From the NCBI GenBank assembly GCA_050329975.1, contig JBHJOG010000207.1, forward strand, positions 7,211 through 71,210: a stretch of 64,000 nt of DNA, in the 5' to 3' direction. A program made the position numbers and the translations under genes. The notes under the pieces are model-generated. The model saw only the letters and a program-made list of their open reading frames with translations, had not been told where the DNA came from and did no database searches. Origin of the DNA: Alphaproteobacteria bacterium. Its GTDB lineage: Bacteria; Pseudomonadota; Alphaproteobacteria; CALKHQ01. Shown here in pieces: positions 1 through 64,000 of the stretch. The stretch's first letter is position 1, and every line of letters starts with the position of its first letter.

Positions 1-447
1 CTCCTCCAGCGGCGCGATCAGGGTGTCCATGTCGATGACCGGGATGCCGGCCTCGATCATCCGGTTGACCGGATCGGTCAGGGTGCCGATGCCGAACGCC
101 TGGATCGCCACGAAATCCCACTCCTGGGAGGCCATGTTGTCGATCGCCGCACGCTGCTTGGTCGAGGAGAGTTCGCCGTCGAACCACGTCACCTCGACGT
201 TGAACAGCTTGCCCCAGTATTCCGCCGCCTGCTTGCCCTGGGCGCACCAGGTCGCCTGCAGGCCGGCATTGGAGAAGGCCGCGCGCAGCGGCGTCTCGGA
301 GCGGCCCATCTCCTGGGCCATGGCCTTGGCCAGGAACGGGTCGAAGCCCATGCCGACGGCCGCCAGCCCGGCGGCGCCTGCGGCGGTTGCCGCTCCGCCG
401 AGGACGGAACGCCGCGAAACTGGCTTATTTGTACGATCATTGCTCAT
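1..447 (-). CDS. ABC transporter periplasmic substrate-binding protein (sugar-binding type), N-terminal part only; gene continues beyond the window start
   Basis: Reverse-strand translation from ATG at 445-447 gives MSNDRTNKPVSRRSVLGGAATAAGAAGLAAVGMGFDPFLAKA..., an RR-containing Tat/Sec signal peptide followed by a PBP-like sequence. A GGAGGAAACC Shine-Dalgarno sits upstream at 448-457. The frame has high GC3. This ORF is not in the supplied track because it runs off the window. Confidence 0.6.
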   Translation of the reverse strand, partial: MSNDRTNKPVSRRSVLGGAATAAGAAGLAAVGMGFDPFLAKAMAQEMGRSETPLRAAFSNAGLQATWCAQGKQAAEYWGKLFNVEVTWFDGELSSTKQRAAIDNMASQEWDFVAIQAFGIGTLTDPVNRMIEAGIPVIDMDTLIAPLEE

Positions 448-811
448 CAGGTTTCCTCCAGGAAGTTTATTCTCGTTCGGGAGCCTCAGATTAAGCGCCG
501 TCGACCTTGGCGGTCAATCGAGTACGGGTTCATTTGTATGACGAAACCAATCTGCGTCGGTCCTCCGATATGGCCAAGTGTTGACTCGATTCACGGCCGG
601 CCCAGCCCCAGATTGAATGAGAGGGTGCACAGGACCCATCGTCGGCAGGCTGGACGGCGCGAAAGAGTAGGGCGTCCCACAACGGATACCCTGTTGCGCT
701 ACCGCCGGCAACAGGAAGCGGAGGCCTCCCGGTCCTCGAGATCGGACTGTGGAAGCCCGGTACTGAAGTATGAGCCACGACCCCATGGCAACCACCAAGG
801 AGCCAATGGCG

Positions 812-1396
812 ATGCAGACTCCCGTTGAGATCGTGTTTCACAAGCTGGAGCGGTCAGAGGCCGTCGAAGCCCGCGTGCGCGAGCGCGTTGAACGGCTGGA
901 GCGTTTCCACCCCCGCATCACGAGTTGCCATGTCTACATCGACGCAGCCCACCGCAACGCGCAGAAGAAGAGCCTGGAGTACCAGGTCCGGGTGGAGGTC
1001 CGGGTGCCGGGAACCGAACTGGCGGTCAGCAGCAAGCCGGGCGACGTCAACGCGCATGGCGACGTCTACATCGCCATCCGCGACACCTTCGTGGCCATGG
1101 AGCGGCAGCTGAAGCGCAGCCGTCGGCAGACGACCGGCGAGGTGAAGACGCATCTGTCGCCGTTGCAGGGCACGGTAGCAGAGCTCCATCCGGATCGCGA
1201 CCACGGCCAGATCGCGACCACGGACGGCCGCCTCGTCTATTTCCACCGCAACAGCGTGGTCAACGGCGGCTTCGACGCGCTGAGCGAGGGCGCGACGGTC
1301 GAACTGTCCATCCAGCACGACGAAAGCGACAAGGGTCCGCAGGCGAGCACCGTTCGCCAGATCGGCCCGATGCGGTTCGTCGACGAGCCACGCTGA
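812..1396 (+). CDS. hpf: Ribosome hibernation factor (HPF/RaiA/YfiA family) with C-terminal cold-shock-like OB domain
   Basis: MQTPVEIVFHKLERSEAVEARVRERVERLERFHPRITSCHVYI...DVYIAIRDTFVAMERQLKR matches the HPF/S30AE fold pattern. The C-terminal GTVAELHPDRDHGQIATTDGRLVYFHRNSVVNGGFDALSEGATVELSI...KGPQASTV follows the CSD pattern (G.V..F....G.GFI...G..VFFH..S.....F..L.EG..VEF). An AAGGAG Shine-Dalgarno lies 9 nt before the ATG at 812; the track start at 770 was rejected. Confidence 0.7.
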   Translation: MQTPVEIVFHKLERSEAVEARVRERVERLERFHPRITSCHVYIDAAHRNAQKKSLEYQVRVEVRVPGTELAVSSKPGDVNAHGDVYIAIRDTFVAMERQLKRSRRQTTGEVKTHLSPLQGTVAELHPDRDHGQIATTDGRLVYFHRNSVVNGGFDALSEGATVELSIQHDESDKGPQASTVRQIGPMRFVDEPR

Positions 1397-1423
1397 CGGC
1401 GAGGGCGTTCGCGGTATCATGGT

Positions 1424-2308
1424 CTACGCGTCGTCACGGTGAGCCGACCAGGCGAACCGCGCGAGGTACAGATCCGGCGACGCGGCGTGGGCGCGCATCG
1501 CGGCCGCGAGCGTGGCCGGATCGGCGCCGGAAAGGATACCGGTCCTTACCAGCGCGGCGGCAAAGCCCGCGCGCTTGGCGCCGGCGATGTCGTGCTCGAT
1601 GCTGTCGCCGATCCCGATGGTTCGGGCCGGCGGCGGCAGCGGTCCCAGGCGGGCGGCTTCCTCCAGCGCGACGCGGTAGATCTCCGTGAACGGCTTGCCG
1701 ATCCGGGTTACCGGGCCGCCGAGTTCGGCGTAGAGGTCGGCGATCCGACCGGGGCCGAATCCGCTGCCCTCGGCCAGTACCATGACCTTGTCCGGGTTTG
1801 TGCACAGGCAGGGAAGCCCACGGGCCGCTGCCGGCGCCAGCAACGCGCGGTAGTCGTCGAGCGGCCGGATGTCGCCATCGCTGCCGGCCAGCAGCACGAA
1901 ATCGGCATCGTCGGCAGCAGCGACCATCGCAAGGGGCAGGCCCGCGACCGCCGACTCGTCGCCGCGCCGGTTGACCAGCAGGCATCGCAACGGTTGCGCC
2001 GTTGTGGCCACCGGCAGCTGGCCACCGGCGATCTGCCGCCAGGCGACCTCGCCCGAGCAGAGACAAACATCGTAGCAGGCCCGATCGAAGCCGAGCGCCG
2101 CCAGCCGCGCCTCGTTGCTGGCCGCGCGACGACCCGAATTGGAGAGCAGGATCACGGTCTTGCCTGCTGCCTTGAGTTCGTGCAGCGCCGCGACGGCACC
2201 AGGATAGGCGGCCGACCCATCGTGCAGCACGCCGAACTGATCGACCAGGAACAGGTCGTAGTGCTCGACGATTGCGGAAAGTCCGTCCGCTGTCGTGATG
2301 GCGGGCAT
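1424..2308 (-). CDS. HAD-superfamily subfamily IIA hydrolase (phosphatase)
   Basis: MPAITTADGLSAIVEHYDLFLVDQFGVLHDG...ILLSNSGRRAASNEARLAALGF...IGIGDSIEHDIAGAKRAGFAAALVRTGI shows the HAD motifs (DxxGVLxDG; C-terminal GDxxxxDI). The track ORF 1424..2902 carries a 197-aa Arg-rich N-terminal extension, which I rejected. Confidence 0.75.
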   Translation of the reverse strand: MPAITTADGLSAIVEHYDLFLVDQFGVLHDGSAAYPGAVAALHELKAAGKTVILLSNSGRRAASNEARLAALGFDRACYDVCLCSGEVAWRQIAGGQLPVATTAQPLRCLLVNRRGDESAVAGLPLAMVAAADDADFVLLAGSDGDIRPLDDYRALLAPAAARGLPCLCTNPDKVMVLAEGSGFGPGRIADLYAELGGPVTRIGKPFTEIYRVALEEAARLGPLPPPARTIGIGDSIEHDIAGAKRAGFAAALVRTGILSGADPATLAAAMRAHAASPDLYLARFAWSAHRDDA

Positions 2309-2328
2309 GGTCGTCCCGCTTCGAGGCG

Positions 2329-3384
2329 TCAGCACGGGTTCATCAGCGGTTCGCCGGCGATGAAGCGGCGGATCTCCTCGGCGATCTGCTCGGCGGTATG
2401 GGTCACGGTGCGCACCGAGGCGCCCGCAATGTGCGGCGTGAGCGTGACGTTCGGCAGCTTGAGCAGCGGCCAGTCGGCCGGCGGCGGCTCGATCGCGAAG
2501 GTCTCCAGCATGGCGCCGCCCAGGTGGTTGCTCGCCAGCGCGTCGTAGAGCGCGTCGTAGTCGACCATCGGACCGCGGGCGGTGTTGACGAAGATGGCGC
2601 CCGGCTTCATCGCGGCCAAGGCCGCGGCGTCGATGAAGCCGGTGGTTTCCGGCGTTACCCGGGCGTGGAGGGTGACCACGTCGGACCTGGCGAGCAGGGC
2701 GGCGCGGTCGACATGCTCGACACCGGCCCGCGCATCGTCGGCGCTGAGCTGGACATAGGGATCGGCGACGAGGATCCGGCAGCCGAACGCGCGCAGCAGC
2801 CGCACCACCCGGGTGCCGACCGCGCCGTAACCGATGACGCCGACCGTGAGCTCGTTCAACTCGCGGCCGGTGCGGTCGGTGCGGTAGAGGTCGCCGCGCC
2901 ACTCGCCCTGGCGCAGCGCTTCGTGGCCTGCGCGGATCAGCCGGGTCTCGGCCAGGATGGCGCCGATGGTGAACTCGGCGACCGCGCTGGCGTTGCGGCC
3001 GGGCACGTTGACGACGCGGATGTTTCGGGCGCGGGCGGCGGCCATGTCGATGTTGACCGGGCCGCCGCGCGAGACGGCGACCAGCTGCAGCGCCGGCAGC
3101 CGGGCCATCATGCCGTCGGCGAGGGGCGACAGATGGGTGACGAAGATCTCGGCCTCGCCGATGAAATCCACCACCGCTTCGGGGTCGCCCATGTATTCCT
3201 TCAGCCCCCCAAGCTCTGGATGGGCGAGGCCCGGGCGGGCGTAGCCATGCTCCATCACCTCGTCGGGCCAGGGCAGCTCATCGGTCCGGATCAGGTGGCC
3301 GGGGCCGCAGGCGGCTTCGATCGCCTGACGGAACGTGTCTGAGAGCATGAACCGGTCACCGATGATGGCGATATGTCTAGGCAT
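2329..3384 (-). CDS. D-isomer-specific 2-hydroxyacid dehydrogenase, NAD-binding
   Basis: It has a GVIGYGAVG Rossmann motif and the family's catalytic region (...TLHARVTPETTGFIDAAALAAMKPGAIFVNTARGPMVDYDAL...). The ATG at 3382-3384 overlaps the upstream kinase stop by 8 nt. Confidence 0.85.
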   Translation of the reverse strand: MPRHIAIIGDRFMLSDTFRQAIEAACGPGHLIRTDELPWPDEVMEHGYARPGLAHPELGGLKEYMGDPEAVVDFIGEAEIFVTHLSPLADGMMARLPALQLVAVSRGGPVNIDMAAARARNIRVVNVPGRNASAVAEFTIGAILAETRLIRAGHEALRQGEWRGDLYRTDRTGRELNELTVGVIGYGAVGTRVVRLLRAFGCRILVADPYVQLSADDARAGVEHVDRAALLARSDVVTLHARVTPETTGFIDAAALAAMKPGAIFVNTARGPMVDYDALYDALASNHLGGAMLETFAIEPPPADWPLLKLPNVTLTPHIAGASVRTVTHTAEQIAEEIRRFIAGEPLMNPC

Positions 3385-4939
3385 CCGCTGCTCCGCGCGC
3401 CTCGGCCAACTGCCGCCAGATCGGGATCATCGCGCGCTGGGCCCCGACATAAGCCGGATAGAGCCGGGCGTAGACCTCGGTCAGCGCAGGGTCCGGCGGC
3501 TCCAGCGCTCCGAGCCACGGGCCGACCCAGGCATCGGCGCAGGCGGCCATATCCGGATAGACGCCGAGGCAGACCGCCGCCATCATCGCTGCCCCGGCCG
3601 CGCCCGCTTCCTCGCGGCCGCCGCCCCGGACCGAAGCGCCCACCGCGGCGCCGATGATCTGACGCAAGGCGACGCTGCGGGCAGCACCGCCGGAGACGCG
3701 GATTTCTCCGGGCAGCGGGCCCATTGCGCCGTAGCAATTGCGCGCGGCGAGCGCCAAGCCTTCGAACACCGCACGCATCAGGTCGGCGTAGCGATGGCCG
3801 CTGTCCAGTCCGACGAACCCGGCGCGCGCATGCGGGTCGACGAAGGGGCCGCGTTCGCCAGCGTCCGAGATATGGGGCTGGTAGAGGATGCGGCCCGGCG
3901 CCGCGCCCAGCACCAGGTCGTCTATGCCGATGAGCTGGTCGGCGCGGCTGCGCCTCACACCGGCCGACGCGAGCACGTCGACCGCGAGGTCCAGCAGCCA
4001 ATCGATGTTCAGGGTGGCCGCCATGTTGGACTGGAGCTGGGCATAGAAGCCGGGGACGGGGAACTTCATCGTCCAGCCGGTACTGTCCGGATTGAGGCGG
4101 ACTTTGTCCGCGCCGTCCACCAGCGCGACATGTAATCCGGTCGAGCCGATTATGGTGAGCCCGGTCGAGCAGTCCGGGTCGTACAGACCGCCGCCAACGC
4201 AGGTGCAGAGCGCATCCACATAGGCCAGGACGACCGGCGTGCCGGCAGGTATTCCGATCTCGGCGGCGGCGCGTTCGCTCAGCGGGTCGTACTGGCGGGT
4301 TCCGTCGACGATTTCGGGCAGCAGGCCGCGGCGGTGGCTGAGACCGAGCAGTCGGACCACCTCGTCGCTGTAGGCAAGCGTGCGGTAGGAGCCGAAGGTG
4401 AACAGGCCCTCGGTCGGGTCGGTGGCGCGCCGGCCGGTCATCAGGAAGTACAGCCAGTCCTTGCAATGGAAAGCGGTAGCCGAGCGGTCGAGCAGGCCAG
4501 GCATGGTCTCGTCCATATAGGCGAGCTGGGCGCCCATCTGGCAGGCGGCGAAGCCGGTGCCCGTGATCAAGAACCGCTCGCGGTCTTCGGGCAGCGCGCG
4601 GCGGCGATCGGCCAGCGCGGCAGCCCGCGCGTCGAGCCAGAGCCAGCCCGGCGCTGTGGGTGTCCCGGCGTCGTCGATCAGCCAGGTCCCGTCGCCCTGG
4701 CCGGTGACCGCGATCGCCAGAGTGCGGCGGCCGAGGTCGGGGACCGACTCCGCCAGCCGGCGGAGCACAGCGGCGGTCTTGGTCCAGGTTTCCGCGGGAT
4801 CCTGCTCGTAGCCGCCATCGCCGACCCGCTGGTAGACATTCGGTTCGGCGGCGACGCCCAGTTGGCGGCCGTCGTCGGCGAAGGCGACTGCCTTGATCAC
4901 CGAAGTGCCGGCATCGATCCCGACGATGATGTCCGCCAT
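3377..4939 (-). CDS. FGGY-family carbohydrate kinase
   Basis: MADIIVGIDAGTSVIKAVAF is the FGGY N-terminal ATPase motif. A GGGAGGA Shine-Dalgarno lies 9 nt upstream of the ATG at 4937-4939; the track start at 4978 was rejected. It is probably co-transcribed with the dehydrogenase and HAD hydrolase. Confidence 0.85.
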   Translation of the reverse strand: MADIIVGIDAGTSVIKAVAFADDGRQLGVAAEPNVYQRVGDGGYEQDPAETWTKTAAVLRRLAESVPDLGRRTLAIAVTGQGDGTWLIDDAGTPTAPGWLWLDARAAALADRRRALPEDRERFLITGTGFAACQMGAQLAYMDETMPGLLDRSATAFHCKDWLYFLMTGRRATDPTEGLFTFGSYRTLAYSDEVVRLLGLSHRRGLLPEIVDGTRQYDPLSERAAAEIGIPAGTPVVLAYVDALCTCVGGGLYDPDCSTGLTIIGSTGLHVALVDGADKVRLNPDSTGWTMKFPVPGFYAQLQSNMAATLNIDWLLDLAVDVLASAGVRRSRADQLIGIDDLVLGAAPGRILYQPHISDAGERGPFVDPHARAGFVGLDSGHRYADLMRAVFEGLALAARNCYGAMGPLPGEIRVSGGAARSVALRQIIGAAVGASVRGGGREEAGAAGAAMMAAVCLGVYPDMAACADAWVGPWLGALEPPDPALTEVYARLYPAYVGAQRAMIPIWRQLAEARGAADA

Positions 4940-5087
4940 GCGCGGCGCGTCCTCCCGACTGTCGAATCCCATCTTCAACGCGGCACAGATGTGCCCTGCC
5001 GATGCCGCCAGCGCAACGGATCCTTAACCACGCCGCGGCGATAAGCGAGGAATCGAGTGCGGAAATCCGCGACAGACTGGACGCCTC

Positions 5088-6857
5088 ATGGACGGCTCGA
5101 CTGCGACGTCACCTGAACTCTGCGCGCCCGACAGACCGGCACGCATGACTCCAGCCGCGCCCTGCGGCTGTCTGCTGATCATCCCGAGCGCGCGGCTGGC
5201 CCCGGCGGAACTCCAGGCCGAACTGGGGCCGATCCCGAGTGGTATGGTGCCTTATCGCGGCCGCCCCGCCTATGCCCATATCATCGGTCAGGTCGGTGCG
5301 CGAGCGGATGCGGTTGCGATCGCGGTGGGCGACAGCGGTGCGCTGCTCGCCGAGCACGCCGGCCACGCCTTCGGATCCACAGCCCAGTGCGTCGATGTCG
5401 GTCCGACTACCAGCCTGGGCGCCACCATCAGTGCCGTGCTCGACGACTGGTGCGCCAGCGGGCTCGCCTTGCCGACACGCCTGCGGATTCAGTTCGCCGA
5501 CACGCTGATCGATGTGCCTGGCGCCGAGCCGGCGGATTCGACCGTGATCTACCATGGGCAGGCAGCCGACCTCTACCGCTGGACCTGCTTCACGGTCGAC
5601 GAGGCGGGAGCCATCGAGCGCTTCATCGAGAAGGATGCCGACAAGGCCGGCGAGGACGTCTACGGCGTGGTTATCGGCGCCTTCGCAATCGCCGACGTCG
5701 CCGGGTTTCACCGGCGCCTGCGCGCGGCCTGCGACACGACGACTGCTGTCGATCCGTTCTATGCCGCACTGCGCGAGCACTTCAACGCCGCCCCGGCTGC
5801 ACGGCGTGCGTTGCGCCCGGTGCGGCGCTGGACGGACTTGGGGCACCTGGACACCTATTACGCCGCCCGGCGCCAGGCCGGCATGAATGCCCGCGCGTTC
5901 AACGCGCTCGACGTGCGCGACCGGCGGGGGGTAATCCGCAAGACCAGCGCCAACCGGAGCAAGCTCGCCGACGAGATCCGCTGGTACCTGCGCCTGCCGA
6001 AGACGCTGGCTCATCTCGCCCCGCGGGTCCTCGACTACGACCTCGATCCGCAAGATCCGTTCGTCGAGATGGAGTTCTACGGCTACCCGGCGCTGTCGGA
6101 CATGTACCTCTACGGCGCCCATGACGGTGGAGTCTGGGAACGGGTGATGGCCGCGCTGGGCGACGCCCTGGACCTGATGGGCAGCCATCGCCTGGTCCCC
6201 GGCGATCCGCGCGACCTGACGACGGCCTTGCGGTCGGTCTACCAGGAAAAGACGGCCGACCGGATCGCTGGCCTGCCCGAACAGGGGGTCCGGAGCCTGT
6301 TCGCCCGGGACGTCGTCACCATCAATGGCCTGCGCCGTCCGGGGCTCGCGGCGATGATCGGTCTGCTGCCCCGGCTCGCCGATGCGGTCGGGCTTTACGA
6401 CTGCCCGCATTTCACCGTGATCCACGGCGACTTCTGCCTGTCCAACCTGCTGTTCGACCGGCGCAACTGCTTCCTGCGCTGCATCGACCCGCGCGGCCGG
6501 TTCGGCGGCTATGACATCTACGGCGATCCGCACTACGACCTCGCCAAGCTGCGGCACAGCTTCGTCGGCGGCTATGATTTCATGGTCAACGGCCTGGTCC
6601 GGGTCGATGCCGACGATGGCGGCGACGTGCGCTACACCCTGCTGCGGCAGCCGCGGCACCGCGCGATCGAGCGCCAGTTCGCCCGCTGGCTCGCCCGGCG
6701 CTGCCCGGACACGCTGGCGCGGATCGGCCTGATCGAGAGCCTGCTGTTCATCAGCATGACCCCGCTGCACGCGGACCGTCCCGACGCTCAGATCGCGATG
6801 ATGGCTACCGGCCTCGACCAGTTCGGCCGGCTGGCGCAGGAGGCTGGCCTGGGATGA
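5088..6857 (+). CDS. Bifunctional protein: N-terminal sugar-phosphate nucleotidyltransferase-like domain fused to C-terminal APH/choline-kinase-like phosphotransferase domain
   Basis: The N-terminal half has ...IERFIEKDADKAGEDVYGVVIGAFAIAD (the NTP-transferase v..F.EKP....y.n.G.Y pattern). The C-terminal half has VIHGDFCLSNLLFD (APH/ChoK catalytic HGDxxxxN) and DIYGDPHYDLA (the DxxxD-like motif). The start is ambiguous between M1 at 5088 and M20 at 5145. Confidence 0.65.
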   Translation: MDGSTATSPELCAPDRPARMTPAAPCGCLLIIPSARLAPAELQAELGPIPSGMVPYRGRPAYAHIIGQVGARADAVAIAVGDSGALLAEHAGHAFGSTAQCVDVGPTTSLGATISAVLDDWCASGLALPTRLRIQFADTLIDVPGAEPADSTVIYHGQAADLYRWTCFTVDEAGAIERFIEKDADKAGEDVYGVVIGAFAIADVAGFHRRLRAACDTTTAVDPFYAALREHFNAAPAARRALRPVRRWTDLGHLDTYYAARRQAGMNARAFNALDVRDRRGVIRKTSANRSKLADEIRWYLRLPKTLAHLAPRVLDYDLDPQDPFVEMEFYGYPALSDMYLYGAHDGGVWERVMAALGDALDLMGSHRLVPGDPRDLTTALRSVYQEKTADRIAGLPEQGVRSLFARDVVTINGLRRPGLAAMIGLLPRLADAVGLYDCPHFTVIHGDFCLSNLLFDRRNCFLRCIDPRGRFGGYDIYGDPHYDLAKLRHSFVGGYDFMVNGLVRVDADDGGDVRYTLLRQPRHRAIERQFARWLARRCPDTLARIGLIESLLFISMTPLHADRPDAQIAMMATGLDQFGRLAQEAGLG

Positions 6858-7600
6858 GCACGACCGTCGTCGTCACCATGGCCGGCGAGGGCCGCCGCTT
6901 CCGCGACGCGGGCTACACAGTTCCGAAGTTTGCCGTCGCGGTGCACGGGCGCACGTTGCTCGACTGGTCGCTGACGAGCCTGCAGCGTTTCGCCGCCATG
7001 GGCACGCGGGCAATCTTCGTCGCACGCGCCGAGGAAGATCCGGTGGCGGCCATCGCGCGCGCCTGCGCCGCTGTCGGTTTCGCCAACTGGTCGGTTGTGA
7101 TGCTGGACAGGCCGACCGACGGCCAGGCGACGACCGTGCTCGCAGCCGAACCGGCCCTTGCCGATCCTGCCGACCGGCTGCTGGTGTGGAACGTCGACAC
7201 GCTGGTCTGGCCGGACGCCCTGGACCCTGCCGACTTTGCCGGCGACGGCTGGCTGCCATGTTTCCCGGGGCTCGGTGACGCCTGGAGCTTCGCCCGCGCC
7301 GATTCGTCGGGGTTGGTCGCGGAGGTGCGCGAGAAGCGGCGGATCTCCGGCGACGCCACCATCGGGCTCTACGGGTTCGCCAGCTGGCAGGCGTTTCGCG
7401 ACGCCTATGCCGACACCTACGCCGCCAGCGTGCCGCGCGAGGCGGGCGAGTGCTACGTGGCTCCGATCTACAACGCGATGATCGCCGCGGGCAAGGACGT
7501 GCGCCTGAGCCGGCTGCCCGCACACGCTGTGGTGCCGCTGGGGACGCCGGCCGACGTCGCGGCCTTCGCCGCCGCTGAGCCGGTCGTGGCCGCTGCATGA
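6854..7600 (+). CDS. MobA-like / sugar-phosphate nucleotidyltransferase family protein
   Basis: VVVTMAGEGRRFRDAGYTVPKFAVAVHGRTLLDWSL is an NTP-transferase N-terminal glycine-rich motif. The ATGA overlap with the upstream gene stop suggests translational coupling. Confidence 0.65.
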   Translation: MSTTVVVTMAGEGRRFRDAGYTVPKFAVAVHGRTLLDWSLTSLQRFAAMGTRAIFVARAEEDPVAAIARACAAVGFANWSVVMLDRPTDGQATTVLAAEPALADPADRLLVWNVDTLVWPDALDPADFAGDGWLPCFPGLGDAWSFARADSSGLVAEVREKRRISGDATIGLYGFASWQAFRDAYADTYAASVPREAGECYVAPIYNAMIAAGKDVRLSRLPAHAVVPLGTPADVAAFAAAEPVVAAA

Positions 7601-8793
7601 CCCTGCCGATCATCCTGCTCAAGGGACTGTCGCAGTACGGCGCGTTGCGGCTGCATGTCGAGCAGCTCGCCGCCGCGCTGCGGGCCCGCGGGCAGGAGGT
7701 GTTCGTCTTCGATCACGCCCAGGAGACCTCGGATCGGCTGGTTGCCGCGCTCAACGCGGGCTGCCGGGCGGTCGTCTCCTTCAATGGGGTCGGGCTCGAC
7801 ATGCTGGTCGAGGACAGGCCGTTCTACGACGTGGTCGGGGTGCCGCTGGTGACGATGATCGTCGACCACCCGGCCCACCACGCCCAGCGGCTGGCTGCAG
7901 CCGGGACCCGCGTGGTGATCAATGTGATCGACCGCAGCCACCTGGCCTGGCTTGCCGATGTGTTCGGCCGCGACCGCTTTCAGATCACCGGCCTGCTGCC
8001 GCCGGGCGGCAATGTGGACGCGCCCCCCGAGGACAACGACGTCGACTCGTTCCTGGCCCGGCGCGACATCGCGCTGCTGTTCACGGGCACCTACCGCGGC
8101 GTCCCCGAGCGCCAATGGTCGAAGCTGGGCAGCCCCTTCGTCCGTGGCGTCCTGGATGCCGCCGCCGACCTCTGCCTCGCGCATGACATGCTGCCGGTCG
8201 AAGAGGCCCTGCAGCAGGCGCTGGCCAGTCACGACGTGCAGGTGTCCGGCGAAACCCGGCGCCGGTTCTGGCGGCTGGCCGCGTCGCTCACCGACTTCGT
8301 GCATGGACTGCGCCGCCACCAGGCGCTGAGCGCGATCGGCGAAGCGGGCCTGCCGCTCAGCCTGTACGGCCGCGATTGGGACCCCTATCTCGAGGCCCAT
8401 CCGCACGTGGCCTACGGCGGTGAGGGCAGCTTCGAGGAAACGCTGCAGCACCTGAAGCGCACCCGGATCTGCCTCAACACCAACACAAATTTCGTCGCCG
8501 GCGCCCACGAGCGCGTGTTCGCCGCCCAGTGCGCGGGTGCCGCCGTGTGCACCGACGCCAGCCGCTACTACCAGGACATGTACCGGGACGGCGTGGACAT
8601 CATGCTCTACCGTTGGACCCGGCTTGCGGAACTGCCCGGTTTGATCGGCTCCTATCTGAACGACCCGCCCCGCCTGGCCGGGCTCGCCTTCGCCGGCAGG
8701 GCAACCGCCGAGGCACACCACGGCTGGGAGAGCCGCGCCGATACCCTGCTCGGTCAGATCGACATCTACTACGGATTCGGCCGCTGCGCCTGA
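7597..8793 (+). CDS. Hypothetical protein, GT-B glycosyltransferase-like (CgeB/DUF3880-like C-terminal region)
   Basis: It overlaps the upstream stop by ATGA. The N-terminal part looks like a Rossmann fold (ILLKGLSQYGALRLHVEQLAAALRARGQEVFVFD). The C-terminal TRICLNTNTNFVAGAHERVFAAQCAGAAVCTD resembles the GT1/CgeB C-terminal signature. The frame has high GC3. Confidence 0.5.
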   Translation: MTLPIILLKGLSQYGALRLHVEQLAAALRARGQEVFVFDHAQETSDRLVAALNAGCRAVVSFNGVGLDMLVEDRPFYDVVGVPLVTMIVDHPAHHAQRLAAAGTRVVINVIDRSHLAWLADVFGRDRFQITGLLPPGGNVDAPPEDNDVDSFLARRDIALLFTGTYRGVPERQWSKLGSPFVRGVLDAAADLCLAHDMLPVEEALQQALASHDVQVSGETRRRFWRLAASLTDFVHGLRRHQALSAIGEAGLPLSLYGRDWDPYLEAHPHVAYGGEGSFEETLQHLKRTRICLNTNTNFVAGAHERVFAAQCAGAAVCTDASRYYQDMYRDGVDIMLYRWTRLAELPGLIGSYLNDPPRLAGLAFAGRATAEAHHGWESRADTLLGQIDIYYGFGRCA

Positions 8794-8840
8794 GGAGCCG
8801 ATCGGCGGCCGGTCGGCGCGGACACTCCTCGAATTGCGGC

Positions 8841-8860
8841 GCGGCGGCAGGCGCCGCCGC
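8841..8860. terminator. GC hairpin (GCGGCGGC-AGGC-GCCGCCGC) between convergent genes; possible bidirectional terminator
   Basis: This is a perfect 8-bp inverted repeat read directly from the sequence, extendable with mismatches to 8834..8866. There is no clear U-tract. Confidence 0.35.
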
Positions 8861-8885
8861 ACGCAATCGGCGTGAATCCTGCCGG

Positions 8886-9323
8886 CTATTGGAACACGGC
8901 CCGGGAGACGCGATAATTGTCGGCTGGATCCATGGCGCTGGAGGAGATGTCCATTGTGTCCGTATAGAGCGTTATGGTCGTGATCCTGGGGTTCTCAGTA
9001 TAGAGTATGAGGGAGGTCTCGTCGGCGCGCGCAGACCATTGGACGGGCGCCGCGGTCGTGGGATACGGACCCTCCCAGGTGCTTGCTTCGATCTTTCGGA
9101 AGGTGCCGACCAACTGCTCGCTCGGACCCCTCACCAGATCGAAGCTTATGAGGTGAAGCCCGTCCATCTGCGTCGCGGCGACTGGTGCCGCAGCCGGCGC
9201 CGCAGCCGGCGCCGCAGCCTGCTGCGGTGGCTGATCGTTACGGTCTCCGTCGGACCGGCAGCCGGTCACGGCCAGCATCACGACAAGAATCAGGCCGGAG
9301 AACCTTGCGACAGAAGCGGTCAT
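8886..9323 (-). CDS. Lipoprotein of unknown function
   Basis: MTASVARFSGLILVVMLAVTGC has an LAVTGC lipobox. An AAGGAG Shine-Dalgarno lies 7 nt upstream. Local GC is clearly lower than in the surroundings. The 39-aa upstream extension in the track was rejected. Confidence 0.55.
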   Translation of the reverse strand: MTASVARFSGLILVVMLAVTGCRSDGDRNDQPPQQAAAPAAAPAAAPVAATQMDGLHLISFDLVRGPSEQLVGTFRKIEASTWEGPYPTTAAPVQWSARADETSLILYTENPRITTITLYTDTMDISSSAMDPADNYRVSRAVFQ

Positions 9324-9532
9324 GGGGGCGTCTCCTTCGGGATGTGCGGGGATAGGGTGAGGACGTTCGGCGACAGAAGCAACAGCGTGCAACGCAGTTG
9401 CCTCTCGGACCAGACTATGTGAGAGCTTTCCCCGGCCCAACCGAATTGACGGACTTGGACCGACATAACTCCTTTGCCGCAGGCGCGTCGCTGTTCCGAT
9501 AGCATGGCGCTGGCAACGAGTAGGAGGCTGCC

Positions 9533-10327
9533 ATGCAACTCACCGCCGACCAGCTGGAGACCTTCGACCGCGACGGCTGGCTTCTGCTCGAGGATATGTT
9601 CTCGGCGCCCGAGGTCGCGCTGCTGAAGCGCGAGGCCGCCCGGGTCTATGCCCTCGACCGCCCGGAGGTATTCCGGGAGAAGGACGGCAAGACCGCCCGG
9701 ACCGCCTTCGCCGCCCATACCTACAATGAGGCGTTCCGCCGTCTGGGCCGCCATCCGCGGCTGGTCGAGCCGGTGAAGCAACTCCTCGGCGGCGACGTCT
9801 ACATCCACCAGTACAAGCTGAACGCCAAGGCCGCTTTCGGCGGCGACGTCTGGCAATGGCACCAGGACTACGGCACCTGGGCCCGGGACGACGACATGCC
9901 CGAGGCGCGGGCCATGAACATAGCGCTGTTCCTGGATCCGGTGACCGAGTTCAACGGCCCGCTGATGTTCATCCCGGGTTCCCACAAGCAGGGCGTGATC
10001 GAGGCCGGCCACGACGTCGCCACCACCTCGTACCCGCTGTGGACGCTCGACCAGGACACCATCCGCCGGCTGGTCGCCGAGGGCGGCATCGTCGCGCCAA
10101 AGGGGGCCCCGGGGACGGTACTGATGTTCCATTCGACCCTGGTCCATGGCAGCTCCAGCAACATGTCCCCCTTCGACCGGTCGATCGTCTATCTGAGCCT
10201 GTGCCGGGTCGACAATCACATCCGGCGATTCTCGCGCCCGGAATGGATCGCCCACCGCGATTTCACGCCCATCGAATGCCTGCCGGACGATTGCCTGGCC
10301 CCGCTGCTGGGCGAGAAGGCAGCCTGA
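9533..10327 (+). CDS. Fe(II)/2-oxoglutarate-dependent dioxygenase of the phytanoyl-CoA dioxygenase (PhyH) family, ectoine-hydroxylase-like
   Basis: WQWHQDYGTWARDDDMP resembles the EctD signature F-x-W-H-S-D-F-E-T-W-H-x-E-D-G-M/L-P. A downstream ...HGSSSN... has the second His. An AGGAGG Shine-Dalgarno precedes the ATG. Confidence 0.75.
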   Translation: MQLTADQLETFDRDGWLLLEDMFSAPEVALLKREAARVYALDRPEVFREKDGKTARTAFAAHTYNEAFRRLGRHPRLVEPVKQLLGGDVYIHQYKLNAKAAFGGDVWQWHQDYGTWARDDDMPEARAMNIALFLDPVTEFNGPLMFIPGSHKQGVIEAGHDVATTSYPLWTLDQDTIRRLVAEGGIVAPKGAPGTVLMFHSTLVHGSSSNMSPFDRSIVYLSLCRVDNHIRRFSRPEWIAHRDFTPIECLPDDCLAPLLGEKAA

Positions 10328-10345
10328 TCGCAAAGGACAAGCCAC

Positions 10346-11698
10346 ATGAATTTGCACGCCCTCATGGCCGCCCGTGCCGACCGTCCCGTCCGGGTCGGGC
10401 TCATCGGTGCCGGCAAGTTCGGCGCCATGTTCCTGGCCCAGGTACCGTTCATGCCGGGCCTGCATGTGGCCGCGATCGCCGACCTGCGGCCGGACGGCGT
10501 GCGCGCGCGGCTGAAGGCGGTCGGCTGGGACGAGGCGCGCGGCCAGGCTGCGGACCTGGACGCCGCGCTGGCCACCGGCGGGACCTGGATCGGCGACGAC
10601 GCTATGGCGATGATCGCGTCCGAACCGATCGAGATCGTGATCGACGCCACCGGCGACCCAGCTTCCGGCATCGCTCACGCGCTCGCCTGCTTCGAACACG
10701 GCAAGCACCTGATCATGGTCAATGTGGAGGCGGACGCGCTGGCCGGGCCGCTGCTGGCGGAGCGGGCACGGCAGGCGGGGGTGCTCTACTCGCTCGCCTA
10801 TGGCGACCAGCCGGCGCTGATCTGCGAGCAGGTGGACTGGGCGCGGGCCTGCGGCATGCGCGTGGTGGCGGCTGGCAAGGGCACCCGCTACCGGCCGGAA
10901 TTCCACGGCTCCACCCCCGACACGGTCTGGGGCTATTACGGGCTGACGCCGGAGCAGGCCCAGGCGGCCGGCATGAACCCGAAGATGTTCAACTCCTTTC
11001 TCGACGGCACCAAGTCGGGCATCGAGATGGCGGCGGTGGCCAACGCCACCGGGCTGACCCCCAGCCCCGGCGGGCTGAAGTTCCAGCCCTGCGGTGTGCA
11101 TGACATCGCGCGGATGCTGCGGCCAGCGGAGGTGGGCGGCATCCTGCACCATGCCGGCCAGGTCGAGGTGATCTCCAGCGACGAATTCGACGGCCGCGCG
11201 GTGGTGGGCGACCTGCGCTGGGGCGTCTATGTGGTGATCGAGGGCCCAAGCGACTACGCCGCCCGCTGCTTCGGGGAGTACGGCATGATCACCGATCCGA
11301 CGGGCCGCTACACGGCGCTCTGGCGCCCCTACCACATGATCGGGCTCGAGCTCGGCGTCTCTGTCGCCAGCATCGCCGCCCGCGGCGAGGCGACGGGCGC
11401 GGCGCGGCAGTGGCTGGGCGATGTGGTGGCGACCGCCAAGCGCGACCTCGCACCGGGCGAAGAGCTGGATGGGGAGGGCGGCTACACCGTCTGGGGCCGG
11501 CTCTATCCGGCGGAGCGGTCGCTGGCCATCGGCGGCCTGCCGATCGGGCTGGCCGACAGGGCGCGGCTGCTGCATCCGGTCCAGGCCGGCCAGCCGGTCC
11601 GCTGGTCCGATGTGGCGCTGGACGCGGAGCAGCCGGCGGTCGCCCTGCGCCGCGAGATGGAGCGCGCCTACGCGCCGCAGGCGGACGCGGCGGAGTAA
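10346..11698 (+). CDS. NAD(P)-binding oxidoreductase, predicted homoserine-dehydrogenase-like (COG4091 type) with C-terminal SAF domain
   Basis: VRVGLIGAGKFGAMFL is a Rossmann GxGxxG. The C-terminal LAIGGLPIGLADRARLLHPVQAGQPVRWSDVAL is SAF-like. This is a family-level call only. Confidence 0.6.
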   Translation: MNLHALMAARADRPVRVGLIGAGKFGAMFLAQVPFMPGLHVAAIADLRPDGVRARLKAVGWDEARGQAADLDAALATGGTWIGDDAMAMIASEPIEIVIDATGDPASGIAHALACFEHGKHLIMVNVEADALAGPLLAERARQAGVLYSLAYGDQPALICEQVDWARACGMRVVAAGKGTRYRPEFHGSTPDTVWGYYGLTPEQAQAAGMNPKMFNSFLDGTKSGIEMAAVANATGLTPSPGGLKFQPCGVHDIARMLRPAEVGGILHHAGQVEVISSDEFDGRAVVGDLRWGVYVVIEGPSDYAARCFGEYGMITDPTGRYTALWRPYHMIGLELGVSVASIAARGEATGAARQWLGDVVATAKRDLAPGEELDGEGGYTVWGRLYPAERSLAIGGLPIGLADRARLLHPVQAGQPVRWSDVALDAEQPAVALRREMERAYAPQADAAE

Positions 11699-11770
11699 AG
11701 CCCCTTGACCTCAGCTTAGCTTGAGCTTGTAGCCTGCGGCCCTTCGAACCACGCAGGAGGACCGCCGACG

Positions 11771-12121
11771 ATGGGCAAGCCGCAACACGAGGCCGGGGCA
11801 GAACGCATGCCGGTCACTGTCATCAACGTATTCACGCCGAGGCCGGGAAGACTCGAGGACCTCGTCGCCGTGCAGCAGGCTGCGCTGCCGGGATTCCGCG
11901 GCCGGGTCCCGGGGTTGCTAGGCAGCCGCTTCTACCGGGCGCTGGACGGGCGGAACGCGGTGCTGGTCAGCGTGTTCGAGACGCCGGACGACTTTCAGCA
12001 GTTCCGCGGGTCCGATCTGTTCGCCGCTCATCGCGACCGGATCTCGCCCCTGCTGGAGGGAACGAACCCGGGGCTCTACGAACTGGTGTACGAGGCAGGG
12101 GAGGGTGCGGCTGCCGGCTGA
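11771..12121 (+). CDS. Antibiotic-biosynthesis-monooxygenase (ABM) domain protein
   Basis: PVTVINVFTPRPGRLEDLVAVQQAALPGFRGRVPGLLGSRFYRALDGRNAVLVSVFETPDDFQQF fits the ABM ferredoxin-like pattern. A GGAGGA Shine-Dalgarno lies 9 nt upstream. Confidence 0.6.
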   Translation: MGKPQHEAGAERMPVTVINVFTPRPGRLEDLVAVQQAALPGFRGRVPGLLGSRFYRALDGRNAVLVSVFETPDDFQQFRGSDLFAAHRDRISPLLEGTNPGLYELVYEAGEGAAAG

Positions 12122-12141
12122 GTGTCGCCTGCGGCGACTGT

Positions 12142-12687
12142 TCAGGCGACGGCGGGGGGGCGGATCGCGATCCGTTCGATCACCCCGAGGATGACGGACC
12201 GGCCGGCCCTGCGGTCGATGAACGGGCAGTCGATCGATTCGATGTCCACCAGGTCCTTCCGGTCGTTGAGGATCGTCCCGCGCACCAGATGGCAGCGGCC
12301 GGTATCGGCGACCCGCTCGTAGTGGCTGGTGAGCGCTAGGGCGCTGTCCGGGCTGCAGATCTCAGCGACCGGCCCCGTCGCCTTGCAGTGCGGGAAGACC
12401 TCGTGCATGGCCTCGCCCCGGATGGCGAACACCCAGTCGGCAGGGGCGCGACGCTTGACCAGGTAGAGGTGGGCGACAACCGTCCTGTGCTCGGTCACGT
12501 CGAAGCACGACCAGTCGGGCGGCAAGCCGCCGGCGACGGCGTTCCACCAGTCGAAGAGGTGGCGGACCTTCCGGCTGACGCAATCGAGTGCCCCGTCCAG
12601 GCGATGGACGGCCGCGCCCCTCAGCGGCGTCAGGCTGGGGCTGCCGGCATCCGGGTGGCTGCGCTCGCGGTTGAGAGGGACGTTCAT
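12142..12687 (-). CDS. Hypothetical protein, PAS-like fold suspected
   Basis: The frame has high GC3, which argues against the overlapping plus-strand ORFs. The protein has several Cys/His and an FDWWNAV...DWSCFD segment. I do not recognise a confident family. Confidence 0.4.
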   Translation of the reverse strand: MNVPLNRERSHPDAGSPSLTPLRGAAVHRLDGALDCVSRKVRHLFDWWNAVAGGLPPDWSCFDVTEHRTVVAHLYLVKRRAPADWVFAIRGEAMHEVFPHCKATGPVAEICSPDSALALTSHYERVADTGRCHLVRGTILNDRKDLVDIESIDCPFIDRRAGRSVILGVIERIAIRPPAVA

Positions 12688-12855
12688 GGAGCGACGCTAT
12701 CACGGGTGCGTTAAGGAATTCCTCGAAGCGCGCGGGCGGTTCACTGCCGACCGGGTTGCCGCGACCGGCGAATTGGTCCAGAACCCGCGGCAGGTCGCAG
12801 CAGGCCTTTCCGAGGCCGAGTCCGGCCTCCTCTTGCTCCACGGTGACGCGTTTCG

Positions 12856-13728
12856 ATGAGCCAGCAGGCAATCCTGTCCATCCAGTCCCATGTCGCCTAC
12901 GGCCATGTCGGCAATGCGGCGGCGGTGTTCCCGCTGCAGCGGCTGGGGTTCGAGGTGTGGCCGATCCACACGGTGATGTTCTCCAACCATACGGGCTATC
13001 CGACCTTCCGCGGACCGGTGTTCAGCCCCGACGACCTGGGCTCGGTGTTCCAGGGGATCTTCGAGCGCGGCGTGCTGCCCGGCTGCGCTGCCGTGCTCAG
13101 CGGCTACATGGGAACGTCGGCCCTGGGGGAGGTCATCCTGGATGCCGTCCGCCGGGTGCAGGCCGCCAACCCGCGCGCGCTCTATTGCTGCGATCCTGTG
13201 ATGGGGGATGTGGATGGCGGCCTCTACGTCCGGGAAGGCATTCCCGAGTTCATGCTCAATCATGCCGTGCCGGCGGCAACGATCGTAACGCCGAACCAGT
13301 TCGAGCTCGGGCTGCTGACCGGGCACGACACGGCCACCCTGACCCACGTCCTCGCCGCAGCGAACCTGTTGCTCGGGCTCGGCCCGCGGCTGGTGCTGGT
13401 GACGAGCCTGGTGCGCGAGGAGGCACCCGACGATTCGATCGAGATGCTGCTGGTGGCGCAGGAGGGTGCGTGGCTTCTGGGAACCCCGCGCCTGCCCCTC
13501 GCGGTCGCGCCGAACGGGTCGGGCGACGCGACCGCGGCGCTGTTCCTGGCCAACGTCTTGCGCTTCGGCGCGCCGCAGGCCGCGCTCGAGGCGACGGCGG
13601 ACGCGATCTACGCCGTCTTCGAGGCCACCGCTGCGGCAGGGACCCGCGAACTGCAACTGATCGCCGCCCAGGAGGCGATCGCAGCGTCGCGGCCGGGCGG
13701 CCGCTTCCTGGCCGAACGGGTCGGCTGA
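12856..13728 (+). CDS. pdxY: Pyridoxal/pyridoxamine kinase
   Basis: ILSIQSHVAYGHVGNAAAVFPLQRLGFEVWPIHTVMFSNHTGY matches the PdxY N-terminus closely. The downstream region has a ribokinase-like GxGD region (VAPNGSGDATAALF). Confidence 0.85.
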   Translation: MSQQAILSIQSHVAYGHVGNAAAVFPLQRLGFEVWPIHTVMFSNHTGYPTFRGPVFSPDDLGSVFQGIFERGVLPGCAAVLSGYMGTSALGEVILDAVRRVQAANPRALYCCDPVMGDVDGGLYVREGIPEFMLNHAVPAATIVTPNQFELGLLTGHDTATLTHVLAAANLLLGLGPRLVLVTSLVREEAPDDSIEMLLVAQEGAWLLGTPRLPLAVAPNGSGDATAALFLANVLRFGAPQAALEATADAIYAVFEATAAAGTRELQLIAAQEAIAASRPGGRFLAERVG

Positions 13729-13738
13729 TCGGCCGGGA

Positions 13739-14209
13739 TCAGAACAGGCCCTCGAGGTCCGCGCGCGGCTGCGAGCCGGCCCAGTTCCATGTGCCATCCC
13801 GGTTGCAGACCGTCACCACCAGTGCCTTCGGCTCAGCTGGATCCTCCAGGGTGAAGATGATCTCGCGGCAGCGGGTGACCTCGCCGAACTCACGGACAAG
13901 CTCGACGTTGCCGTACTTGCCGCCGCCTGCCCAGCCTATCACCTCGCCTGGCTTGGCATCGCCGGTGGCGCGCGCAATCGCCGCCTGCAGGGCTTCCGTC
14001 TGTTGCTGCTCGTAGACGCCCCATGCGGTAGAGGCGCTCCAGCTCGCGATCACGCCCGCCGCCAGCCCGATCAGCGGATTGCCGGTCGCCGTGCCGGCAG
14101 CGAGGCCGACCCCGAGGCCGGCGCCCTGCTGGGTCGATTCCTGGCCCAGGGAACAGGCCGACAGCAGGGCCAGAGACAGAAGCATGGAACAGGATCGCAG
14201 GCGGATCAT
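13739..14209 (-). CDS. Glycine-zipper outer-membrane lipoprotein (17-kDa surface-antigen-like)
   Basis: It has an LLSACS lipobox and a Gly-zipper segment GLGVGLAAGTATGNPLIGLAAGVIASW. The C-terminal domain has a conserved Cys pair. Confidence 0.55.
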   Translation of the reverse strand: MIRLRSCSMLLSLALLSACSLGQESTQQGAGLGVGLAAGTATGNPLIGLAAGVIASWSASTAWGVYEQQQTEALQAAIARATGDAKPGEVIGWAGGGKYGNVELVREFGEVTRCREIIFTLEDPAEPKALVVTVCNRDGTWNWAGSQPRADLEGLF

Positions 14210-14263
14210 GATCGGGTACTCGTTCTGCTTCAGGGGCGCAGGGTAGAGGTCGCCGGGGCCGGT

Positions 14264-15679
14264 TCAGTTCCCGTCGGCAGGTGGCCAGTGTCCCTCCGCC
14301 TTGGCTGCGACAGCCGCCGCAAGCGCCGTCCGCGCCCTGGCGAACACCTCTGCCCATTCCCCCGGCACCTGCTGGCGGAACAGCCGCATCGAGGGGTACC
14401 AGGGGGTCCGATCGCTGTCGACCGGGTAGATCCAGTAAGGATGGTAGGGCAGCAGGTTCCAGACCGGGCGGCCGAGAGAACCGCACAGGTGGGCAACCGA
14501 ACTGTCGGTCATGATCACCAGGTCGAGCATCTCGATCGCGGCGGCGGTCTCGGCGAAGTCGTCCACACGGGTCCCGATATCGAGAATCACAGCATCGGCG
14601 CCCGAGGCGACGAGGTCGCCCTCGCGCGGACCCTTCTGCAGGCTGTAGAGCTGGACGCCGGGCACGGTCCCGAGCGGCAGGAACTGCTCGAGGGAGACCG
14701 CCCGCTTCGCGTTGCCCTTGAAGGTGACGCTGCCGGACCAGACGATGCCGACCTTGAAGCGGTCGCCGCCCGGGGCGATCAGAGGGGCGACGCGCGCGCG
14801 CGCTGCTTCCGGCACGGTCAGCGCCACGGGGGCGCCCGGCGCCATCACGTCGGCGCCGAGGATCCGCGGCAGCGTCATCAGCGAGCAATGGGTGTCGAAG
14901 GCCTCAAACCGCTCCTCGGATGCGACCAGCCGGGAGACGCCGGGACACCCCTGGAGCAGCCGGCGCAGCGGGGGCTTGCATTCCAGGACGACGACCGCCT
15001 CCTGCTCCACCAGCTGCGGCAGGAAGCGCAGCGCCATCAGCGTGTCGCCGTAGCCCTGTTCGGGATGCAGGTAGATGGTCTTGCCCGCCAACGGCTCGCC
15101 GTTCCATTCCGGCTGGGGATAGCTGCGCGGCTTGACCTCGCCGGTCTGCCGACGGGCCTCGTAGTCGCGCCAGCCATCGCGGCTGCGTCCGAGGTGAAGC
15201 AGGATCAGGGACCGGTCCCAGCGATAGGTCGGGTTGTCGGGCTTGCGGGCGACGAGGGTGTCCAGTTGGGTCAGCGCCTCCTCGAACCGCGTCGCCTCGC
15301 GCAGGGCAACCGCGTAGTTGTGTCGGCCGCGGTCGTCGTCGGGATCGCGGGCGACCACCGCCTGCTGCAGCGCGAGCGCCTCGTCGAGACGGTCCATGTC
15401 TTTCAGCACGTTGCCGAGGTTGCCCATCGCCGCCACGTCGTCCGGCGCCAGCTCCAGCGCCCGGCGATAGCAGATCTCGGCGGCCGCAAACGCCTTCCGC
15501 TCGCGCAGCGCCACGCCGAGGTTGCACCAGATGCCGCTGTCCTGCGGCCGCACGGCGAGGTAGCGGCGGTAGAGCGGGATCGCCTGCTCGGTCCTACCGC
15601 CCTGGTGCAGCCGGATGGCGTCGGCGCGGACGGCAGCCAGGGGATCGGCCCCACCGGCAGCCGCCCCATTGTCCTTCAT
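14264..15679 (-). CDS. TPR-repeat protein fused to glycosyltransferase family 9 (heptosyltransferase-like) domain; FlmG-like candidate flagellin glycosyltransferase
   Basis: The N-terminal ~180 aa hold four or more TPR repeats (e.g. AIPLYRRYLAVRPQDSGIWCNLGVAL; AEICYRRALELAPDDVAAMGNLGNVL). The C-terminal region has GT9 motifs (KVGIVWSGSVTFKGNAKRAVS; DSSVAHLCGSLGRPVWNLL). Confidence 0.75.
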   Translation of the reverse strand: MKDNGAAAGGADPLAAVRADAIRLHQGGRTEQAIPLYRRYLAVRPQDSGIWCNLGVALRERKAFAAAEICYRRALELAPDDVAAMGNLGNVLKDMDRLDEALALQQAVVARDPDDDRGRHNYAVALREATRFEEALTQLDTLVARKPDNPTYRWDRSLILLHLGRSRDGWRDYEARRQTGEVKPRSYPQPEWNGEPLAGKTIYLHPEQGYGDTLMALRFLPQLVEQEAVVVLECKPPLRRLLQGCPGVSRLVASEERFEAFDTHCSLMTLPRILGADVMAPGAPVALTVPEAARARVAPLIAPGGDRFKVGIVWSGSVTFKGNAKRAVSLEQFLPLGTVPGVQLYSLQKGPREGDLVASGADAVILDIGTRVDDFAETAAAIEMLDLVIMTDSSVAHLCGSLGRPVWNLLPYHPYWIYPVDSDRTPWYPSMRLFRQQVPGEWAEVFARARTALAAAVAAKAEGHWPPADGN

Positions 15680-15704
15680 GGCTGTCGGGCCCTCGGGCGA
15701 AGCT

Positions 15705-16730
15705 TCAAGCGGCCGCGCGGAGGTAGTCGCGGGTCAGCAGCTCGGCGATCTGCACCGCGTTGGTCGCCGCACCCTTGCGCAGGTTGTCGGCGACGATCCA
15801 CATCGAGAGGCCGTAGGGCACGGTCGGATCCTTGCGCAGGCGGCTGACAAAGACCTTGTCTTCGCCCGCAACCTCCGCCGGCGTGACGTAGCCTTCGTCG
15901 ACCCGATGGTCGATGACGCCGGCGCCGTCGGCCTCGCGGATGGCCTCGCGCGCCGTGTCCTCGTCGATCGGGCGCGCGAATTCCACAGTTACCGCCTCGG
16001 CATGACCGACGAACACCGGAACGCGCACGCAGGTCGCCTGCACCTTGATGTCGGGGTCGAGGATCTTGCGCGTCTCGACCGCCATCTTCCACTCTTCCCT
16101 GGTCGAGCCGTCTTCCATGAAACTGTCGATGTGCGGGATCACATTGAAGGCGATCTGCTTGGTGAACAATTCCGGCTTGATCGGATCGTTGACGTAGACG
16201 CCGCGGGTCTGGGTGAACAGCTCGTCCATACCCGCCTTGCCGGCGCCGGAAACCGACTGGTAGGTGGCGACGACGATCCGGGTGATCTTGGCGAGGTCGT
16301 GCAACGGCTTCAGCGCCACCAGCATCTGGATGGTCGAGCAGTTGGGGTTGGCGATGATGCCGCGTTTGGCGTAGCCGCCGATCGCTTGCGGGTTCACTTC
16401 CGGCACGATCAGCGGCACGTCGGGGTCCATACGGAAATGGGACGTATTGTCGATCACCACTGCCCCGGCGCGCGCCGCACGCGGCGCATGCTCGGCCGAA
16501 ATCTTCGAGCCCGGGGAGAACAGGGCGATGTCGATGCCCTTGAAGTCGAAGGTCGCCAGGTCGCGTGCGGTCAGGATCTGCTCGTCCCCGAAGGAGAGCT
16601 CCGTCCCGACCGACCGGCTCGAGGCCAGCGCAACCACCTCGTCGGCGGGAAACTCGCGGTCGGCGAGCGTGTTCAGCATCTCGCGGCCCACATTGCCCGT
16701 GGCTCCGACGACTGCGACCCGATATCCCAT
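15705..16730 (-). CDS. asd: Aspartate-semialdehyde dehydrogenase
   Basis: MGYRVAVVGATGNVGREML... with the active-site region ...IIANPNCSTIQMLVALKPL. The 42-aa upstream extension in the track was rejected. Confidence 0.9.
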   Translation of the reverse strand: MGYRVAVVGATGNVGREMLNTLADREFPADEVVALASSRSVGTELSFGDEQILTARDLATFDFKGIDIALFSPGSKISAEHAPRAARAGAVVIDNTSHFRMDPDVPLIVPEVNPQAIGGYAKRGIIANPNCSTIQMLVALKPLHDLAKITRIVVATYQSVSGAGKAGMDELFTQTRGVYVNDPIKPELFTKQIAFNVIPHIDSFMEDGSTREEWKMAVETRKILDPDIKVQATCVRVPVFVGHAEAVTVEFARPIDEDTAREAIREADGAGVIDHRVDEGYVTPAEVAGEDKVFVSRLRKDPTVPYGLSMWIVADNLRKGAATNAVQIAELLTRDYLRAAA

Positions 16731-16975
16731 AGTCCTGCTCCAGTTCCGCGCCTTTCCGGCGCGCCATGACCGGCTCCGTCGCGTCGCGCCGCGTGAGGCG
16801 GAACCCTTCGCCGCTGCCGTCCGCGATGCTGGTGCGAAGCCCGCCGACGGTGGCATGATAGGCTGCGGACCGCCGGCAACGGCGTGTTAAGTAGAGGCTT
16901 TCCGCCGAAAGTTCAATGCGCCTCGTGCAGGCAGACCGCCGGGGTAGAAGCCCGGCGATACACAGGAGCAACCCG

Positions 16976-17314
16976 ATGGCGCGCCGCTGCTCATCCTATG
17001 GCGAGTTCTGGCCCGTTTACCTGCGCGAGCATTCTCGGCCGAGGACGCGCCTGATCCACTTCGTCGGCACCGGCGCCTCGCTGCTGGCCCTGATCGTCGC
17101 TCTGGCCACCCAGACCTGGTGGCTGCTGATCGTGGTGCCGATCGCCGGCTACGCACCGGCCTGGTATGCGCATTTCGTGGTCGAGCGCAACCGGCCGGCC
17201 ACGTTCACCCATCCGTTCTGGTCGCTGATCAGCGACTTCCGCATGTTCTTCCTATGGTGCGCAGGCCAGCTCGAACCGGAGCTCAGGCGCGCTGGCATCG
17301 TCAGCAATCCCTGA
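16976..17314 (+). CDS. DUF962 (Mpo1-like) membrane protein
   Basis: FWPVYLREHSRPRTRLIHFVGT is the DUF962 N-terminal signature. An AGGAG Shine-Dalgarno lies 8 nt upstream of the ATG at 16976. Two transmembrane segments are present. Confidence 0.65.
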   Translation: MARRCSSYGEFWPVYLREHSRPRTRLIHFVGTGASLLALIVALATQTWWLLIVVPIAGYAPAWYAHFVVERNRPATFTHPFWSLISDFRMFFLWCAGQLEPELRRAGIVSNP

Positions 17315-17426
17315 TTGGTCGGGGTAAGATGTCGAATATTCGTGCCTCAGCGAGGCATTTCCGGCTATCATAGCTGGGCTGACTCAGACTAATTCCACGA
17401 ACGTATCAAGTCATTGGGAGGGAAGA

Positions 17427-17912
17427 ATGAAGATTCGCACGTTGCGTGACGCGAGTACGGGGGTCCTGTTGCTTGCCGTTGCAGGCTTTGCTGCCGGCTG
17501 CCAGTCGACTCCGCCCGCCGCCGAATCCATGGCCGATGAGTCGATGGAGTCGATGGAGACGATGGCCGCGATGTCCATGGTTTCGGCGTCCGATCAGGCC
17601 GCAACCGACAGCATCGTCGTCGCCAGCGTCACTATGGAGTCCGCCGGTTTCGTCACCATCCACGCCAGCAATCCCGACGGATCGATGATCGCGCCGGACT
17701 CGATCGGCCATGTCGCGGTGCCGGCCGGCACCAGCGAGAACGTCGTGGTGCCGCTTGATACGCCGGTCGCGGCCGGTGACGTGGTCCATGTGATGCTGCA
17801 CGAGGACACCGGCGAGATCGGAGTCTATGAGTTCAGGGCGGGCGCGACCGAGTTCGACCTGCCGGTGATGATGGACGGCCAGATGGTGATGACGCCGATC
17901 ACCATCCAGTAG
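17427..17912 (+). CDS. Lipoprotein with Met-rich (MxxM / SMxSM) low-complexity segment, unknown function
   Basis: A GGGAGG Shine-Dalgarno precedes the start, and the lipobox is LAVAGFAAGC. The segment SMADESMESMETMAAMSMVSAS is followed by a beta-rich domain. The frame has high GC3. Confidence 0.65.
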   Translation: MKIRTLRDASTGVLLLAVAGFAAGCQSTPPAAESMADESMESMETMAAMSMVSASDQAATDSIVVASVTMESAGFVTIHASNPDGSMIAPDSIGHVAVPAGTSENVVVPLDTPVAAGDVVHVMLHEDTGEIGVYEFRAGATEFDLPVMMDGQMVMTPITIQ

Positions 17913-17924
17913 CACGCCAGCCTC

Positions 17925-17954
17925 CTTGCGCCCGGCTCCCGTGCCGGGCGCAAG
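17925..17954. terminator. Strong hairpin (11-bp stem CTTGCGCCCGG / CCGGGCGCAAG, 8-nt loop) between convergent lipoprotein and tctA; bidirectional terminator candidate
   Basis: The inverted repeat was read directly from the sequence. Confidence 0.5.
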
Positions 17955-17972
17955 CCACCCCTCGACAGCGCC

Positions 17973-26682: not shown

Positions 26683-29454
26683 CTATTCGACCGCCGCGAC
26701 CTGGTCGACCGCACGCAGCTTCGCCGCGCAGAACTTGAACTCGGGGATCTTGCCGAATGGGTCGAGTTGCGGGTTGGTCAGGATGTTGGCCGCTGCTTCG
26801 TTGTAGCAGAACGGGATGAACAGCACGCCGCGCGGCACGTCGCGGTCGCTGCGTGCCTTCAGCGAGATCGCCCCGCGCCGGGTCGCGACCTCGACCATTT
26901 CGCCCGCGCGCAGCCCCAGTTCGGCAAGCTGGCCTGGGTGGATATGGACCATCGCTTCGGGCTCGATCGCGTCGAGCACGTCGGAGCGGCGGGTCATCGC
27001 ACCGGTGTGCCAGTGCTCGAGCACCCGCCCGGTGGTCAGGATCATCGGATAGGCGTCGTCCGGGACCTCATCGGGCGGGGTCACGTCGGCCGGCACGAAC
27101 TTGCCGCGCCCGCTCGCCGTCGGGAAGCCACCGCCGAAGATGACCTCATGCCCGGGCTCGTCCTCCGAGTCCACCGGATAGACCACCGAGCCCTCGCGGT
27201 CGACCCGGTCCCAACTCATGCCCTTGATCGACGGCATCACCCGGTGCATCTCGGCGAACACGTCGCGCGGGTGGGCATAGCGCCAGTCGAGCCCCATCCG
27301 CAGCGCAATGTCCTGGATCAGCTGCCAGTCCTGCCGCGCGTTCCCCGGCAGCGGCAGCGCGGTGCGGCCCATCTGCACCTGGCGATTGGTGTTGGTGAAG
27401 GTGCCGTCCTTCTCGGGGAAGGCGCTCGCCGGCAGCACCACGTCGGCATGGAAGGCGGTCTCGGTCAGAAAGATGTCCTGCACCACCAGATGCTCCAGCT
27501 TCGCCAGCGCCTGGCGCGCATGGTGCTGGTCGGGATCCGACATCGCAGGGTTCTCGCCCATGATGTACATGCCGCGGATCCGGTCGGCGAGAATGGCGTC
27601 GATGATCTCGACGACGGTGAGCCCGCGCTTCGGATCGAGCGGGGTGTCCCAGGCCTGCTCGAACAGGCCCCGTACCTTTTCGTTCTCCACCGACTGGTAG
27701 TCCGGGAAGAACATCGGGATCAAGCCGACGTCCGACGCGCCCTGCACGTTGTTCTGGCCGCGCAGCGGGTGCAGCCCCGAGCCCGGCCGGCCGACATGGC
27801 CGGTCATCAGCGCCAGGCTGATCAGGCATCGGGCGTTGTCGGTGCCATGCACGTGCTGGCTGATTCCCATGCCCCAGAAGATGATCGCCGCCTTTGCGCG
27901 CGCGATCTTGCGTGCGACCGTACGGATCTCTGCGGCATCGATTCCGCAAATCGGCGCCATGTCCTCGGGCGCGAACTGCAGCACATGCGCCTTCAGCCGC
28001 GCGAAGTCCTGCGTGTAGCCGTCGACATATTGCTGGTCGACCAGCCCTTCGCTGACGATGACGTGCATCATCGCGTTGAGCAGCGCGACGTCGGTGCCGC
28101 CGCGGAACTGCAGCATGTGCGTCGCGTGGCGGGAGAGGCCCTGGCCGCGCGGGTCAGCGACGATGAGCTCCGCGCCCTGCTTGGCCGCCTGCTTGATGTA
28201 GGTCGCCGCGACCGGATGGTTGACGGTCGGGTTGGCGCCGATGACGAAGATCACGTCCGAGTTCATGCACTCCCAGAACGGCGCGGTCACCGCCCCCGAG
28301 CCAATGGTCTCCATCAGCGCCGCCACCGACGAGGCGTGGCAGAGACGGGTGCAGTGGTCGACGTTGTTGGTGCCGAAGCCGGTGCGGACCAGCTTCTGGA
28401 ACAGATAGGCCTCCTCGTTCGACCCCTTGGCCGAGCCGAAGCCGGCCAGTGCGCCGCCGCCGTGCTGATCCCTGATCCGAACGAGCCCGGCAGCCGCCCG
28501 GTCCAGCGCCTCTTCCCAGCTCGCCTCGCGGAAATGGGTCCAGGGATCGCCCGGGTCGACCTGGTCCTCGGCGGATTTGGGCACGCCGTCCTTGCGGACC
28601 ATCGGCACGGTCAGGCGTTGCGGGTGGTGGACGTAATCGAAGCCGAACCGGCCCTTCACGCAAAGCCGTCGCTCGTTGGCCGGGCCGTCGCGGCCGGTGA
28701 CGTAAAGCAGCCGGTCGTCCTTGATGTGGTAGGTGAGCTGGCAGCCGACGCCGCAATAGGGACAGAGTGAGTCCACCTTGCGATCCGGTTCGCGGGCATG
28801 CACGCCCTGCGCGTCCACCACCGTCTTCGGCAAGAGCGCGCCGGTCGGGCATGCCTGCACGCATTCGCCGCAGGCGACGCAGGTGCTGTCGCCCATCGGG
28901 TCGTCGAAGTCGAACACGATCTTGGCCCCCGGCCCGCGATAGGCCATGCCGATCACGTCGTTGACCTGGACCTCGCGGCAGGCGCGCACGCACAGGTTGC
29001 ACTGGATGCAGGCGTCGAGTTGGACAGCCATCGCGCTGTGGCTCATGTCCGCCGAACCTTGCTCGGCGGCAGGGAAGCGGCTGTCGGCGATACCGATCCG
29101 GTCCGCCCAGCGCCAGAGCTTGGAGTCCGGGTCGGGCGCCACGGCGCGCGCCGGCTGGTCGGCGAGCAGCAGTTCCATCACCATCCGGCGCGCGGTCCGC
29201 GCCCGCTCGGTCGCCGTCTTCACCGCCATGCCGGCAGCCGGCTTGCGAATGCAGGAGGCGGCGAGCACGCGCTCGCCCTCGATCTCGACCATGCAGGCGC
29301 GGCAGTTGCCGTCGGGCCGGTAGCCGGGCGCGTCGGCATGGCACAGATGCGGGATGGCGACGTCCTCGCGCTTCGCCACATCCCAGATCGTCTCGCCCGC
29401 GGCCGCGGCGACCTCGCGGCCGTCAAGGGTGAAGGTGACGGGCTCGTCACTCAT
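26683..29454 (-). CDS. fdsA: NAD-dependent formate dehydrogenase alpha subunit (molybdopterin, Fe-S)
   Basis: The N-terminal 2Fe-2S and 4Fe-4S Cys clusters are CHADAPGYRPDGNCRACMVEIEGERVLAASC and CIQCNLCVRAC. These are followed by a molybdopterin oxidoreductase body of ~920 aa. Confidence 0.9.
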   Translation of the reverse strand: MSDEPVTFTLDGREVAAAAGETIWDVAKREDVAIPHLCHADAPGYRPDGNCRACMVEIEGERVLAASCIRKPAAGMAVKTATERARTARRMVMELLLADQPARAVAPDPDSKLWRWADRIGIADSRFPAAEQGSADMSHSAMAVQLDACIQCNLCVRACREVQVNDVIGMAYRGPGAKIVFDFDDPMGDSTCVACGECVQACPTGALLPKTVVDAQGVHAREPDRKVDSLCPYCGVGCQLTYHIKDDRLLYVTGRDGPANERRLCVKGRFGFDYVHHPQRLTVPMVRKDGVPKSAEDQVDPGDPWTHFREASWEEALDRAAAGLVRIRDQHGGGALAGFGSAKGSNEEAYLFQKLVRTGFGTNNVDHCTRLCHASSVAALMETIGSGAVTAPFWECMNSDVIFVIGANPTVNHPVAATYIKQAAKQGAELIVADPRGQGLSRHATHMLQFRGGTDVALLNAMMHVIVSEGLVDQQYVDGYTQDFARLKAHVLQFAPEDMAPICGIDAAEIRTVARKIARAKAAIIFWGMGISQHVHGTDNARCLISLALMTGHVGRPGSGLHPLRGQNNVQGASDVGLIPMFFPDYQSVENEKVRGLFEQAWDTPLDPKRGLTVVEIIDAILADRIRGMYIMGENPAMSDPDQHHARQALAKLEHLVVQDIFLTETAFHADVVLPASAFPEKDGTFTNTNRQVQMGRTALPLPGNARQDWQLIQDIALRMGLDWRYAHPRDVFAEMHRVMPSIKGMSWDRVDREGSVVYPVDSEDEPGHEVIFGGGFPTASGRGKFVPADVTPPDEVPDDAYPMILTTGRVLEHWHTGAMTRRSDVLDAIEPEAMVHIHPGQLAELGLRAGEMVEVATRRGAISLKARSDRDVPRGVLFIPFCYNEAAANILTNPQLDPFGKIPEFKFCAAKLRAVDQVAAVE

Positions 29455-31166
29455 CGCAGGTCCTCCGGAAAATGCCGGATCACCGACAGCAGCGGGTTCG
29501 GCGCGGCCTGGCCGAGTCCGCAGATCGAGGCATCAATCATCGCGCGCGACAATTCCTCCAGCAGGGGTACGTCCCAGTGCGGCTGACCCATCAGCCGCAC
29601 TGCCTTCTCGGTGCCGACCCGGCAGGGCGTGCACTGGCCGCAGCTTTCGTCCTCGAAGAACTTCATCAGGTTCAGGGTCACAGCCTTCATGTCGTCCTGG
29701 TCGGACAGCACGACAATGGCCGCCGAGCCGATGAAGCAGTCATGGGCCTGCAGGGTGTCGAAATCGAGCGGGATGTCATCCATGGCCGCGGGCAGGATGC
29801 CGCCCGAGGCGCCGCCGGGCAGATAGCCCTTGAAGCGGTGGCCGTCGGCCATCCCGCCGCAATGCTCCTCGATCAGCTCCCGGATGGTGATCCCGGCGGG
29901 CGCCAGCTTGACCCCGGGCTCGCGCACCCGGCCTGAGACCGAGAACGAGCGCAGGCCCTTGCGGCCGCTGCGGCCGTGGCTCGCGAACCAGGATGGCCCC
30001 CGCTCCAGGATGTCCCGGACCCAATAGACGCTTTCGACGTTGTTGATCAGGGTGGGTCGGCCGAACAGTCCGACCTGGCTTGGGAAGGGCGGCTTGTGCC
30101 GCGGATAGCCGCGCTTGCCCTCGATGCTCTCCAGCATCGCCGATTCTTCCCCGCAGATATAGGCGCCGGCGCCCCGGCGCAGGTGCAGGGTGACGCCGTC
30201 GGCGAGCCCTGCCGCCTCGAGCGCGGCGACCTCCGTCTTCAGGACCTGAAGCAGCCCGGGATACTCGTCGCGCAGATAGATATAGACGTCGGCCGCCTCG
30301 ACTACCCAGGCGCCGATCAGGGTCCCTTCCAGGAAGCGGTGCGGATCGATCTCCAGATAGTGGCGGTCCTTGAAGGTCCCGGGTTCGCCCTCGTCTGCGT
30401 TGATCGCCATCAGCCGCGGAGCCGGCTCCTGGCGGACGAACCGCCACTTGCGGCCGGTCGGGAAGCCGGCGCCGCCGAGCCCGCGCAGGCCCGATTGCTC
30501 AAGCGCTTCGATCACCGCGTCGCGGGTCAGCTCGCCGGCTTGGCACCGCTGCAGCAGCGCGTAGCCGCCTGAGTCGCGATACGCCGCCAGGCCGGGATAG
30601 GGTGGAATCACCGGCTGGACGGCGCCCGCCGTGGCCACGCCGGCCACCGCCGCGACCGTGGCGTCGGTGACGTGGTTGTGGCCGACCTCTGCGACAGGCG
30701 CCCGGTCGCAGCGCCCCATGCAGGGCGCGCGCACGACGCGGATGCCGGGACCGGCGACCTCCGGCAGTTCGGCCAGCAGCCGCTCCGCGCCGGCGAGCGC
30801 GCAGCTCAGGCTGTCGCAGACCCGGATCGTCAGCGGCGGCGGCGGTGTCTCGTCCTCCATGACCAGGTCGAAATGGGCGTAGAACGAGGCGACCTCGTAG
30901 ACTTCGGTCAGCGCGAGCCGCATCAGCTGGGCCAGTGCCGCCAGATGCCGAGCCGACAAGTGATGGTGGCGGTCCTGCAGCAGGTGCAGATACTCGATCA
31001 GCAGGTCGCGGCGCCAGGGACCGGCCCCGATCAGGCCGCTCACCTCGGCCAGCGCCTCGGGGTCGACCTGGCGGCCCTTGACCTGGACCTTGCCGCGGCG
31101 GCCGGAGCCCGGGCGGACCCTGCGCTGCACCTCGCTCGCAGACGGGCGGTCATGTTCGCTCGCCAT
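29451..31166 (-). CDS. fdsB: Formate dehydrogenase beta subunit, NuoF-like, with fused N-terminal NuoE-like (FdsG-type) 2Fe-2S domain
   Basis: The N-terminal region has Cys motifs RVCDSLSCALAG...APCMGRCDRAP. The NuoF-like body has FMN/NAD motifs (GLRGLGGAGFPTGRKW) and a 4Fe-4S CGQCTPC. It overlaps the fdsA start by 4 nt. Confidence 0.85.
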   Translation of the reverse strand: MASEHDRPSASEVQRRVRPGSGRRGKVQVKGRQVDPEALAEVSGLIGAGPWRRDLLIEYLHLLQDRHHHLSARHLAALAQLMRLALTEVYEVASFYAHFDLVMEDETPPPPLTIRVCDSLSCALAGAERLLAELPEVAGPGIRVVRAPCMGRCDRAPVAEVGHNHVTDATVAAVAGVATAGAVQPVIPPYPGLAAYRDSGGYALLQRCQAGELTRDAVIEALEQSGLRGLGGAGFPTGRKWRFVRQEPAPRLMAINADEGEPGTFKDRHYLEIDPHRFLEGTLIGAWVVEAADVYIYLRDEYPGLLQVLKTEVAALEAAGLADGVTLHLRRGAGAYICGEESAMLESIEGKRGYPRHKPPFPSQVGLFGRPTLINNVESVYWVRDILERGPSWFASHGRSGRKGLRSFSVSGRVREPGVKLAPAGITIRELIEEHCGGMADGHRFKGYLPGGASGGILPAAMDDIPLDFDTLQAHDCFIGSAAIVVLSDQDDMKAVTLNLMKFFEDESCGQCTPCRVGTEKAVRLMGQPHWDVPLLEELSRAMIDASICGLGQAAPNPLLSVIRHFPEDLR

Positions 31167-31237
31167 ACTCTCTCCCTGGGCTGCGCGTGGTTGCGACCCG
31201 GTCGGTCATCTCGCCACCGGGCATCGCAACCGGCGCA

Positions 31238-31420
31238 TCAGCGCGCGTCCCCGGCCTTGACCAGCCTGAGCGCGATGACGGCGCCGTTGATCGTCTGCTT
31301 GCCGGCGTTCTCGAAGTTCACGGTGATCGTCCCGTTGATCGCAGACTGGACCTGTCCCATGCCCCATTCCGGCCGGTCGGGGTGTTTGACGAAGGCGCCG
31401 GGCACCAGTGCGGTCTCCAT
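31238..31420 (-). CDS. Small conserved protein, DUF3553-like (tentative)
   Basis: The 60-aa sequence GAFVKHPDRPEWGMGQVQSAINGTITVNFENAGKQTINGAVIALRLV has a GGGAG Shine-Dalgarno upstream. It lies immediately upstream of fdsB. Confidence 0.4.
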   Translation of the reverse strand: METALVPGAFVKHPDRPEWGMGQVQSAINGTITVNFENAGKQTINGAVIALRLVKAGDAR

Positions 31421-31698
31421 GTTCGCTCCCTGGCGCCGTGCCTAGCCGGGACCTGCCCGGGCGACGGCCGCGCCATATCACGCAAATCTAGACCGCCGTC
31501 CGCCTCGCTGAAAGGGTCGCCCGCCGCCCGGTCGCGGCGGGAGCGGCGCGGCAGTGTGCTGACGGTTAGCAAAGCGTTCAGGGTTAGGCAACCAAGCTGG
31601 GGCTCGGCGAACGCGCTGCGCTGGAATCGATGGACCACTGCTGGACCGCTCGCTACGGTGCGCGCGCGAAACTGCAGGATACCGAAAGGAATCGGCGA

Positions 31699-32349
31699 AT
31701 GCCCGAGATCGATGACATCATGATTTTGCGCTTGGCCTGCTCCAAGCTCTGTCACGATCTCATCAGCCCGGTCAGTGCCGTGAACAACGGTCTCGAGCTG
31801 GTCGGCGATTCGATGGCCGGCGACGTCGAGGCGATGGACCTGATCACATCGAGCGCGCGCGCCGCCGCCGACCGGCTGCAGTACTACCGGGTCGCCTTCG
31901 GCTTCTCCGGCGGATCGGGCCAGTCTCTCAATGCGCTGCAGGCTCTGCTCAAGCCGTTCGTCGCCGACGCGAAATGCCAGTCGTCGTGGACCGTTGATCC
32001 CTCGGTGGCCCAGTCGGTGCTGTCGATCGATGCTGCACAGATCGTGCTGAATGCGATCGCGGCCACGCTGGATTGCCTGCCGCGCAGCGGTGATGTGCGG
32101 GTGGCGCTGACCTCGGCGGGAGACCAACTCCTGACCCTGGTGATCGACGTCGAGGGGCCCTCGGTGCGGATTCGAGACGAGCTGCGCGATGCCCTGACCA
32201 GCCCGATGGGTGAGATCGAGCTTACGGTCCGCGGCGTGCACGGAATCCTGTTGCGCCAGGTGGCGGCCCGCGTCGGCAGCAAGGTTGTCCTGTCGGCCGG
32301 GGACGGTCAAGTCGCCCTGACCGTGGGCCCCATCCCGGTCGACCGCTAA
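31699..32349 (+). CDS. chpT: ChpT-like histidine phosphotransferase (CckA-ChpT-CtrA relay family)
   Basis: LACSKLCHDLISPVSAVNNGLELVGD matches the ChpT phospho-His motif region (CHDFISPxxAI..GL.LL). The rest is a degenerate HATPase-like C-terminal half. An AAGGA Shine-Dalgarno precedes the start; the track start at 31630 was rejected. Confidence 0.65.
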   Translation: MPEIDDIMILRLACSKLCHDLISPVSAVNNGLELVGDSMAGDVEAMDLITSSARAAADRLQYYRVAFGFSGGSGQSLNALQALLKPFVADAKCQSSWTVDPSVAQSVLSIDAAQIVLNAIAATLDCLPRSGDVRVALTSAGDQLLTLVIDVEGPSVRIRDELRDALTSPMGEIELTVRGVHGILLRQVAARVGSKVVLSAGDGQVALTVGPIPVDR

Positions 32350-32387
32350 ACACCTCGGCGAGTCGCCAATGGGATTACTGGTGCCGG

Positions 32388-32407
32388 CCACTGATTATTA
32401 TCAGTGG
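32388..32407. promoter_or_regulatory. Perfect palindrome CCACTGAT-TATT-ATCAGTGG in AT-rich region ~200 bp upstream of cheA; candidate operator
   Basis: Read directly from the sequence. A further CAGTGG copy sits at 32421-32426. Confidence 0.4.
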
Positions 32408-32602
32408 ACTGGCTGTTTCTCAGTGGAATTTTCTCCTATTGTCGCGGATTCTTCCTAAATGTTTCGCTGAGCGCCGCCCAGCGGCCTTTACAGCTTTTTT
32501 ATCATTTTCCCAGAGGATCGCAGCCTGACAACCGGCGATCTCCGGTGGTGCCGTTCCAAAGGCACTCGGTCCGCAACGCGCTGAATCAATGGGTGCTGCA
32601 CG

Positions 32603-35338
32603 ATGGACGACCTTCTGAGCGAATTCTTGACCGAGACCACGGAAAGCCTCGCGCTGCTGGACGTGGAGCTGATCAAGCTCGAACAGACCCCCGACGACCC
32701 GGAATTGCTCGGCAGCATCTTCCGGCTGGTCCATACCATCAAGGGCACCTGCGGCTTCCTCGGGCTTCCGCGGCTCGAGGCGGTGGCGCACGCGTCCGAG
32801 AACGTGCTCGGCAAGGTCCGTGACGGCGCGCTGGACATAACGCCGGTCGCGATCTCGACCATCCTGGAGTCCCTGGACCAGATCAAGTGGATCCTGGCCG
32901 AACTGGAGGCGAAGGAGGCGGAGCCGGAAGGCGAGGACGCCGAGCTGATCTCCCGGCTCAACGCCATCGCGGACGGGGATGCCCCGCCTTCGGGGCCGGC
33001 GGTGACCTGGGAATCCCTCGAGGCCGCATCCGAGGATGCCGAGGAGGCCGTCGATACCGATGACGCGGTCGTGGCTGCCGAGCCGATTGTCGCCGCCGCG
33101 CCGGAGCCCGTCGTGGCCGCAGACGCCGACGACGACTCCGATGCCGACCTCCCGGCGCATCCGGTCGTGGCCAAGCCGGCTGCGGCGCTGGTCAAGGCAG
33201 AGCCGCACGGCGACGTCAAGGAATCAGCCGTCGCCAACCAGACCATCCGGGTCAGCGTCGATCTGCTGGAGAACCTGATGACGCTGGTGAGCGAGCTGGT
33301 GCTCACCCGCAACCAGCTGCTGCAGATGATCCGCAACCAGACCGACAGCGAATTCAACGTGCCCCTGCAGCGGCTGAGCCACGTCACCTCCGAGCTGCAG
33401 GAGAACGTGATGAAGACCCGGATGCAGCCGATCGGCAATGCATGGGCCAAGCTGCCCCGCATCGTCCGCGACCTTTCGGTGGAGCTTGGCAAGAAGATCG
33501 AGCTGGAGATGATCGGCGCTGACACCGAGCTCGATCGGCAGGTTCTGGAGCTGATCAAGGATCCGCTGACCCATATGGTCCGCAACTCCGCCGATCACGG
33601 CCTGGAGACGCCCGATGTGCGGTCCGCGGCCGGCAAGCGCGAGACCGGCACCATCGTGCTGCGCGCCTACCACGAGGGTGGCCACATCATCATCCAGATC
33701 TCCGACGACGGTAAGGGCCTCGACCTCGACCGGATCAAGCAGAAGCTGGTCGGGCAGGGGCTCGCCTCCGAGGCCGAGCTGGATGCGATGACCGACCAGC
33801 AGATCCAGCAGTTCATCTTCAAGGCCGGCTTCTCGACCGCCCAGACCGTGACCAGCGTTTCGGGCCGGGGCGTCGGCATGGATGTCGTCCGCACCAACAT
33901 CGAGAAGATCGGCGGGACCATCGAGCTGGCGTCGGTCGCCGGCAAGGGCAGCCGCTTCACCATCAAGATCCCGCTGACGCTGGCCATCGTCTCGGCGCTG
34001 ATCGTCGAGTGCGGCGGCGAGAAGTTCGCCATGCCGCAGCTGAGCGTGGTCGAGTTGGTGCGCGTCTCCGCCAAGTCGGAGCACCGGATCGAAACCATCA
34101 ACAGCGCGCCGGTGCTGCGTCTTCGCGACCGCATTCTGCCGCTGATCTCGCTGCGCGACCTGCTGCGGCTGAAGACGGCCAATGACGACGAGCCCCAGGG
34201 CGCCACGAAGCGCGAGGCCGTGGCGCCGACGAACGGGACCGCGCTGCTGCACGGCTCGAGCGAGCACTTCATCGTCGTCACCAAGGTCGGGACTTACGAC
34301 TTCGGCATCGTCGTCGACCGCGTGTTCGACACCGAGGAAATCGTGGTCAAGCCGGTGGCGCCGATCCTGCGCAACATCTCCATGTTTTCCGGCAACACCA
34401 TTCTCGGCGACGGCAGCGTGATCATGATCCTCGATCCGAACGGGATCGCAGGTGCGACAAGCGAGGTGGCGCCGGAGGCCGCGGAGGGCAGCAGCAAGGT
34501 GCGCGAGCATGGCAGCGACGAGACCGTGACCATGCTGGTGTTCAAGGCCGGCGACGAGACGCCGAAAGCGGTGCCGCTGGCCCTGATAGCCCGCCTCGAG
34601 GAGATCGCCGCCGACAAGATCGAATGGTCGAGCGGCCGGCCGATGGTCCAGTACCGCGGCAAGCTGATGCCGATCGTGACCATCGCCGACGACTACCAGA
34701 TCAAGACCCAGGGCATGCAGGCAGTGCTGGTGTTCTCCGACGAGGACCATGCGATGGGCCTGGCGGTCGACGTCATCGTCGACATTGTCGAGGATCGCAT
34801 GACCGTCGAACTCTCGGCCGACCGGCCGGGCTATGTCGGCAGCGCGATCATCAGCGGCAAGGCGACTGACGTGATCGACGCCGGCTACTTCCTCGGCAAG
34901 GCGTTCGAGGACTGGTTCGGCACCGGCGCGCACCGCGGCGACGATGGCCGGGCGAGCGGCCGGCATCTGCTGCTGGTCGACGACAGCCCGTTCTTCCGCA
35001 ACATGCTGACCCCGCTGCTCTCGGCTGCCGGCTATGTGGTCACCTCGGTGGAGAGCGCCAAGGATGCGCTCGACCTCTGCGACCAGGGCCGGATGTTCGA
35101 TGTCATTGTCAGCGACATCGAGATGCCGGGCATGAGCGGGCTGGAGTTCGCCGAAGTGGTTCGTGACTCGGCGCAGTGGCGGCAGACTCCGATCGTCGCC
35201 CTGTCGTCGCACACCAACCAGCGCGACATCGATCGCGCCAAGACGGTCGGCTTCAACGACTACGTGGCCAAGACGGACCGCGAGGGTCTGCTGCAGACGC
35301 TGTCGGAGACCGTCGTCGCGCTGCGGGGCGCGGCGTGA
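32603..35338 (+). CDS. cheA: Chemotaxis histidine kinase CheA with C-terminal receiver domain (CheA-REC hybrid)
   Basis: HPt is HTIKGTCGFLGL. There are HATPase motifs, a CheW-like domain, and a C-terminal REC (LLLVDDSPFFRNM...DVIVSDIEMPGMSGLEF...KTD). Confidence 0.9.
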   Translation: MDDLLSEFLTETTESLALLDVELIKLEQTPDDPELLGSIFRLVHTIKGTCGFLGLPRLEAVAHASENVLGKVRDGALDITPVAISTILESLDQIKWILAELEAKEAEPEGEDAELISRLNAIADGDAPPSGPAVTWESLEAASEDAEEAVDTDDAVVAAEPIVAAAPEPVVAADADDDSDADLPAHPVVAKPAAALVKAEPHGDVKESAVANQTIRVSVDLLENLMTLVSELVLTRNQLLQMIRNQTDSEFNVPLQRLSHVTSELQENVMKTRMQPIGNAWAKLPRIVRDLSVELGKKIELEMIGADTELDRQVLELIKDPLTHMVRNSADHGLETPDVRSAAGKRETGTIVLRAYHEGGHIIIQISDDGKGLDLDRIKQKLVGQGLASEAELDAMTDQQIQQFIFKAGFSTAQTVTSVSGRGVGMDVVRTNIEKIGGTIELASVAGKGSRFTIKIPLTLAIVSALIVECGGEKFAMPQLSVVELVRVSAKSEHRIETINSAPVLRLRDRILPLISLRDLLRLKTANDDEPQGATKREAVAPTNGTALLHGSSEHFIVVTKVGTYDFGIVVDRVFDTEEIVVKPVAPILRNISMFSGNTILGDGSVIMILDPNGIAGATSEVAPEAAEGSSKVREHGSDETVTMLVFKAGDETPKAVPLALIARLEEIAADKIEWSSGRPMVQYRGKLMPIVTIADDYQIKTQGMQAVLVFSDEDHAMGLAVDVIVDIVEDRMTVELSADRPGYVGSAIISGKATDVIDAGYFLGKAFEDWFGTGAHRGDDGRASGRHLLLVDDSPFFRNMLTPLLSAAGYVVTSVESAKDALDLCDQGRMFDVIVSDIEMPGMSGLEFAEVVRDSAQWRQTPIVALSSHTNQRDIDRAKTVGFNDYVAKTDREGLLQTLSETVVALRGAA

Positions 35339-35373
35339 ACAGGGCCCGCGACCGGGAACAGGTGAAAGAGATC

Positions 35374-35829
35374 ATGAGCGACGCGATGAGCCAGAATTCC
35401 GATTTCGTGACCGTGACGGTGGCCAAGCAGCTGTTCGGCATCCCGGTGCTGAAGGTCCAGGACATCCTGGGTCCGCAGCGGATCACCCGCATCCCGCTGG
35501 CTCCGCCTGAGGTTGCGGGCGCGCTCAACCTCCGCGGTCGCATCGTCACTGCGATCGACGTCCGCAGCCGGCTGCGCCTGCCGCCGCGAGCGGCCGGCGA
35601 CGAGGGCATGGCGGTGGTGGTCGAGCACGACCAGGAGCTTTACAGCCTGCTGATCGACTCGGTCGGCGACGTGCTCAGCCTCTCGGAGAGCAAGTTCGAG
35701 CGCAATCCGACCACGATGGATGCCCTCTGGCGAGAGGTGTCGGTCGGGATCTACCGGCTGAAGGACGAATTGATGATGGTTCTCGATGTCGACCGGCTGT
35801 TGGCGATCGAGAAAGCTATCGCGGCCTGA
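35374..35829 (+). CDS. cheW: Chemotaxis coupling protein CheW
   Basis: A 151-aa CheW-like domain (FVTVTVAKQLFGIPVLKVQDIL...). The track start at 35176 overlaps cheA and was rejected in favour of the ATG at 35374. Confidence 0.85.
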   Translation: MSDAMSQNSDFVTVTVAKQLFGIPVLKVQDILGPQRITRIPLAPPEVAGALNLRGRIVTAIDVRSRLRLPPRAAGDEGMAVVVEHDQELYSLLIDSVGDVLSLSESKFERNPTTMDALWREVSVGIYRLKDELMMVLDVDRLLAIEKAIAA

Positions 35830-35904
35830 CCGCCGCGACTTGTTTCAATGGCGGCGCCCGGCTTCGTTCGGGCCCGCGCCGAGCGCCACGGAGCCAGTGA
35901 GCCA

Positions 35905-36267
35905 ATGCGGTGTCTTATCGTCGACGATTCCAAGGTGATCCGGGCGGTCACGCGCAAGATCATGGAGGAGCTGTCCTTCGAAACAGTCGAGGCCGCGGAC
36001 GGCGCGGAGGCGATCGACCGCTGCAAGGAACAGATGCCTGACGCGATTTTGCTCGACTGGAACATGCCCCGCGTCGACGGACTCGAGTTCCTCGGCATGC
36101 TGCGCCAGATGGACGGCGGCCAGACACCGATCGTCGTGTTCTGCACCTCCGAGAACGCGATCGACAAGATCGACTCCGCACTCAAATCGGGTGCGAACGA
36201 GTACATCATGAAGCCGTTCGACAGCGAGATCATCCAGTCAAAGCTGCAGCAAGTCGGGTTGATCTGA
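35905..36267 (+). CDS. cheY: Chemotaxis response regulator CheY
   Basis: A 120-aa single REC domain (MRCLIVDDSKVIR...AILLDWNMPRVDGLEFL...MKPF). Confidence 0.85.
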   Translation: MRCLIVDDSKVIRAVTRKIMEELSFETVEAADGAEAIDRCKEQMPDAILLDWNMPRVDGLEFLGMLRQMDGGQTPIVVFCTSENAIDKIDSALKSGANEYIMKPFDSEIIQSKLQQVGLI

Positions 36268-37448
36268 TGACGCCGGAGCCCCTCATCCGCTCCACGGCCG
36301 CCGCCGCGCCCGCGGGCGAACGGACCCGGGTACTTCTGGTCGACGACTCCACGGTCTACCGAAGCCTGGTCCGCCGCGAACTGGTGAAGTGCCCCGACAT
36401 CGAGATCGTCGGCAGCTGCGGCGACGGCAAGTCGGCGATCCGCGCGGTCCAGGCAACCGCTGCCGATGTGGTCGTGCTCGACATCGAGATGCCGATCATG
36501 GATGGGCTTACGGCGTTGCCCCAGTTGATCGCCGCGCGGCCGTCGGTGAAGGTGATCATGGCGTCGACCCTGACGGTGCGCAATGCCGATATCAGCATGC
36601 GCGCGCTGCAGATGGGCGCCGCGGAAACGGTCGCCAAGCCCACCACCGCCAATCTTACCAACGACGCCGACCGGTTCATCCAGGAGCTGATCCGCAAGAT
36701 CCGCGCCCTCGGCGAGGCGGCGCGCCGCAGCGAGAGCCGGCTGGCGCGTCGCGCTGCGCCGGCCGTCCCGGGAGAGGCGGCGCCCGCGCGCCGGCCGGGT
36801 CCATCAAGCGGGCCGGCCGCGGCCGCACCGATCGAGATCAGCCTTCGCCCTGCGCCGACGCGCGCGCCCGAGCTGATCGCCATCGGCAGTTCCACCGGGG
36901 GGCCGAAGGCGCTGATGTCGATGCTGACGGACCTGGTGAAGTCGGTGAAGACGCCGATCATCGTCACCCAGCACATGCCGGCGACGTTCACCGCCATCCT
37001 GGCCGAGCATATCGCGCGTGCGACCGGCCGGCCCACGGTCGAGGCGACCGAAGGCATGACGCTCGAGCCGGAGCGGATCTACGTCGCCCCCGGCGACTAC
37101 CACATGACCGTCCGGCGCGAATCGCGGACGCTGGTGAAACTGCATCTCGACCAGAACCCGCCGGAGAACTTCTGCCGTCCGTCGGTGGACCCGATGCTGC
37201 GGTCCGTGGCGACCTGCTACGGTGCCACGGTGCTCGCGATCATCCTGACCGGCATGGGGCAGGACGGCGCGCAGGGCGCCAAGGCGCTGGTCGCCGCCGG
37301 CGGAGCCGTGGTCGCCCAGGATCAGGCGACCAGCGTGGTCTGGGGCATGCCCCAGGCGGCGGCGAAAGCCGGCGTCTGCAGCGCAGTGCTCCCGCTGGAC
37401 GAGATAGCTCCCTATGTAAGCAGGCTTGCAATGAGGCACGCGGCATGA
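36267..37448 (+). CDS. cheB: Chemotaxis protein-glutamate methylesterase CheB
   Basis: REC domain plus methylesterase domain (LIAIGSSTGGPKAL...VTQHMPATFT...GMGQDGAQG). There is a 1-nt TGATGA overlap with the cheY stop. Confidence 0.9.
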   Translation: MTPEPLIRSTAAAAPAGERTRVLLVDDSTVYRSLVRRELVKCPDIEIVGSCGDGKSAIRAVQATAADVVVLDIEMPIMDGLTALPQLIAARPSVKVIMASTLTVRNADISMRALQMGAAETVAKPTTANLTNDADRFIQELIRKIRALGEAARRSESRLARRAAPAVPGEAAPARRPGPSSGPAAAAPIEISLRPAPTRAPELIAIGSSTGGPKALMSMLTDLVKSVKTPIIVTQHMPATFTAILAEHIARATGRPTVEATEGMTLEPERIYVAPGDYHMTVRRESRTLVKLHLDQNPPENFCRPSVDPMLRSVATCYGATVLAIILTGMGQDGAQGAKALVAAGGAVVAQDQATSVVWGMPQAAAKAGVCSAVLPLDEIAPYVSRLAMRHAA

Positions 37449-38305
37449 ATACCGAGGACTTCGAACTCATCACCTCATTGCTGAAGAAGCGCAGCGGCCT
37501 GGTGCTGACGCGCGACAAGATGTACCTGCTCGAGAGCCGCCTGACGCCGGTCGCGCGCGCATTCGGGCTCGGCGGCCTGCCGGGTCTGATCGACGCCATT
37601 CGCAAGCGTCCGGATCCGAAGCTGATCGACGAGGTGGTCGACGCCATGACCACCAACGAGTCCTTCTTCTTCCGTGACATCAAGCCGTTCGACCAGTTTC
37701 GCGACCATGTGCTGCCTACGTTGCTGAAGTCGCGCGCCGCCCAGAAGTCGATCCGGATCTGGAGCGCGGCCTGTTCCAGCGGCCAGGAAGCCTATTCGCT
37801 CTGCATGATCCTGAAAGAGCACGCGGCCAAGCTGGCCGGCTGGAAGGTTGAGATCGTCGGCACCGACATCTCGCGCGAAATGCTGACGAAGGCCCGGCGG
37901 GGCGTGTATTCGCAGTTCGAGGTCCAGCGCGGCCTGCCGATCGCCAATCTGGTCAAGTTCTTCGGTCAGGAGGGCGACAAGTGGACCATCTCCGCCGAGC
38001 TGCGTGCCATGGTGCAGTTCCGCGAGTTCAACCTGCTGGACGATCCGCGCGGACTCGGCATGTTCGACGTGGTGTTCTGCCGCAACGTTCTGATCTACTT
38101 CGACCAGGAGACCAAGGCCAAGGTCCTGCATGCGATCGGTGGGGTGTTGAGGCCGGACGGCTTCCTCTATCTCGGGGGTGCGGAGACCGTGCTCGGGGTG
38201 ACCGACCGCTTCGCCCCGATGGCGGGCATGCGCGGCATCTACGGGCATGTGGCTCGCGAGCTGGCGCCGCGTGAGGCGAGTGCCCCGATTCGGGCCGCCG
38301 TCTGA
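37445..38305 (+). CDS. cheR: Chemotaxis protein methyltransferase CheR
   Basis: CheR N-terminal helical domain plus SAM-dependent methyltransferase domain (IRIWSAACSSGQEAYSL...VFCRNVLIYF). The ATGA overlap with the cheB stop sets the start; the track frame starting at 36389 was rejected. Confidence 0.9.
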   Translation: MNTEDFELITSLLKKRSGLVLTRDKMYLLESRLTPVARAFGLGGLPGLIDAIRKRPDPKLIDEVVDAMTTNESFFFRDIKPFDQFRDHVLPTLLKSRAAQKSIRIWSAACSSGQEAYSLCMILKEHAAKLAGWKVEIVGTDISREMLTKARRGVYSQFEVQRGLPIANLVKFFGQEGDKWTISAELRAMVQFREFNLLDDPRGLGMFDVVFCRNVLIYFDQETKAKVLHAIGGVLRPDGFLYLGGAETVLGVTDRFAPMAGMRGIYGHVARELAPREASAPIRAAV

Positions 38306-38337
38306 GTCAGCCCAGGTCGCGCCCGGACAATACAGCA

Positions 38338-38368
38338 AAAAACCGCCGGGGGACCGGCGGTTTTTTCT
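38338..38368. terminator. Rho-independent bidirectional terminator between convergent cheR and ctrA
   Basis: CAAAAAACCGCCGGGGGACCGGCGGTTTTTTCTT is an 8-bp GC stem with a GGGA loop, flanked by an A-tract and a T-tract. Confidence 0.8.
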
Positions 38369-38423
38369 TGGGTCGCGCATGAGCCGGCCCGCGCCAAGCG
38401 GCGGGGCCGGCGGATCGGAACCG

Positions 38424-39188
38424 TCAGCCGGCGTGGGCGAAGGATACGTAGCCGTCGTCGTCGTGGCCGACCGGGACGCCGGCACCGGCCGGGCGTCGCT
38501 CGCCGCCTTCGGCCTGGGGATCGCGCAGTACATAGCCGCGGCCCCAGACGGTCTCGATGTAGTTGGAGCCGCCGGTGGCGGTCGACAGCTTCTTGCGCAG
38601 CTTGCAGACGAACACGTCGATGATCTTCAGCTCCGGTTCGTCGATGCCGCCATAGAGGTGGTTGAGGAACATCTCCTTGGTCAGCGTCGTCCCCTTGCGC
38701 AGGCTCAGCAGCTCGAGGATGCCGTATTCCTTGCCGGTCAGGTGCAGCGGCTTGCCCTCGACCTCGACCGTATGGGCGTCGAGGTTCACGGCCAGCTTGC
38801 CGGTGCGGATGACGGATTCGGCGTGGCCCTTGGACCGGCGGATGATGGCGTGGATTCGCGCGATCAGTTCGGCCTTGTCGAAAGGCTTGGTCAGATAGTC
38901 GTCGGCGCCGAAGCCCAGGCCCTTGACCTTGTTGTTCGGCTCGTTGAGGCCGGACAGGATCAGGATTGGAGTCTGCACCCGCGCCGCGCGCAGCCGGCGG
39001 AGCACCTCGTAGCCGTCGATGTCAGGGAGCAGCAGGTCGAGAACGATGATGTCGTAGTCGTAGAGCTTTCCGATCTCCAGGCCATCCTCGCCCAGGTCGG
39101 TCATGTCGACGACAAAGCCTTCGGATTGCAGCATCATCTGGATGCTTCGTGCAATCGGAGTATCGTCTTCTACCAACAAAACCCGCAT
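38424..39188 (-). CDS. ctrA: Cell-cycle/motility master response regulator CtrA (OmpR family)
   Basis: MRVLLVEDD...[23 protein letters not shown]...TPILILSG...[68 protein letters not shown]...[12 protein letters not shown] is near-identical in pattern to Caulobacter CtrA. A ~25-aa C-terminal tail is present. Confidence 0.9.
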
Positions 39189-39426
39189 GTTCGACTCCCG
39201 CTTGAATGCATTGTGCGGTCGGCCGTGGGGATCGCCGCCGCGGTCGGTTGCATCTGATTAACATTAACTTTCTCACCCATTCGTTAAGCAAGGGTAAACG
39301 CTCCGATTGTCGGTGGGGGGTTCATTCACAATTAATGGAACGGCACCGGCATGTGATTTACGCCGGCTTAATCCCCGCCGCCTAACATCCCTGGACCCGC
39401 TCGCATCGCAGAAGGCGACGCCGCAT

Positions 39427-40776
39427 ATGCCCGTTCTCGTCGACACCCTGGTCAGGGAGGTTTCTGCCATCCCGAACCCGCAGATCTTCGGGCGGGTGAC
39501 CGCAGCCCAGGGCATGCTGATCGAGGTCGGCGGCGCCCACCGCGCGATGTCGGTCGGCGATCGCTGCCGCATCCGCACGCGCAGCCGCGCGCCATTGCGC
39601 TGCGAGGTGGTCGGCTTTCACAAGGACAGAGCGATCGTGATGCCGTTCGGCCCGGCCGAGGGTATCGGACTCGGCTGCCGGGTCGAGCTCAGCGGCGCCG
39701 CGGCCTATGTCCATCCGGGGCGGGGCTGGCTCGGTCGCGTGATCAACGCGCTCGGCGAGCCGATCGACGGCAAGGGCCCGCTGCCGCACGGCCCACGCGG
39801 CTACGAGATCAGGGCGATGCCCCCTGCCGCCCACACGCGCGAGCGCGTCGGCGCGAAGATCGACCTCGGGGTCAGAGCGCTCAACAGCTTCGTCACCTGC
39901 TGCCGCGGCCAGCGCATGGGCATCTTTGCCGGCTCCGGCGTGGGCAAGTCGGTGCTGATGTCGATGCTGGCGCGCTACACCGCCTGCGACGTCTCGGTCA
40001 TTGCGCTCGTCGGCGAGCGCGGGCGCGAGGTGCAGGAGTTCATCGAGGACGACCTGGGGCCGGAAGGCCTGGCGCGCAGCGTCGTGGTGGTCGCAACCTC
40101 CGACGAGCCGCCCCTGATGCGCCGGCAGGCTGCCCAGCTTGCGCTGTCGGTGGCCGAATGCTTCCGGGATGAGGGCAAGGACGTGCTCTGCCTCATGGAC
40201 AGCGTCACCCGCTACGCCATGGCGCTGCGCGAGATCGGGCTTTCGGCCGGCGAGCCGCCTACGACACGCGGCTATCCGCCATCGGTGTTCGCGGAATTGC
40301 CGAAGCTCCTGGAGCGCGCCGGGCCGGGAGCTGCCGGCCAGGGCAGCATCACCGGGCTGTTCACCGTACTGGTCGAGGGCGACGATCACAACGAGCCGAT
40401 CTCGGATGCCGTTCGCGGTATCCTGGACGGCCACATCGTGATGGAGCGCGCCATCGCGGAGCGCGGCCGCTATCCGGCGATCAACGTGCTGCGATCGATC
40501 TCCCGGACCATGCCGCAGTGCAACAGCCGCGAAGAGATGGCGCTGGTGCTGACCGCGCGTCGTCTGCTGTCGACCTATGGAGACATGGAGGAGTTGATCA
40601 GGCTCGGCGCCTATCGTCCGGGGAGCAACCCGGAGGTCGACGAGGCGATCGCGGTGCAGCCGCAGCTCGAGGCCTTTCTTAACCAGATGAAAAGCGAACA
40701 CTCCGATTTTGCCGAAACCTACGCCCAACTCGCCGCGATTCTCGGCGAAGCCCCCCCGACAGGACAATCTGGATGA
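39427..40776 (+). CDS. fliI: Flagellum-specific ATP synthase FliI
   Basis: It has Walker A (GSGVGKS), Walker B and the F1/T3SS ATPase fold. The track start at 39307 was rejected for the ATG at 39427. Confidence 0.9.
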
Positions 40777-41201
40777 AAAGCCTCGATAGCCTGATTCGCC
40801 TGCAGAAGTGGCAGCTCGACGAGAAGCGTCGGCAGCTCGGCGACCTGCGCCGGATGCATGCCGACTTGGCCGCGGCGATTGCGCGCCTCGAAGAAGACAT
40901 CGCCAACGAGGCCGTGCTGGCCCGCAAGGACCAGTCGCTCGGCGCCACGTTCGGCGCGTTCGCGCAGGCCGCCGAGGAGCGCAAGCAGAAGCTCGTCGGC
41001 TCCCTGCGCGAGCTCGACAGCCAGATCGACCTCGTCGAGCACGAGATCGGTGCCGCCTTCACCGAACTGAAGAAGGTCGAACTGATCAAGGATAGCCGCG
41101 AGGCGCGGATTCGTCAGAGCAGCGCCCGCCGCAGCCAGGCGACCCTCGACGAGATCGGCTCGATCATGGCCCGTCGCCGGCAGGCCGGCGAAAGCTCCTG
41201 A
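40773..41201 (+). CDS. fliJ: Flagellar export protein FliJ
   Basis: A 142-aa coiled-coil protein that starts with an ATGA overlap of the fliI stop. FliJ normally occupies this position after fliI. Confidence 0.65.
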
Positions 41202-41205
41202 CGGC

Positions 41206-42714
41206 CTACACCGTCACGTCGGGATGCACCTGCTCGGCCCGCACCGCTGGTGCCGTGAGGTCCGGCTGCTCGACGAAGCGAATATGGCCCTTCAGGCCCA
41301 TTGCCGCGATCGTGTCGCCGAACAGCGCCTCGATCTCAGCCCGGGACTCGGCGCCGAATGCGGTGCGACTGATCAGCAGCAGGTCTAGCCGGCCGGTTCC
41401 CGCGAGGCCGTCGAGCCGGACCGGGCCGAGCCTGGAGAATCCGAAGTCGATCTGGAATCGAGCCCGGTCGTCTTCGCCGCCCTCGTCCTGCCCGTCATCG
41501 GGCTCCTGCCATGCAACCCTGAGCGGCTGCCAGCCGTGGGCGGTCGCGATCGGCAGGTAGAGCGCCCGCCAGAGTTCGCTGCCGGCGGAGGCGGCCTCGG
41601 TCTCCAGGCGCGACCCGCGCTGGGAGAGTGCCTCGGCGAGACGCTTGAGCAGGCTGTCGCGTCCCTGTTTCTGCATCGCCTGCTGTGCGTCCTGGCCCAC
41701 CAGGGCACCGACGCCGCCTCCCTGCAAGGCGGCCATCAGGAACAGGGTCGACGACCCCAGCTTGGGGCCCATCCGTGGCAGCCGGGCGTCGACGGCAGCG
41801 GCCAGCGACGGCTGGGCGACGAGCGCCGCCATCATCTCGTCGAGCAAGCCCCCCAGTTGCGCGATCGATGGAGCCGGCGGTCCGACGCTTCGGGCTGTCG
41901 CCAGCACCTCCAGCCGAAGCCTGGCGCCGTCCGGCAGGTCGCCGCGATCCAGCACCAGCGTGCCGTTGGCAAAGTTCAGCACCGGCTGGCCCAGGGCGGC
42001 CCGGCCGCTCACGGTCGCCTCGAACGGTGCCGGCACGGTCAGCGACGGGGGCTGAGCGGTACCCGGCCGGGCGGTTGCCTGGCTTCCGCCCAACAGGGGC
42101 TGGATCGCCGGCTCGATCGCCAGGATCCGCACGGTGACCGTCGTCGGGCCGATGGCGGGAAGAGTGGGGCCGGCCGGCGGCGGTTGCGCTGCGGCGTTCG
42201 ATGGCGCCGTCTGGGCGGCGGGCAACAGTCGCGCCTGCACCACGTCGCCGGCGGCCAGCGTCGGGATGGCATGGCCAGTTGCCGGCGCGGACGCGCCGGC
42301 GGTGCCGGTTGCAGGCTGGGTCTGCGGGGGCAGCAGGCGCACGACTCCCCCGGTATCCACCGCGAGCCGCAGCGAGGCGCCGGGCTCGGTGGTCAGGCCG
42401 GGCGCCGTCACCAGGATTCGTCCCAGCGCCGTCTCCAGGCGAATCGTGTCCGCAGCCTGGGTTGCGACCACCCGCGCCGCGAGCGTCACCGGCGCAGGCA
42501 GGCTGCGCAGATCGACCGAGGATTCGCTGACGGTGACCCGGGTTCCGCTCTCGGCCGTCGTCGACGGCGCCGGTTGCTGCCTGGGCGCTTCCTGGGTCCC
42601 GGTCGCGGTCGAGGGGGACGGGGCTGCCGGCGCCGCCCTGCCGCTCTCGGAAGCCGCAGGCAGAGGCCGCGCGACGACCGCCGTCACCGGGGCGACGACG
42701 GGAACTTCAACCAT
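41206..42714 (-). CDS. Ala/Pro-rich hypothetical protein, last gene of the flhA-flhF-flhG operon
   Basis: The start overlaps the flhG stop by 8 nt. The N-terminal ~250 aa are low-complexity and Pro/Ala/Thr/Gln-rich. The C-terminal ~200 aa are globular (…ALYLPIATAHGWQPLRVAWQEPDD…RFQIDFGFSRLGPVRLDGLAGTGRLDLLLISRTAF…). No recognised family. Confidence 0.5.
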   Translation of the reverse strand: MVEVPVVAPVTAVVARPLPAASESGRAAPAAPSPSTATGTQEAPRQQPAPSTTAESGTRVTVSESSVDLRSLPAPVTLAARVVATQAADTIRLETALGRILVTAPGLTTEPGASLRLAVDTGGVVRLLPPQTQPATGTAGASAPATGHAIPTLAAGDVVQARLLPAAQTAPSNAAAQPPPAGPTLPAIGPTTVTVRILAIEPAIQPLLGGSQATARPGTAQPPSLTVPAPFEATVSGRAALGQPVLNFANGTLVLDRGDLPDGARLRLEVLATARSVGPPAPSIAQLGGLLDEMMAALVAQPSLAAAVDARLPRMGPKLGSSTLFLMAALQGGGVGALVGQDAQQAMQKQGRDSLLKRLAEALSQRGSRLETEAASAGSELWRALYLPIATAHGWQPLRVAWQEPDDGQDEGGEDDRARFQIDFGFSRLGPVRLDGLAGTGRLDLLLISRTAFGAESRAEIEALFGDTIAAMGLKGHIRFVEQPDLTAPAVRAEQVHPDVTV

Positions 42715-43513
42715 TTGTCCGAACCAGCATGTCGCCGATGATGGCGGCGATCGCCTCCACGTCCGCGCCTGCCGGCGAGCCGGGGTGGCAGGTCAGGGTC
42801 GGCGTCTGCCGCCGAATGCTGTCCTTGACCCGGGAATCACGCCGGACAATGCCGAGCAGCGGCGGGCTGAACTTGAGGAAGGATTCGCAGGCGCGTCGCA
42901 TTGCGCCGTAGGTGCGCTCGCCCTCCTTGAGGCTGTCGGCCATGTTGACCACGATCTCGAAGCTGAGCTGCGGGTAGCGCGCGCGGGCGACCTTGATGAA
43001 GGCGTAGCCGTCGGTGAGCGAGGTCGGCTCGTCGGTGATGAGCACGATGCAGCGGCCGGCAGCGCCCGCCAGCCGCATCACCGAATCCTCAATGCCGGCG
43101 CCGAGATCGAGCACGATCGCGTCGTAGGTCGGAGCCAGATCGAACAGCTCGTCGGTCAACGTTCCCAGCTGGGACTGGCTCATCCGGCCGAGCGCGCCGG
43201 ACCCGGACCGGCCGGCGATCACGTCGAAGCGCCCGTCGCCTGCCTTGCAGATCACGTCGCGCAGCGGCACCCCGTCGATCACGGCGCGCGCTATGTCCTG
43301 GTCCGGCATCAGGCCGAGCTGGACGTCGACATTGGCCAGGCCCATGTCGGCATCGAACAGCAGGGCCCTGCGCCGCTTCAGCCCGAGGGCGTGGGCCAGC
43401 GTCACCGAGAACCAGGTCTTGCCGACCCCGCCCTTGCCGGACGCGACCGCGATGATCCTGCCGGGGGACAGCAACGGCATGGCCTGTGCCCGTTCAGCCG
43501 GTGTCATGCGCAT
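42707..43513 (-). CDS. flhG: MinD/ParA-family flagellar number regulator FlhG (FleN)
   Basis: Deviant Walker A (AVASGKGGVGKT) and a MinD-like body. The start is ambiguous among 43537, 43513 and 43507, each an ATG overlapping the flhF end. Confidence 0.85.
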   Translation of the reverse strand: MRMTPAERAQAMPLLSPGRIIAVASGKGGVGKTWFSVTLAHALGLKRRRALLFDADMGLANVDVQLGLMPDQDIARAVIDGVPLRDVICKAGDGRFDVIAGRSGSGALGRMSQSQLGTLTDELFDLAPTYDAIVLDLGAGIEDSVMRLAGAAGRCIVLITDEPTSLTDGYAFIKVARARYPQLSFEIVVNMADSLKEGERTYGAMRRACESFLKFSPPLLGIVRRDSRVKDSIRRQTPTLTCHPGSPAGADVEAIAAIIGDMLVRTNG

Positions 43514-44541
43514 TGCTCCTCTGATCCGTCGTTCCATCGATGCTCGGCGCTGCCTCCGCTCTTGGTCATCAGCAGGCGGGCGAGGCTGGCCGGGGTCACC
43601 GGCCGAAGGCCGTTGCCGAGGCGCGGCGAGATCCCGACGCCGGAGAGCTTCAGATGGCCGCCATTGCCGCGGACCGCCGCCGCCGTCACCAGGCTGCCGA
43701 GCCGGCGGGCGGCATCGACCCGGCTTATGATGAGATGGGTGGCCCCGATCTCGGCGAAGGCCAGCGCCGTGTCCGCCGCCTCGAGCGGATCGCCGCCTGC
43801 CGGGAGCACCAGCACCCCGTGGCCGCGCACGCCGGCGATCAGGGCTGCGGCACGCGCCATGTCGTCAGGCTCGAACGGGTTGGCGCCGGCGGTGTCGACG
43901 ATGGCGAGCACGGTTCGCCCGGCCGCCTCGTGCGCGGCGCGGCGCGTGCGCCAGCCTGCGGCCAGCGTCGCCGAGTTCTCCGCGCTCTCCACCGCGAGCC
44001 CCATGTGCTTGGCCAGCCCGGCGAGCTGTGCGAGCGCCCCGGTCTTCACCGTGTCCGCCGCCATCAGGTCCACGGCGACCCCGCCCATCATCGCGTGGGC
44101 GGCGAGCTTGGCGGCGGTGGTGGTCTTGCCGGCACCGGGCGGACCCACCAGCACGATCGGGCGCAGGCTGGGCCGGAACGGGGCGCCGCCGAAGCGCAGC
44201 CGCGTCTCGAACAAGGCCGCCATCGCCATCTCCGGCTGCAGGTCGCGGTGAGCGGCCGCGCCGGCGACGAACTGGCGGGCCAGGGCCTCCGGCACCCCAT
44301 GGCCGGCGAGCGCAGTGCCGATGACCTCCTCGACCGACGGACCCGCAGGCGCCGTCGGGAGGGTCTCGAAGTCCTCCTCGTCGTCGTAGCCGGGCGCCGG
44401 CGGCTCGCAGGCCGCGATCACCTTGACCATGCCGTCGCGACGGCTCTCGCTGGAGACGATGATCGCATCGTCCCCCATCTCCTCGCGGATCAGCCCCAGC
44501 GCCTGGGGCATGTCCTGGGCGATGTAGGTCTTGATCCGCAT
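43504..44541 (-). CDS. flhF: Flagellar biosynthesis SRP-type GTPase FlhF
   Basis: The N-terminus MRIKTYIAQDMPQALGLIREEMGDDAIIVS is typical of FlhF. It has the GTPase G1 (LVGPPGAGKTTT), G3 (DTAG) and G4 motifs. Confidence 0.85.
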   Translation of the reverse strand: MRIKTYIAQDMPQALGLIREEMGDDAIIVSSESRRDGMVKVIAACEPPAPGYDDEEDFETLPTAPAGPSVEEVIGTALAGHGVPEALARQFVAGAAAHRDLQPEMAMAALFETRLRFGGAPFRPSLRPIVLVGPPGAGKTTTAAKLAAHAMMGGVAVDLMAADTVKTGALAQLAGLAKHMGLAVESAENSATLAAGWRTRRAAHEAAGRTVLAIVDTAGANPFEPDDMARAAALIAGVRGHGVLVLPAGGDPLEAADTALAFAEIGATHLIISRVDAARRLGSLVTAAAVRGNGGHLKLSGVGISPRLGNGLRPVTPASLARLLMTKSGGSAEHRWNDGSEEQCA

Positions 44542-44544
44542 CGC

Positions 44545-46671
44545 CTAGACCTGGCCCACGGTGCGGATCTTCGCCTTGGGGTGGATCTCGTTCTGCGACA
44601 TGACCACGGTGATCGGCCGGAACCGCTCGACGATCGAGCGGACATAGGGCCGGATCGCCGGGCTGGTCAGCAGCACGGGCGTCTCGCCCAGCATCGCCTG
44701 GTGCTCGAAGATCTGCCGTACCCGGGCAATGAACTCCTGCAGCCTGGTCGGCGCCATCGCAAGCTGCCGTTCCTCGCCCTGGCCGACCAGCGCCTCCGCG
44801 AAGGCGCGCTCCCAGTCCGGCGACATGGTCACGATCGGCAACACGTTGTCGTGGTTGAGATTGGCATCGCAGAGCTGGCGCGCCAGCCGGCCGCGGACAT
44901 GCTCGGTCAGCAGCAGCACATTGCGGGTGTGGCCGGCGGCCTCGGCGACCGCCTCGAGGATCGTCGGCAGGTCGCGCACCGACACCCGCTCGCGCAGCAG
45001 GCCCTGCATGATCCGCTGGATGACGGAGGTGCTGACCTGGGACGGGATCAGGTCCTCGATCAGCTTCTTGTGCTCGCCGGATATCTCGTCCAGCAGCTTC
45101 CTGGACTCGGCGAACGACAGCAGGTCGGCCATGTTGTCCTTTATCAGCTCGGTCAGGTGCGTGGTCACCACGGTTGCCGGGTCGACCACGGTGTAGCCGC
45201 GGAACAGCGCCTCCTCGCGGTTGTTCTCGCCGATCCATTTCGCCGGCAGCCCGAAGGTCGGCTCGCGGGTGGCGTCGCCGCTGATCGGAATCTCCTCGCC
45301 GCGCGGGTCCATCACCAGCAGCATGTTCGGCCTCAGCTCGCCGCGCCCTGCCTCGATCTCCTTGATGCGGATCGAATAGTCGTTGGCCGCCAGCTGCAGG
45401 TTGTCCTGGATCCGCACCGCCGGCATCACGAAGCCCATCTCCGAGGCGAGCTGCCGGCGCAGGGACTTGATCTGGTCGGTCAGCCGCTGGCCGGCCGGCC
45501 CGTTGATCAGCTGCAGCAGGCCGAAGCCGAGCTCGAGCCGGATCAGGTCCATGTGCAGGGCCGTGGTTATCGGCTCCTCCACCGGCGGAACCGCCCGCAC
45601 CGCCTTGGCCTCTTCCATTGCCGCCGCGGCGACCACGGCGTTGCGCCGCCTGTCGACCACATAGGCGATGCCCCCGGTCGCGCCGGCCATGGCCAGGAAC
45701 GGGAGCATCGGGATGCCGGGCAGCAGCGACATGGCCAGCATCAGGACCGCGCACAGGCCAAGGGCGCGCGGGTAGCCGCTGAGCTGGGCGAACACCGCCT
45801 TGTCGGCGCTGCCGGCGACGTTCGACTTGGAGACGAGCAGGCCGGCTGCCACCGAAACCACCAGCGCGGGGATCTGGGAGACGAGGCCGTCGCCGACGGT
45901 GAGCAGGGTATAGGACTGGGCGGCCTCTTCCATCGTCAGGCCCTTCTGGGCGGTGCCGATGATGATGCCGCCGACGATGTTGATCACGGTGATCATCAGG
46001 CCGGCGACGGCGTCGCCGCGGACGAACTTCGAGGCGCCGTCCATCGCGCCGAAGAAATTGCTCTCGTCCTCCAGCGCCTTGCGGCGGTCGCGGGCCTGGG
46101 TCTCGTCGATCAGGCCGGCGCTGAGATCGGCATCGATCGCCATCTGCTTGCCGGGCATCGCATCCAGGGTGAAGCGTGCCGACACCTCGGCGATCCGGCC
46201 CGAGCCCTTGGTGATGACGACGAAGTTCACGATCACCAGGATCGCGAACACCACGATGCCGATGACGAAGTTGCCGCTCATCACGAAGCTGCCGAAGGCC
46301 TCGATGACATGTCCCGCCGCCCCGGGACCTTCGTGGCCGTCGCTCAGGATCAGCCGAGTCGACGCCAGGTTGAGCGACAGCCTGAGCAGCGTCGCGATCA
46401 GCAGGACCGTCGGGAAGGAGGAGAACTCCAGCGGCTTGGCGATGAACAGGCTGGTCATCAGGATCAGGACGCCGAGGGTGATCGAGATCGCCAGCGCGAT
46501 ATCCAGCAGCCAGGTCGGCATCGGCAGGATCAGGACGACCAGGATGCAGACCAGGCCGAGCGCAAGCACTACGTCCCCGCCCTTGGCCAGGCGCAGGATG
46601 CGCATGAAACCGGCGCGCGCGTCGTCGGACTTGGAACCGGCGCTGGGCGCCGGCAGGCTGGACTCGCTCAT
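44545..46671 (-). CDS. flhA: Flagellar export apparatus protein FlhA
   Basis: 708 aa with N-terminal TM domain motifs (FPTVLLIATLLRLSLNLASTRLIL) and a cytoplasmic FlhA_C domain. Confidence 0.95.
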   Translation of the reverse strand: MSESSLPAPSAGSKSDDARAGFMRILRLAKGGDVVLALGLVCILVVLILPMPTWLLDIALAISITLGVLILMTSLFIAKPLEFSSFPTVLLIATLLRLSLNLASTRLILSDGHEGPGAAGHVIEAFGSFVMSGNFVIGIVVFAILVIVNFVVITKGSGRIAEVSARFTLDAMPGKQMAIDADLSAGLIDETQARDRRKALEDESNFFGAMDGASKFVRGDAVAGLMITVINIVGGIIIGTAQKGLTMEEAAQSYTLLTVGDGLVSQIPALVVSVAAGLLVSKSNVAGSADKAVFAQLSGYPRALGLCAVLMLAMSLLPGIPMLPFLAMAGATGGIAYVVDRRRNAVVAAAAMEEAKAVRAVPPVEEPITTALHMDLIRLELGFGLLQLINGPAGQRLTDQIKSLRRQLASEMGFVMPAVRIQDNLQLAANDYSIRIKEIEAGRGELRPNMLLVMDPRGEEIPISGDATREPTFGLPAKWIGENNREEALFRGYTVVDPATVVTTHLTELIKDNMADLLSFAESRKLLDEISGEHKKLIEDLIPSQVSTSVIQRIMQGLLRERVSVRDLPTILEAVAEAAGHTRNVLLLTEHVRGRLARQLCDANLNHDNVLPIVTMSPDWERAFAEALVGQGEERQLAMAPTRLQEFIARVRQIFEHQAMLGETPVLLTSPAIRPYVRSIVERFRPITVVMSQNEIHPKAKIRTVGQV

Positions 46672-46714
46672 CTGGGCTCCGTTCCCGAAACGGGTGACCG
46701 ACTAGGGTCGCGTA

Positions 46715-48097
<1,383 letters not shown>

Positions 48098-48143
48098 TGT
48101 GAACCCTCTTGTCCTAGGCAGCGTGTCAGGCAGTACGGAGCGG

Positions 48144-48515
48144 TCACGACCGGTCCGACTTGATGATTTCGGTCATGGTGACCCCGAGCCGATCGTCGAC
48201 CACAACGACCTCGCCGCGGGCGACGAGGCGGTTGTTGACGAAGATGTCGATCGGCTCTCCCACCTTCCGGTCCAGCTCGACGATCGCGCCGGGGCCGAGG
48301 CGAAGCAGGTTGCTGACCTGCAGCTGCGACTTGCCGAGGACCGCCGAAACCTGGACCGGGATATCGTAGACCGTCTCCAGCTCGCGCGACGTGCGAACCT
48401 GGTTCGGGTCCTCGTCGTCGGAAGCGATCCGCCGGGCCTCCGCGGCCATAGCCGCCGCCATGTCGGTGTCGTCCTCGTCCAGCGTGTTGAGAACCAGATC
48501 TCCGTCTTCGTTCAT
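48144..48515 (-). CDS. fliN: Flagellar motor switch protein FliN
   Basis: The SpoA/FliN C-terminal domain is [66 protein letters not shown]. Confidence 0.9.
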
Positions 48516-49258
48516 GACCGGGTCTCCTGTTCAAGCTTTGGCCGCGACGGATCGTCCGGTTCGGGCCTGGTGTCGGGTGCGCCGCTGTGGCCGGGCGCTG
48601 TCTGTGATCGGTCGTCCAGTGCCTGGGCGACCAGTTGCTCGATCTGCTGCAGCACGGCCTCGCTGTTGCGCTCGGCGCCCCCGTCGGCCCACTCGACCAC
48701 GCAGCCGTCTCGCGGCAGCTTGTGGTCGGCGAGAATGACGAGCTTGCCGGGCCAGGCGCGGGCGGCAGCCATGGCCTCCAACGGCGCGGTCGCCGCCTCC
48801 AGCACGTCGGGATGGAACTTGAACACGATGGCCGGCTCGTGCCGCGCCAGCTCCAGGCACTCGGCGACGACCGTCTCGATCTCCTGCAGGCCGTGCGCGG
48901 CCGAGAGCCGCGGGAACAAGGTGCGGACCGAGGCCATCGCCAGGGCCAGGCCGTCGCGCCGCGCGTGGTCTGCCACATAGACCAGCTGCTCGCGCAGGCT
49001 CGCGAGCTGCCCATCGATCCTGGCGACAGCCTGCTCGGTCGCCGCCGCGATGCTGCGCAGCGCCTGCACCTCGCCGGCGGCCAGGCCTTCGGCATGGCCG
49101 GTCGACCGCGCCATCTCCAACTCGTCGCGGTTGAACGTCGGCTCGGGCGGTGGCGCCTCGGCCCGCAGCCGGTCCCCCCGGTCGGCCCTGTCGGCCCGGT
49201 CGAACGATGTCTCGAAGAGGAACTTTTCCAACTGCTGTCCCGAACGGCCGGTCAATAG
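48512..49258 (-). CDS. fliH: Flagellar assembly protein FliH (start uncertain)
   Basis: It sits between fliG and fliN. The FliH-like region is ...[52 protein letters not shown].... The probable TTG start at 49256-49258 overlaps the fliG stop. A later ATG in ELEMARSTG is the alternative. The Arg-rich track extension to 49474 was rejected. Confidence 0.55.
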
Positions 49259-50277
49259 ACCAGCTCGTCCTCTCCCTTGCCTTCGTTGATGACGATCTCG
49301 CCTTTTGCCGCCAACTCCTTGGCGATCCCGATCATCTCCGACTGCGCCTCGTCGACGTCGCGCAGGCGGACGGGCCCCATGGCCGTCATGTCGTCCTTCA
49401 GGATCTTGCCGGCGCGCTCGGACATGTTGCCGATGAACAGCTGGCGCAGGCTTTCCGATGCGCCCTTCAGGCACATCGCGAGCTTGTCCTTCGGCACCGA
49501 GCTCATCAGCCTCTGCACCGAGGTGGAGTCGAGCTTGCCCAGGTCCTCGAAGGTGAACATCAGCGATTTGATCTTCTCGGCCGCGTCGCGGTTGCGCTCT
49601 TCCAGCGCGGACAGGAAGCGGCTCTCGGTCGACCGATCGAGGTTGTTGAAGATGTCGGCCATCATCTCGTGGGCGTCACGCCGGTTGGTGCGGGCGAGGT
49701 TGCTCATGAACTCGTTGCGCAGCGTGCGCTCGACGTCGTCGAGCACCTCCTTCTGCACCGCCTCCATGCGCAGCATCCGCATCACCACTTCCATCGCGAA
49801 CCCTTCGGGCAGGTTGGTCAGCACGCGCGACGCATGGTCCGGCCGCACCTTCGACAGCACGACGGCGACCGTCTGCGGGTATTCGTTCTTCAGGTAGTTG
49901 GCGAGCACCGATTCATTGACGTTGCAGAGCTTCTCCCACATCGTCCGGCCGGCCGGACCGCGGATCTCCTCCATGATCAGGTCGACCCGGGAGTCGGGCA
50001 GGACCTTCAGCAGCAGGCGCTCGGTGCTGTCGAAAGTGCCGACGATGGCGCCGGTCGACATCAGGTTCTGGGCAAATTCCTTGAACAGCTGCTCGACTAC
50101 CGGTGACGCGACCGAGCCGAGCTGGGCCATGTGCTGGCAGATGTCGCGGATCTCGTCGTCCTGCATCTCGGCGAACAGCTTCGATGCATGCTCTTCGCCG
50201 AGCGCCAGCAGGATGATGGCGGCCCGGTCGGGCCCCTTCAGCTCGCTGTAAGCGTTGATCCTGCGGAAGGCGGCCAT
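49252..50277 (-). CDS. fliG: Flagellar motor switch protein FliG
   Basis: A typical 341-aa FliG with a C-terminal torque helix (...[22 protein letters not shown]...). Confidence 0.95.
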
Positions 50278-51990
50278 TTAGTTCTGACCTTCTTCGGTGT
50301 AGAGCCAGCTGCGCAGAAGTGCCACCGCCTCCTGCGGGTGGTTGTCGATGATCTCGCTGACCTTGTTGATCGAGGAGCGACGGACCTGGCCCTCGATCTT
50401 GGCGAGGTCGATGAAGTCGTCCATCGCGGTGCGGCTCGGCGCCTTCGGCCGCCCGTCGTCTTCCGCCTCGCCCTCGCTGCCGGCGGGCCCCGTCAGCAGC
50501 GGCTGGCCGTCCGCGCCCATCGTTGCCGCGATCGCAGGGTTGCCCGCCGCGCCGGCAAGCGCCGGCACGGCTCCGCCGGCTCCGCTCATGCCGCGCATGA
50601 TTGGCCGAACCACGAAGATGATCGCCACCAACGCCAGCACGACCAGCAGCAGGATTTCGATCAGCCGCGTGAGGTCGATGCCGAACTCTTCCAGCATTCC
50701 AGGAACCTCGACGCCGGAGCCGACCTGCATCTCGGCAAGGGACATGCCTTGGGCGAACTGCAGGTTCTGCACCTCCAATGTATCGCCGCGCGCAGGGTCG
50801 TAGCCGACCGCCGATTCGACCAGGGCCTGCATCGCCGCAAGCTCCTCCTGGCTGCGCGGCCGGTAGCTGATCGTGGAGACCTCGTTTCCGTCCGCATCCG
50901 TGACGACCGTCGGGTCGTAGGAACCGTCGATCATCACGGCGATGGACAGCCGCCGGACAGCGCCGGGCGCAAATGTGGTCTGGGTCTCGACCACCGACAG
51001 GCGGTTGGCGACACGTTCCTCCAGCGAGCTGTCGCTCGAGAAGCTGGTGGTACCGTCCACCGCGCCATCCTGGGGGTTTGGCAGTTCGGCGAGCACGGTA
51101 ACGCCGTCGCCGCCTCGCTGGTCGGTGGATTCCCGGGTTCTCTCGACGGTCGTGACCTCGGCCGGCACGACGCCTTCCGGGTCGTAGCTGGTCGACGACT
51201 GGGTCACCAGGTCGAAGTTCATCGATGCCGTGACCTTGGCCTGGACATGACCGGCCCCGACATAGGCACTCAGCAACTCCACGATCCGGTGTTCGAGCTC
51301 GGCCTCGTAGGCGGTCTGCAGCTGCTCCGAGCGGCTGGTCTGGGTGGACTGGCTGAGCAGGCGGCCGCCCTGGTCGATCACCGAGACGTTGTCCGGTTCC
51401 ATGCGGTTGACGGCCGAGGCGACCAGGTTCTGGATCGCCATCACCTGGTCGGCGGAGATCGTACGTCCGCCACGGATGTCCAGAATGATCGAGGCGCTGG
51501 GCGGCTGGGTCTCCCGGCTGAACGTCATCCGCTGCGGCAGCACGAGGTGCACGCGCGCGTTCTGCACGGAGTCCAGCCAGCGGATGGTGCGCGCGAGCTC
51601 GCCCTCGATCGCGCGCTGCTGGTTGATCTCGATGATGTTGCTGGTGGTGCCGAGCGCGTCGAGATTGTCGAAGATCTCGTAGCCGATCACGCCATAGCCC
51701 GGCAGGCCGTTGGCCGCCATGTCCAGCCGCAGGCGGGCGACCTCGGTTGACGGCACCATGATGGTCGTGCCGCCGTTGGTCAGCTGGTAGTCGACCCCGC
51801 GTGAGTCGAGCTCGCCGACGATCGCGGTGCTGTCGCCCGGCTCCAGGCCGGCGAACAGCGGGGTCATCTCGGTGGCGCTGAACCGCGAGATGATATAGGC
51901 GAACAGTCCGATCAGCCCGGCGGCGACCAGCCCGAGCGCGATGATCCTTCCCGGACCAAGACTGCGCAATGTGTTGATCAGGCCCTGCAC
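50278..51990 (-). CDS. fliF: Flagellar MS-ring protein FliF
   Basis: 570 aa with N-terminal TM, a YscJ/FliF domain and a C-terminal TM (ILLLVVLALVAIIFVV). GTG start with a GGGGAG Shine-Dalgarno 10 nt upstream. The stop abuts the fliG ATG. Confidence 0.95.
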   Translation of the reverse strand: MQGLINTLRSLGPGRIIALGLVAAGLIGLFAYIISRFSATEMTPLFAGLEPGDSTAIVGELDSRGVDYQLTNGGTTIMVPSTEVARLRLDMAANGLPGYGVIGYEIFDNLDALGTTSNIIEINQQRAIEGELARTIRWLDSVQNARVHLVLPQRMTFSRETQPPSASIILDIRGGRTISADQVMAIQNLVASAVNRMEPDNVSVIDQGGRLLSQSTQTSRSEQLQTAYEAELEHRIVELLSAYVGAGHVQAKVTASMNFDLVTQSSTSYDPEGVVPAEVTTVERTRESTDQRGGDGVTVLAELPNPQDGAVDGTTSFSSDSSLEERVANRLSVVETQTTFAPGAVRRLSIAVMIDGSYDPTVVTDADGNEVSTISYRPRSQEELAAMQALVESAVGYDPARGDTLEVQNLQFAQGMSLAEMQVGSGVEVPGMLEEFGIDLTRLIEILLLVVLALVAIIFVVRPIMRGMSGAGGAVPALAGAAGNPAIAATMGADGQPLLTGPAGSEGEAEDDGRPKAPSRTAMDDFIDLAKIEGQVRRSSINKVSEIIDNHPQEAVALLRSWLYTEEGQN

Positions 51991-52143
51991 GACCCTGCAT
52001 CTCCCCGGTTACAGGAGGCTTGGGCACGTCCATCCAGGGACTCTGGTCCGGCCGTACCCTCGCGTCACCGAGACGCTAGGGCCGACGTGCTGAACAACAG
52101 GTTAAGCGGGGGCAGATTTTGCCTAGCAGGCGGCAAATCTTGC

Positions 52144-52443
52144 TCAGCCGAGATGCGGGCGGTTGTCGACGTTTTCCCGGTAGTCCTGCAGCCGGGTGGT
52201 GCGAAGGCCCCGCATGCCGTGGCGCTCGATCAGACGCTGCCAGGACAGGAATTCCTCGACCGACAGGCGGTAACGCTTGCAGGCATCTTCGAGGCTGATC
52301 AGGCCCGAGCGGACACCGGCGACGACCTGCGCCTTTCGCTTGATCACCCAACGCTTCGTGTTGGGCGGCGGTAGATCATCGACGCTGGATGGAGCCCCGA
52401 CCGAGTCGAGGATCGCGTCGTCGAAGCCTTTGGTTGTGTCCAT
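52144..52443 (-). CDS. DUF1153-family small protein (putative HTH DNA-binding) within flagellar cluster
   Basis: MDTTKGFDD...RWVIKRKAQVVAGVRSGLISLEDACKRYRLSVEEFLSWQRLIERHGMRGLRTTRLQDYR matches my recollection of the DUF1153 family pattern. The Arg-poor upstream extension in the track was rejected. Confidence 0.55.
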   Translation of the reverse strand: MDTTKGFDDAILDSVGAPSSVDDLPPPNTKRWVIKRKAQVVAGVRSGLISLEDACKRYRLSVEEFLSWQRLIERHGMRGLRTTRLQDYRENVDNRPHLG

Positions 52444-52545
52444 GGTTGGTCCCGCCGAAATCGACAACTTCCTGTTGCTGGACCCAAGGCTAGGCTCGCC
52501 GGCTTTATAAACCCCTAAAATCGAGGGATTCGCATTGCACATCAT

Positions 52546-52564
52546 ATGGTTAATCATGGAATTC
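52546..52564 (-). promoter_or_regulatory. CtrA-box-like motif (minus strand GAAT-N7-TTAACCAT) ~90 nt upstream of the DUF1153 gene
   Basis: It contains the canonical TTAACCAT half-site in an AT-rich intergenic stretch. The first half-site is degenerate. Confidence 0.35.
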
Positions 52565-52637
52565 CGCTCAAATTGCACCGACGGGACCAGGGTGACCCGG
52601 TCCCGTTGGCGGAACGTCGATGCTTCAGCCATTACCC

Positions 52638-53996
52638 TTAGCGTTTCAGGCGGATAAGCTCATCCAGCATCTCGTCGCTGGTGGTGATGATGCGCGCGTT
52701 TGCCGAATAGGCGCGCTGGGTGATGATCATGCTGGTGAACTCCTCGGCGAGGTCGACGTTCGAGGCTTCGAGCGATGCCGAGGAGATCTTGCCCGCGCCG
52801 GCGGTGTTGGCCTGCAGCAGCAGGTACTCGCCCGAGTCCGCGGTCTGCGCATAGGCGTTGCCGGTCCGCGACTGCAGCCCGTTCGGGTTGTTGAAGGTGG
52901 CAAGCGGCAACTTGTAGATCTTCTTGCGGCTGCCGTTGTCGAAGAACGCGGTGACGATGCCGTCCTTGTCGATCGACACGCCGGAATAGGTGCCGAACGG
53001 CAGGCCGTTCTGCTCCAGCGTCTTGGGCGTGTACGGCCCGTCGAGGAAGGTCATGCCGCTGGCCGCGCCATAGGTGCCGAGCGCGAGCGACATCTGATTG
53101 CTGGCGACATCGCCCAGCTCGCCGCCCGAGCCGGTGAAGTTGAATGCCTGCGTGCCTCCCGGATTGAAGTTGAGCGTCATCGACACCGGGCCGGTTCCGC
53201 CCGTCGGGGTGCCGTTGGTCGCGAAGTCGAGGGTTCCGATCACCATGTAGTTGGTATCCGACAGTGCCGCCGCGGGCGTCGCGTCGGTCGTGTCGGAGTC
53301 GTAGGTGGCCGAGGCGACGCCATCGCTGGTGCGGGTCATGCCGGTGACACGCGCCTCCCATTGGTTGGTGCCGTTGTAGTGCCAGGTCAGTTCGACATCG
53401 TGCGGCACGCCCAGCGAGTCGTAGATCGTCACGTTGGTCGTCTCGGTCTGACCGACCGTCGCGGTAGCGGGCAGGTTGGCGCCGATCTGGATCTCGGTGG
53501 TCCGCTCCGCCAGCGTCGACAGCCCGGCCACGTTGACCGTCTCGAGCGCCGATATCGAGCTCGTGTTGCTCGGCAGGGCTTCGTTCGCGTCGAGCGGCCA
53601 CCCTTGCAGGTAGAACCCACCCGCGTTGACGAAATTGCCGTCCGAGTCGACCGTGAACGAGCCTTCACGCGAGAACAGGAATTCGTTGCCCGTGCCACCG
53701 TTCGGCCCTTCGTTGACGACAAAGAAGCCGGAGCCGTCGATGGCAAGGTCGGTCGGCGAACTCGAGCCCTGCAGCAGACCCTGCTGGTCGATGAGGCGCA
53801 GGGGCAGGGCGGCGACGCCGCCCGGGGTATAGCCGGAATTTGTCGAGGACTGGGTGACCAGGGTCGAGAATCGTGCCCGCGATCCCTTGTAGCCGATCGT
53901 GTTCACGTTGGAGATGTTGTCGGCGATCATGCCGAGGTTCTGGCTGTTTGCGGCAAGACCCGAAACGCCTGACGTCATCGCGCCGTAAATGCTCAT
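52638..53996 (-). CDS. flgE: Flagellar hook protein FlgE
   Basis: N-terminal MSIYGAMTSGVSGLAANSQNLGMIADNISNVNTIGYK and C-terminal ...NVDLAEEFTSMIITQRAYSANARIITTSDEMLDELIRL are rod/hook conserved termini. Confidence 0.9.
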   Translation of the reverse strand: MSIYGAMTSGVSGLAANSQNLGMIADNISNVNTIGYKGSRARFSTLVTQSSTNSGYTPGGVAALPLRLIDQQGLLQGSSSPTDLAIDGSGFFVVNEGPNGGTGNEFLFSREGSFTVDSDGNFVNAGGFYLQGWPLDANEALPSNTSSISALETVNVAGLSTLAERTTEIQIGANLPATATVGQTETTNVTIYDSLGVPHDVELTWHYNGTNQWEARVTGMTRTSDGVASATYDSDTTDATPAAALSDTNYMVIGTLDFATNGTPTGGTGPVSMTLNFNPGGTQAFNFTGSGGELGDVASNQMSLALGTYGAASGMTFLDGPYTPKTLEQNGLPFGTYSGVSIDKDGIVTAFFDNGSRKKIYKLPLATFNNPNGLQSRTGNAYAQTADSGEYLLLQANTAGAGKISSASLEASNVDLAEEFTSMIITQRAYSANARIITTSDEMLDELIRLKR

Positions 53997-54053
53997 GGCC
54001 GTGTGCTCCTTGCTGGCCCGGGGCGGCTGTCCTGCGCGCGCCCGGTCATGTCG

Positions 54054-54764
54054 CTAAGACTGTGTGTCGCTCTCGTCGTCGATGGGTGCGGCAGGCGGCG
54101 GGGCAGGCAGCGTCGGCGAGCGCACCGCGGTGATTTCCTGCAGATAGATCGCGAGGTCACCGATCATCACGACCGGCTGTCCGTCGCGGGATTCGACGCC
54201 TGTCACGACACCGACGATGCCGGCCTCTGCCGTGACCGGGTTGCCGGCTGCGTCGGTGGCCTCGATGGCGATGCTGTAGACGCCGTTGGCGGCGACCTTG
54301 TTGTCGCTGGTCAGGCCGTTCCACGAGATCTGGTGCGTGCCGGCGGTGACGGGCCCCTGACCGGAGAAGACCACGTTTCCGCTCGAGTCGCGGATGGTGT
54401 ACTTGGCCGACGCCGCGGCGTCCTTGAGCGTGTAGGCGAACTGCGCCTCGCCGTTGGCCAGGTTGGCCTTGTCGCCGATCGCCGAGATCTCCTTGCCGAT
54501 GAAACCGAGAGCCGACAGCGTCTGGCCGGCGAACTGCACCTGGACCAGCTGCTCGAGCTGGGTGTTGGTCAGGATCGCCTGCTCGACGCTGGTGAACTGC
54601 ACCAGCTGGCTGGTGAACTCGTTGGTCTCCATCGGCGACAGCGGATCCTGGTTCTTCAGCTGTTGGGTGAGCAGGGTCAGGAAGTTGTCGAAGTTGGAGG
54701 AGAGGCCGGCCAGCGCGCTGGTCGTGCCGCTGGTGTTCGTGTTGGCGACTGGACTGACGTTCAT
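54054..54764 (-). CDS. flgD: Flagellar hook assembly/capping protein FlgD
   Basis: FlgD N-terminal motif (SNFDNFLTLLTQQLKNQDPLSPM) plus a C-terminal Ig-like domain. It lies 57 nt upstream of flgE. Confidence 0.9.
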   Translation of the reverse strand: MNVSPVANTNTSGTTSALAGLSSNFDNFLTLLTQQLKNQDPLSPMETNEFTSQLVQFTSVEQAILTNTQLEQLVQVQFAGQTLSALGFIGKEISAIGDKANLANGEAQFAYTLKDAAASAKYTIRDSSGNVVFSGQGPVTAGTHQISWNGLTSDNKVAANGVYSIAIEATDAAGNPVTAEAGIVGVVTGVESRDGQPVVMIGDLAIYLQEITAVRSPTLPAPPPAAPIDDESDTQS

Positions 54765-54776
54765 GGTGTGGCCCCG

Positions 54777-56261
54777 CTATACGAAGAGGTCGACGACCAG
54801 GTGGCTGTCGCTCTGGTGTGTGATGATCATGCCGTCGACGGCCTCGCCGCCCTCCGGCTCGGACTCGCTCTCGGCATCGCGGCCGCTTCGCTTCGCGTCG
54901 TCCTGGTCGCCGGGGCTCTGCTGACGCAAAGAGAAGCTCAGGTCGCCGGCGCTGGTGTCGAACCCGGCGTCGGCCAGGGCGCGCTCGAGGTCGCGGACGT
55001 TGCGCTGCAGCTGGTCGAGCGTCTCCTGGCGGTCGGCAGCGACGGTCATCGTCATCCGCCCGTCCTGCCCGAGCTCCATGCGGACGTCGATCCGGCCGAG
55101 TTCGCGCGGATTGAGCCGGATTGATACCCGGTCGACTCCGGTCTCGGCCGCATGCGCGATGGTGAGACCGATGCGCTCGGCGAACTGGGGACCGTTCAGC
55201 CGGGGCATGTGCTGGGGCTGCGCAGGCCCGTCGACGCGGGCGGGCTGCGCCGTACGCTCGCCCAGGGCGGCCGCGCCGGGCGTTCCCGATCCGGTCGGCG
55301 CAGGCGGTGCGGATGCTCCCTCGCTGACGGCCGGCAGGCTGCCGGCAGCGGCAGCCGTCGCGGCTGCACCGCGCCCGCCGGCCGGATTGTTGGCCATCGC
55401 GGCTGCGATTGCGCTGAAGTCGGCGGCGGCGCCCTGTTCCTTGCCCAGGCTGGGCTGGCTCTGTTTGCCCAGCGCCTTGGCCGGCGCGTTGCCAGCCATA
55501 ATGCGCTGGCCGGGCGGCATGGCCGTCTGTGGGCCAGGCGCCTGTTGGGTGCCGGCCAGCGAATGCGCGAACAGCGCGACGGCGAGGCCGGGGGCCGGCG
55601 GTCCGGCCGGGCCGGGCTCGGTCCCCGCCGCCGCACCGCGCGACTGCATGACGGCAAGGAGGTTCGCCAGGATGTCGTCGTTGGCGGGCGTGGCTGCGCC
55701 GTCCGCCAGGGAGAGTGCGCCCGGCTGCGCGGCTCCTGGGATCGGGTCGGCGGCACCTGCCTGGCCCGGGGTGGCCCGGTCCGAGGCGGTCTGGCCCGGG
55801 GTGGCCTGATCCGGGGTGGCCTGATCCGGGGCGGTCTGGTCCGGCGCCGCCGGTCCTGTCGTGGCCTGGGCCGGGTCGGCCACGGGTCCGGCGGCGTTGG
55901 GTGTGGCCGGTTCTGCGACCGGCTCGACCTGGGTCTCGGCGGGGGGCGGGGTCTCGGTGGCCTGCGCCGTTGGCAGTGTGACCGGCTCGTCGTGCCGGCG
56001 GTCGTCGCTGCTCTGGCGGGCGGCCCGGTCGACGTGCCGGCGATCGGCGGCGTCGCGCTGTGCATAGTCGCGCGCCGGCTCCGGCCGCTCGCGCTCCGGG
56101 ATGTCCCGGCGGCTCGTCGCGCGGTCGGTGTCGGTACGGCTCTCGCGCGCACTCATCGCGCGGACCAGCTCGTCGAACGGATGTCCCGTCGCCGGCTTGC
56201 CGGCCCGGCCTGGACCCGAGACGTCGAACCGCGGCTGGTCGTCGCGAATGGCTATCTGCAT
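54777..56261 (-). CDS. fliK: Flagellar hook-length control protein FliK
   Basis: The central region is Pro/Ala-rich and repeat-containing. The C-terminal Flg_hook domain is (RVSIRLNPRELGRIDVRMELGQDGRMTMTVAADRQETLDQLQRNVRDLERALADAGF). It sits directly upstream of flgD. Confidence 0.75.
   Translation of the reverse strand: MQIAIRDDQPRFDVSGPGRAGKPATGHPFDELVRAMSARESRTDTDRATSRRDIPERERPEPARDYAQRDAADRRHVDRAARQSSDDRRHDEPVTLPTAQATETPPPAETQVEPVAEPATPNAAGPVADPAQATTGPAAPDQTAPDQATPDQATPGQTASDRATPGQAGAADPIPGAAQPGALSLADGAATPANDDILANLLAVMQSRGAAAGTEPGPAGPPAPGLAVALFAHSLAGTQQAPGPQTAMPPGQRIMAGNAPAKALGKQSQPSLGKEQGAAADFSAIAAAMANNPAGGRGAAATAAAAGSLPAVSEGASAPPAPTGSGTPGAAALGERTAQPARVDGPAQPQHMPRLNGPQFAERIGLTIAHAAETGVDRVSIRLNPRELGRIDVRMELGQDGRMTMTVAADRQETLDQLQRNVRDLERALADAGFDTSAGDLSFSLRQQSPGDQDDAKRSGRDAESESEPEGGEAVDGMIITHQSDSHLVVDLFV
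55757..55850. repeat. In-frame 15-bp tandem repeat inside fliK encoding (A/T)PDQ(A/T) pentapeptide repeats
   Basis: The DNA CCGGGGTGGCCTGAT is repeated, and the protein reads APDQTAPDQATPDQATPGQTASDRATPGQ. Confidence 0.7.
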
Positions 56262-56430
56262 CGCCTGTTCCCTAAGCTACCTTGCCAGCCAGGCTTCGCA
56301 AGCCGCGGGCCATCGCAGAGGTCAGGGTGATGTCCTTGATATCACGAGATTTTTGCGCGAGCACCGCGCAGCGCCGGGACCCTGCCTGCCAAGGGTTGCC
56401 GGGTGGGCCCGGCAACTGTTGCCGGTAGGA

Positions 56431-56462
56431 AAGAAAAAACGCCGCTGAGGGGTCAGCGGCGT
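56431..56462 (-). terminator. Rho-independent terminator downstream of flaF
   Basis: The minus-strand sequence reads GCCGCTGA-CCCC-TCAGCGGC followed by GTTTTTTCTTT. Confidence 0.75.
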
Positions 56463-56493
56463 CGTGGGCAGGCGCGGGGAAGGGAGGAAGCGG

Positions 56494-56928
56494 TCAGGCG
56501 ACGAACCGGTTGGCCATCGGTGCCGTGGAGGCCGGCTGGGCAGGCGCGGCGACCGTGCCGTCGGTCCGCTGGCCGGAAAGGCCCAGCGCGATGTTGCGGT
56601 TGATGTCAATCAGCACCTGCAGGCGCTCCGGCGCCACCCTGCCGAGGGCCGACACGGTATGGCGGTCGACGAACCCGGCCAGGCTCAGCATGTTCTGCTT
56701 GATCTCGGGCGGCAGCGGATTGCTGTCCTCGGCGATGTCGGCCTGAAACAGCGTCCACAACCGCCAGTTCAGCCTGAGCGCGCTGCGATACTGCTCGATG
56801 TCGGCATCGGCGCGCTGCACCGCATCCAGTCGGCGGGCGGCTTCCAGCAGCGCCCGAGATTCGGTTTCGCGCGGATTGGACCCGAGTTTCTGCGCCTGCT
56901 GGTAGGGGTTGTTACGCGGAGCCGGCAT
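56494..56928 (-). CDS. flaF: Flagellin synthesis regulator FlaF
   Basis: MPAPRNNPYQQAQKLG...ESRALLEAARRLDAVQ...LRLNWRLWTLFQADI is a FlaF-family pattern. It is adjacent to flbT. Confidence 0.8.
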   Translation of the reverse strand: MPAPRNNPYQQAQKLGSNPRETESRALLEAARRLDAVQRADADIEQYRSALRLNWRLWTLFQADIAEDSNPLPPEIKQNMLSLAGFVDRHTVSALGRVAPERLQVLIDINRNIALGLSGQRTDGTVAAPAQPASTAPMANRFVA

Positions 56929-57307
56929 AGTTCAGCACCTCTTGCTCATACCTGATCAGGTTGCGGCACTTCTTGAGTGCGCCGTAGCTGTCGCCGGCGA
57001 TCATCTGCTGGCCGATCTCCAGCAGGAGCGTCGTCGAGCTCGGAACCGCCTGGGCGAACTGTTGCAGGAAGCTGTTAAAGTTCTCTTGATGATCCCGCAC
57101 ATGTTCGGGAAACAGGTGCATCATCTGGACCGTGAAGTAGATCCGCTTCGCTGGCGTGTCGGCGCGCTCTTCGGTGATGATGTCCTTCTCGCGCAGGATG
57201 TTGGCGCGGTTCTGCAGGACGAACTGGGCGCGGTCGCCGCCGTTTACGATGACGGCGCCGTTGATGATGATCTTTTCGCCCGCCTTCAGTGAGATCTTCA
57301 GAGCCAT
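56912..57307 (-). CDS. flbT: Flagellin translation regulator FlbT
   Basis: MALKISLKAGEKIIINGAVIVNGGDRAQFVLQNRANILREKDII is a FlbT signature. The 51-aa Arg/Pro-rich track extension was rejected. It overlaps the flaF start by 17 nt. Confidence 0.85.
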   Translation of the reverse strand: MALKISLKAGEKIIINGAVIVNGGDRAQFVLQNRANILREKDIITEERADTPAKRIYFTVQMMHLFPEHVRDHQENFNSFLQQFAQAVPSSTTLLLEIGQQMIAGDSYGALKKCRNLIRYEQEVLNYAGSA

Positions 57308-57371
57308 GGGTCGGGTGCCTTCTGCACGGGCCGGCGCAGGGCCGGCGGCTTCAGATGTCGTGTGAGGGAGC

Positions 57372-58199
57372 CTAACCGAACAGCTGCAGCACGTTGCGCT
57401 CATTCTGGGCGGAGAGCGAAAGCGCGTTGGTGGCCAGCTGCTGCCGGGTCTGCAGGGCAAGCAGGTTGGCGCTTTCCTCGTTCATGTCGGCGAGCGTCAG
57501 CTTGCCCGCACCCTGCTCGAGGGTGTTGACCAGGCTCTGGGTGAAGCTCAGGCGCGTCTTCAGCACCGTGTTGTTCGAGCCCAGCGCCGCGGCATTTGTC
57601 CGCAACTCGATCAGGGCCGCATTCACCGAACTCAGCGCCGCGTCGACGTCGCCCTCGCTGCCCCAGTTGTTCGTCGCCGTGCCGATCGAGAGCCCGCCCG
57701 CGCTCGACGTCGACCGCAGGTGGGCGATCGTCAGCTTGGATGTGCCGTCCTCGTTGAAATCTACGGTCAGCGTGTCGGAGCCGCCGTCGATCAGGTTGAC
57801 GCCGTTGTAGCTGGCGTCCCGGGCGAGGTCGTTGAGCTGGGTCAGCAGCTCGGTGAACTGGTGGGCCAGCCCGGAGCGCTCCGCCGCGCTGCCCGAAGAC
57901 TTCGCCTTGGTCGCCAGGCCCTTGGCCTGCTCGACCAGGTCGGTGATCGACTCGATGCCGTCGATGGCGGCCTGGATCGTGCTGATCGCCTGGTCGACGT
58001 TGTCCTTCAGTCGGCCCAGATCGCCGGCCCGGTCGCTGAGCGCCCGCGACTGGAAATAGGCGGTCGGGTCGTCCAGTGCGGAACTGACCTTGAGCCCGGT
58101 CGCCAGACGGTTCTGCGTCGTGTTGACCAGGTCCGAGGTGCGCTGAAGCGTCAGCAGGTTGTCACGTACGATCTGGGAAAGAGCAATCTTGGCTGCCAT
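57372..58199 (-). CDS. Flagellin (short, 275 aa)
   Basis: The conserved flagellin N-terminus is MAAKIALSQIVRDNLLTLQRTSDLVNTTQNRLATGLKVSSALDDPTAYF. The C-terminus is ...LLALQTRQQLATNALSLSAQNERNVLQLF. A GGAGGATGAA Shine-Dalgarno is present. The track start at 58280 was rejected. Confidence 0.9.
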   Translation of the reverse strand: MAAKIALSQIVRDNLLTLQRTSDLVNTTQNRLATGLKVSSALDDPTAYFQSRALSDRAGDLGRLKDNVDQAISTIQAAIDGIESITDLVEQAKGLATKAKSSGSAAERSGLAHQFTELLTQLNDLARDASYNGVNLIDGGSDTLTVDFNEDGTSKLTIAHLRSTSSAGGLSIGTATNNWGSEGDVDAALSSVNAALIELRTNAAALGSNNTVLKTRLSFTQSLVNTLEQGAGKLTLADMNEESANLLALQTRQQLATNALSLSAQNERNVLQLFG

Positions 58200-58320
58200 T
58201 TCATCCTCCGGTGTCGCCATGCGCTGCTGACATTCTGCAGCGCGTTGGTGTTCAGCTTTCTGCTCCGGTTGGCGTCGCAACCGGACAGGTCGTCACGGCA
58301 TTGCCGCAACAGGTTCGGTA

Positions 58321-58336
58321 AGGTTAACGGCAACCG
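58321..58336 (-). promoter_or_regulatory. Sigma-54 (-24/-12) promoter TGGCAC-GCCGG-TTGC for the downstream flagellin gene
   Basis: The match to TGGCAC-N5-TTGC is exact on the minus strand. The predicted TSS is ~110 nt upstream of the flagellin ATG. flbD is in the window. Confidence 0.7.
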
Positions 58337-58581
58337 GCGTGCCAACACGTGCACCGGCCCCGGAGGAGCGGCGAGTGCATCTGTTGAATCCGAGATGTAT
58401 CAGTGGTTTAGCCGAACTCTCCGGTGGAGCGGAGGCTGGCCGCGACAGGGTAAAGGCCGCACTGGGCGCCGTGGCCGGGGGAAAACTCTGCCGGCCGATG
58501 GCAATTCGTGCCGGGACATATCGGTCGCGTCGGCGACCCGAGGGCTCATGCGGCCCGGCCTGCGGCGAGGTCGTCGCGGGC

Positions 58582-58610
58582 AAAAAAAATGGCGGGGCCG
58601 AAGCCCCGCC
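58582..58610 (-). terminator. Rho-independent terminator after the upstream flagellin copy
   Basis: The minus-strand sequence reads GGCGGGGC-TTCG-GCCCCGCC followed by ATTTTTTTTG, 30 nt after the stop. Confidence 0.85.
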
Positions 58611-58638
58611 AGATCGCGATCGAAGGTTCTTGGTTCGG

Positions 58639-59466
58639 TTAGCCGAGGAGCCCCAGCACCGACCGCTCGGACTGTGCCGACAACGCAAGGGCGTTGGTGG
58701 ACAGCTGCTGGCGGGTCTGCAGCGCGAGCAAGTTCGCGCTTTCCTCGTTCAGGTCGGCGAGCGTCAGCTTGCCGGCGCCGCTCTGCAGCGTGTTGACCAT
58801 CTTGGAGGTGAACTCCAAGCGGGTCTGCAGGACGGCGTTGTTGGAACCGAGCGTGGACGCGTTGGTCCGCAGTTCGGTCAGCGCAGCGTTGACTGAGCTC
58901 AGGGCCGCGTCGACGTCGCCGTCGGACGCGAAGTTGCCCGTAGCGCCGGCGATCGAGAGTCCGCCGGCACTGGCGTTCGACCTCATGTGCGCGATCGTCA
59001 GCCGCGAGGTTCCGTCCTCGTTGAAGTCGACCGTCAACTCGTCGTCGCCGCCGTCGATCAGGTTGACGCCGTTGTAGCTCGAGTCCCTCGCCAGGTCGTT
59101 GATCTGGGTCAGGATGTCATCGAACTGCGAGGCCAGGCTCGACCGCTCGGTGGCGTCACCGGACGACTTCGCCTTGGTCGCCAGACCCTTCGCCTGCTCG
59201 ACCAGACTCGTGATGCCCTCGATACCGTCGATGGCTGCACCGATCGTGCTGACCGCCTGGTCGATATTCGACTTCAGCGTGTTGAGGTCGCCGGCGCGGT
59301 CGGTCAGGCTCTTTGCCTGGAAGAACGCAGAGGCGTCGTCCAGAGCGGACGAAACCTTCAGGCCGGTGGCAAGGCGGTTCTGGGTAGTGTTGATCAGGCT
59401 CGCCGTGCCGGTCAGGGTCAGCAGGTTGTTGCGTACCGGTGCTGAGAGAGCAATGCTAGCAGCCAT
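58639..59466 (-). CDS. Flagellin (short, 275 aa), paralogue of the 57372..58199 product
   Basis: MAASIALSAPVRNNLLTLTGTASLINTTQNRLATGLKVSSALDDASAFF... The termini are highly similar to the first copy, and the central region diverges. Confidence 0.9.
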   Translation of the reverse strand: MAASIALSAPVRNNLLTLTGTASLINTTQNRLATGLKVSSALDDASAFFQAKSLTDRAGDLNTLKSNIDQAVSTIGAAIDGIEGITSLVEQAKGLATKAKSSGDATERSSLASQFDDILTQINDLARDSSYNGVNLIDGGDDELTVDFNEDGTSRLTIAHMRSNASAGGLSIAGATGNFASDGDVDAALSSVNAALTELRTNASTLGSNNAVLQTRLEFTSKMVNTLQSGAGKLTLADLNEESANLLALQTRQQLSTNALALSAQSERSVLGLLG

Positions 59467-59626
59467 GTCGTATCCCTTTCTAGGATATTGGCAACGAACG
59501 CATTCTGCATTCGCGTAAGCCAGGTTCTACTTGAACGACGACATTGCCAGACTGGGCCTACGGCGTCGGAACTACCTGTTCCATATGACGTTGGCCTACC
59601 TGGCAAAACGCCGCGTCGAATTGAGA

Positions 59627-59641
59627 GCAACCGCCGTGCCA
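59627..59641 (-). promoter_or_regulatory. Sigma-54 (-24/-12) promoter TGGCAC-GGCGG-TTGC for the second flagellin gene
   Basis: Exact consensus on the minus strand. The predicted leader is ~150 nt. Confidence 0.7.
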
Positions 59642-59907
59642 GACAGTTGGCTCGGATTGAAGTCTTTGATTCCTGTGATATCTGATAGTTAATCGAAGGT
59701 AAAATGGTCAGAGTGCTCGGCAAATGTTGCCGTTGCCGGGGGAAATTTTTGCCGCAGCGGGGAAGAATCTGCCGGATGCATTTTCTTAGGGTAAATCAAT
59801 CCTTGACTATACTGATGTATTTGCGGTTTCTCCGATCTCTCACCAGGTTCGTTGCCGGTCTGACCCTGATGGTGCCTGGAAGGGCCTTGAGTTGCTGACA
59901 GCGGTTG

Positions 59908-59923
59908 CTTGCGTGGATTAGGC
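59908..59923 (+). promoter_or_regulatory. CtrA-box-like motif TTAG-N7-TTAAC ~30 nt upstream of the neuB/pseI-like gene
   Basis: There is a single mismatch to TTAA-N7-TTAAC, and TTAACCAA partially overlaps the TTAACCAT half-site consensus. Confidence 0.35.
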
Positions 59924-59954
59924 TCCCGTTAACCAACATCGGTGTCGATAGGGC

Positions 59955-60818
59955 ATGGTCCAGTTCATCGCCGAGATATCCAGCAACCATGCCCGCGATC
60001 CGGGCCGCTGCGCCGCACTGATCGCGGCGGCCGCAGCGGCCGGCTGCGACGCGGTCAAGTTCCAGCTCTTCCGGGTCGACGCGTTGTTCGCGCCGGAAAT
60101 CCTCGCCCGCAGCGCCGAGCATCGCCGGCGGAAGGACTGGGAGCTGCCGGTCGAGCTGATCCCGCAACTCGCGGCGCAGGCGCGGGATCGAGGAATGGCC
60201 TTCGGCTGCACGCCCTTCGACCTCGATGCCGTCGAGGCGTTGCGCGCGCATGTGGATTTTCTGAAGGTCGCTTCCTATGAGCTGATCTGGCGTGACCTCA
60301 TCGCGGCCTGCGCGCGCACCGGGCTGCCGACCATCCTGTCCACCGGCATGGCCACCCTCGAAGAGGCGGTCGCCGCGGTCGCCGGCGCGCGCGAAGACGG
60401 CGCGGGCGACCTCACGGTCCTGCACTGCGTTTCGAGCTACCCGACGCCGCCCGCCCAATGCAACCTGGCGGCCATGGCCACCATCGCGCGCGCCTGCGGC
60501 GTACCGGTGGGCTGGTCCGACCACAGCCGATCGCCCGAGGTGGTGCTGCGCGCAGTCCATCGCTGGAATGCGGCAATGGTCGAGTTCCACCTCGACCTCG
60601 ATGGATCCGGCGCCGAGTACGCCCCGGGCCATTGCTGGCTGCCCGAGGAGATCGCGCCGGTGATTGCCGCCTGTCGCCAGGGGGCGGTGCTCGACGGCGA
60701 CGGCAAGAAGGCGCCGCAGCCCTGCGAGCTGGCCGATCGGGACTGGCGGGCGGACCCCGTCGACGGCCTCCGGCCGCTGCTGGCAACCCGCGCCCGGTGG
60801 CTGGAGGAGGCATCGTGA
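59955..60818 (+). CDS. neuB: Nonulosonic acid (sialic/pseudaminic/legionaminic acid) synthase family protein (NeuB/PseI-like), short form without obvious SAF domain
   Basis: FIAEISSNHARDPGRCAALIAAAAAAGCDAVKFQLF...FLKVASYELIW...TILSTGMATLEE...LHCVSSYPTPP fits NeuB family motifs (IAEIGxNHxG; KFQ; hCvS.YP). Confidence 0.8.
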   Translation: MVQFIAEISSNHARDPGRCAALIAAAAAAGCDAVKFQLFRVDALFAPEILARSAEHRRRKDWELPVELIPQLAAQARDRGMAFGCTPFDLDAVEALRAHVDFLKVASYELIWRDLIAACARTGLPTILSTGMATLEEAVAAVAGAREDGAGDLTVLHCVSSYPTPPAQCNLAAMATIARACGVPVGWSDHSRSPEVVLRAVHRWNAAMVEFHLDLDGSGAEYAPGHCWLPEEIAPVIAACRQGAVLDGDGKKAPQPCELADRDWRADPVDGLRPLLATRARWLEEAS

Positions 60819-62629
60819 GGCCGATCGCGCCTGTGCGCCGGGTCGTAGCCGTCGTCCAGGCTCGCATGGGGTCGAGCCGGCTGCCTGGCAAGGCGCTGAT
60901 GCCGCTCGCCGGCCGGCCGGTGATCTGGCACGTCCTGGAGCGGCTCGCGCGCGCGCAGCGGCTCGACCAGGTCGTGCTGGCGACGACCACGGCCGCTGCC
61001 GATGATGCGCTTGCCGACTATGTCACCGGCCTCGGCGTCGTGGTCGTCCGTGGGTCGGAGCGCAATGTGCTCGCCCGTTTCATTCAGGCCGCCGAGCTGA
61101 CCCGCGCCGACGTCGTGGTCCGCATCACCGGCGATTGCCCGCTGGTCGACCCGTGGCTCGTCGACTACCTGGTCGATGCGCTGGCAGCGGATGCCGGCTA
61201 TGTCCAGGTCAACCCCGACGGCGTGCTGATCGACGAAGGCATCGATCCATGCACCACGTGGGCCCTGCACCGGCTCGCCGCCCAGGCCGGCGACGATCCG
61301 GTGGCCCAGGAGCACGTCACCAGCTACTTCAAGCTGCACCCTGGCTTCGTCCCCGTCGCCCGCTGTCCGGCGCCGGAGGACCGCCGGCTGGAAGGCGCCA
61401 GGATTTCCGTCGATACGCCGGCCGACCTGCGCTTTCTCGAGAGAATCTACGAGCGAATGCAGGCTGCCCCCGGCGACCTCGACGTGGTCGCCCTGGTCGG
61501 GCTGCTCCGGGCCGAGCCCGAGCTGATGACGCTGAATCGGCATGTGGTGCGCAAGCAGACGCGGGTAGACGACCGCTGCGTCCTTATCCGCTGTGACGGC
61601 TATGCCGCGATCGGGCTCGGTCACGTCGTGCGCTGCCTGGCGATCGCCGAGGCGCTCCGCGATCGGCATGGCCTGCGGGTGGTTCTTGCCGTGGACCAGG
61701 GCCGTCCTGCACAGGACCTCGTCGCCCGTCAGGGCTTCAAGCTGGCCGAGGCACGCTGCGACGGCGAATGCGAAGCCGCCTGGATCGACCGGACGCTGGC
61801 CGCCACCGGCGCCGAAGCGCTGGTGCTCGACATTCGCACTGACCTTCCTGCCGATACGGTCCGCCGCTGGCGGCAACGTGGGACGGTGACAGCGGTCGTC
61901 GACGACGGCAGCCCGCGTCGGCTTGCTGCGGACCTCGCCTTCTTTCCGCCGGTGCCGCAGCTGAAGGACCTGGACTGGTCGGGCTTCTCCGGGGCGCTGT
62001 TTGTCGGCTGGGACTATCTTGCGCTGCGCCGAGAGTTCGCACGTACACGTCGTGCGCTCCCCGCCGGCGACGGTCGACGGCTGCGGCTGCTGGTCACCAT
62101 GGGCGGGTCGGACCCGGCCGGTGCCACCGCGGTGGCGATCGAGGCGCTGGCCGGCCTTGCCGCAGATGTTGCGGTGACCGTCGTGGTCGGCGCCGCCAGC
62201 CTCGAAAGGGACCGGATTGCCGCGCTGGTCGTCACGCATCTGCCCGGCGGCCGCCTGCTCTATGGGAGCGACGACATGCCGGCGCTGATGGCGGCGGCCG
62301 ACCTCGCCGTCATCGCCTTCGGGATGACCGCCTACGAGGCGGCCGCGGTCGGCACCCCGACCCTTGCCCTCTGTCTGTCGGCAGATCACGAGGCCAGCGC
62401 GCGCGCGCTCGCGGACGAGGGAGCCCTCGTCGTCGCCGGCAGGATCGGGGTGGTGACGGCAGCCGGGCTTGCCCCGCAGATCGCCGCTCTGATCGCAAAT
62501 CGCGACCGGCTTGCGGCGATGGGCGAGGCCGGAGGCCGGCTGATCGATGGTCGGGGCGCCGATCGCATCGCCGACCGGATCATGGCCCGGCTCGCGCAGC
62601 GCGAGCGTGGCCCTCTGGTCGCCGCGTGA
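60815..62629 (+). CDS. Fusion protein: N-terminal CMP-nonulosonate synthetase-like cytidylyltransferase (SpsF/PseF/FlmC-like) + C-terminal PseG/FlmD-like UDP-sugar hydrolase (GT28-C-like)
   Basis: GTG start with a GGAGGAGG Shine-Dalgarno, overlapping the neuB stop (GTGA). The N-terminal motif is VVAVVQARMGSSRLPGKALMPLAGRPVIWHVLER (CTP_transf_3 pattern). The middle region has CVLIRCDGYAAIGLGHVVRCLAIAEAL (PseG GxGHxxRC motif). The C-terminal region has LVTMGGSDPAG...AADLAVIAFGMTAYEAAAVGTPTLAL (MurG-like). The track start at 60458 was rejected. Confidence 0.7.
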   Translation: MRPIAPVRRVVAVVQARMGSSRLPGKALMPLAGRPVIWHVLERLARAQRLDQVVLATTTAAADDALADYVTGLGVVVVRGSERNVLARFIQAAELTRADVVVRITGDCPLVDPWLVDYLVDALAADAGYVQVNPDGVLIDEGIDPCTTWALHRLAAQAGDDPVAQEHVTSYFKLHPGFVPVARCPAPEDRRLEGARISVDTPADLRFLERIYERMQAAPGDLDVVALVGLLRAEPELMTLNRHVVRKQTRVDDRCVLIRCDGYAAIGLGHVVRCLAIAEALRDRHGLRVVLAVDQGRPAQDLVARQGFKLAEARCDGECEAAWIDRTLAATGAEALVLDIRTDLPADTVRRWRQRGTVTAVVDDGSPRRLAADLAFFPPVPQLKDLDWSGFSGALFVGWDYLALRREFARTRRALPAGDGRRLRLLVTMGGSDPAGATAVAIEALAGLAADVAVTVVVGAASLERDRIAALVVTHLPGGRLLYGSDDMPALMAAADLAVIAFGMTAYEAAAVGTPTLALCLSADHEASARALADEGALVVAGRIGVVTAAGLAPQIAALIANRDRLAAMGEAGGRLIDGRGADRIADRIMARLAQRERGPLVAA

Positions 62630-63555
62630 TGCCGGCGAGCGCGCTCGCCGCGGTGCGGCACGACGGCCCGTTGCTGGCCGAGCGCGACGGCTTTGCGGTT
62701 ATCGACTGCACGGGCTGCGGCTATGCCCATGCCATGCCGCTCCCCAGCGTGGACGCGCTGATCGATACCTACCGCCATGACTATTATGCCGCGGAGAAGC
62801 CGCTTTACCTGGCGCGGACCGAGGAGGACCGCGCCTGGTGGCTCGACGTCTACGATGAACGCGTGGCCACAATGGAGGCCTGGCGGGGCCAGGCCCCCGG
62901 AGCGATTCTCGACATCGGCAGCGGCCCCGGCCTGTTTCTCGACGCGGCCGCGGCGCGCGGCTGGCGCACGCGCGGGGTCGAGCCGTCCCGCCAGGCCGCC
63001 ACCCATGCGCGCGGGCTCGGCCACGAGATCCGCGAAGGCTTCTTCGGGGCGGCGATGGCCGCGTCGCTGGACCCGGTCGACGCCGTACACATGGCGCTGG
63101 TGCTGGAGCATGTGCCGGAGCCGGCCAGCCTGCTTGCTGCGGCGCGCGGGCTGCTGCGGCCGAGCGGTGTCCTCTGCGTCGTGGTGCCGAACGACTTCAG
63201 TCCGTTGCAGCGGGTGGTGGAGGGGCAGGGAATGGCACCTTGGTGGGTGGCCCCGCCGCACCACCTCAACTACTTCACCCCCGTGAGCCTGACCGCCCTG
63301 CTGGAACGCACCGGGTTTACCGTCGTCGAGCGCACCGCCACCTTCCCGATGGAGCTGTTCCTGCTGATGGGCGAGGCCTATGTCGGCGACGACGCCCTCG
63401 GGCGCGCCTGCCACGGCAAGCGCAAGGCCTTCGAGACCGCGATGCGGCGGGCCGGGCAGTCAGACCGGCTGGCGCGGCTCTATCGCAGCCTGGCCGACCA
63501 GGGCCTCGGCCGCGAGATCGTGCTGTACGCGCGCGCCGCCGGCAGCGCGCGATGA
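62626..63555 (+). CDS. Class I SAM-dependent methyltransferase
   Basis: Motif I is ILDIGSGPGLF. Motif post-I/II follows (GWRTRGVEPS..., VDAVHMALVLEHVPEP). ATGA overlap with the upstream stop. Confidence 0.75.
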   Translation: MMPASALAAVRHDGPLLAERDGFAVIDCTGCGYAHAMPLPSVDALIDTYRHDYYAAEKPLYLARTEEDRAWWLDVYDERVATMEAWRGQAPGAILDIGSGPGLFLDAAAARGWRTRGVEPSRQAATHARGLGHEIREGFFGAAMAASLDPVDAVHMALVLEHVPEPASLLAAARGLLRPSGVLCVVVPNDFSPLQRVVEGQGMAPWWVAPPHHLNYFTPVSLTALLERTGFTVVERTATFPMELFLLMGEAYVGDDALGRACHGKRKAFETAMRRAGQSDRLARLYRSLADQGLGREIVLYARAAGSAR

Positions 63556-64000
63556 AGGGCACCCGTCCGATCTTCGTCGTCGGCAGCGGCCGGTCCGGCA
63601 CTGCCGCCCTGGCCAGGGTCCTGGGCAGCGTGCCGGGCGTGGAAATGCACCACGAGTATCTGTGCACCCATATCCAGCCGGTCTCCGCCCGTTACGCCAT
63701 GGGCCGCGCCGATGTTGCCGAGGTGCGCACGGTTCTCGATGCCTGCCACGGCGCGGCAATCAGGCTCAGCAGCGCCGGGATCTGGGGCGACAGCTCCAAC
63801 AAGCTGTCATGGATCATGCCTATCCTGGCCGAACTCTATCCCGACGCCCGCTACGCCCATGTCGTACGCGACGGGCGCAAGGTGGCGAGCTCCTTTTTTC
63901 ACAAGCTCGCCGACGAGTGCTACGACGACGCCAGCGTCGCTGCGCTCGCCGACTGGCTCGACGGCAGGGGCGTGATGCCGCCGCCGGAAAAGCGCTACTG
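63552..64000 (+). CDS. Sulfotransferase-family protein (partial; continues beyond window end)
   Basis: MKGTRPIFVVGSGRSGTAALARVL resembles the 5'-PSB PAPS-binding loop of bacterial sulfotransferases. The ATG overlaps the methyltransferase stop (GATGA). The frame has high GC3 and stays open to the window end. It is not in the supplied track. Confidence 0.5.
   Translation, partial: MKGTRPIFVVGSGRSGTAALARVLGSVPGVEMHHEYLCTHIQPVSARYAMGRADVAEVRTVLDACHGAAIRLSSAGIWGDSSNKLSWIMPILAELYPDARYAHVVRDGRKVASSFFHKLADECYDDASVAALADWLDGRGVMPPPEKRY

Follow-up and report, generated by a model that had tools for sequence, protein, structure and literature searches.

The 64,000-nt stretch of DNA analysed here (the window) ends with four tightly packed genes that face two flagellin genes. 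The question raised by this locus is whether the four genes constitute a complete pathway for a flagellin sugar, and what kind of sugar they would make. The sequence-only reading had proposed a four-gene, flagellum-linked nonulosonate module of the pseudaminic acid (Pse) type, and the domains and flagellar context described below support the module's type and association with the flagellum, while its boundaries prove to be wider. The reading favored here, at a probability of roughly 0.7, is that g1 to g4 form the start of a Shewanella Sfm-type flagellin glycosylation island that makes a Pse-type nonulosonate.

Gene Organization and Regulatory Sites

The features of the locus, with the four translationally coupled plus-strand genes at the window end (59955-64000), are as follows:

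57372..58199, minus strand: second flagellin gene, 275 aa from the ATG at 58199, presumed glycan acceptor
58329-58344, minus strand: predicted sigma54-type promoter (1 mismatch) upstream of the second flagellin gene
58639..59466, minus strand: flagellin gene, 275 aa, divergent from g1, presumed glycan acceptor
59626-59641, minus strand: predicted sigma54-type promoter upstream of the 58639..59466 flagellin gene
59688..59703, minus strand: second CtrA-box-like site, in the flagellin/g1 intergenic region
59918..59933, plus strand: CtrA-box-like site, TTAG-N7-TTAAC, 22 nt 5′ of the g1 start codon
59955..60818, plus strand: g1, ATG start, 287 aa, predicted NeuB-domain-only nonulosonate synthase (SfmA-type "short NeuB")
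60815..62629, plus strand: g2, GTG start, 604 aa, cytidylyltransferase::PseG-like fusion
60815..61543, plus strand: g2 N-terminal domain (aa 1-243), SpsF/FlmC-type CTP_transf_3 cytidylyltransferase, predicted CMP-nonulosonate synthetase
61544..61567, plus strand: g2 interdomain linker (aa 244-251), the sole internal AF2 segment with pLDDT <50
61568..62629, plus strand: g2 C-terminal domain (aa 252-604), PseG/FlmD-like GT-B domain, predicted UDP-sugar hydrolase
62626..63555, plus strand: g3 (MT1), GTG start (309 aa) or in-frame ATG at 62629 (308 aa), predicted class I SAM methyltransferase, kin to nucleotide-sugar C-methyltransferases
63552 to >64000, plus strand: g4, predicted sulfotransferase cut by the window end, with the N-terminal 149 of ~281 aa within 63552..64000

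All four reading frames were found on the plus strand where the sequence-only reading had placed them, and the junction sequences bear out their coupling. The g1/g2 junction is a GTGA overlap preceded by GGAGGAGG, and the g3/g4 junction is an ATGA overlap. At the g2/g3 junction, GTGATG gives a 4-nt overlap with the GTG start or a 1-nt overlap with the ATG start. The GC3 of the four frames (0.83-0.89) matches that of other genes in the window.

The product of the 58639..59466 gene is 89% identical to the flagellin of the relative L001, which has Flagellin_N/C Pfam matches. CtrA-box-like sequences with at most one mismatch occur six times in the window, against 0.19 expected. The GGATTAGGCT..TTAACCAA block at the 59918..59933 site is invariant across the window and the two nearest relatives, L001 and L002, and the core TAGTTAAT.GAAGGT of the 59688..59703 site is kept in both. 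The 59918..59933 site is thus a candidate regulatory site of the operon, to which CtrA may bind.

The Island in Related Genomes

In L001 and L002, which share 65-80% identity with the window in their g1-g4 products, two flagellin genes face a ten-gene run followed by FlaG. The order is short NeuB, fusion, MT1, sulfotransferase, a second methyltransferase (MT2), transketolase N, transketolase C, SDR, ATP-grasp, and a TPR protein. These ten genes are co-directional on a single strand and tightly spaced, and presumably form one operon. The proposal of a four-gene module gives way, since relatives with the same synteny run on with MT2, the split transketolase, SDR, ATP-grasp, and TPR genes. By this synteny, g1-g4 appear to be the promoter-proximal head of a larger flagellin glycosylation island of at least ten genes.

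The TK-type island is present in fourteen further loci. Flagellar genes surround the island in all lineages examined, namely window/L001/L002, Rhizomicrobium, L087, L088, and Kordiimonas, with FlgI, FlgJ, FliP, FliQ, FliR, or flagellin next to it. The closest solved relatives of the island ATP-grasp protein are L-amino-acid ligases, and the terminal TPR protein has an FlmG-like two-part layout. The island is widely conserved and, on the favored reading, builds a heavily decorated Pse-type nine-carbon sugar for the flagellar filament.

The Cytidylyltransferase::PseG-like Fusion

The second gene had been described as a single 604-aa frame joining a CTP_transf_3 domain to a PseG-type domain, and both domains were recovered. 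The CTP_transf_3 match spans aa 11-213 (4.8e-28, Pfam), and the N-terminal domain resembles a Leptospira cytidylyltransferase (PDB 6OEW) both by sequence (4.6e-23) and by fold (Foldseek TM 0.89). The PseF family model TIGR03584, whose cut-off is 205.7 bits, gives 20.6 bits. The N-terminal half is an SpsF/FlmC-type cytidylyltransferase outside the PseF family, and of the earlier PseF-PseG label the first part falls away.

The second part of that label stands at the level of likeness. PseG TIGR03590 matches aa 255-530 at 1.1e-38, covering profile positions 2-278 of 280, with a score (133.5 bits) that misses the equivalog cut-off of 153.55. End to end, the C-terminal domain is 32-36% identical to annotated FlmD and PseG proteins, with which it shares an invariant G-x-G-H-x-x-R motif that places His270 at codon 61622-61624. 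Foldseek pairs it with MurG (TM 0.81) and with C. jejuni PseG (3HBN/3HBM; TM 0.77).

A frameshift artefact is ruled out as the origin of the fusion, as g2 is collinear over its full length with 14 homologues (42-76% identity) and is modelled by AF2 as two confident domains (mean pLDDT 89). The architecture, singled out in the sequence-only reading, is common: 43 of 80 sampled GTDB species loci carry it, across many phyla and including archaea, and more than 100 full-length g2 homologues are found among the matches listed. The common gene order is pseB-pseC-fusion-pseI. Setting aside the alphaproteobacterial island group, 27 loci have the fusion, and PseC adjoins it in 24 of these; many also carry PseB and canonical PseI.

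The Short NeuB and the Source of the Precursor

The identification of the first gene as a short NeuB-type synthase holds, with a match to NeuB PF03102 at 9.6e-54 over a 287-aa protein. It is short because the entire C-terminal SAF/antifreeze-like domain is missing. Its scores against the NCBIfam NeuB and PseI models (156.5 and 148.9 bits) each fall far under the respective cut-off. In the family alignment the catalytic residue Glu7 never varies, nor do His190 and His212, the metal-binding pair, and members share 61-67% identity across phyla with lengths of 267-308 aa in all matches listed. PDB 6NCS is a 290-aa member of the family, and among solved structures g1 matches SpsE (1VLI) best by sequence. 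Exactly one NeuB-family gene occurs in every island examined.

PseB and PseC homologues are missing from the whole 64-kb window, as had been noted. The expectation that PseB, PseC, and PseH lie just past position 64000 fails in L001 and L002, where none occurs in the 9 kb downstream; PseB and PseC are also absent from the 10 kb flanking the island on each side in these two relatives. The Pse precursor pathway is therefore assumed to be encoded elsewhere in this lineage. Rhizomicrobium-type islands add bona fide PseB and PseC. The L087 and L088 islands end with PseB (TIGR03589, 508 and 514 bits; cut-off 407.75); in L088, PseC is present as well (TIGR03588, 435 bits; cut-off 423.5), and in L087 a DegT-type gene cut by the locus end lies next to PseB. 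No PseH-like acetyltransferase or GNAT was called in the four islands with gene and Pfam annotation.

Which Sugar Is Made

Because SpsF and SpsG act in the legionaminic acid pathway of B. subtilis, this enzyme pair alone leaves the sugar unfixed. The product could be a different ulosonic acid, either of the legionaminic type or a non-amino sugar acid derived from the transketolase product, with the GT-B domain acting as a true glycosyltransferase or on another nucleotide sugar. The sub-cut-off PseI and PseG scores, the missing SAF domain, and the absence of pseB and pseC from the window and L001/L002 are consistent with this, as is the Foldseek ranking of MurG, a true transferase, above PseG. 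In L027 and L031 the short NeuB is partnered with a CTP_transf_3::aldo-keto-reductase fusion that has no PseG domain, and in L085 it accompanies a GH57-like gene alone, in a locus devoid of pse genes. However, where the flank is long enough, PseB in the L087 and L088 islands and PseC in L088 score above their equivalog cut-offs, which marks the Pse rather than the legionaminic acid route, PseB also lies at the locus edge in L008 and L014, and in most other phyla the fusion family sits between PseC and PseI. The short NeuB itself adjoins PseB/PseC in two loci from other phyla (L075 and L068). The invariant PseG catalytic-His motif further argues for Pse, as does Shewanella, whose sole NeuB homologue is a short NeuB and whose base sugar has the composition of a mono-acetyl Pse or legionaminic acid. 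A non-Pse product is thus improbable, and a Pse-type product is preferred.

The Methyltransferases and the Sulfotransferase

The presence of a methyltransferase and a sulfotransferase in the same operon as the Pse genes is upheld by the overlapping junctions and by Pfam matches of g3 to Methyltransf_23 (2.8e-24) and of g4 to Sulfotransfer_3 (1.3e-12, the profile being covered in part). Among proteins of solved structure, MT1 is most closely related to the sugar 3-C-methyltransferases KijD1, TylC3, and TcaB9. MT1 is an optional member of the island: an orthologue (42-52% identity) occurs in seven TK-type relatives (L004, L005, L007, L015, L017, L018, and L087) and is absent from seven others (L003, L006, L008, L009, L013, L014, and L088). 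The sulfotransferase is specific to this island, with orthologues in L001/L002 and, at 49-58% identity, in 14 further TK-type loci. The SGRSG(T) 5′-PSB loop and the R106...S114 3′-PB pair are invariant in its family alignment, so that its PAPS-binding motifs appear intact.

These enzymes might instead modify the flagellin polypeptide, through lysine methylation and tyrosine sulfation, or an unrelated metabolite. Shewanella flagellin does carry lysine methylation besides its glycans, Sulfotransfer_3 also takes in protein tyrosine sulfotransferases, and the partial profile coverage fits such a view, as does the sole PDB similarity of the sulfotransferase, a weak P-loop match to 2ZQ5. Against this, the sulfotransferase always lies between sugar-type methyltransferases in the operon, and in L002 it is fused to MT2. 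The solved relatives closest to MT1 act on nucleotide sugars, the MT2 of L087 weakly matches the C-terminal domain of sugar C-methyltransferases, and the sfm-linked methyls of Shewanella are O-methyls on a 236-Da glycan moiety. A polypeptide or unrelated target is accordingly improbable, and the glycan is the preferred substrate.

The original idea of a methylated and/or sulfated flagellin nonulosonate survives in its tailoring genes, whereas its plain Pse core omits the ThDP, SDR, and ATP-grasp machinery. A minimal four-gene module with pseB/C/H directly downstream of the window would agree with the gene order and domain calls as first described, but it is very unlikely given that the L001/L002 genes continue through to FlaG without PseB, PseC, or an acetyltransferase, and that the side-chain module is conserved together with the sulfotransferase wherever the flank of a TK-type locus is long enough. 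Least probable of all is a nonulosonate destined for capsule or lipopolysaccharide with an incidental flagellin neighborhood: Pse does occur in capsule or O-antigen, as with the Sinorhizobium rkp-3 genes (PMC7591256), and the transferase here is a candidate, but the island lies among flagellar genes in every lineage examined, ends in the FlmG-like TPR protein, and has, in its loci, no called gene for a polysaccharide polymerase, flippase, or exporter.

Comparison With Characterized Systems

Judged by domain composition and protein sizes, the closest characterized system appears to be sfmABCDE of S. oneidensis MR-1, whose five products are a NeuB-only protein (290 aa), a ThDP enzyme, an SDR, a methyltransferase (395 aa), and an ATP-grasp protein (412 aa) (PMC3765264). 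All five genes affect flagellin modification; sfmA-D are needed for normal motility, and without sfmE the mass shift of flagellin is smaller (PMC3765264). Deletion of SO_3261, which is regarded as pseI, abolishes glycosylation (PMC3765264; bioRxiv 10.1101/2023.12.03.569772). The Shewanella glycan consists of a 274-Da mono-acetyl Pse-like nonulosonate and the 236-Da moiety with 0-2 O-methyl groups (PMC3765264), a product that fits an island with methyltransferases and without PseH. Both systems share a NeuB-only protein of ~290 aa, a ThDP enzyme, a FabG-like SDR, a SAM methyltransferase of ~390 aa, an ATP-grasp protein of ~410 aa, and an operon in a flagellar gene region, which in Shewanella is required for flagellin modification. 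It is the ThDP/SDR/ATP-grasp side-chain machinery that marks the island as Sfm-type. The two systems differ in that the Shewanella ThDP enzyme is IlvB-like, as in L027/L031, rather than a split transketolase, and in that the present island adds a sulfotransferase and a further methyltransferase (MT1), holds the fusion inside the operon, and likely uses a TPR (FlmG-like) rather than a Maf transferase.

Caulobacter crescentus, also an alphaproteobacterium, shares flagellins of 273-275 aa and FlaF/FlbT; its transferase FlmG is a TPR protein, like the putative one here, and its pathway comprises FlmA/B/H, FlmD, NeuB, FlmC, and FlmG (PMC7591256). The cytidylyltransferase gene flmC, unrelated to PseF, lies directly upstream of and is co-encoded with flmD (PseG), so that g2 corresponds, as first suggested, to these two genes in one chain (PMC7591256). 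In contrast, Caulobacter FlmC and FlmD are separate, FlmH provides a second acetyl group, side-chain, methyl, and sulfate genes are lacking, and the flm genes are scattered over several loci (PMC7591256). Caulobacter NeuB is full length, and its SAF-domain arginine is essential, the R322A variant being inactive (PMC7591256).

The canonical pseBCHGIF pathway of Campylobacter jejuni and Helicobacter pylori resembles the island in its predicted core chemistry, in the PseG fold and His motif, in NeuB-type PEP condensation followed by CMP activation, and in the PseB/PseC equivalogs of related islands. Here, however, an SpsF/FlmC-type enzyme stands in for PseF and is joined to PseG in one chain, the PseI counterpart has no SAF domain, PseH is missing, and the probable transferase is not of the Maf type. 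Bacillus subtilis SpsE/SpsF/SpsG constitute a spore-crust legionaminic acid pathway (PMC7439481). SpsE is the best solved match of g1, and the N- and C-terminal domains of g2 are of the SpsF and SpsG types, but the three Bacillus proteins are separate, SpsE has a SAF domain, and the sugar decorates spores, not flagella (PMC7439481).

Proposed Pathway

The domain identities, g2 fold, motif conservation, synteny, and association with flagellar genes and bona fide PseB/PseC are direct observations; from these we infer the order of the steps. PseB and PseC would convert UDP-GlcNAc to UDP-4-amino-4,6-dideoxy-AltNAc, from which the PseG-like domain of g2 would remove UDP. The SAF-less NeuB (g1) would condense the resulting hexose with PEP to a Pse-type nonulosonate, to be activated with CMP by the N-terminal domain of g2. 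Since PseH is absent, acylation of the free amino group probably falls to the ATP-grasp amide ligase, which would use an acid built by the transketolase and SDR. MT1 and MT2 may then methylate the glycan and the PAPS-dependent sulfotransferase (g4) may sulfate it, before the putative FlmG-like TPR transferase links it to Ser/Thr of the two adjacent flagellins. The searched literature held no report tying a sulfotransferase to flagellin Pse, in agreement with the initial impression that this methyl/sulfate arrangement was undescribed. Ultimately, the sulfotransferase points to a sulfated flagellar sugar of a kind so far undescribed.

A four-gene run divergent from the flagellin genes

The window contains four plus-strand open reading frames with start/stop overlaps, divergent from two flagellin genes, exactly as the sequence-only reading had described them, and profile searches agree with the domains assigned. 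The genes are as follows.

59955-60818, + strand: g1, 287 aa from an ATG start; NeuB (PF03102, 9.6e-54)
60815-62629, + strand: g2, 604 aa from a GTG start; CTP_transf_3 and PseG (TIGR03590)
62626-63555, + strand: g3, methyltransferase MT1; Methyltransf_23 (2.8e-24)
63552 onward, + strand: g4, sulfotransferase; Sulfotransfer_3 (1.3e-12), 149 codons visible before the window ends
58639-59466 and 57372-58199, - strand: two tandem flagellin genes, 275 aa each, divergent from g1

The g1/g2 junction is a GTGA overlap, with GGAGGAGG preceding the g2 start, and the g3/g4 junction is an ATGA overlap. The g2/g3 junction reads GTGATG, which gives an overlap of 4 nt if the GTG is the start and 1 nt if the in-frame ATG is used. 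The GC3 of the four frames (0.83-0.89) is like that of other genes in the window. The order of genes before the flagellins is FlbT, FlaF, FliK-like, FlgD, FlgE, and FliF.

The spacer between the flagellin gene and g1 is 488 bp long and 76% conserved among the window and its two nearest syntenic relatives (loci L001 and L002). The following regulatory sites are predicted.

59626-59641, - strand: predicted sigma54-type promoter, perfect match to TGGCAC-N5-TTGC, facing the flagellin gene
58329-58344, - strand: predicted sigma54-type promoter with 1 mismatch, preceding the other flagellin gene
59918-59933, + strand: CtrA-box-like candidate site within an invariant block, 22 nt ahead of the g1 ATG
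59688-59703, - strand: CtrA-box-like candidate site in the flagellin/g1 spacer

The sigma54-type promoters lie 130-175 nt upstream of their respective flagellin genes, and an FlbD-like sigma54 activator, recognized by eye from the translation, is encoded at 46715-48172. The CtrA-box-like pattern TTAA-N7-TTAAC (at most 1 mismatch) occurs six times in the window, against 0.19 expected by shuffling. Candidates outside the spacer lie at 39283-39299, 39320-39335, and 57074-57089. Of the six matches, three fall at two spots between a ctrA-like response regulator gene and fliI, and two are those of the flagellin/g1 spacer.

A single-chain cytidylyltransferase and predicted PseG-like hydrolase

The product of g2 had been read as a fused PseF-PseG protein. 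The single chain is FlmC-FlmD-like, and the alignment of g2 to 14 homologues (42-76% identity) is collinear and without breaks, with many invariant residues in both halves; the fusion is therefore judged real. The AlphaFold model (mean pLDDT 89) likewise contains two domains separated by a single disordered linker at residues 244-251.

The cytidylyltransferase half falls outside the PseF family. Residues 11-213 match CTP_transf_3 (PF02348, 4.8e-28), and the PseF model TIGR03584 yields 20.6 bits against a cut-off of 205.7, with 49 residues matched. This domain is, by its sequence, of the SpsF/FlmC type of CTP_transf_3, and it may have a PseF-like function despite its exclusion from that family. 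Foldseek relates it to the Leptospira cytidylyltransferase 6OEW (TM 0.89), which is also found by sequence (4.6e-23), and to KdsB.

The C-terminal half (residues 255-530) matches PseG TIGR03590 over profile positions 2-278 of 280 (E 1.1e-38). The match is nearly full length, but at 133.5 bits it lies below the trusted cut-off of 153.55. This domain is modelled (pLDDT about 90) with a MurG-like GT-B fold, matching MurG (TM 0.81) and Campylobacter jejuni PseG (3HBN/3HBM, TM 0.77), and it is 32-36% identical end to end to the annotated FlmD of Tritonibacter and to an Azospirillum protein that PGAP names PseG. A G-x-G-H-x-x-R motif lies near the N-terminal end of the domain: all 15 fusion proteins compared, like the annotated FlmD and PseG, retain G267, G269, H270, and R273, with His270 located 16 residues into the domain. 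In C. jejuni PseG the catalytic histidine of this motif is His17. The domain is predicted to be a PseG-like UDP-sugar hydrolase.

The sequence-only reading had contrasted the single chain with the separate FlmC and FlmD of Caulobacter; the fusion is widespread, and its novelty is rejected. Protein searches list over 100 homologues that cover the full length and measure about 590-600 aa, mostly bearing the label SpsF or "cytidylyltransferase domain-containing". Their named sources include Bacillota, Deltaproteobacteria, Dehalococcoidia, Planctomycetota, Geoalkalibacter, and Plasticicumulans. Among the 80 loci returned from one-genome-per-species GTDB contigs, 43 carry the fused gene, including those of the archaea Methanoregula and Methanomicrobiales and of cultured Bacillaceae. 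Leaving aside the alphaproteobacterial island group described below, 27 of the loci are fused; PseC adjoins the fusion in 24 of them, and most have PseB before it and a canonical PseI after it. This recurrence beside PseC, PseB, and PseI across phyla identifies the family as a single-chain PseG-type hydrolase and SpsF/FlmC-type CMP-sugar synthetase of pse operons. The Bacillus cereus group encodes the two activities in adjacent, separate genes.

A NeuB protein without a SAF domain

The g1 product matches the whole NeuB profile (positions 1-241 of 241), and its catalytic E7 and metal-binding H190 and H212 are invariant with respect to canonical PseI. No SAF/antifreeze-like domain is found by Pfam, and a tail of about 25 aa stands in its place. 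Scores fall far below the equivalog cut-offs for both PseI TIGR03586 (148.9 bits against 340.25) and NeuB (156.5 against 399.65), and identity is 35% to a PGAP-named PseI and 38% to the SAF-containing NeuB of locus L010. The protein belongs to a large and closely conserved family: the best 120 of 6579 matches at E <= 1e-20 are all 267-308 aa with only a NeuB domain, those of the window's clade being 75-100% identical and the rest, spread across Alpha-, Gamma-, and Deltaproteobacteria, 61-67%. A 290-aa member of this short-NeuB family is available as PDB 6NCS.

The SAF domain of canonical enzymes contributes a substrate-binding arginine to the partner subunit. This arginine is essential in the NeuB of Caulobacter, in which R322A is inactive (PMC7591256). 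Since g1 lacks this domain, its substrate binding must differ. R273-P274 of the g1 tail (window 60771-60776) is invariant in the SAF-less family and aligns with the RP motif of the canonical PseI SAF domain; this dipeptide may be all that is left of the element carrying the substrate-binding arginine.

Two roles were weighed for the short NeuB. The flagellin of Shewanella oneidensis carries a 236-Da moiety (C9H16O7; PMC3765264), which prompted the possibility that the protein makes a side-chain acid, a role judged less likely. No island has more or fewer than one gene of the NeuB family; in L010, whose island is otherwise similar, that gene is a canonical NeuB with a SAF domain; and in L075 (Nitrospinota) the short NeuB directly follows PseB-PseC and is followed by a CTP transferase. 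These observations argue that g1 is the core nonulosonate synthase rather than a side-chain enzyme. The short NeuB also follows PseB in L068 (Actinomycetota), and PseB/PseC adjoin g1 orthologues (57-63% identity) in L087, L088, L075, and L068, with none in the window, L001, or L002.

A separate pairing occurs in marine TARA and Logan contigs (L085/L086, 10001-12860): a short NeuB with 65% identity to g1 is translationally coupled to a 665-aa GH57-like protein, a BtrH_N/DUF4872 protein comes before the NeuB, and neither pse nor cytidylyltransferase nor flagellar genes occur within 10 kb. This pairing is an unexplained context for the core-synthase reading. A GH57-like gene of the same type also lies between ATP-grasp and PseB in Rhizomicrobium-type islands.

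The island beyond the window

The four genes had been described as a four-gene set, and they are only the first third of a conserved island. The two nearest relatives, L001 and L002 (73-80% identity for g1-g3), serve as proxies for the DNA downstream of the window. One strand of these loci reads FliF ... FlgE, FlgD, FliK, FlaF, FlbT, and two flagellins; the opposite strand encodes the short NeuB, fusion, MT1, sulfotransferase, a second methyltransferase (MT2, 378 aa), the N and C halves of a transketolase (TKN and TKC), a FabG-like SDR, an ATP-grasp protein of the LAL_C2 type, and a 483-aa TPR protein. FlaG follows the island. Fourteen further loci, from Rhizomicrobium and other alphaproteobacterial MAGs, have the arrangement ATP-grasp-SDR-TKC-TKN-MT2-sulfotransferase-(MT1) facing NeuB-fusion-TPR, and their islands adjoin FlgI, FlgJ, FliP, FliQ, FliR, or flagellin. 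A literature search for "flagellin glycosylation island" with "transketolase" found no paper joining the two, and one for pseudaminic acid, transketolase, and flagell* found none that was relevant.

In islands with longer flanks, the next genes encode a GH57-like protein of 650 aa, PseB, and an aminotransferase of the PseC type. PseB TIGR03589 scores 508 bits in L087 and 514 bits in L088 (cut-off 407.75), and PseB lies at the locus edge in L008 and L014. PseC TIGR03588 scores 435 bits in L088 (cut-off 423.5), and the DegT-type gene of L087 is cut by the locus end. In the clade to which the window belongs, the island lacks the GH57-like gene, PseB, and PseC. In the 64-kb window neither PseB nor PseC is detected by tblastn with the annotated Tritonibacter proteins, and no DegT-type or Polysacc_synt_2-type protein was seen by eye among its large ORFs. 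The suggestion that PseB, PseC, and PseH equivalents may lie past 64000 is therefore not supported for the DNA immediately beyond that point.

No GNAT/PseH-like acetyltransferase is present in the four islands with called genes. The ATP-grasp protein is closest to L-amino-acid ligases (3VOT, BacD), and this likeness fits the formation of an amide on the amino group otherwise acetylated by PseH, a role we infer for it.

Putative tailoring genes and the candidate transferase

Among proteins of solved structure, MT1 is most closely related to KijD1, TylC3, and TcaB9, which are nucleotide-sugar 3-C-methyltransferases. MT1 is optional, with an orthologue in seven of the islands with the split transketolase and none in seven.

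The sulfotransferase g4 is visible to residue 149 of about 281, and its full-length orthologues are about 273-295 aa. Sulfotransfer_3 (PF13469) scores 48.9 bits for the window fragment and 47.8 bits for the full-length L001 protein, against a gathering cut-off of 27; a search for structural relatives in the PDB gave only a weak P-loop match to 2ZQ5. PAPS sulfotransferases are marked by a loop that binds the 5'-phosphosulfate and by an Arg...Ser pair, 8 residues apart, that binds the 3'-phosphate. The S12-G13-R14-S15-G16 loop and the R106/S114 pair, also 8 residues apart, are invariant in 10 family members and are the expected PAPS-binding elements of g4. Those of the 1420 matches at E <= 1e-5 that carry a name belong to Rhizomicrobium or Alphaproteobacteria MAGs, and all contexts sampled, including both extra contexts, lie inside islands of this type. 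In L002 a single 667-aa protein (12769-14772) joins the sulfotransferase to MT2, which argues that both act on the same substrate.

Flagellin glycosyltransferases of the FlmG type have a TPR domain at the N-terminus and a GT-B domain after it. Both the 483-aa protein of L001 and a protein encoded in the window contain N-terminal TPR repeats, and each ends in a C-terminal domain of about 300 aa with no Pfam or PDB sequence match. Profile searches of the PDB with the whole island protein return only TPR proteins, and those with the C-terminal domain alone return nothing. A single-sequence AF2 model has pLDDT below 50 over this domain, too poor for a comparison of folds. The window protein is the following.

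14267-15733, - strand: 489-aa TPR protein, 28% identical to the island TPR protein (L001 18679-20127)

This protein could be a second FlmG-like transferase. Elsewhere in the window, a plus-strand gene run at 5028-12121 encodes a 609-aa APH-like kinase-domain protein, Glyco_trans_1_2, a PhyH dioxygenase, a DRL_cat+SAF oxidoreductase, and an ABM monooxygenase; these genes may modify sugars or small molecules.

Relation to the Shewanella Sfm operon and natural variants

The gene content and protein sizes of the island match those of the flagellin-modification operon sfmABCDE of Shewanella oneidensis, a match by composition and size that relies on the published description (PMC3765264). This operon encodes a 290-aa NeuB-domain protein, an IlvB-like ThDP enzyme, a 255-aa 3-oxoacyl-ACP-reductase-like SDR, a 395-aa SAM methyltransferase, and a 412-aa ATP-grasp protein (PMC3765264). 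The short NeuB and a methyltransferase of this set are found in the window, and the ThDP enzyme, SDR, and ATP-grasp in L001 and L002. Unlike Sfm, the island has a split transketolase as its ThDP enzyme, and a sulfotransferase and MT1 are added. Shewanella flagellin bears a 274-Da mono-acetyl Pse-like nonulosonate plus the 236-Da moiety with its 0-2 O-methyl groups (PMC3765264). SO_3261 has been treated as pseI, and its deletion abolishes glycosylation (bioRxiv 10.1101/2023.12.03.569772).

Two loci from Rhizomicrobium/alphaproteobacterial MAGs, L027 and L031, carry the IlvB-like ThDP version together with a CTP_transf_3::aldo-keto-reductase fusion. The latter is a 532-aa protein (L027 9989-11587) encoded directly after the short NeuB. 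These loci also hold the SDR, ATP-grasp, methyltransferases, and TPR protein, giving the composition of sfmABCDE, and the same MAG, DASSGF01, has a separate CTP::PseG fusion adjoining flagellins (L016).

A related island lies beside three flagellins in the cultured Kordiimonas marina (GCA_023006325.1, JAINDF010000006.1 199663-220529). It encodes a 604-aa TPR protein, short NeuB (66%), fusion, MT1 (46%), another methyltransferase, TKN and TKC (50% and 60%), SDR (62%), and Fe-ADH, and it contains no sulfotransferase and no ATP-grasp. The sulfotransferase is thus an accessory of the soil clade. Kordiimonas marina is a possible experimental model and a natural comparator without the sulfotransferase.

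Significance

The sequence-only reading holds in its broad sense: the observation is real, and these genes are rightly read as a flagellin glycosylation module of the Pse type with an FlmC-FlmD-like fusion. What remains new is the variant, in which a side-chain module based on a transketolase occurs with two methyltransferases and an island-specific sulfotransferase, without PseH, and which is common in uncultured soil Alphaproteobacteria; the cytidylyltransferase::PseG-like fusion itself is not novel. For annotation, this fusion is better read as a bifunctional PseG-like/CMP-nonulosonate synthetase than as the current "spore coat protein SpsF" or "cytidylyltransferase domain-containing protein". 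Together with the SAF-less NeuB, it is a possible tool for the chemo-enzymatic synthesis of Pse derivatives.

Flagellin nonulosonate glycans are linked to surface charge and to phage/host recognition. They also influence filament assembly and motility in Caulobacter and Shewanella (PMC7591256, PMC3765264). Among soil Alphaproteobacteria such as Rhizomicrobium and its relatives the island is widespread, and for the 236-Da Shewanella moiety it provides natural variants to compare: the ThDP enzyme may be a transketolase or IlvB-like, and the sulfotransferase, MT1, or ATP-grasp may be present or absent.

A bolder reading, to which we give roughly one chance in three, is that the flagellin bears a sulfated, O-methylated Pse derivative whose core would be made by the SAF-less NeuB and in which one amino group would be acylated rather than acetylated by the ATP-grasp enzyme, replacing PseH, with a polyhydroxy acid made by the transketolase and SDR. 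A literature search found no paper joining pseudaminic acid, sulfotransferase, and flagellin. If the reading is true, no earlier case of a sulfated nonulosonate on a bacterial flagellum would be known from the literature searched, and its synthesis would involve a NeuB that works without the SAF domain essential in canonical enzymes.
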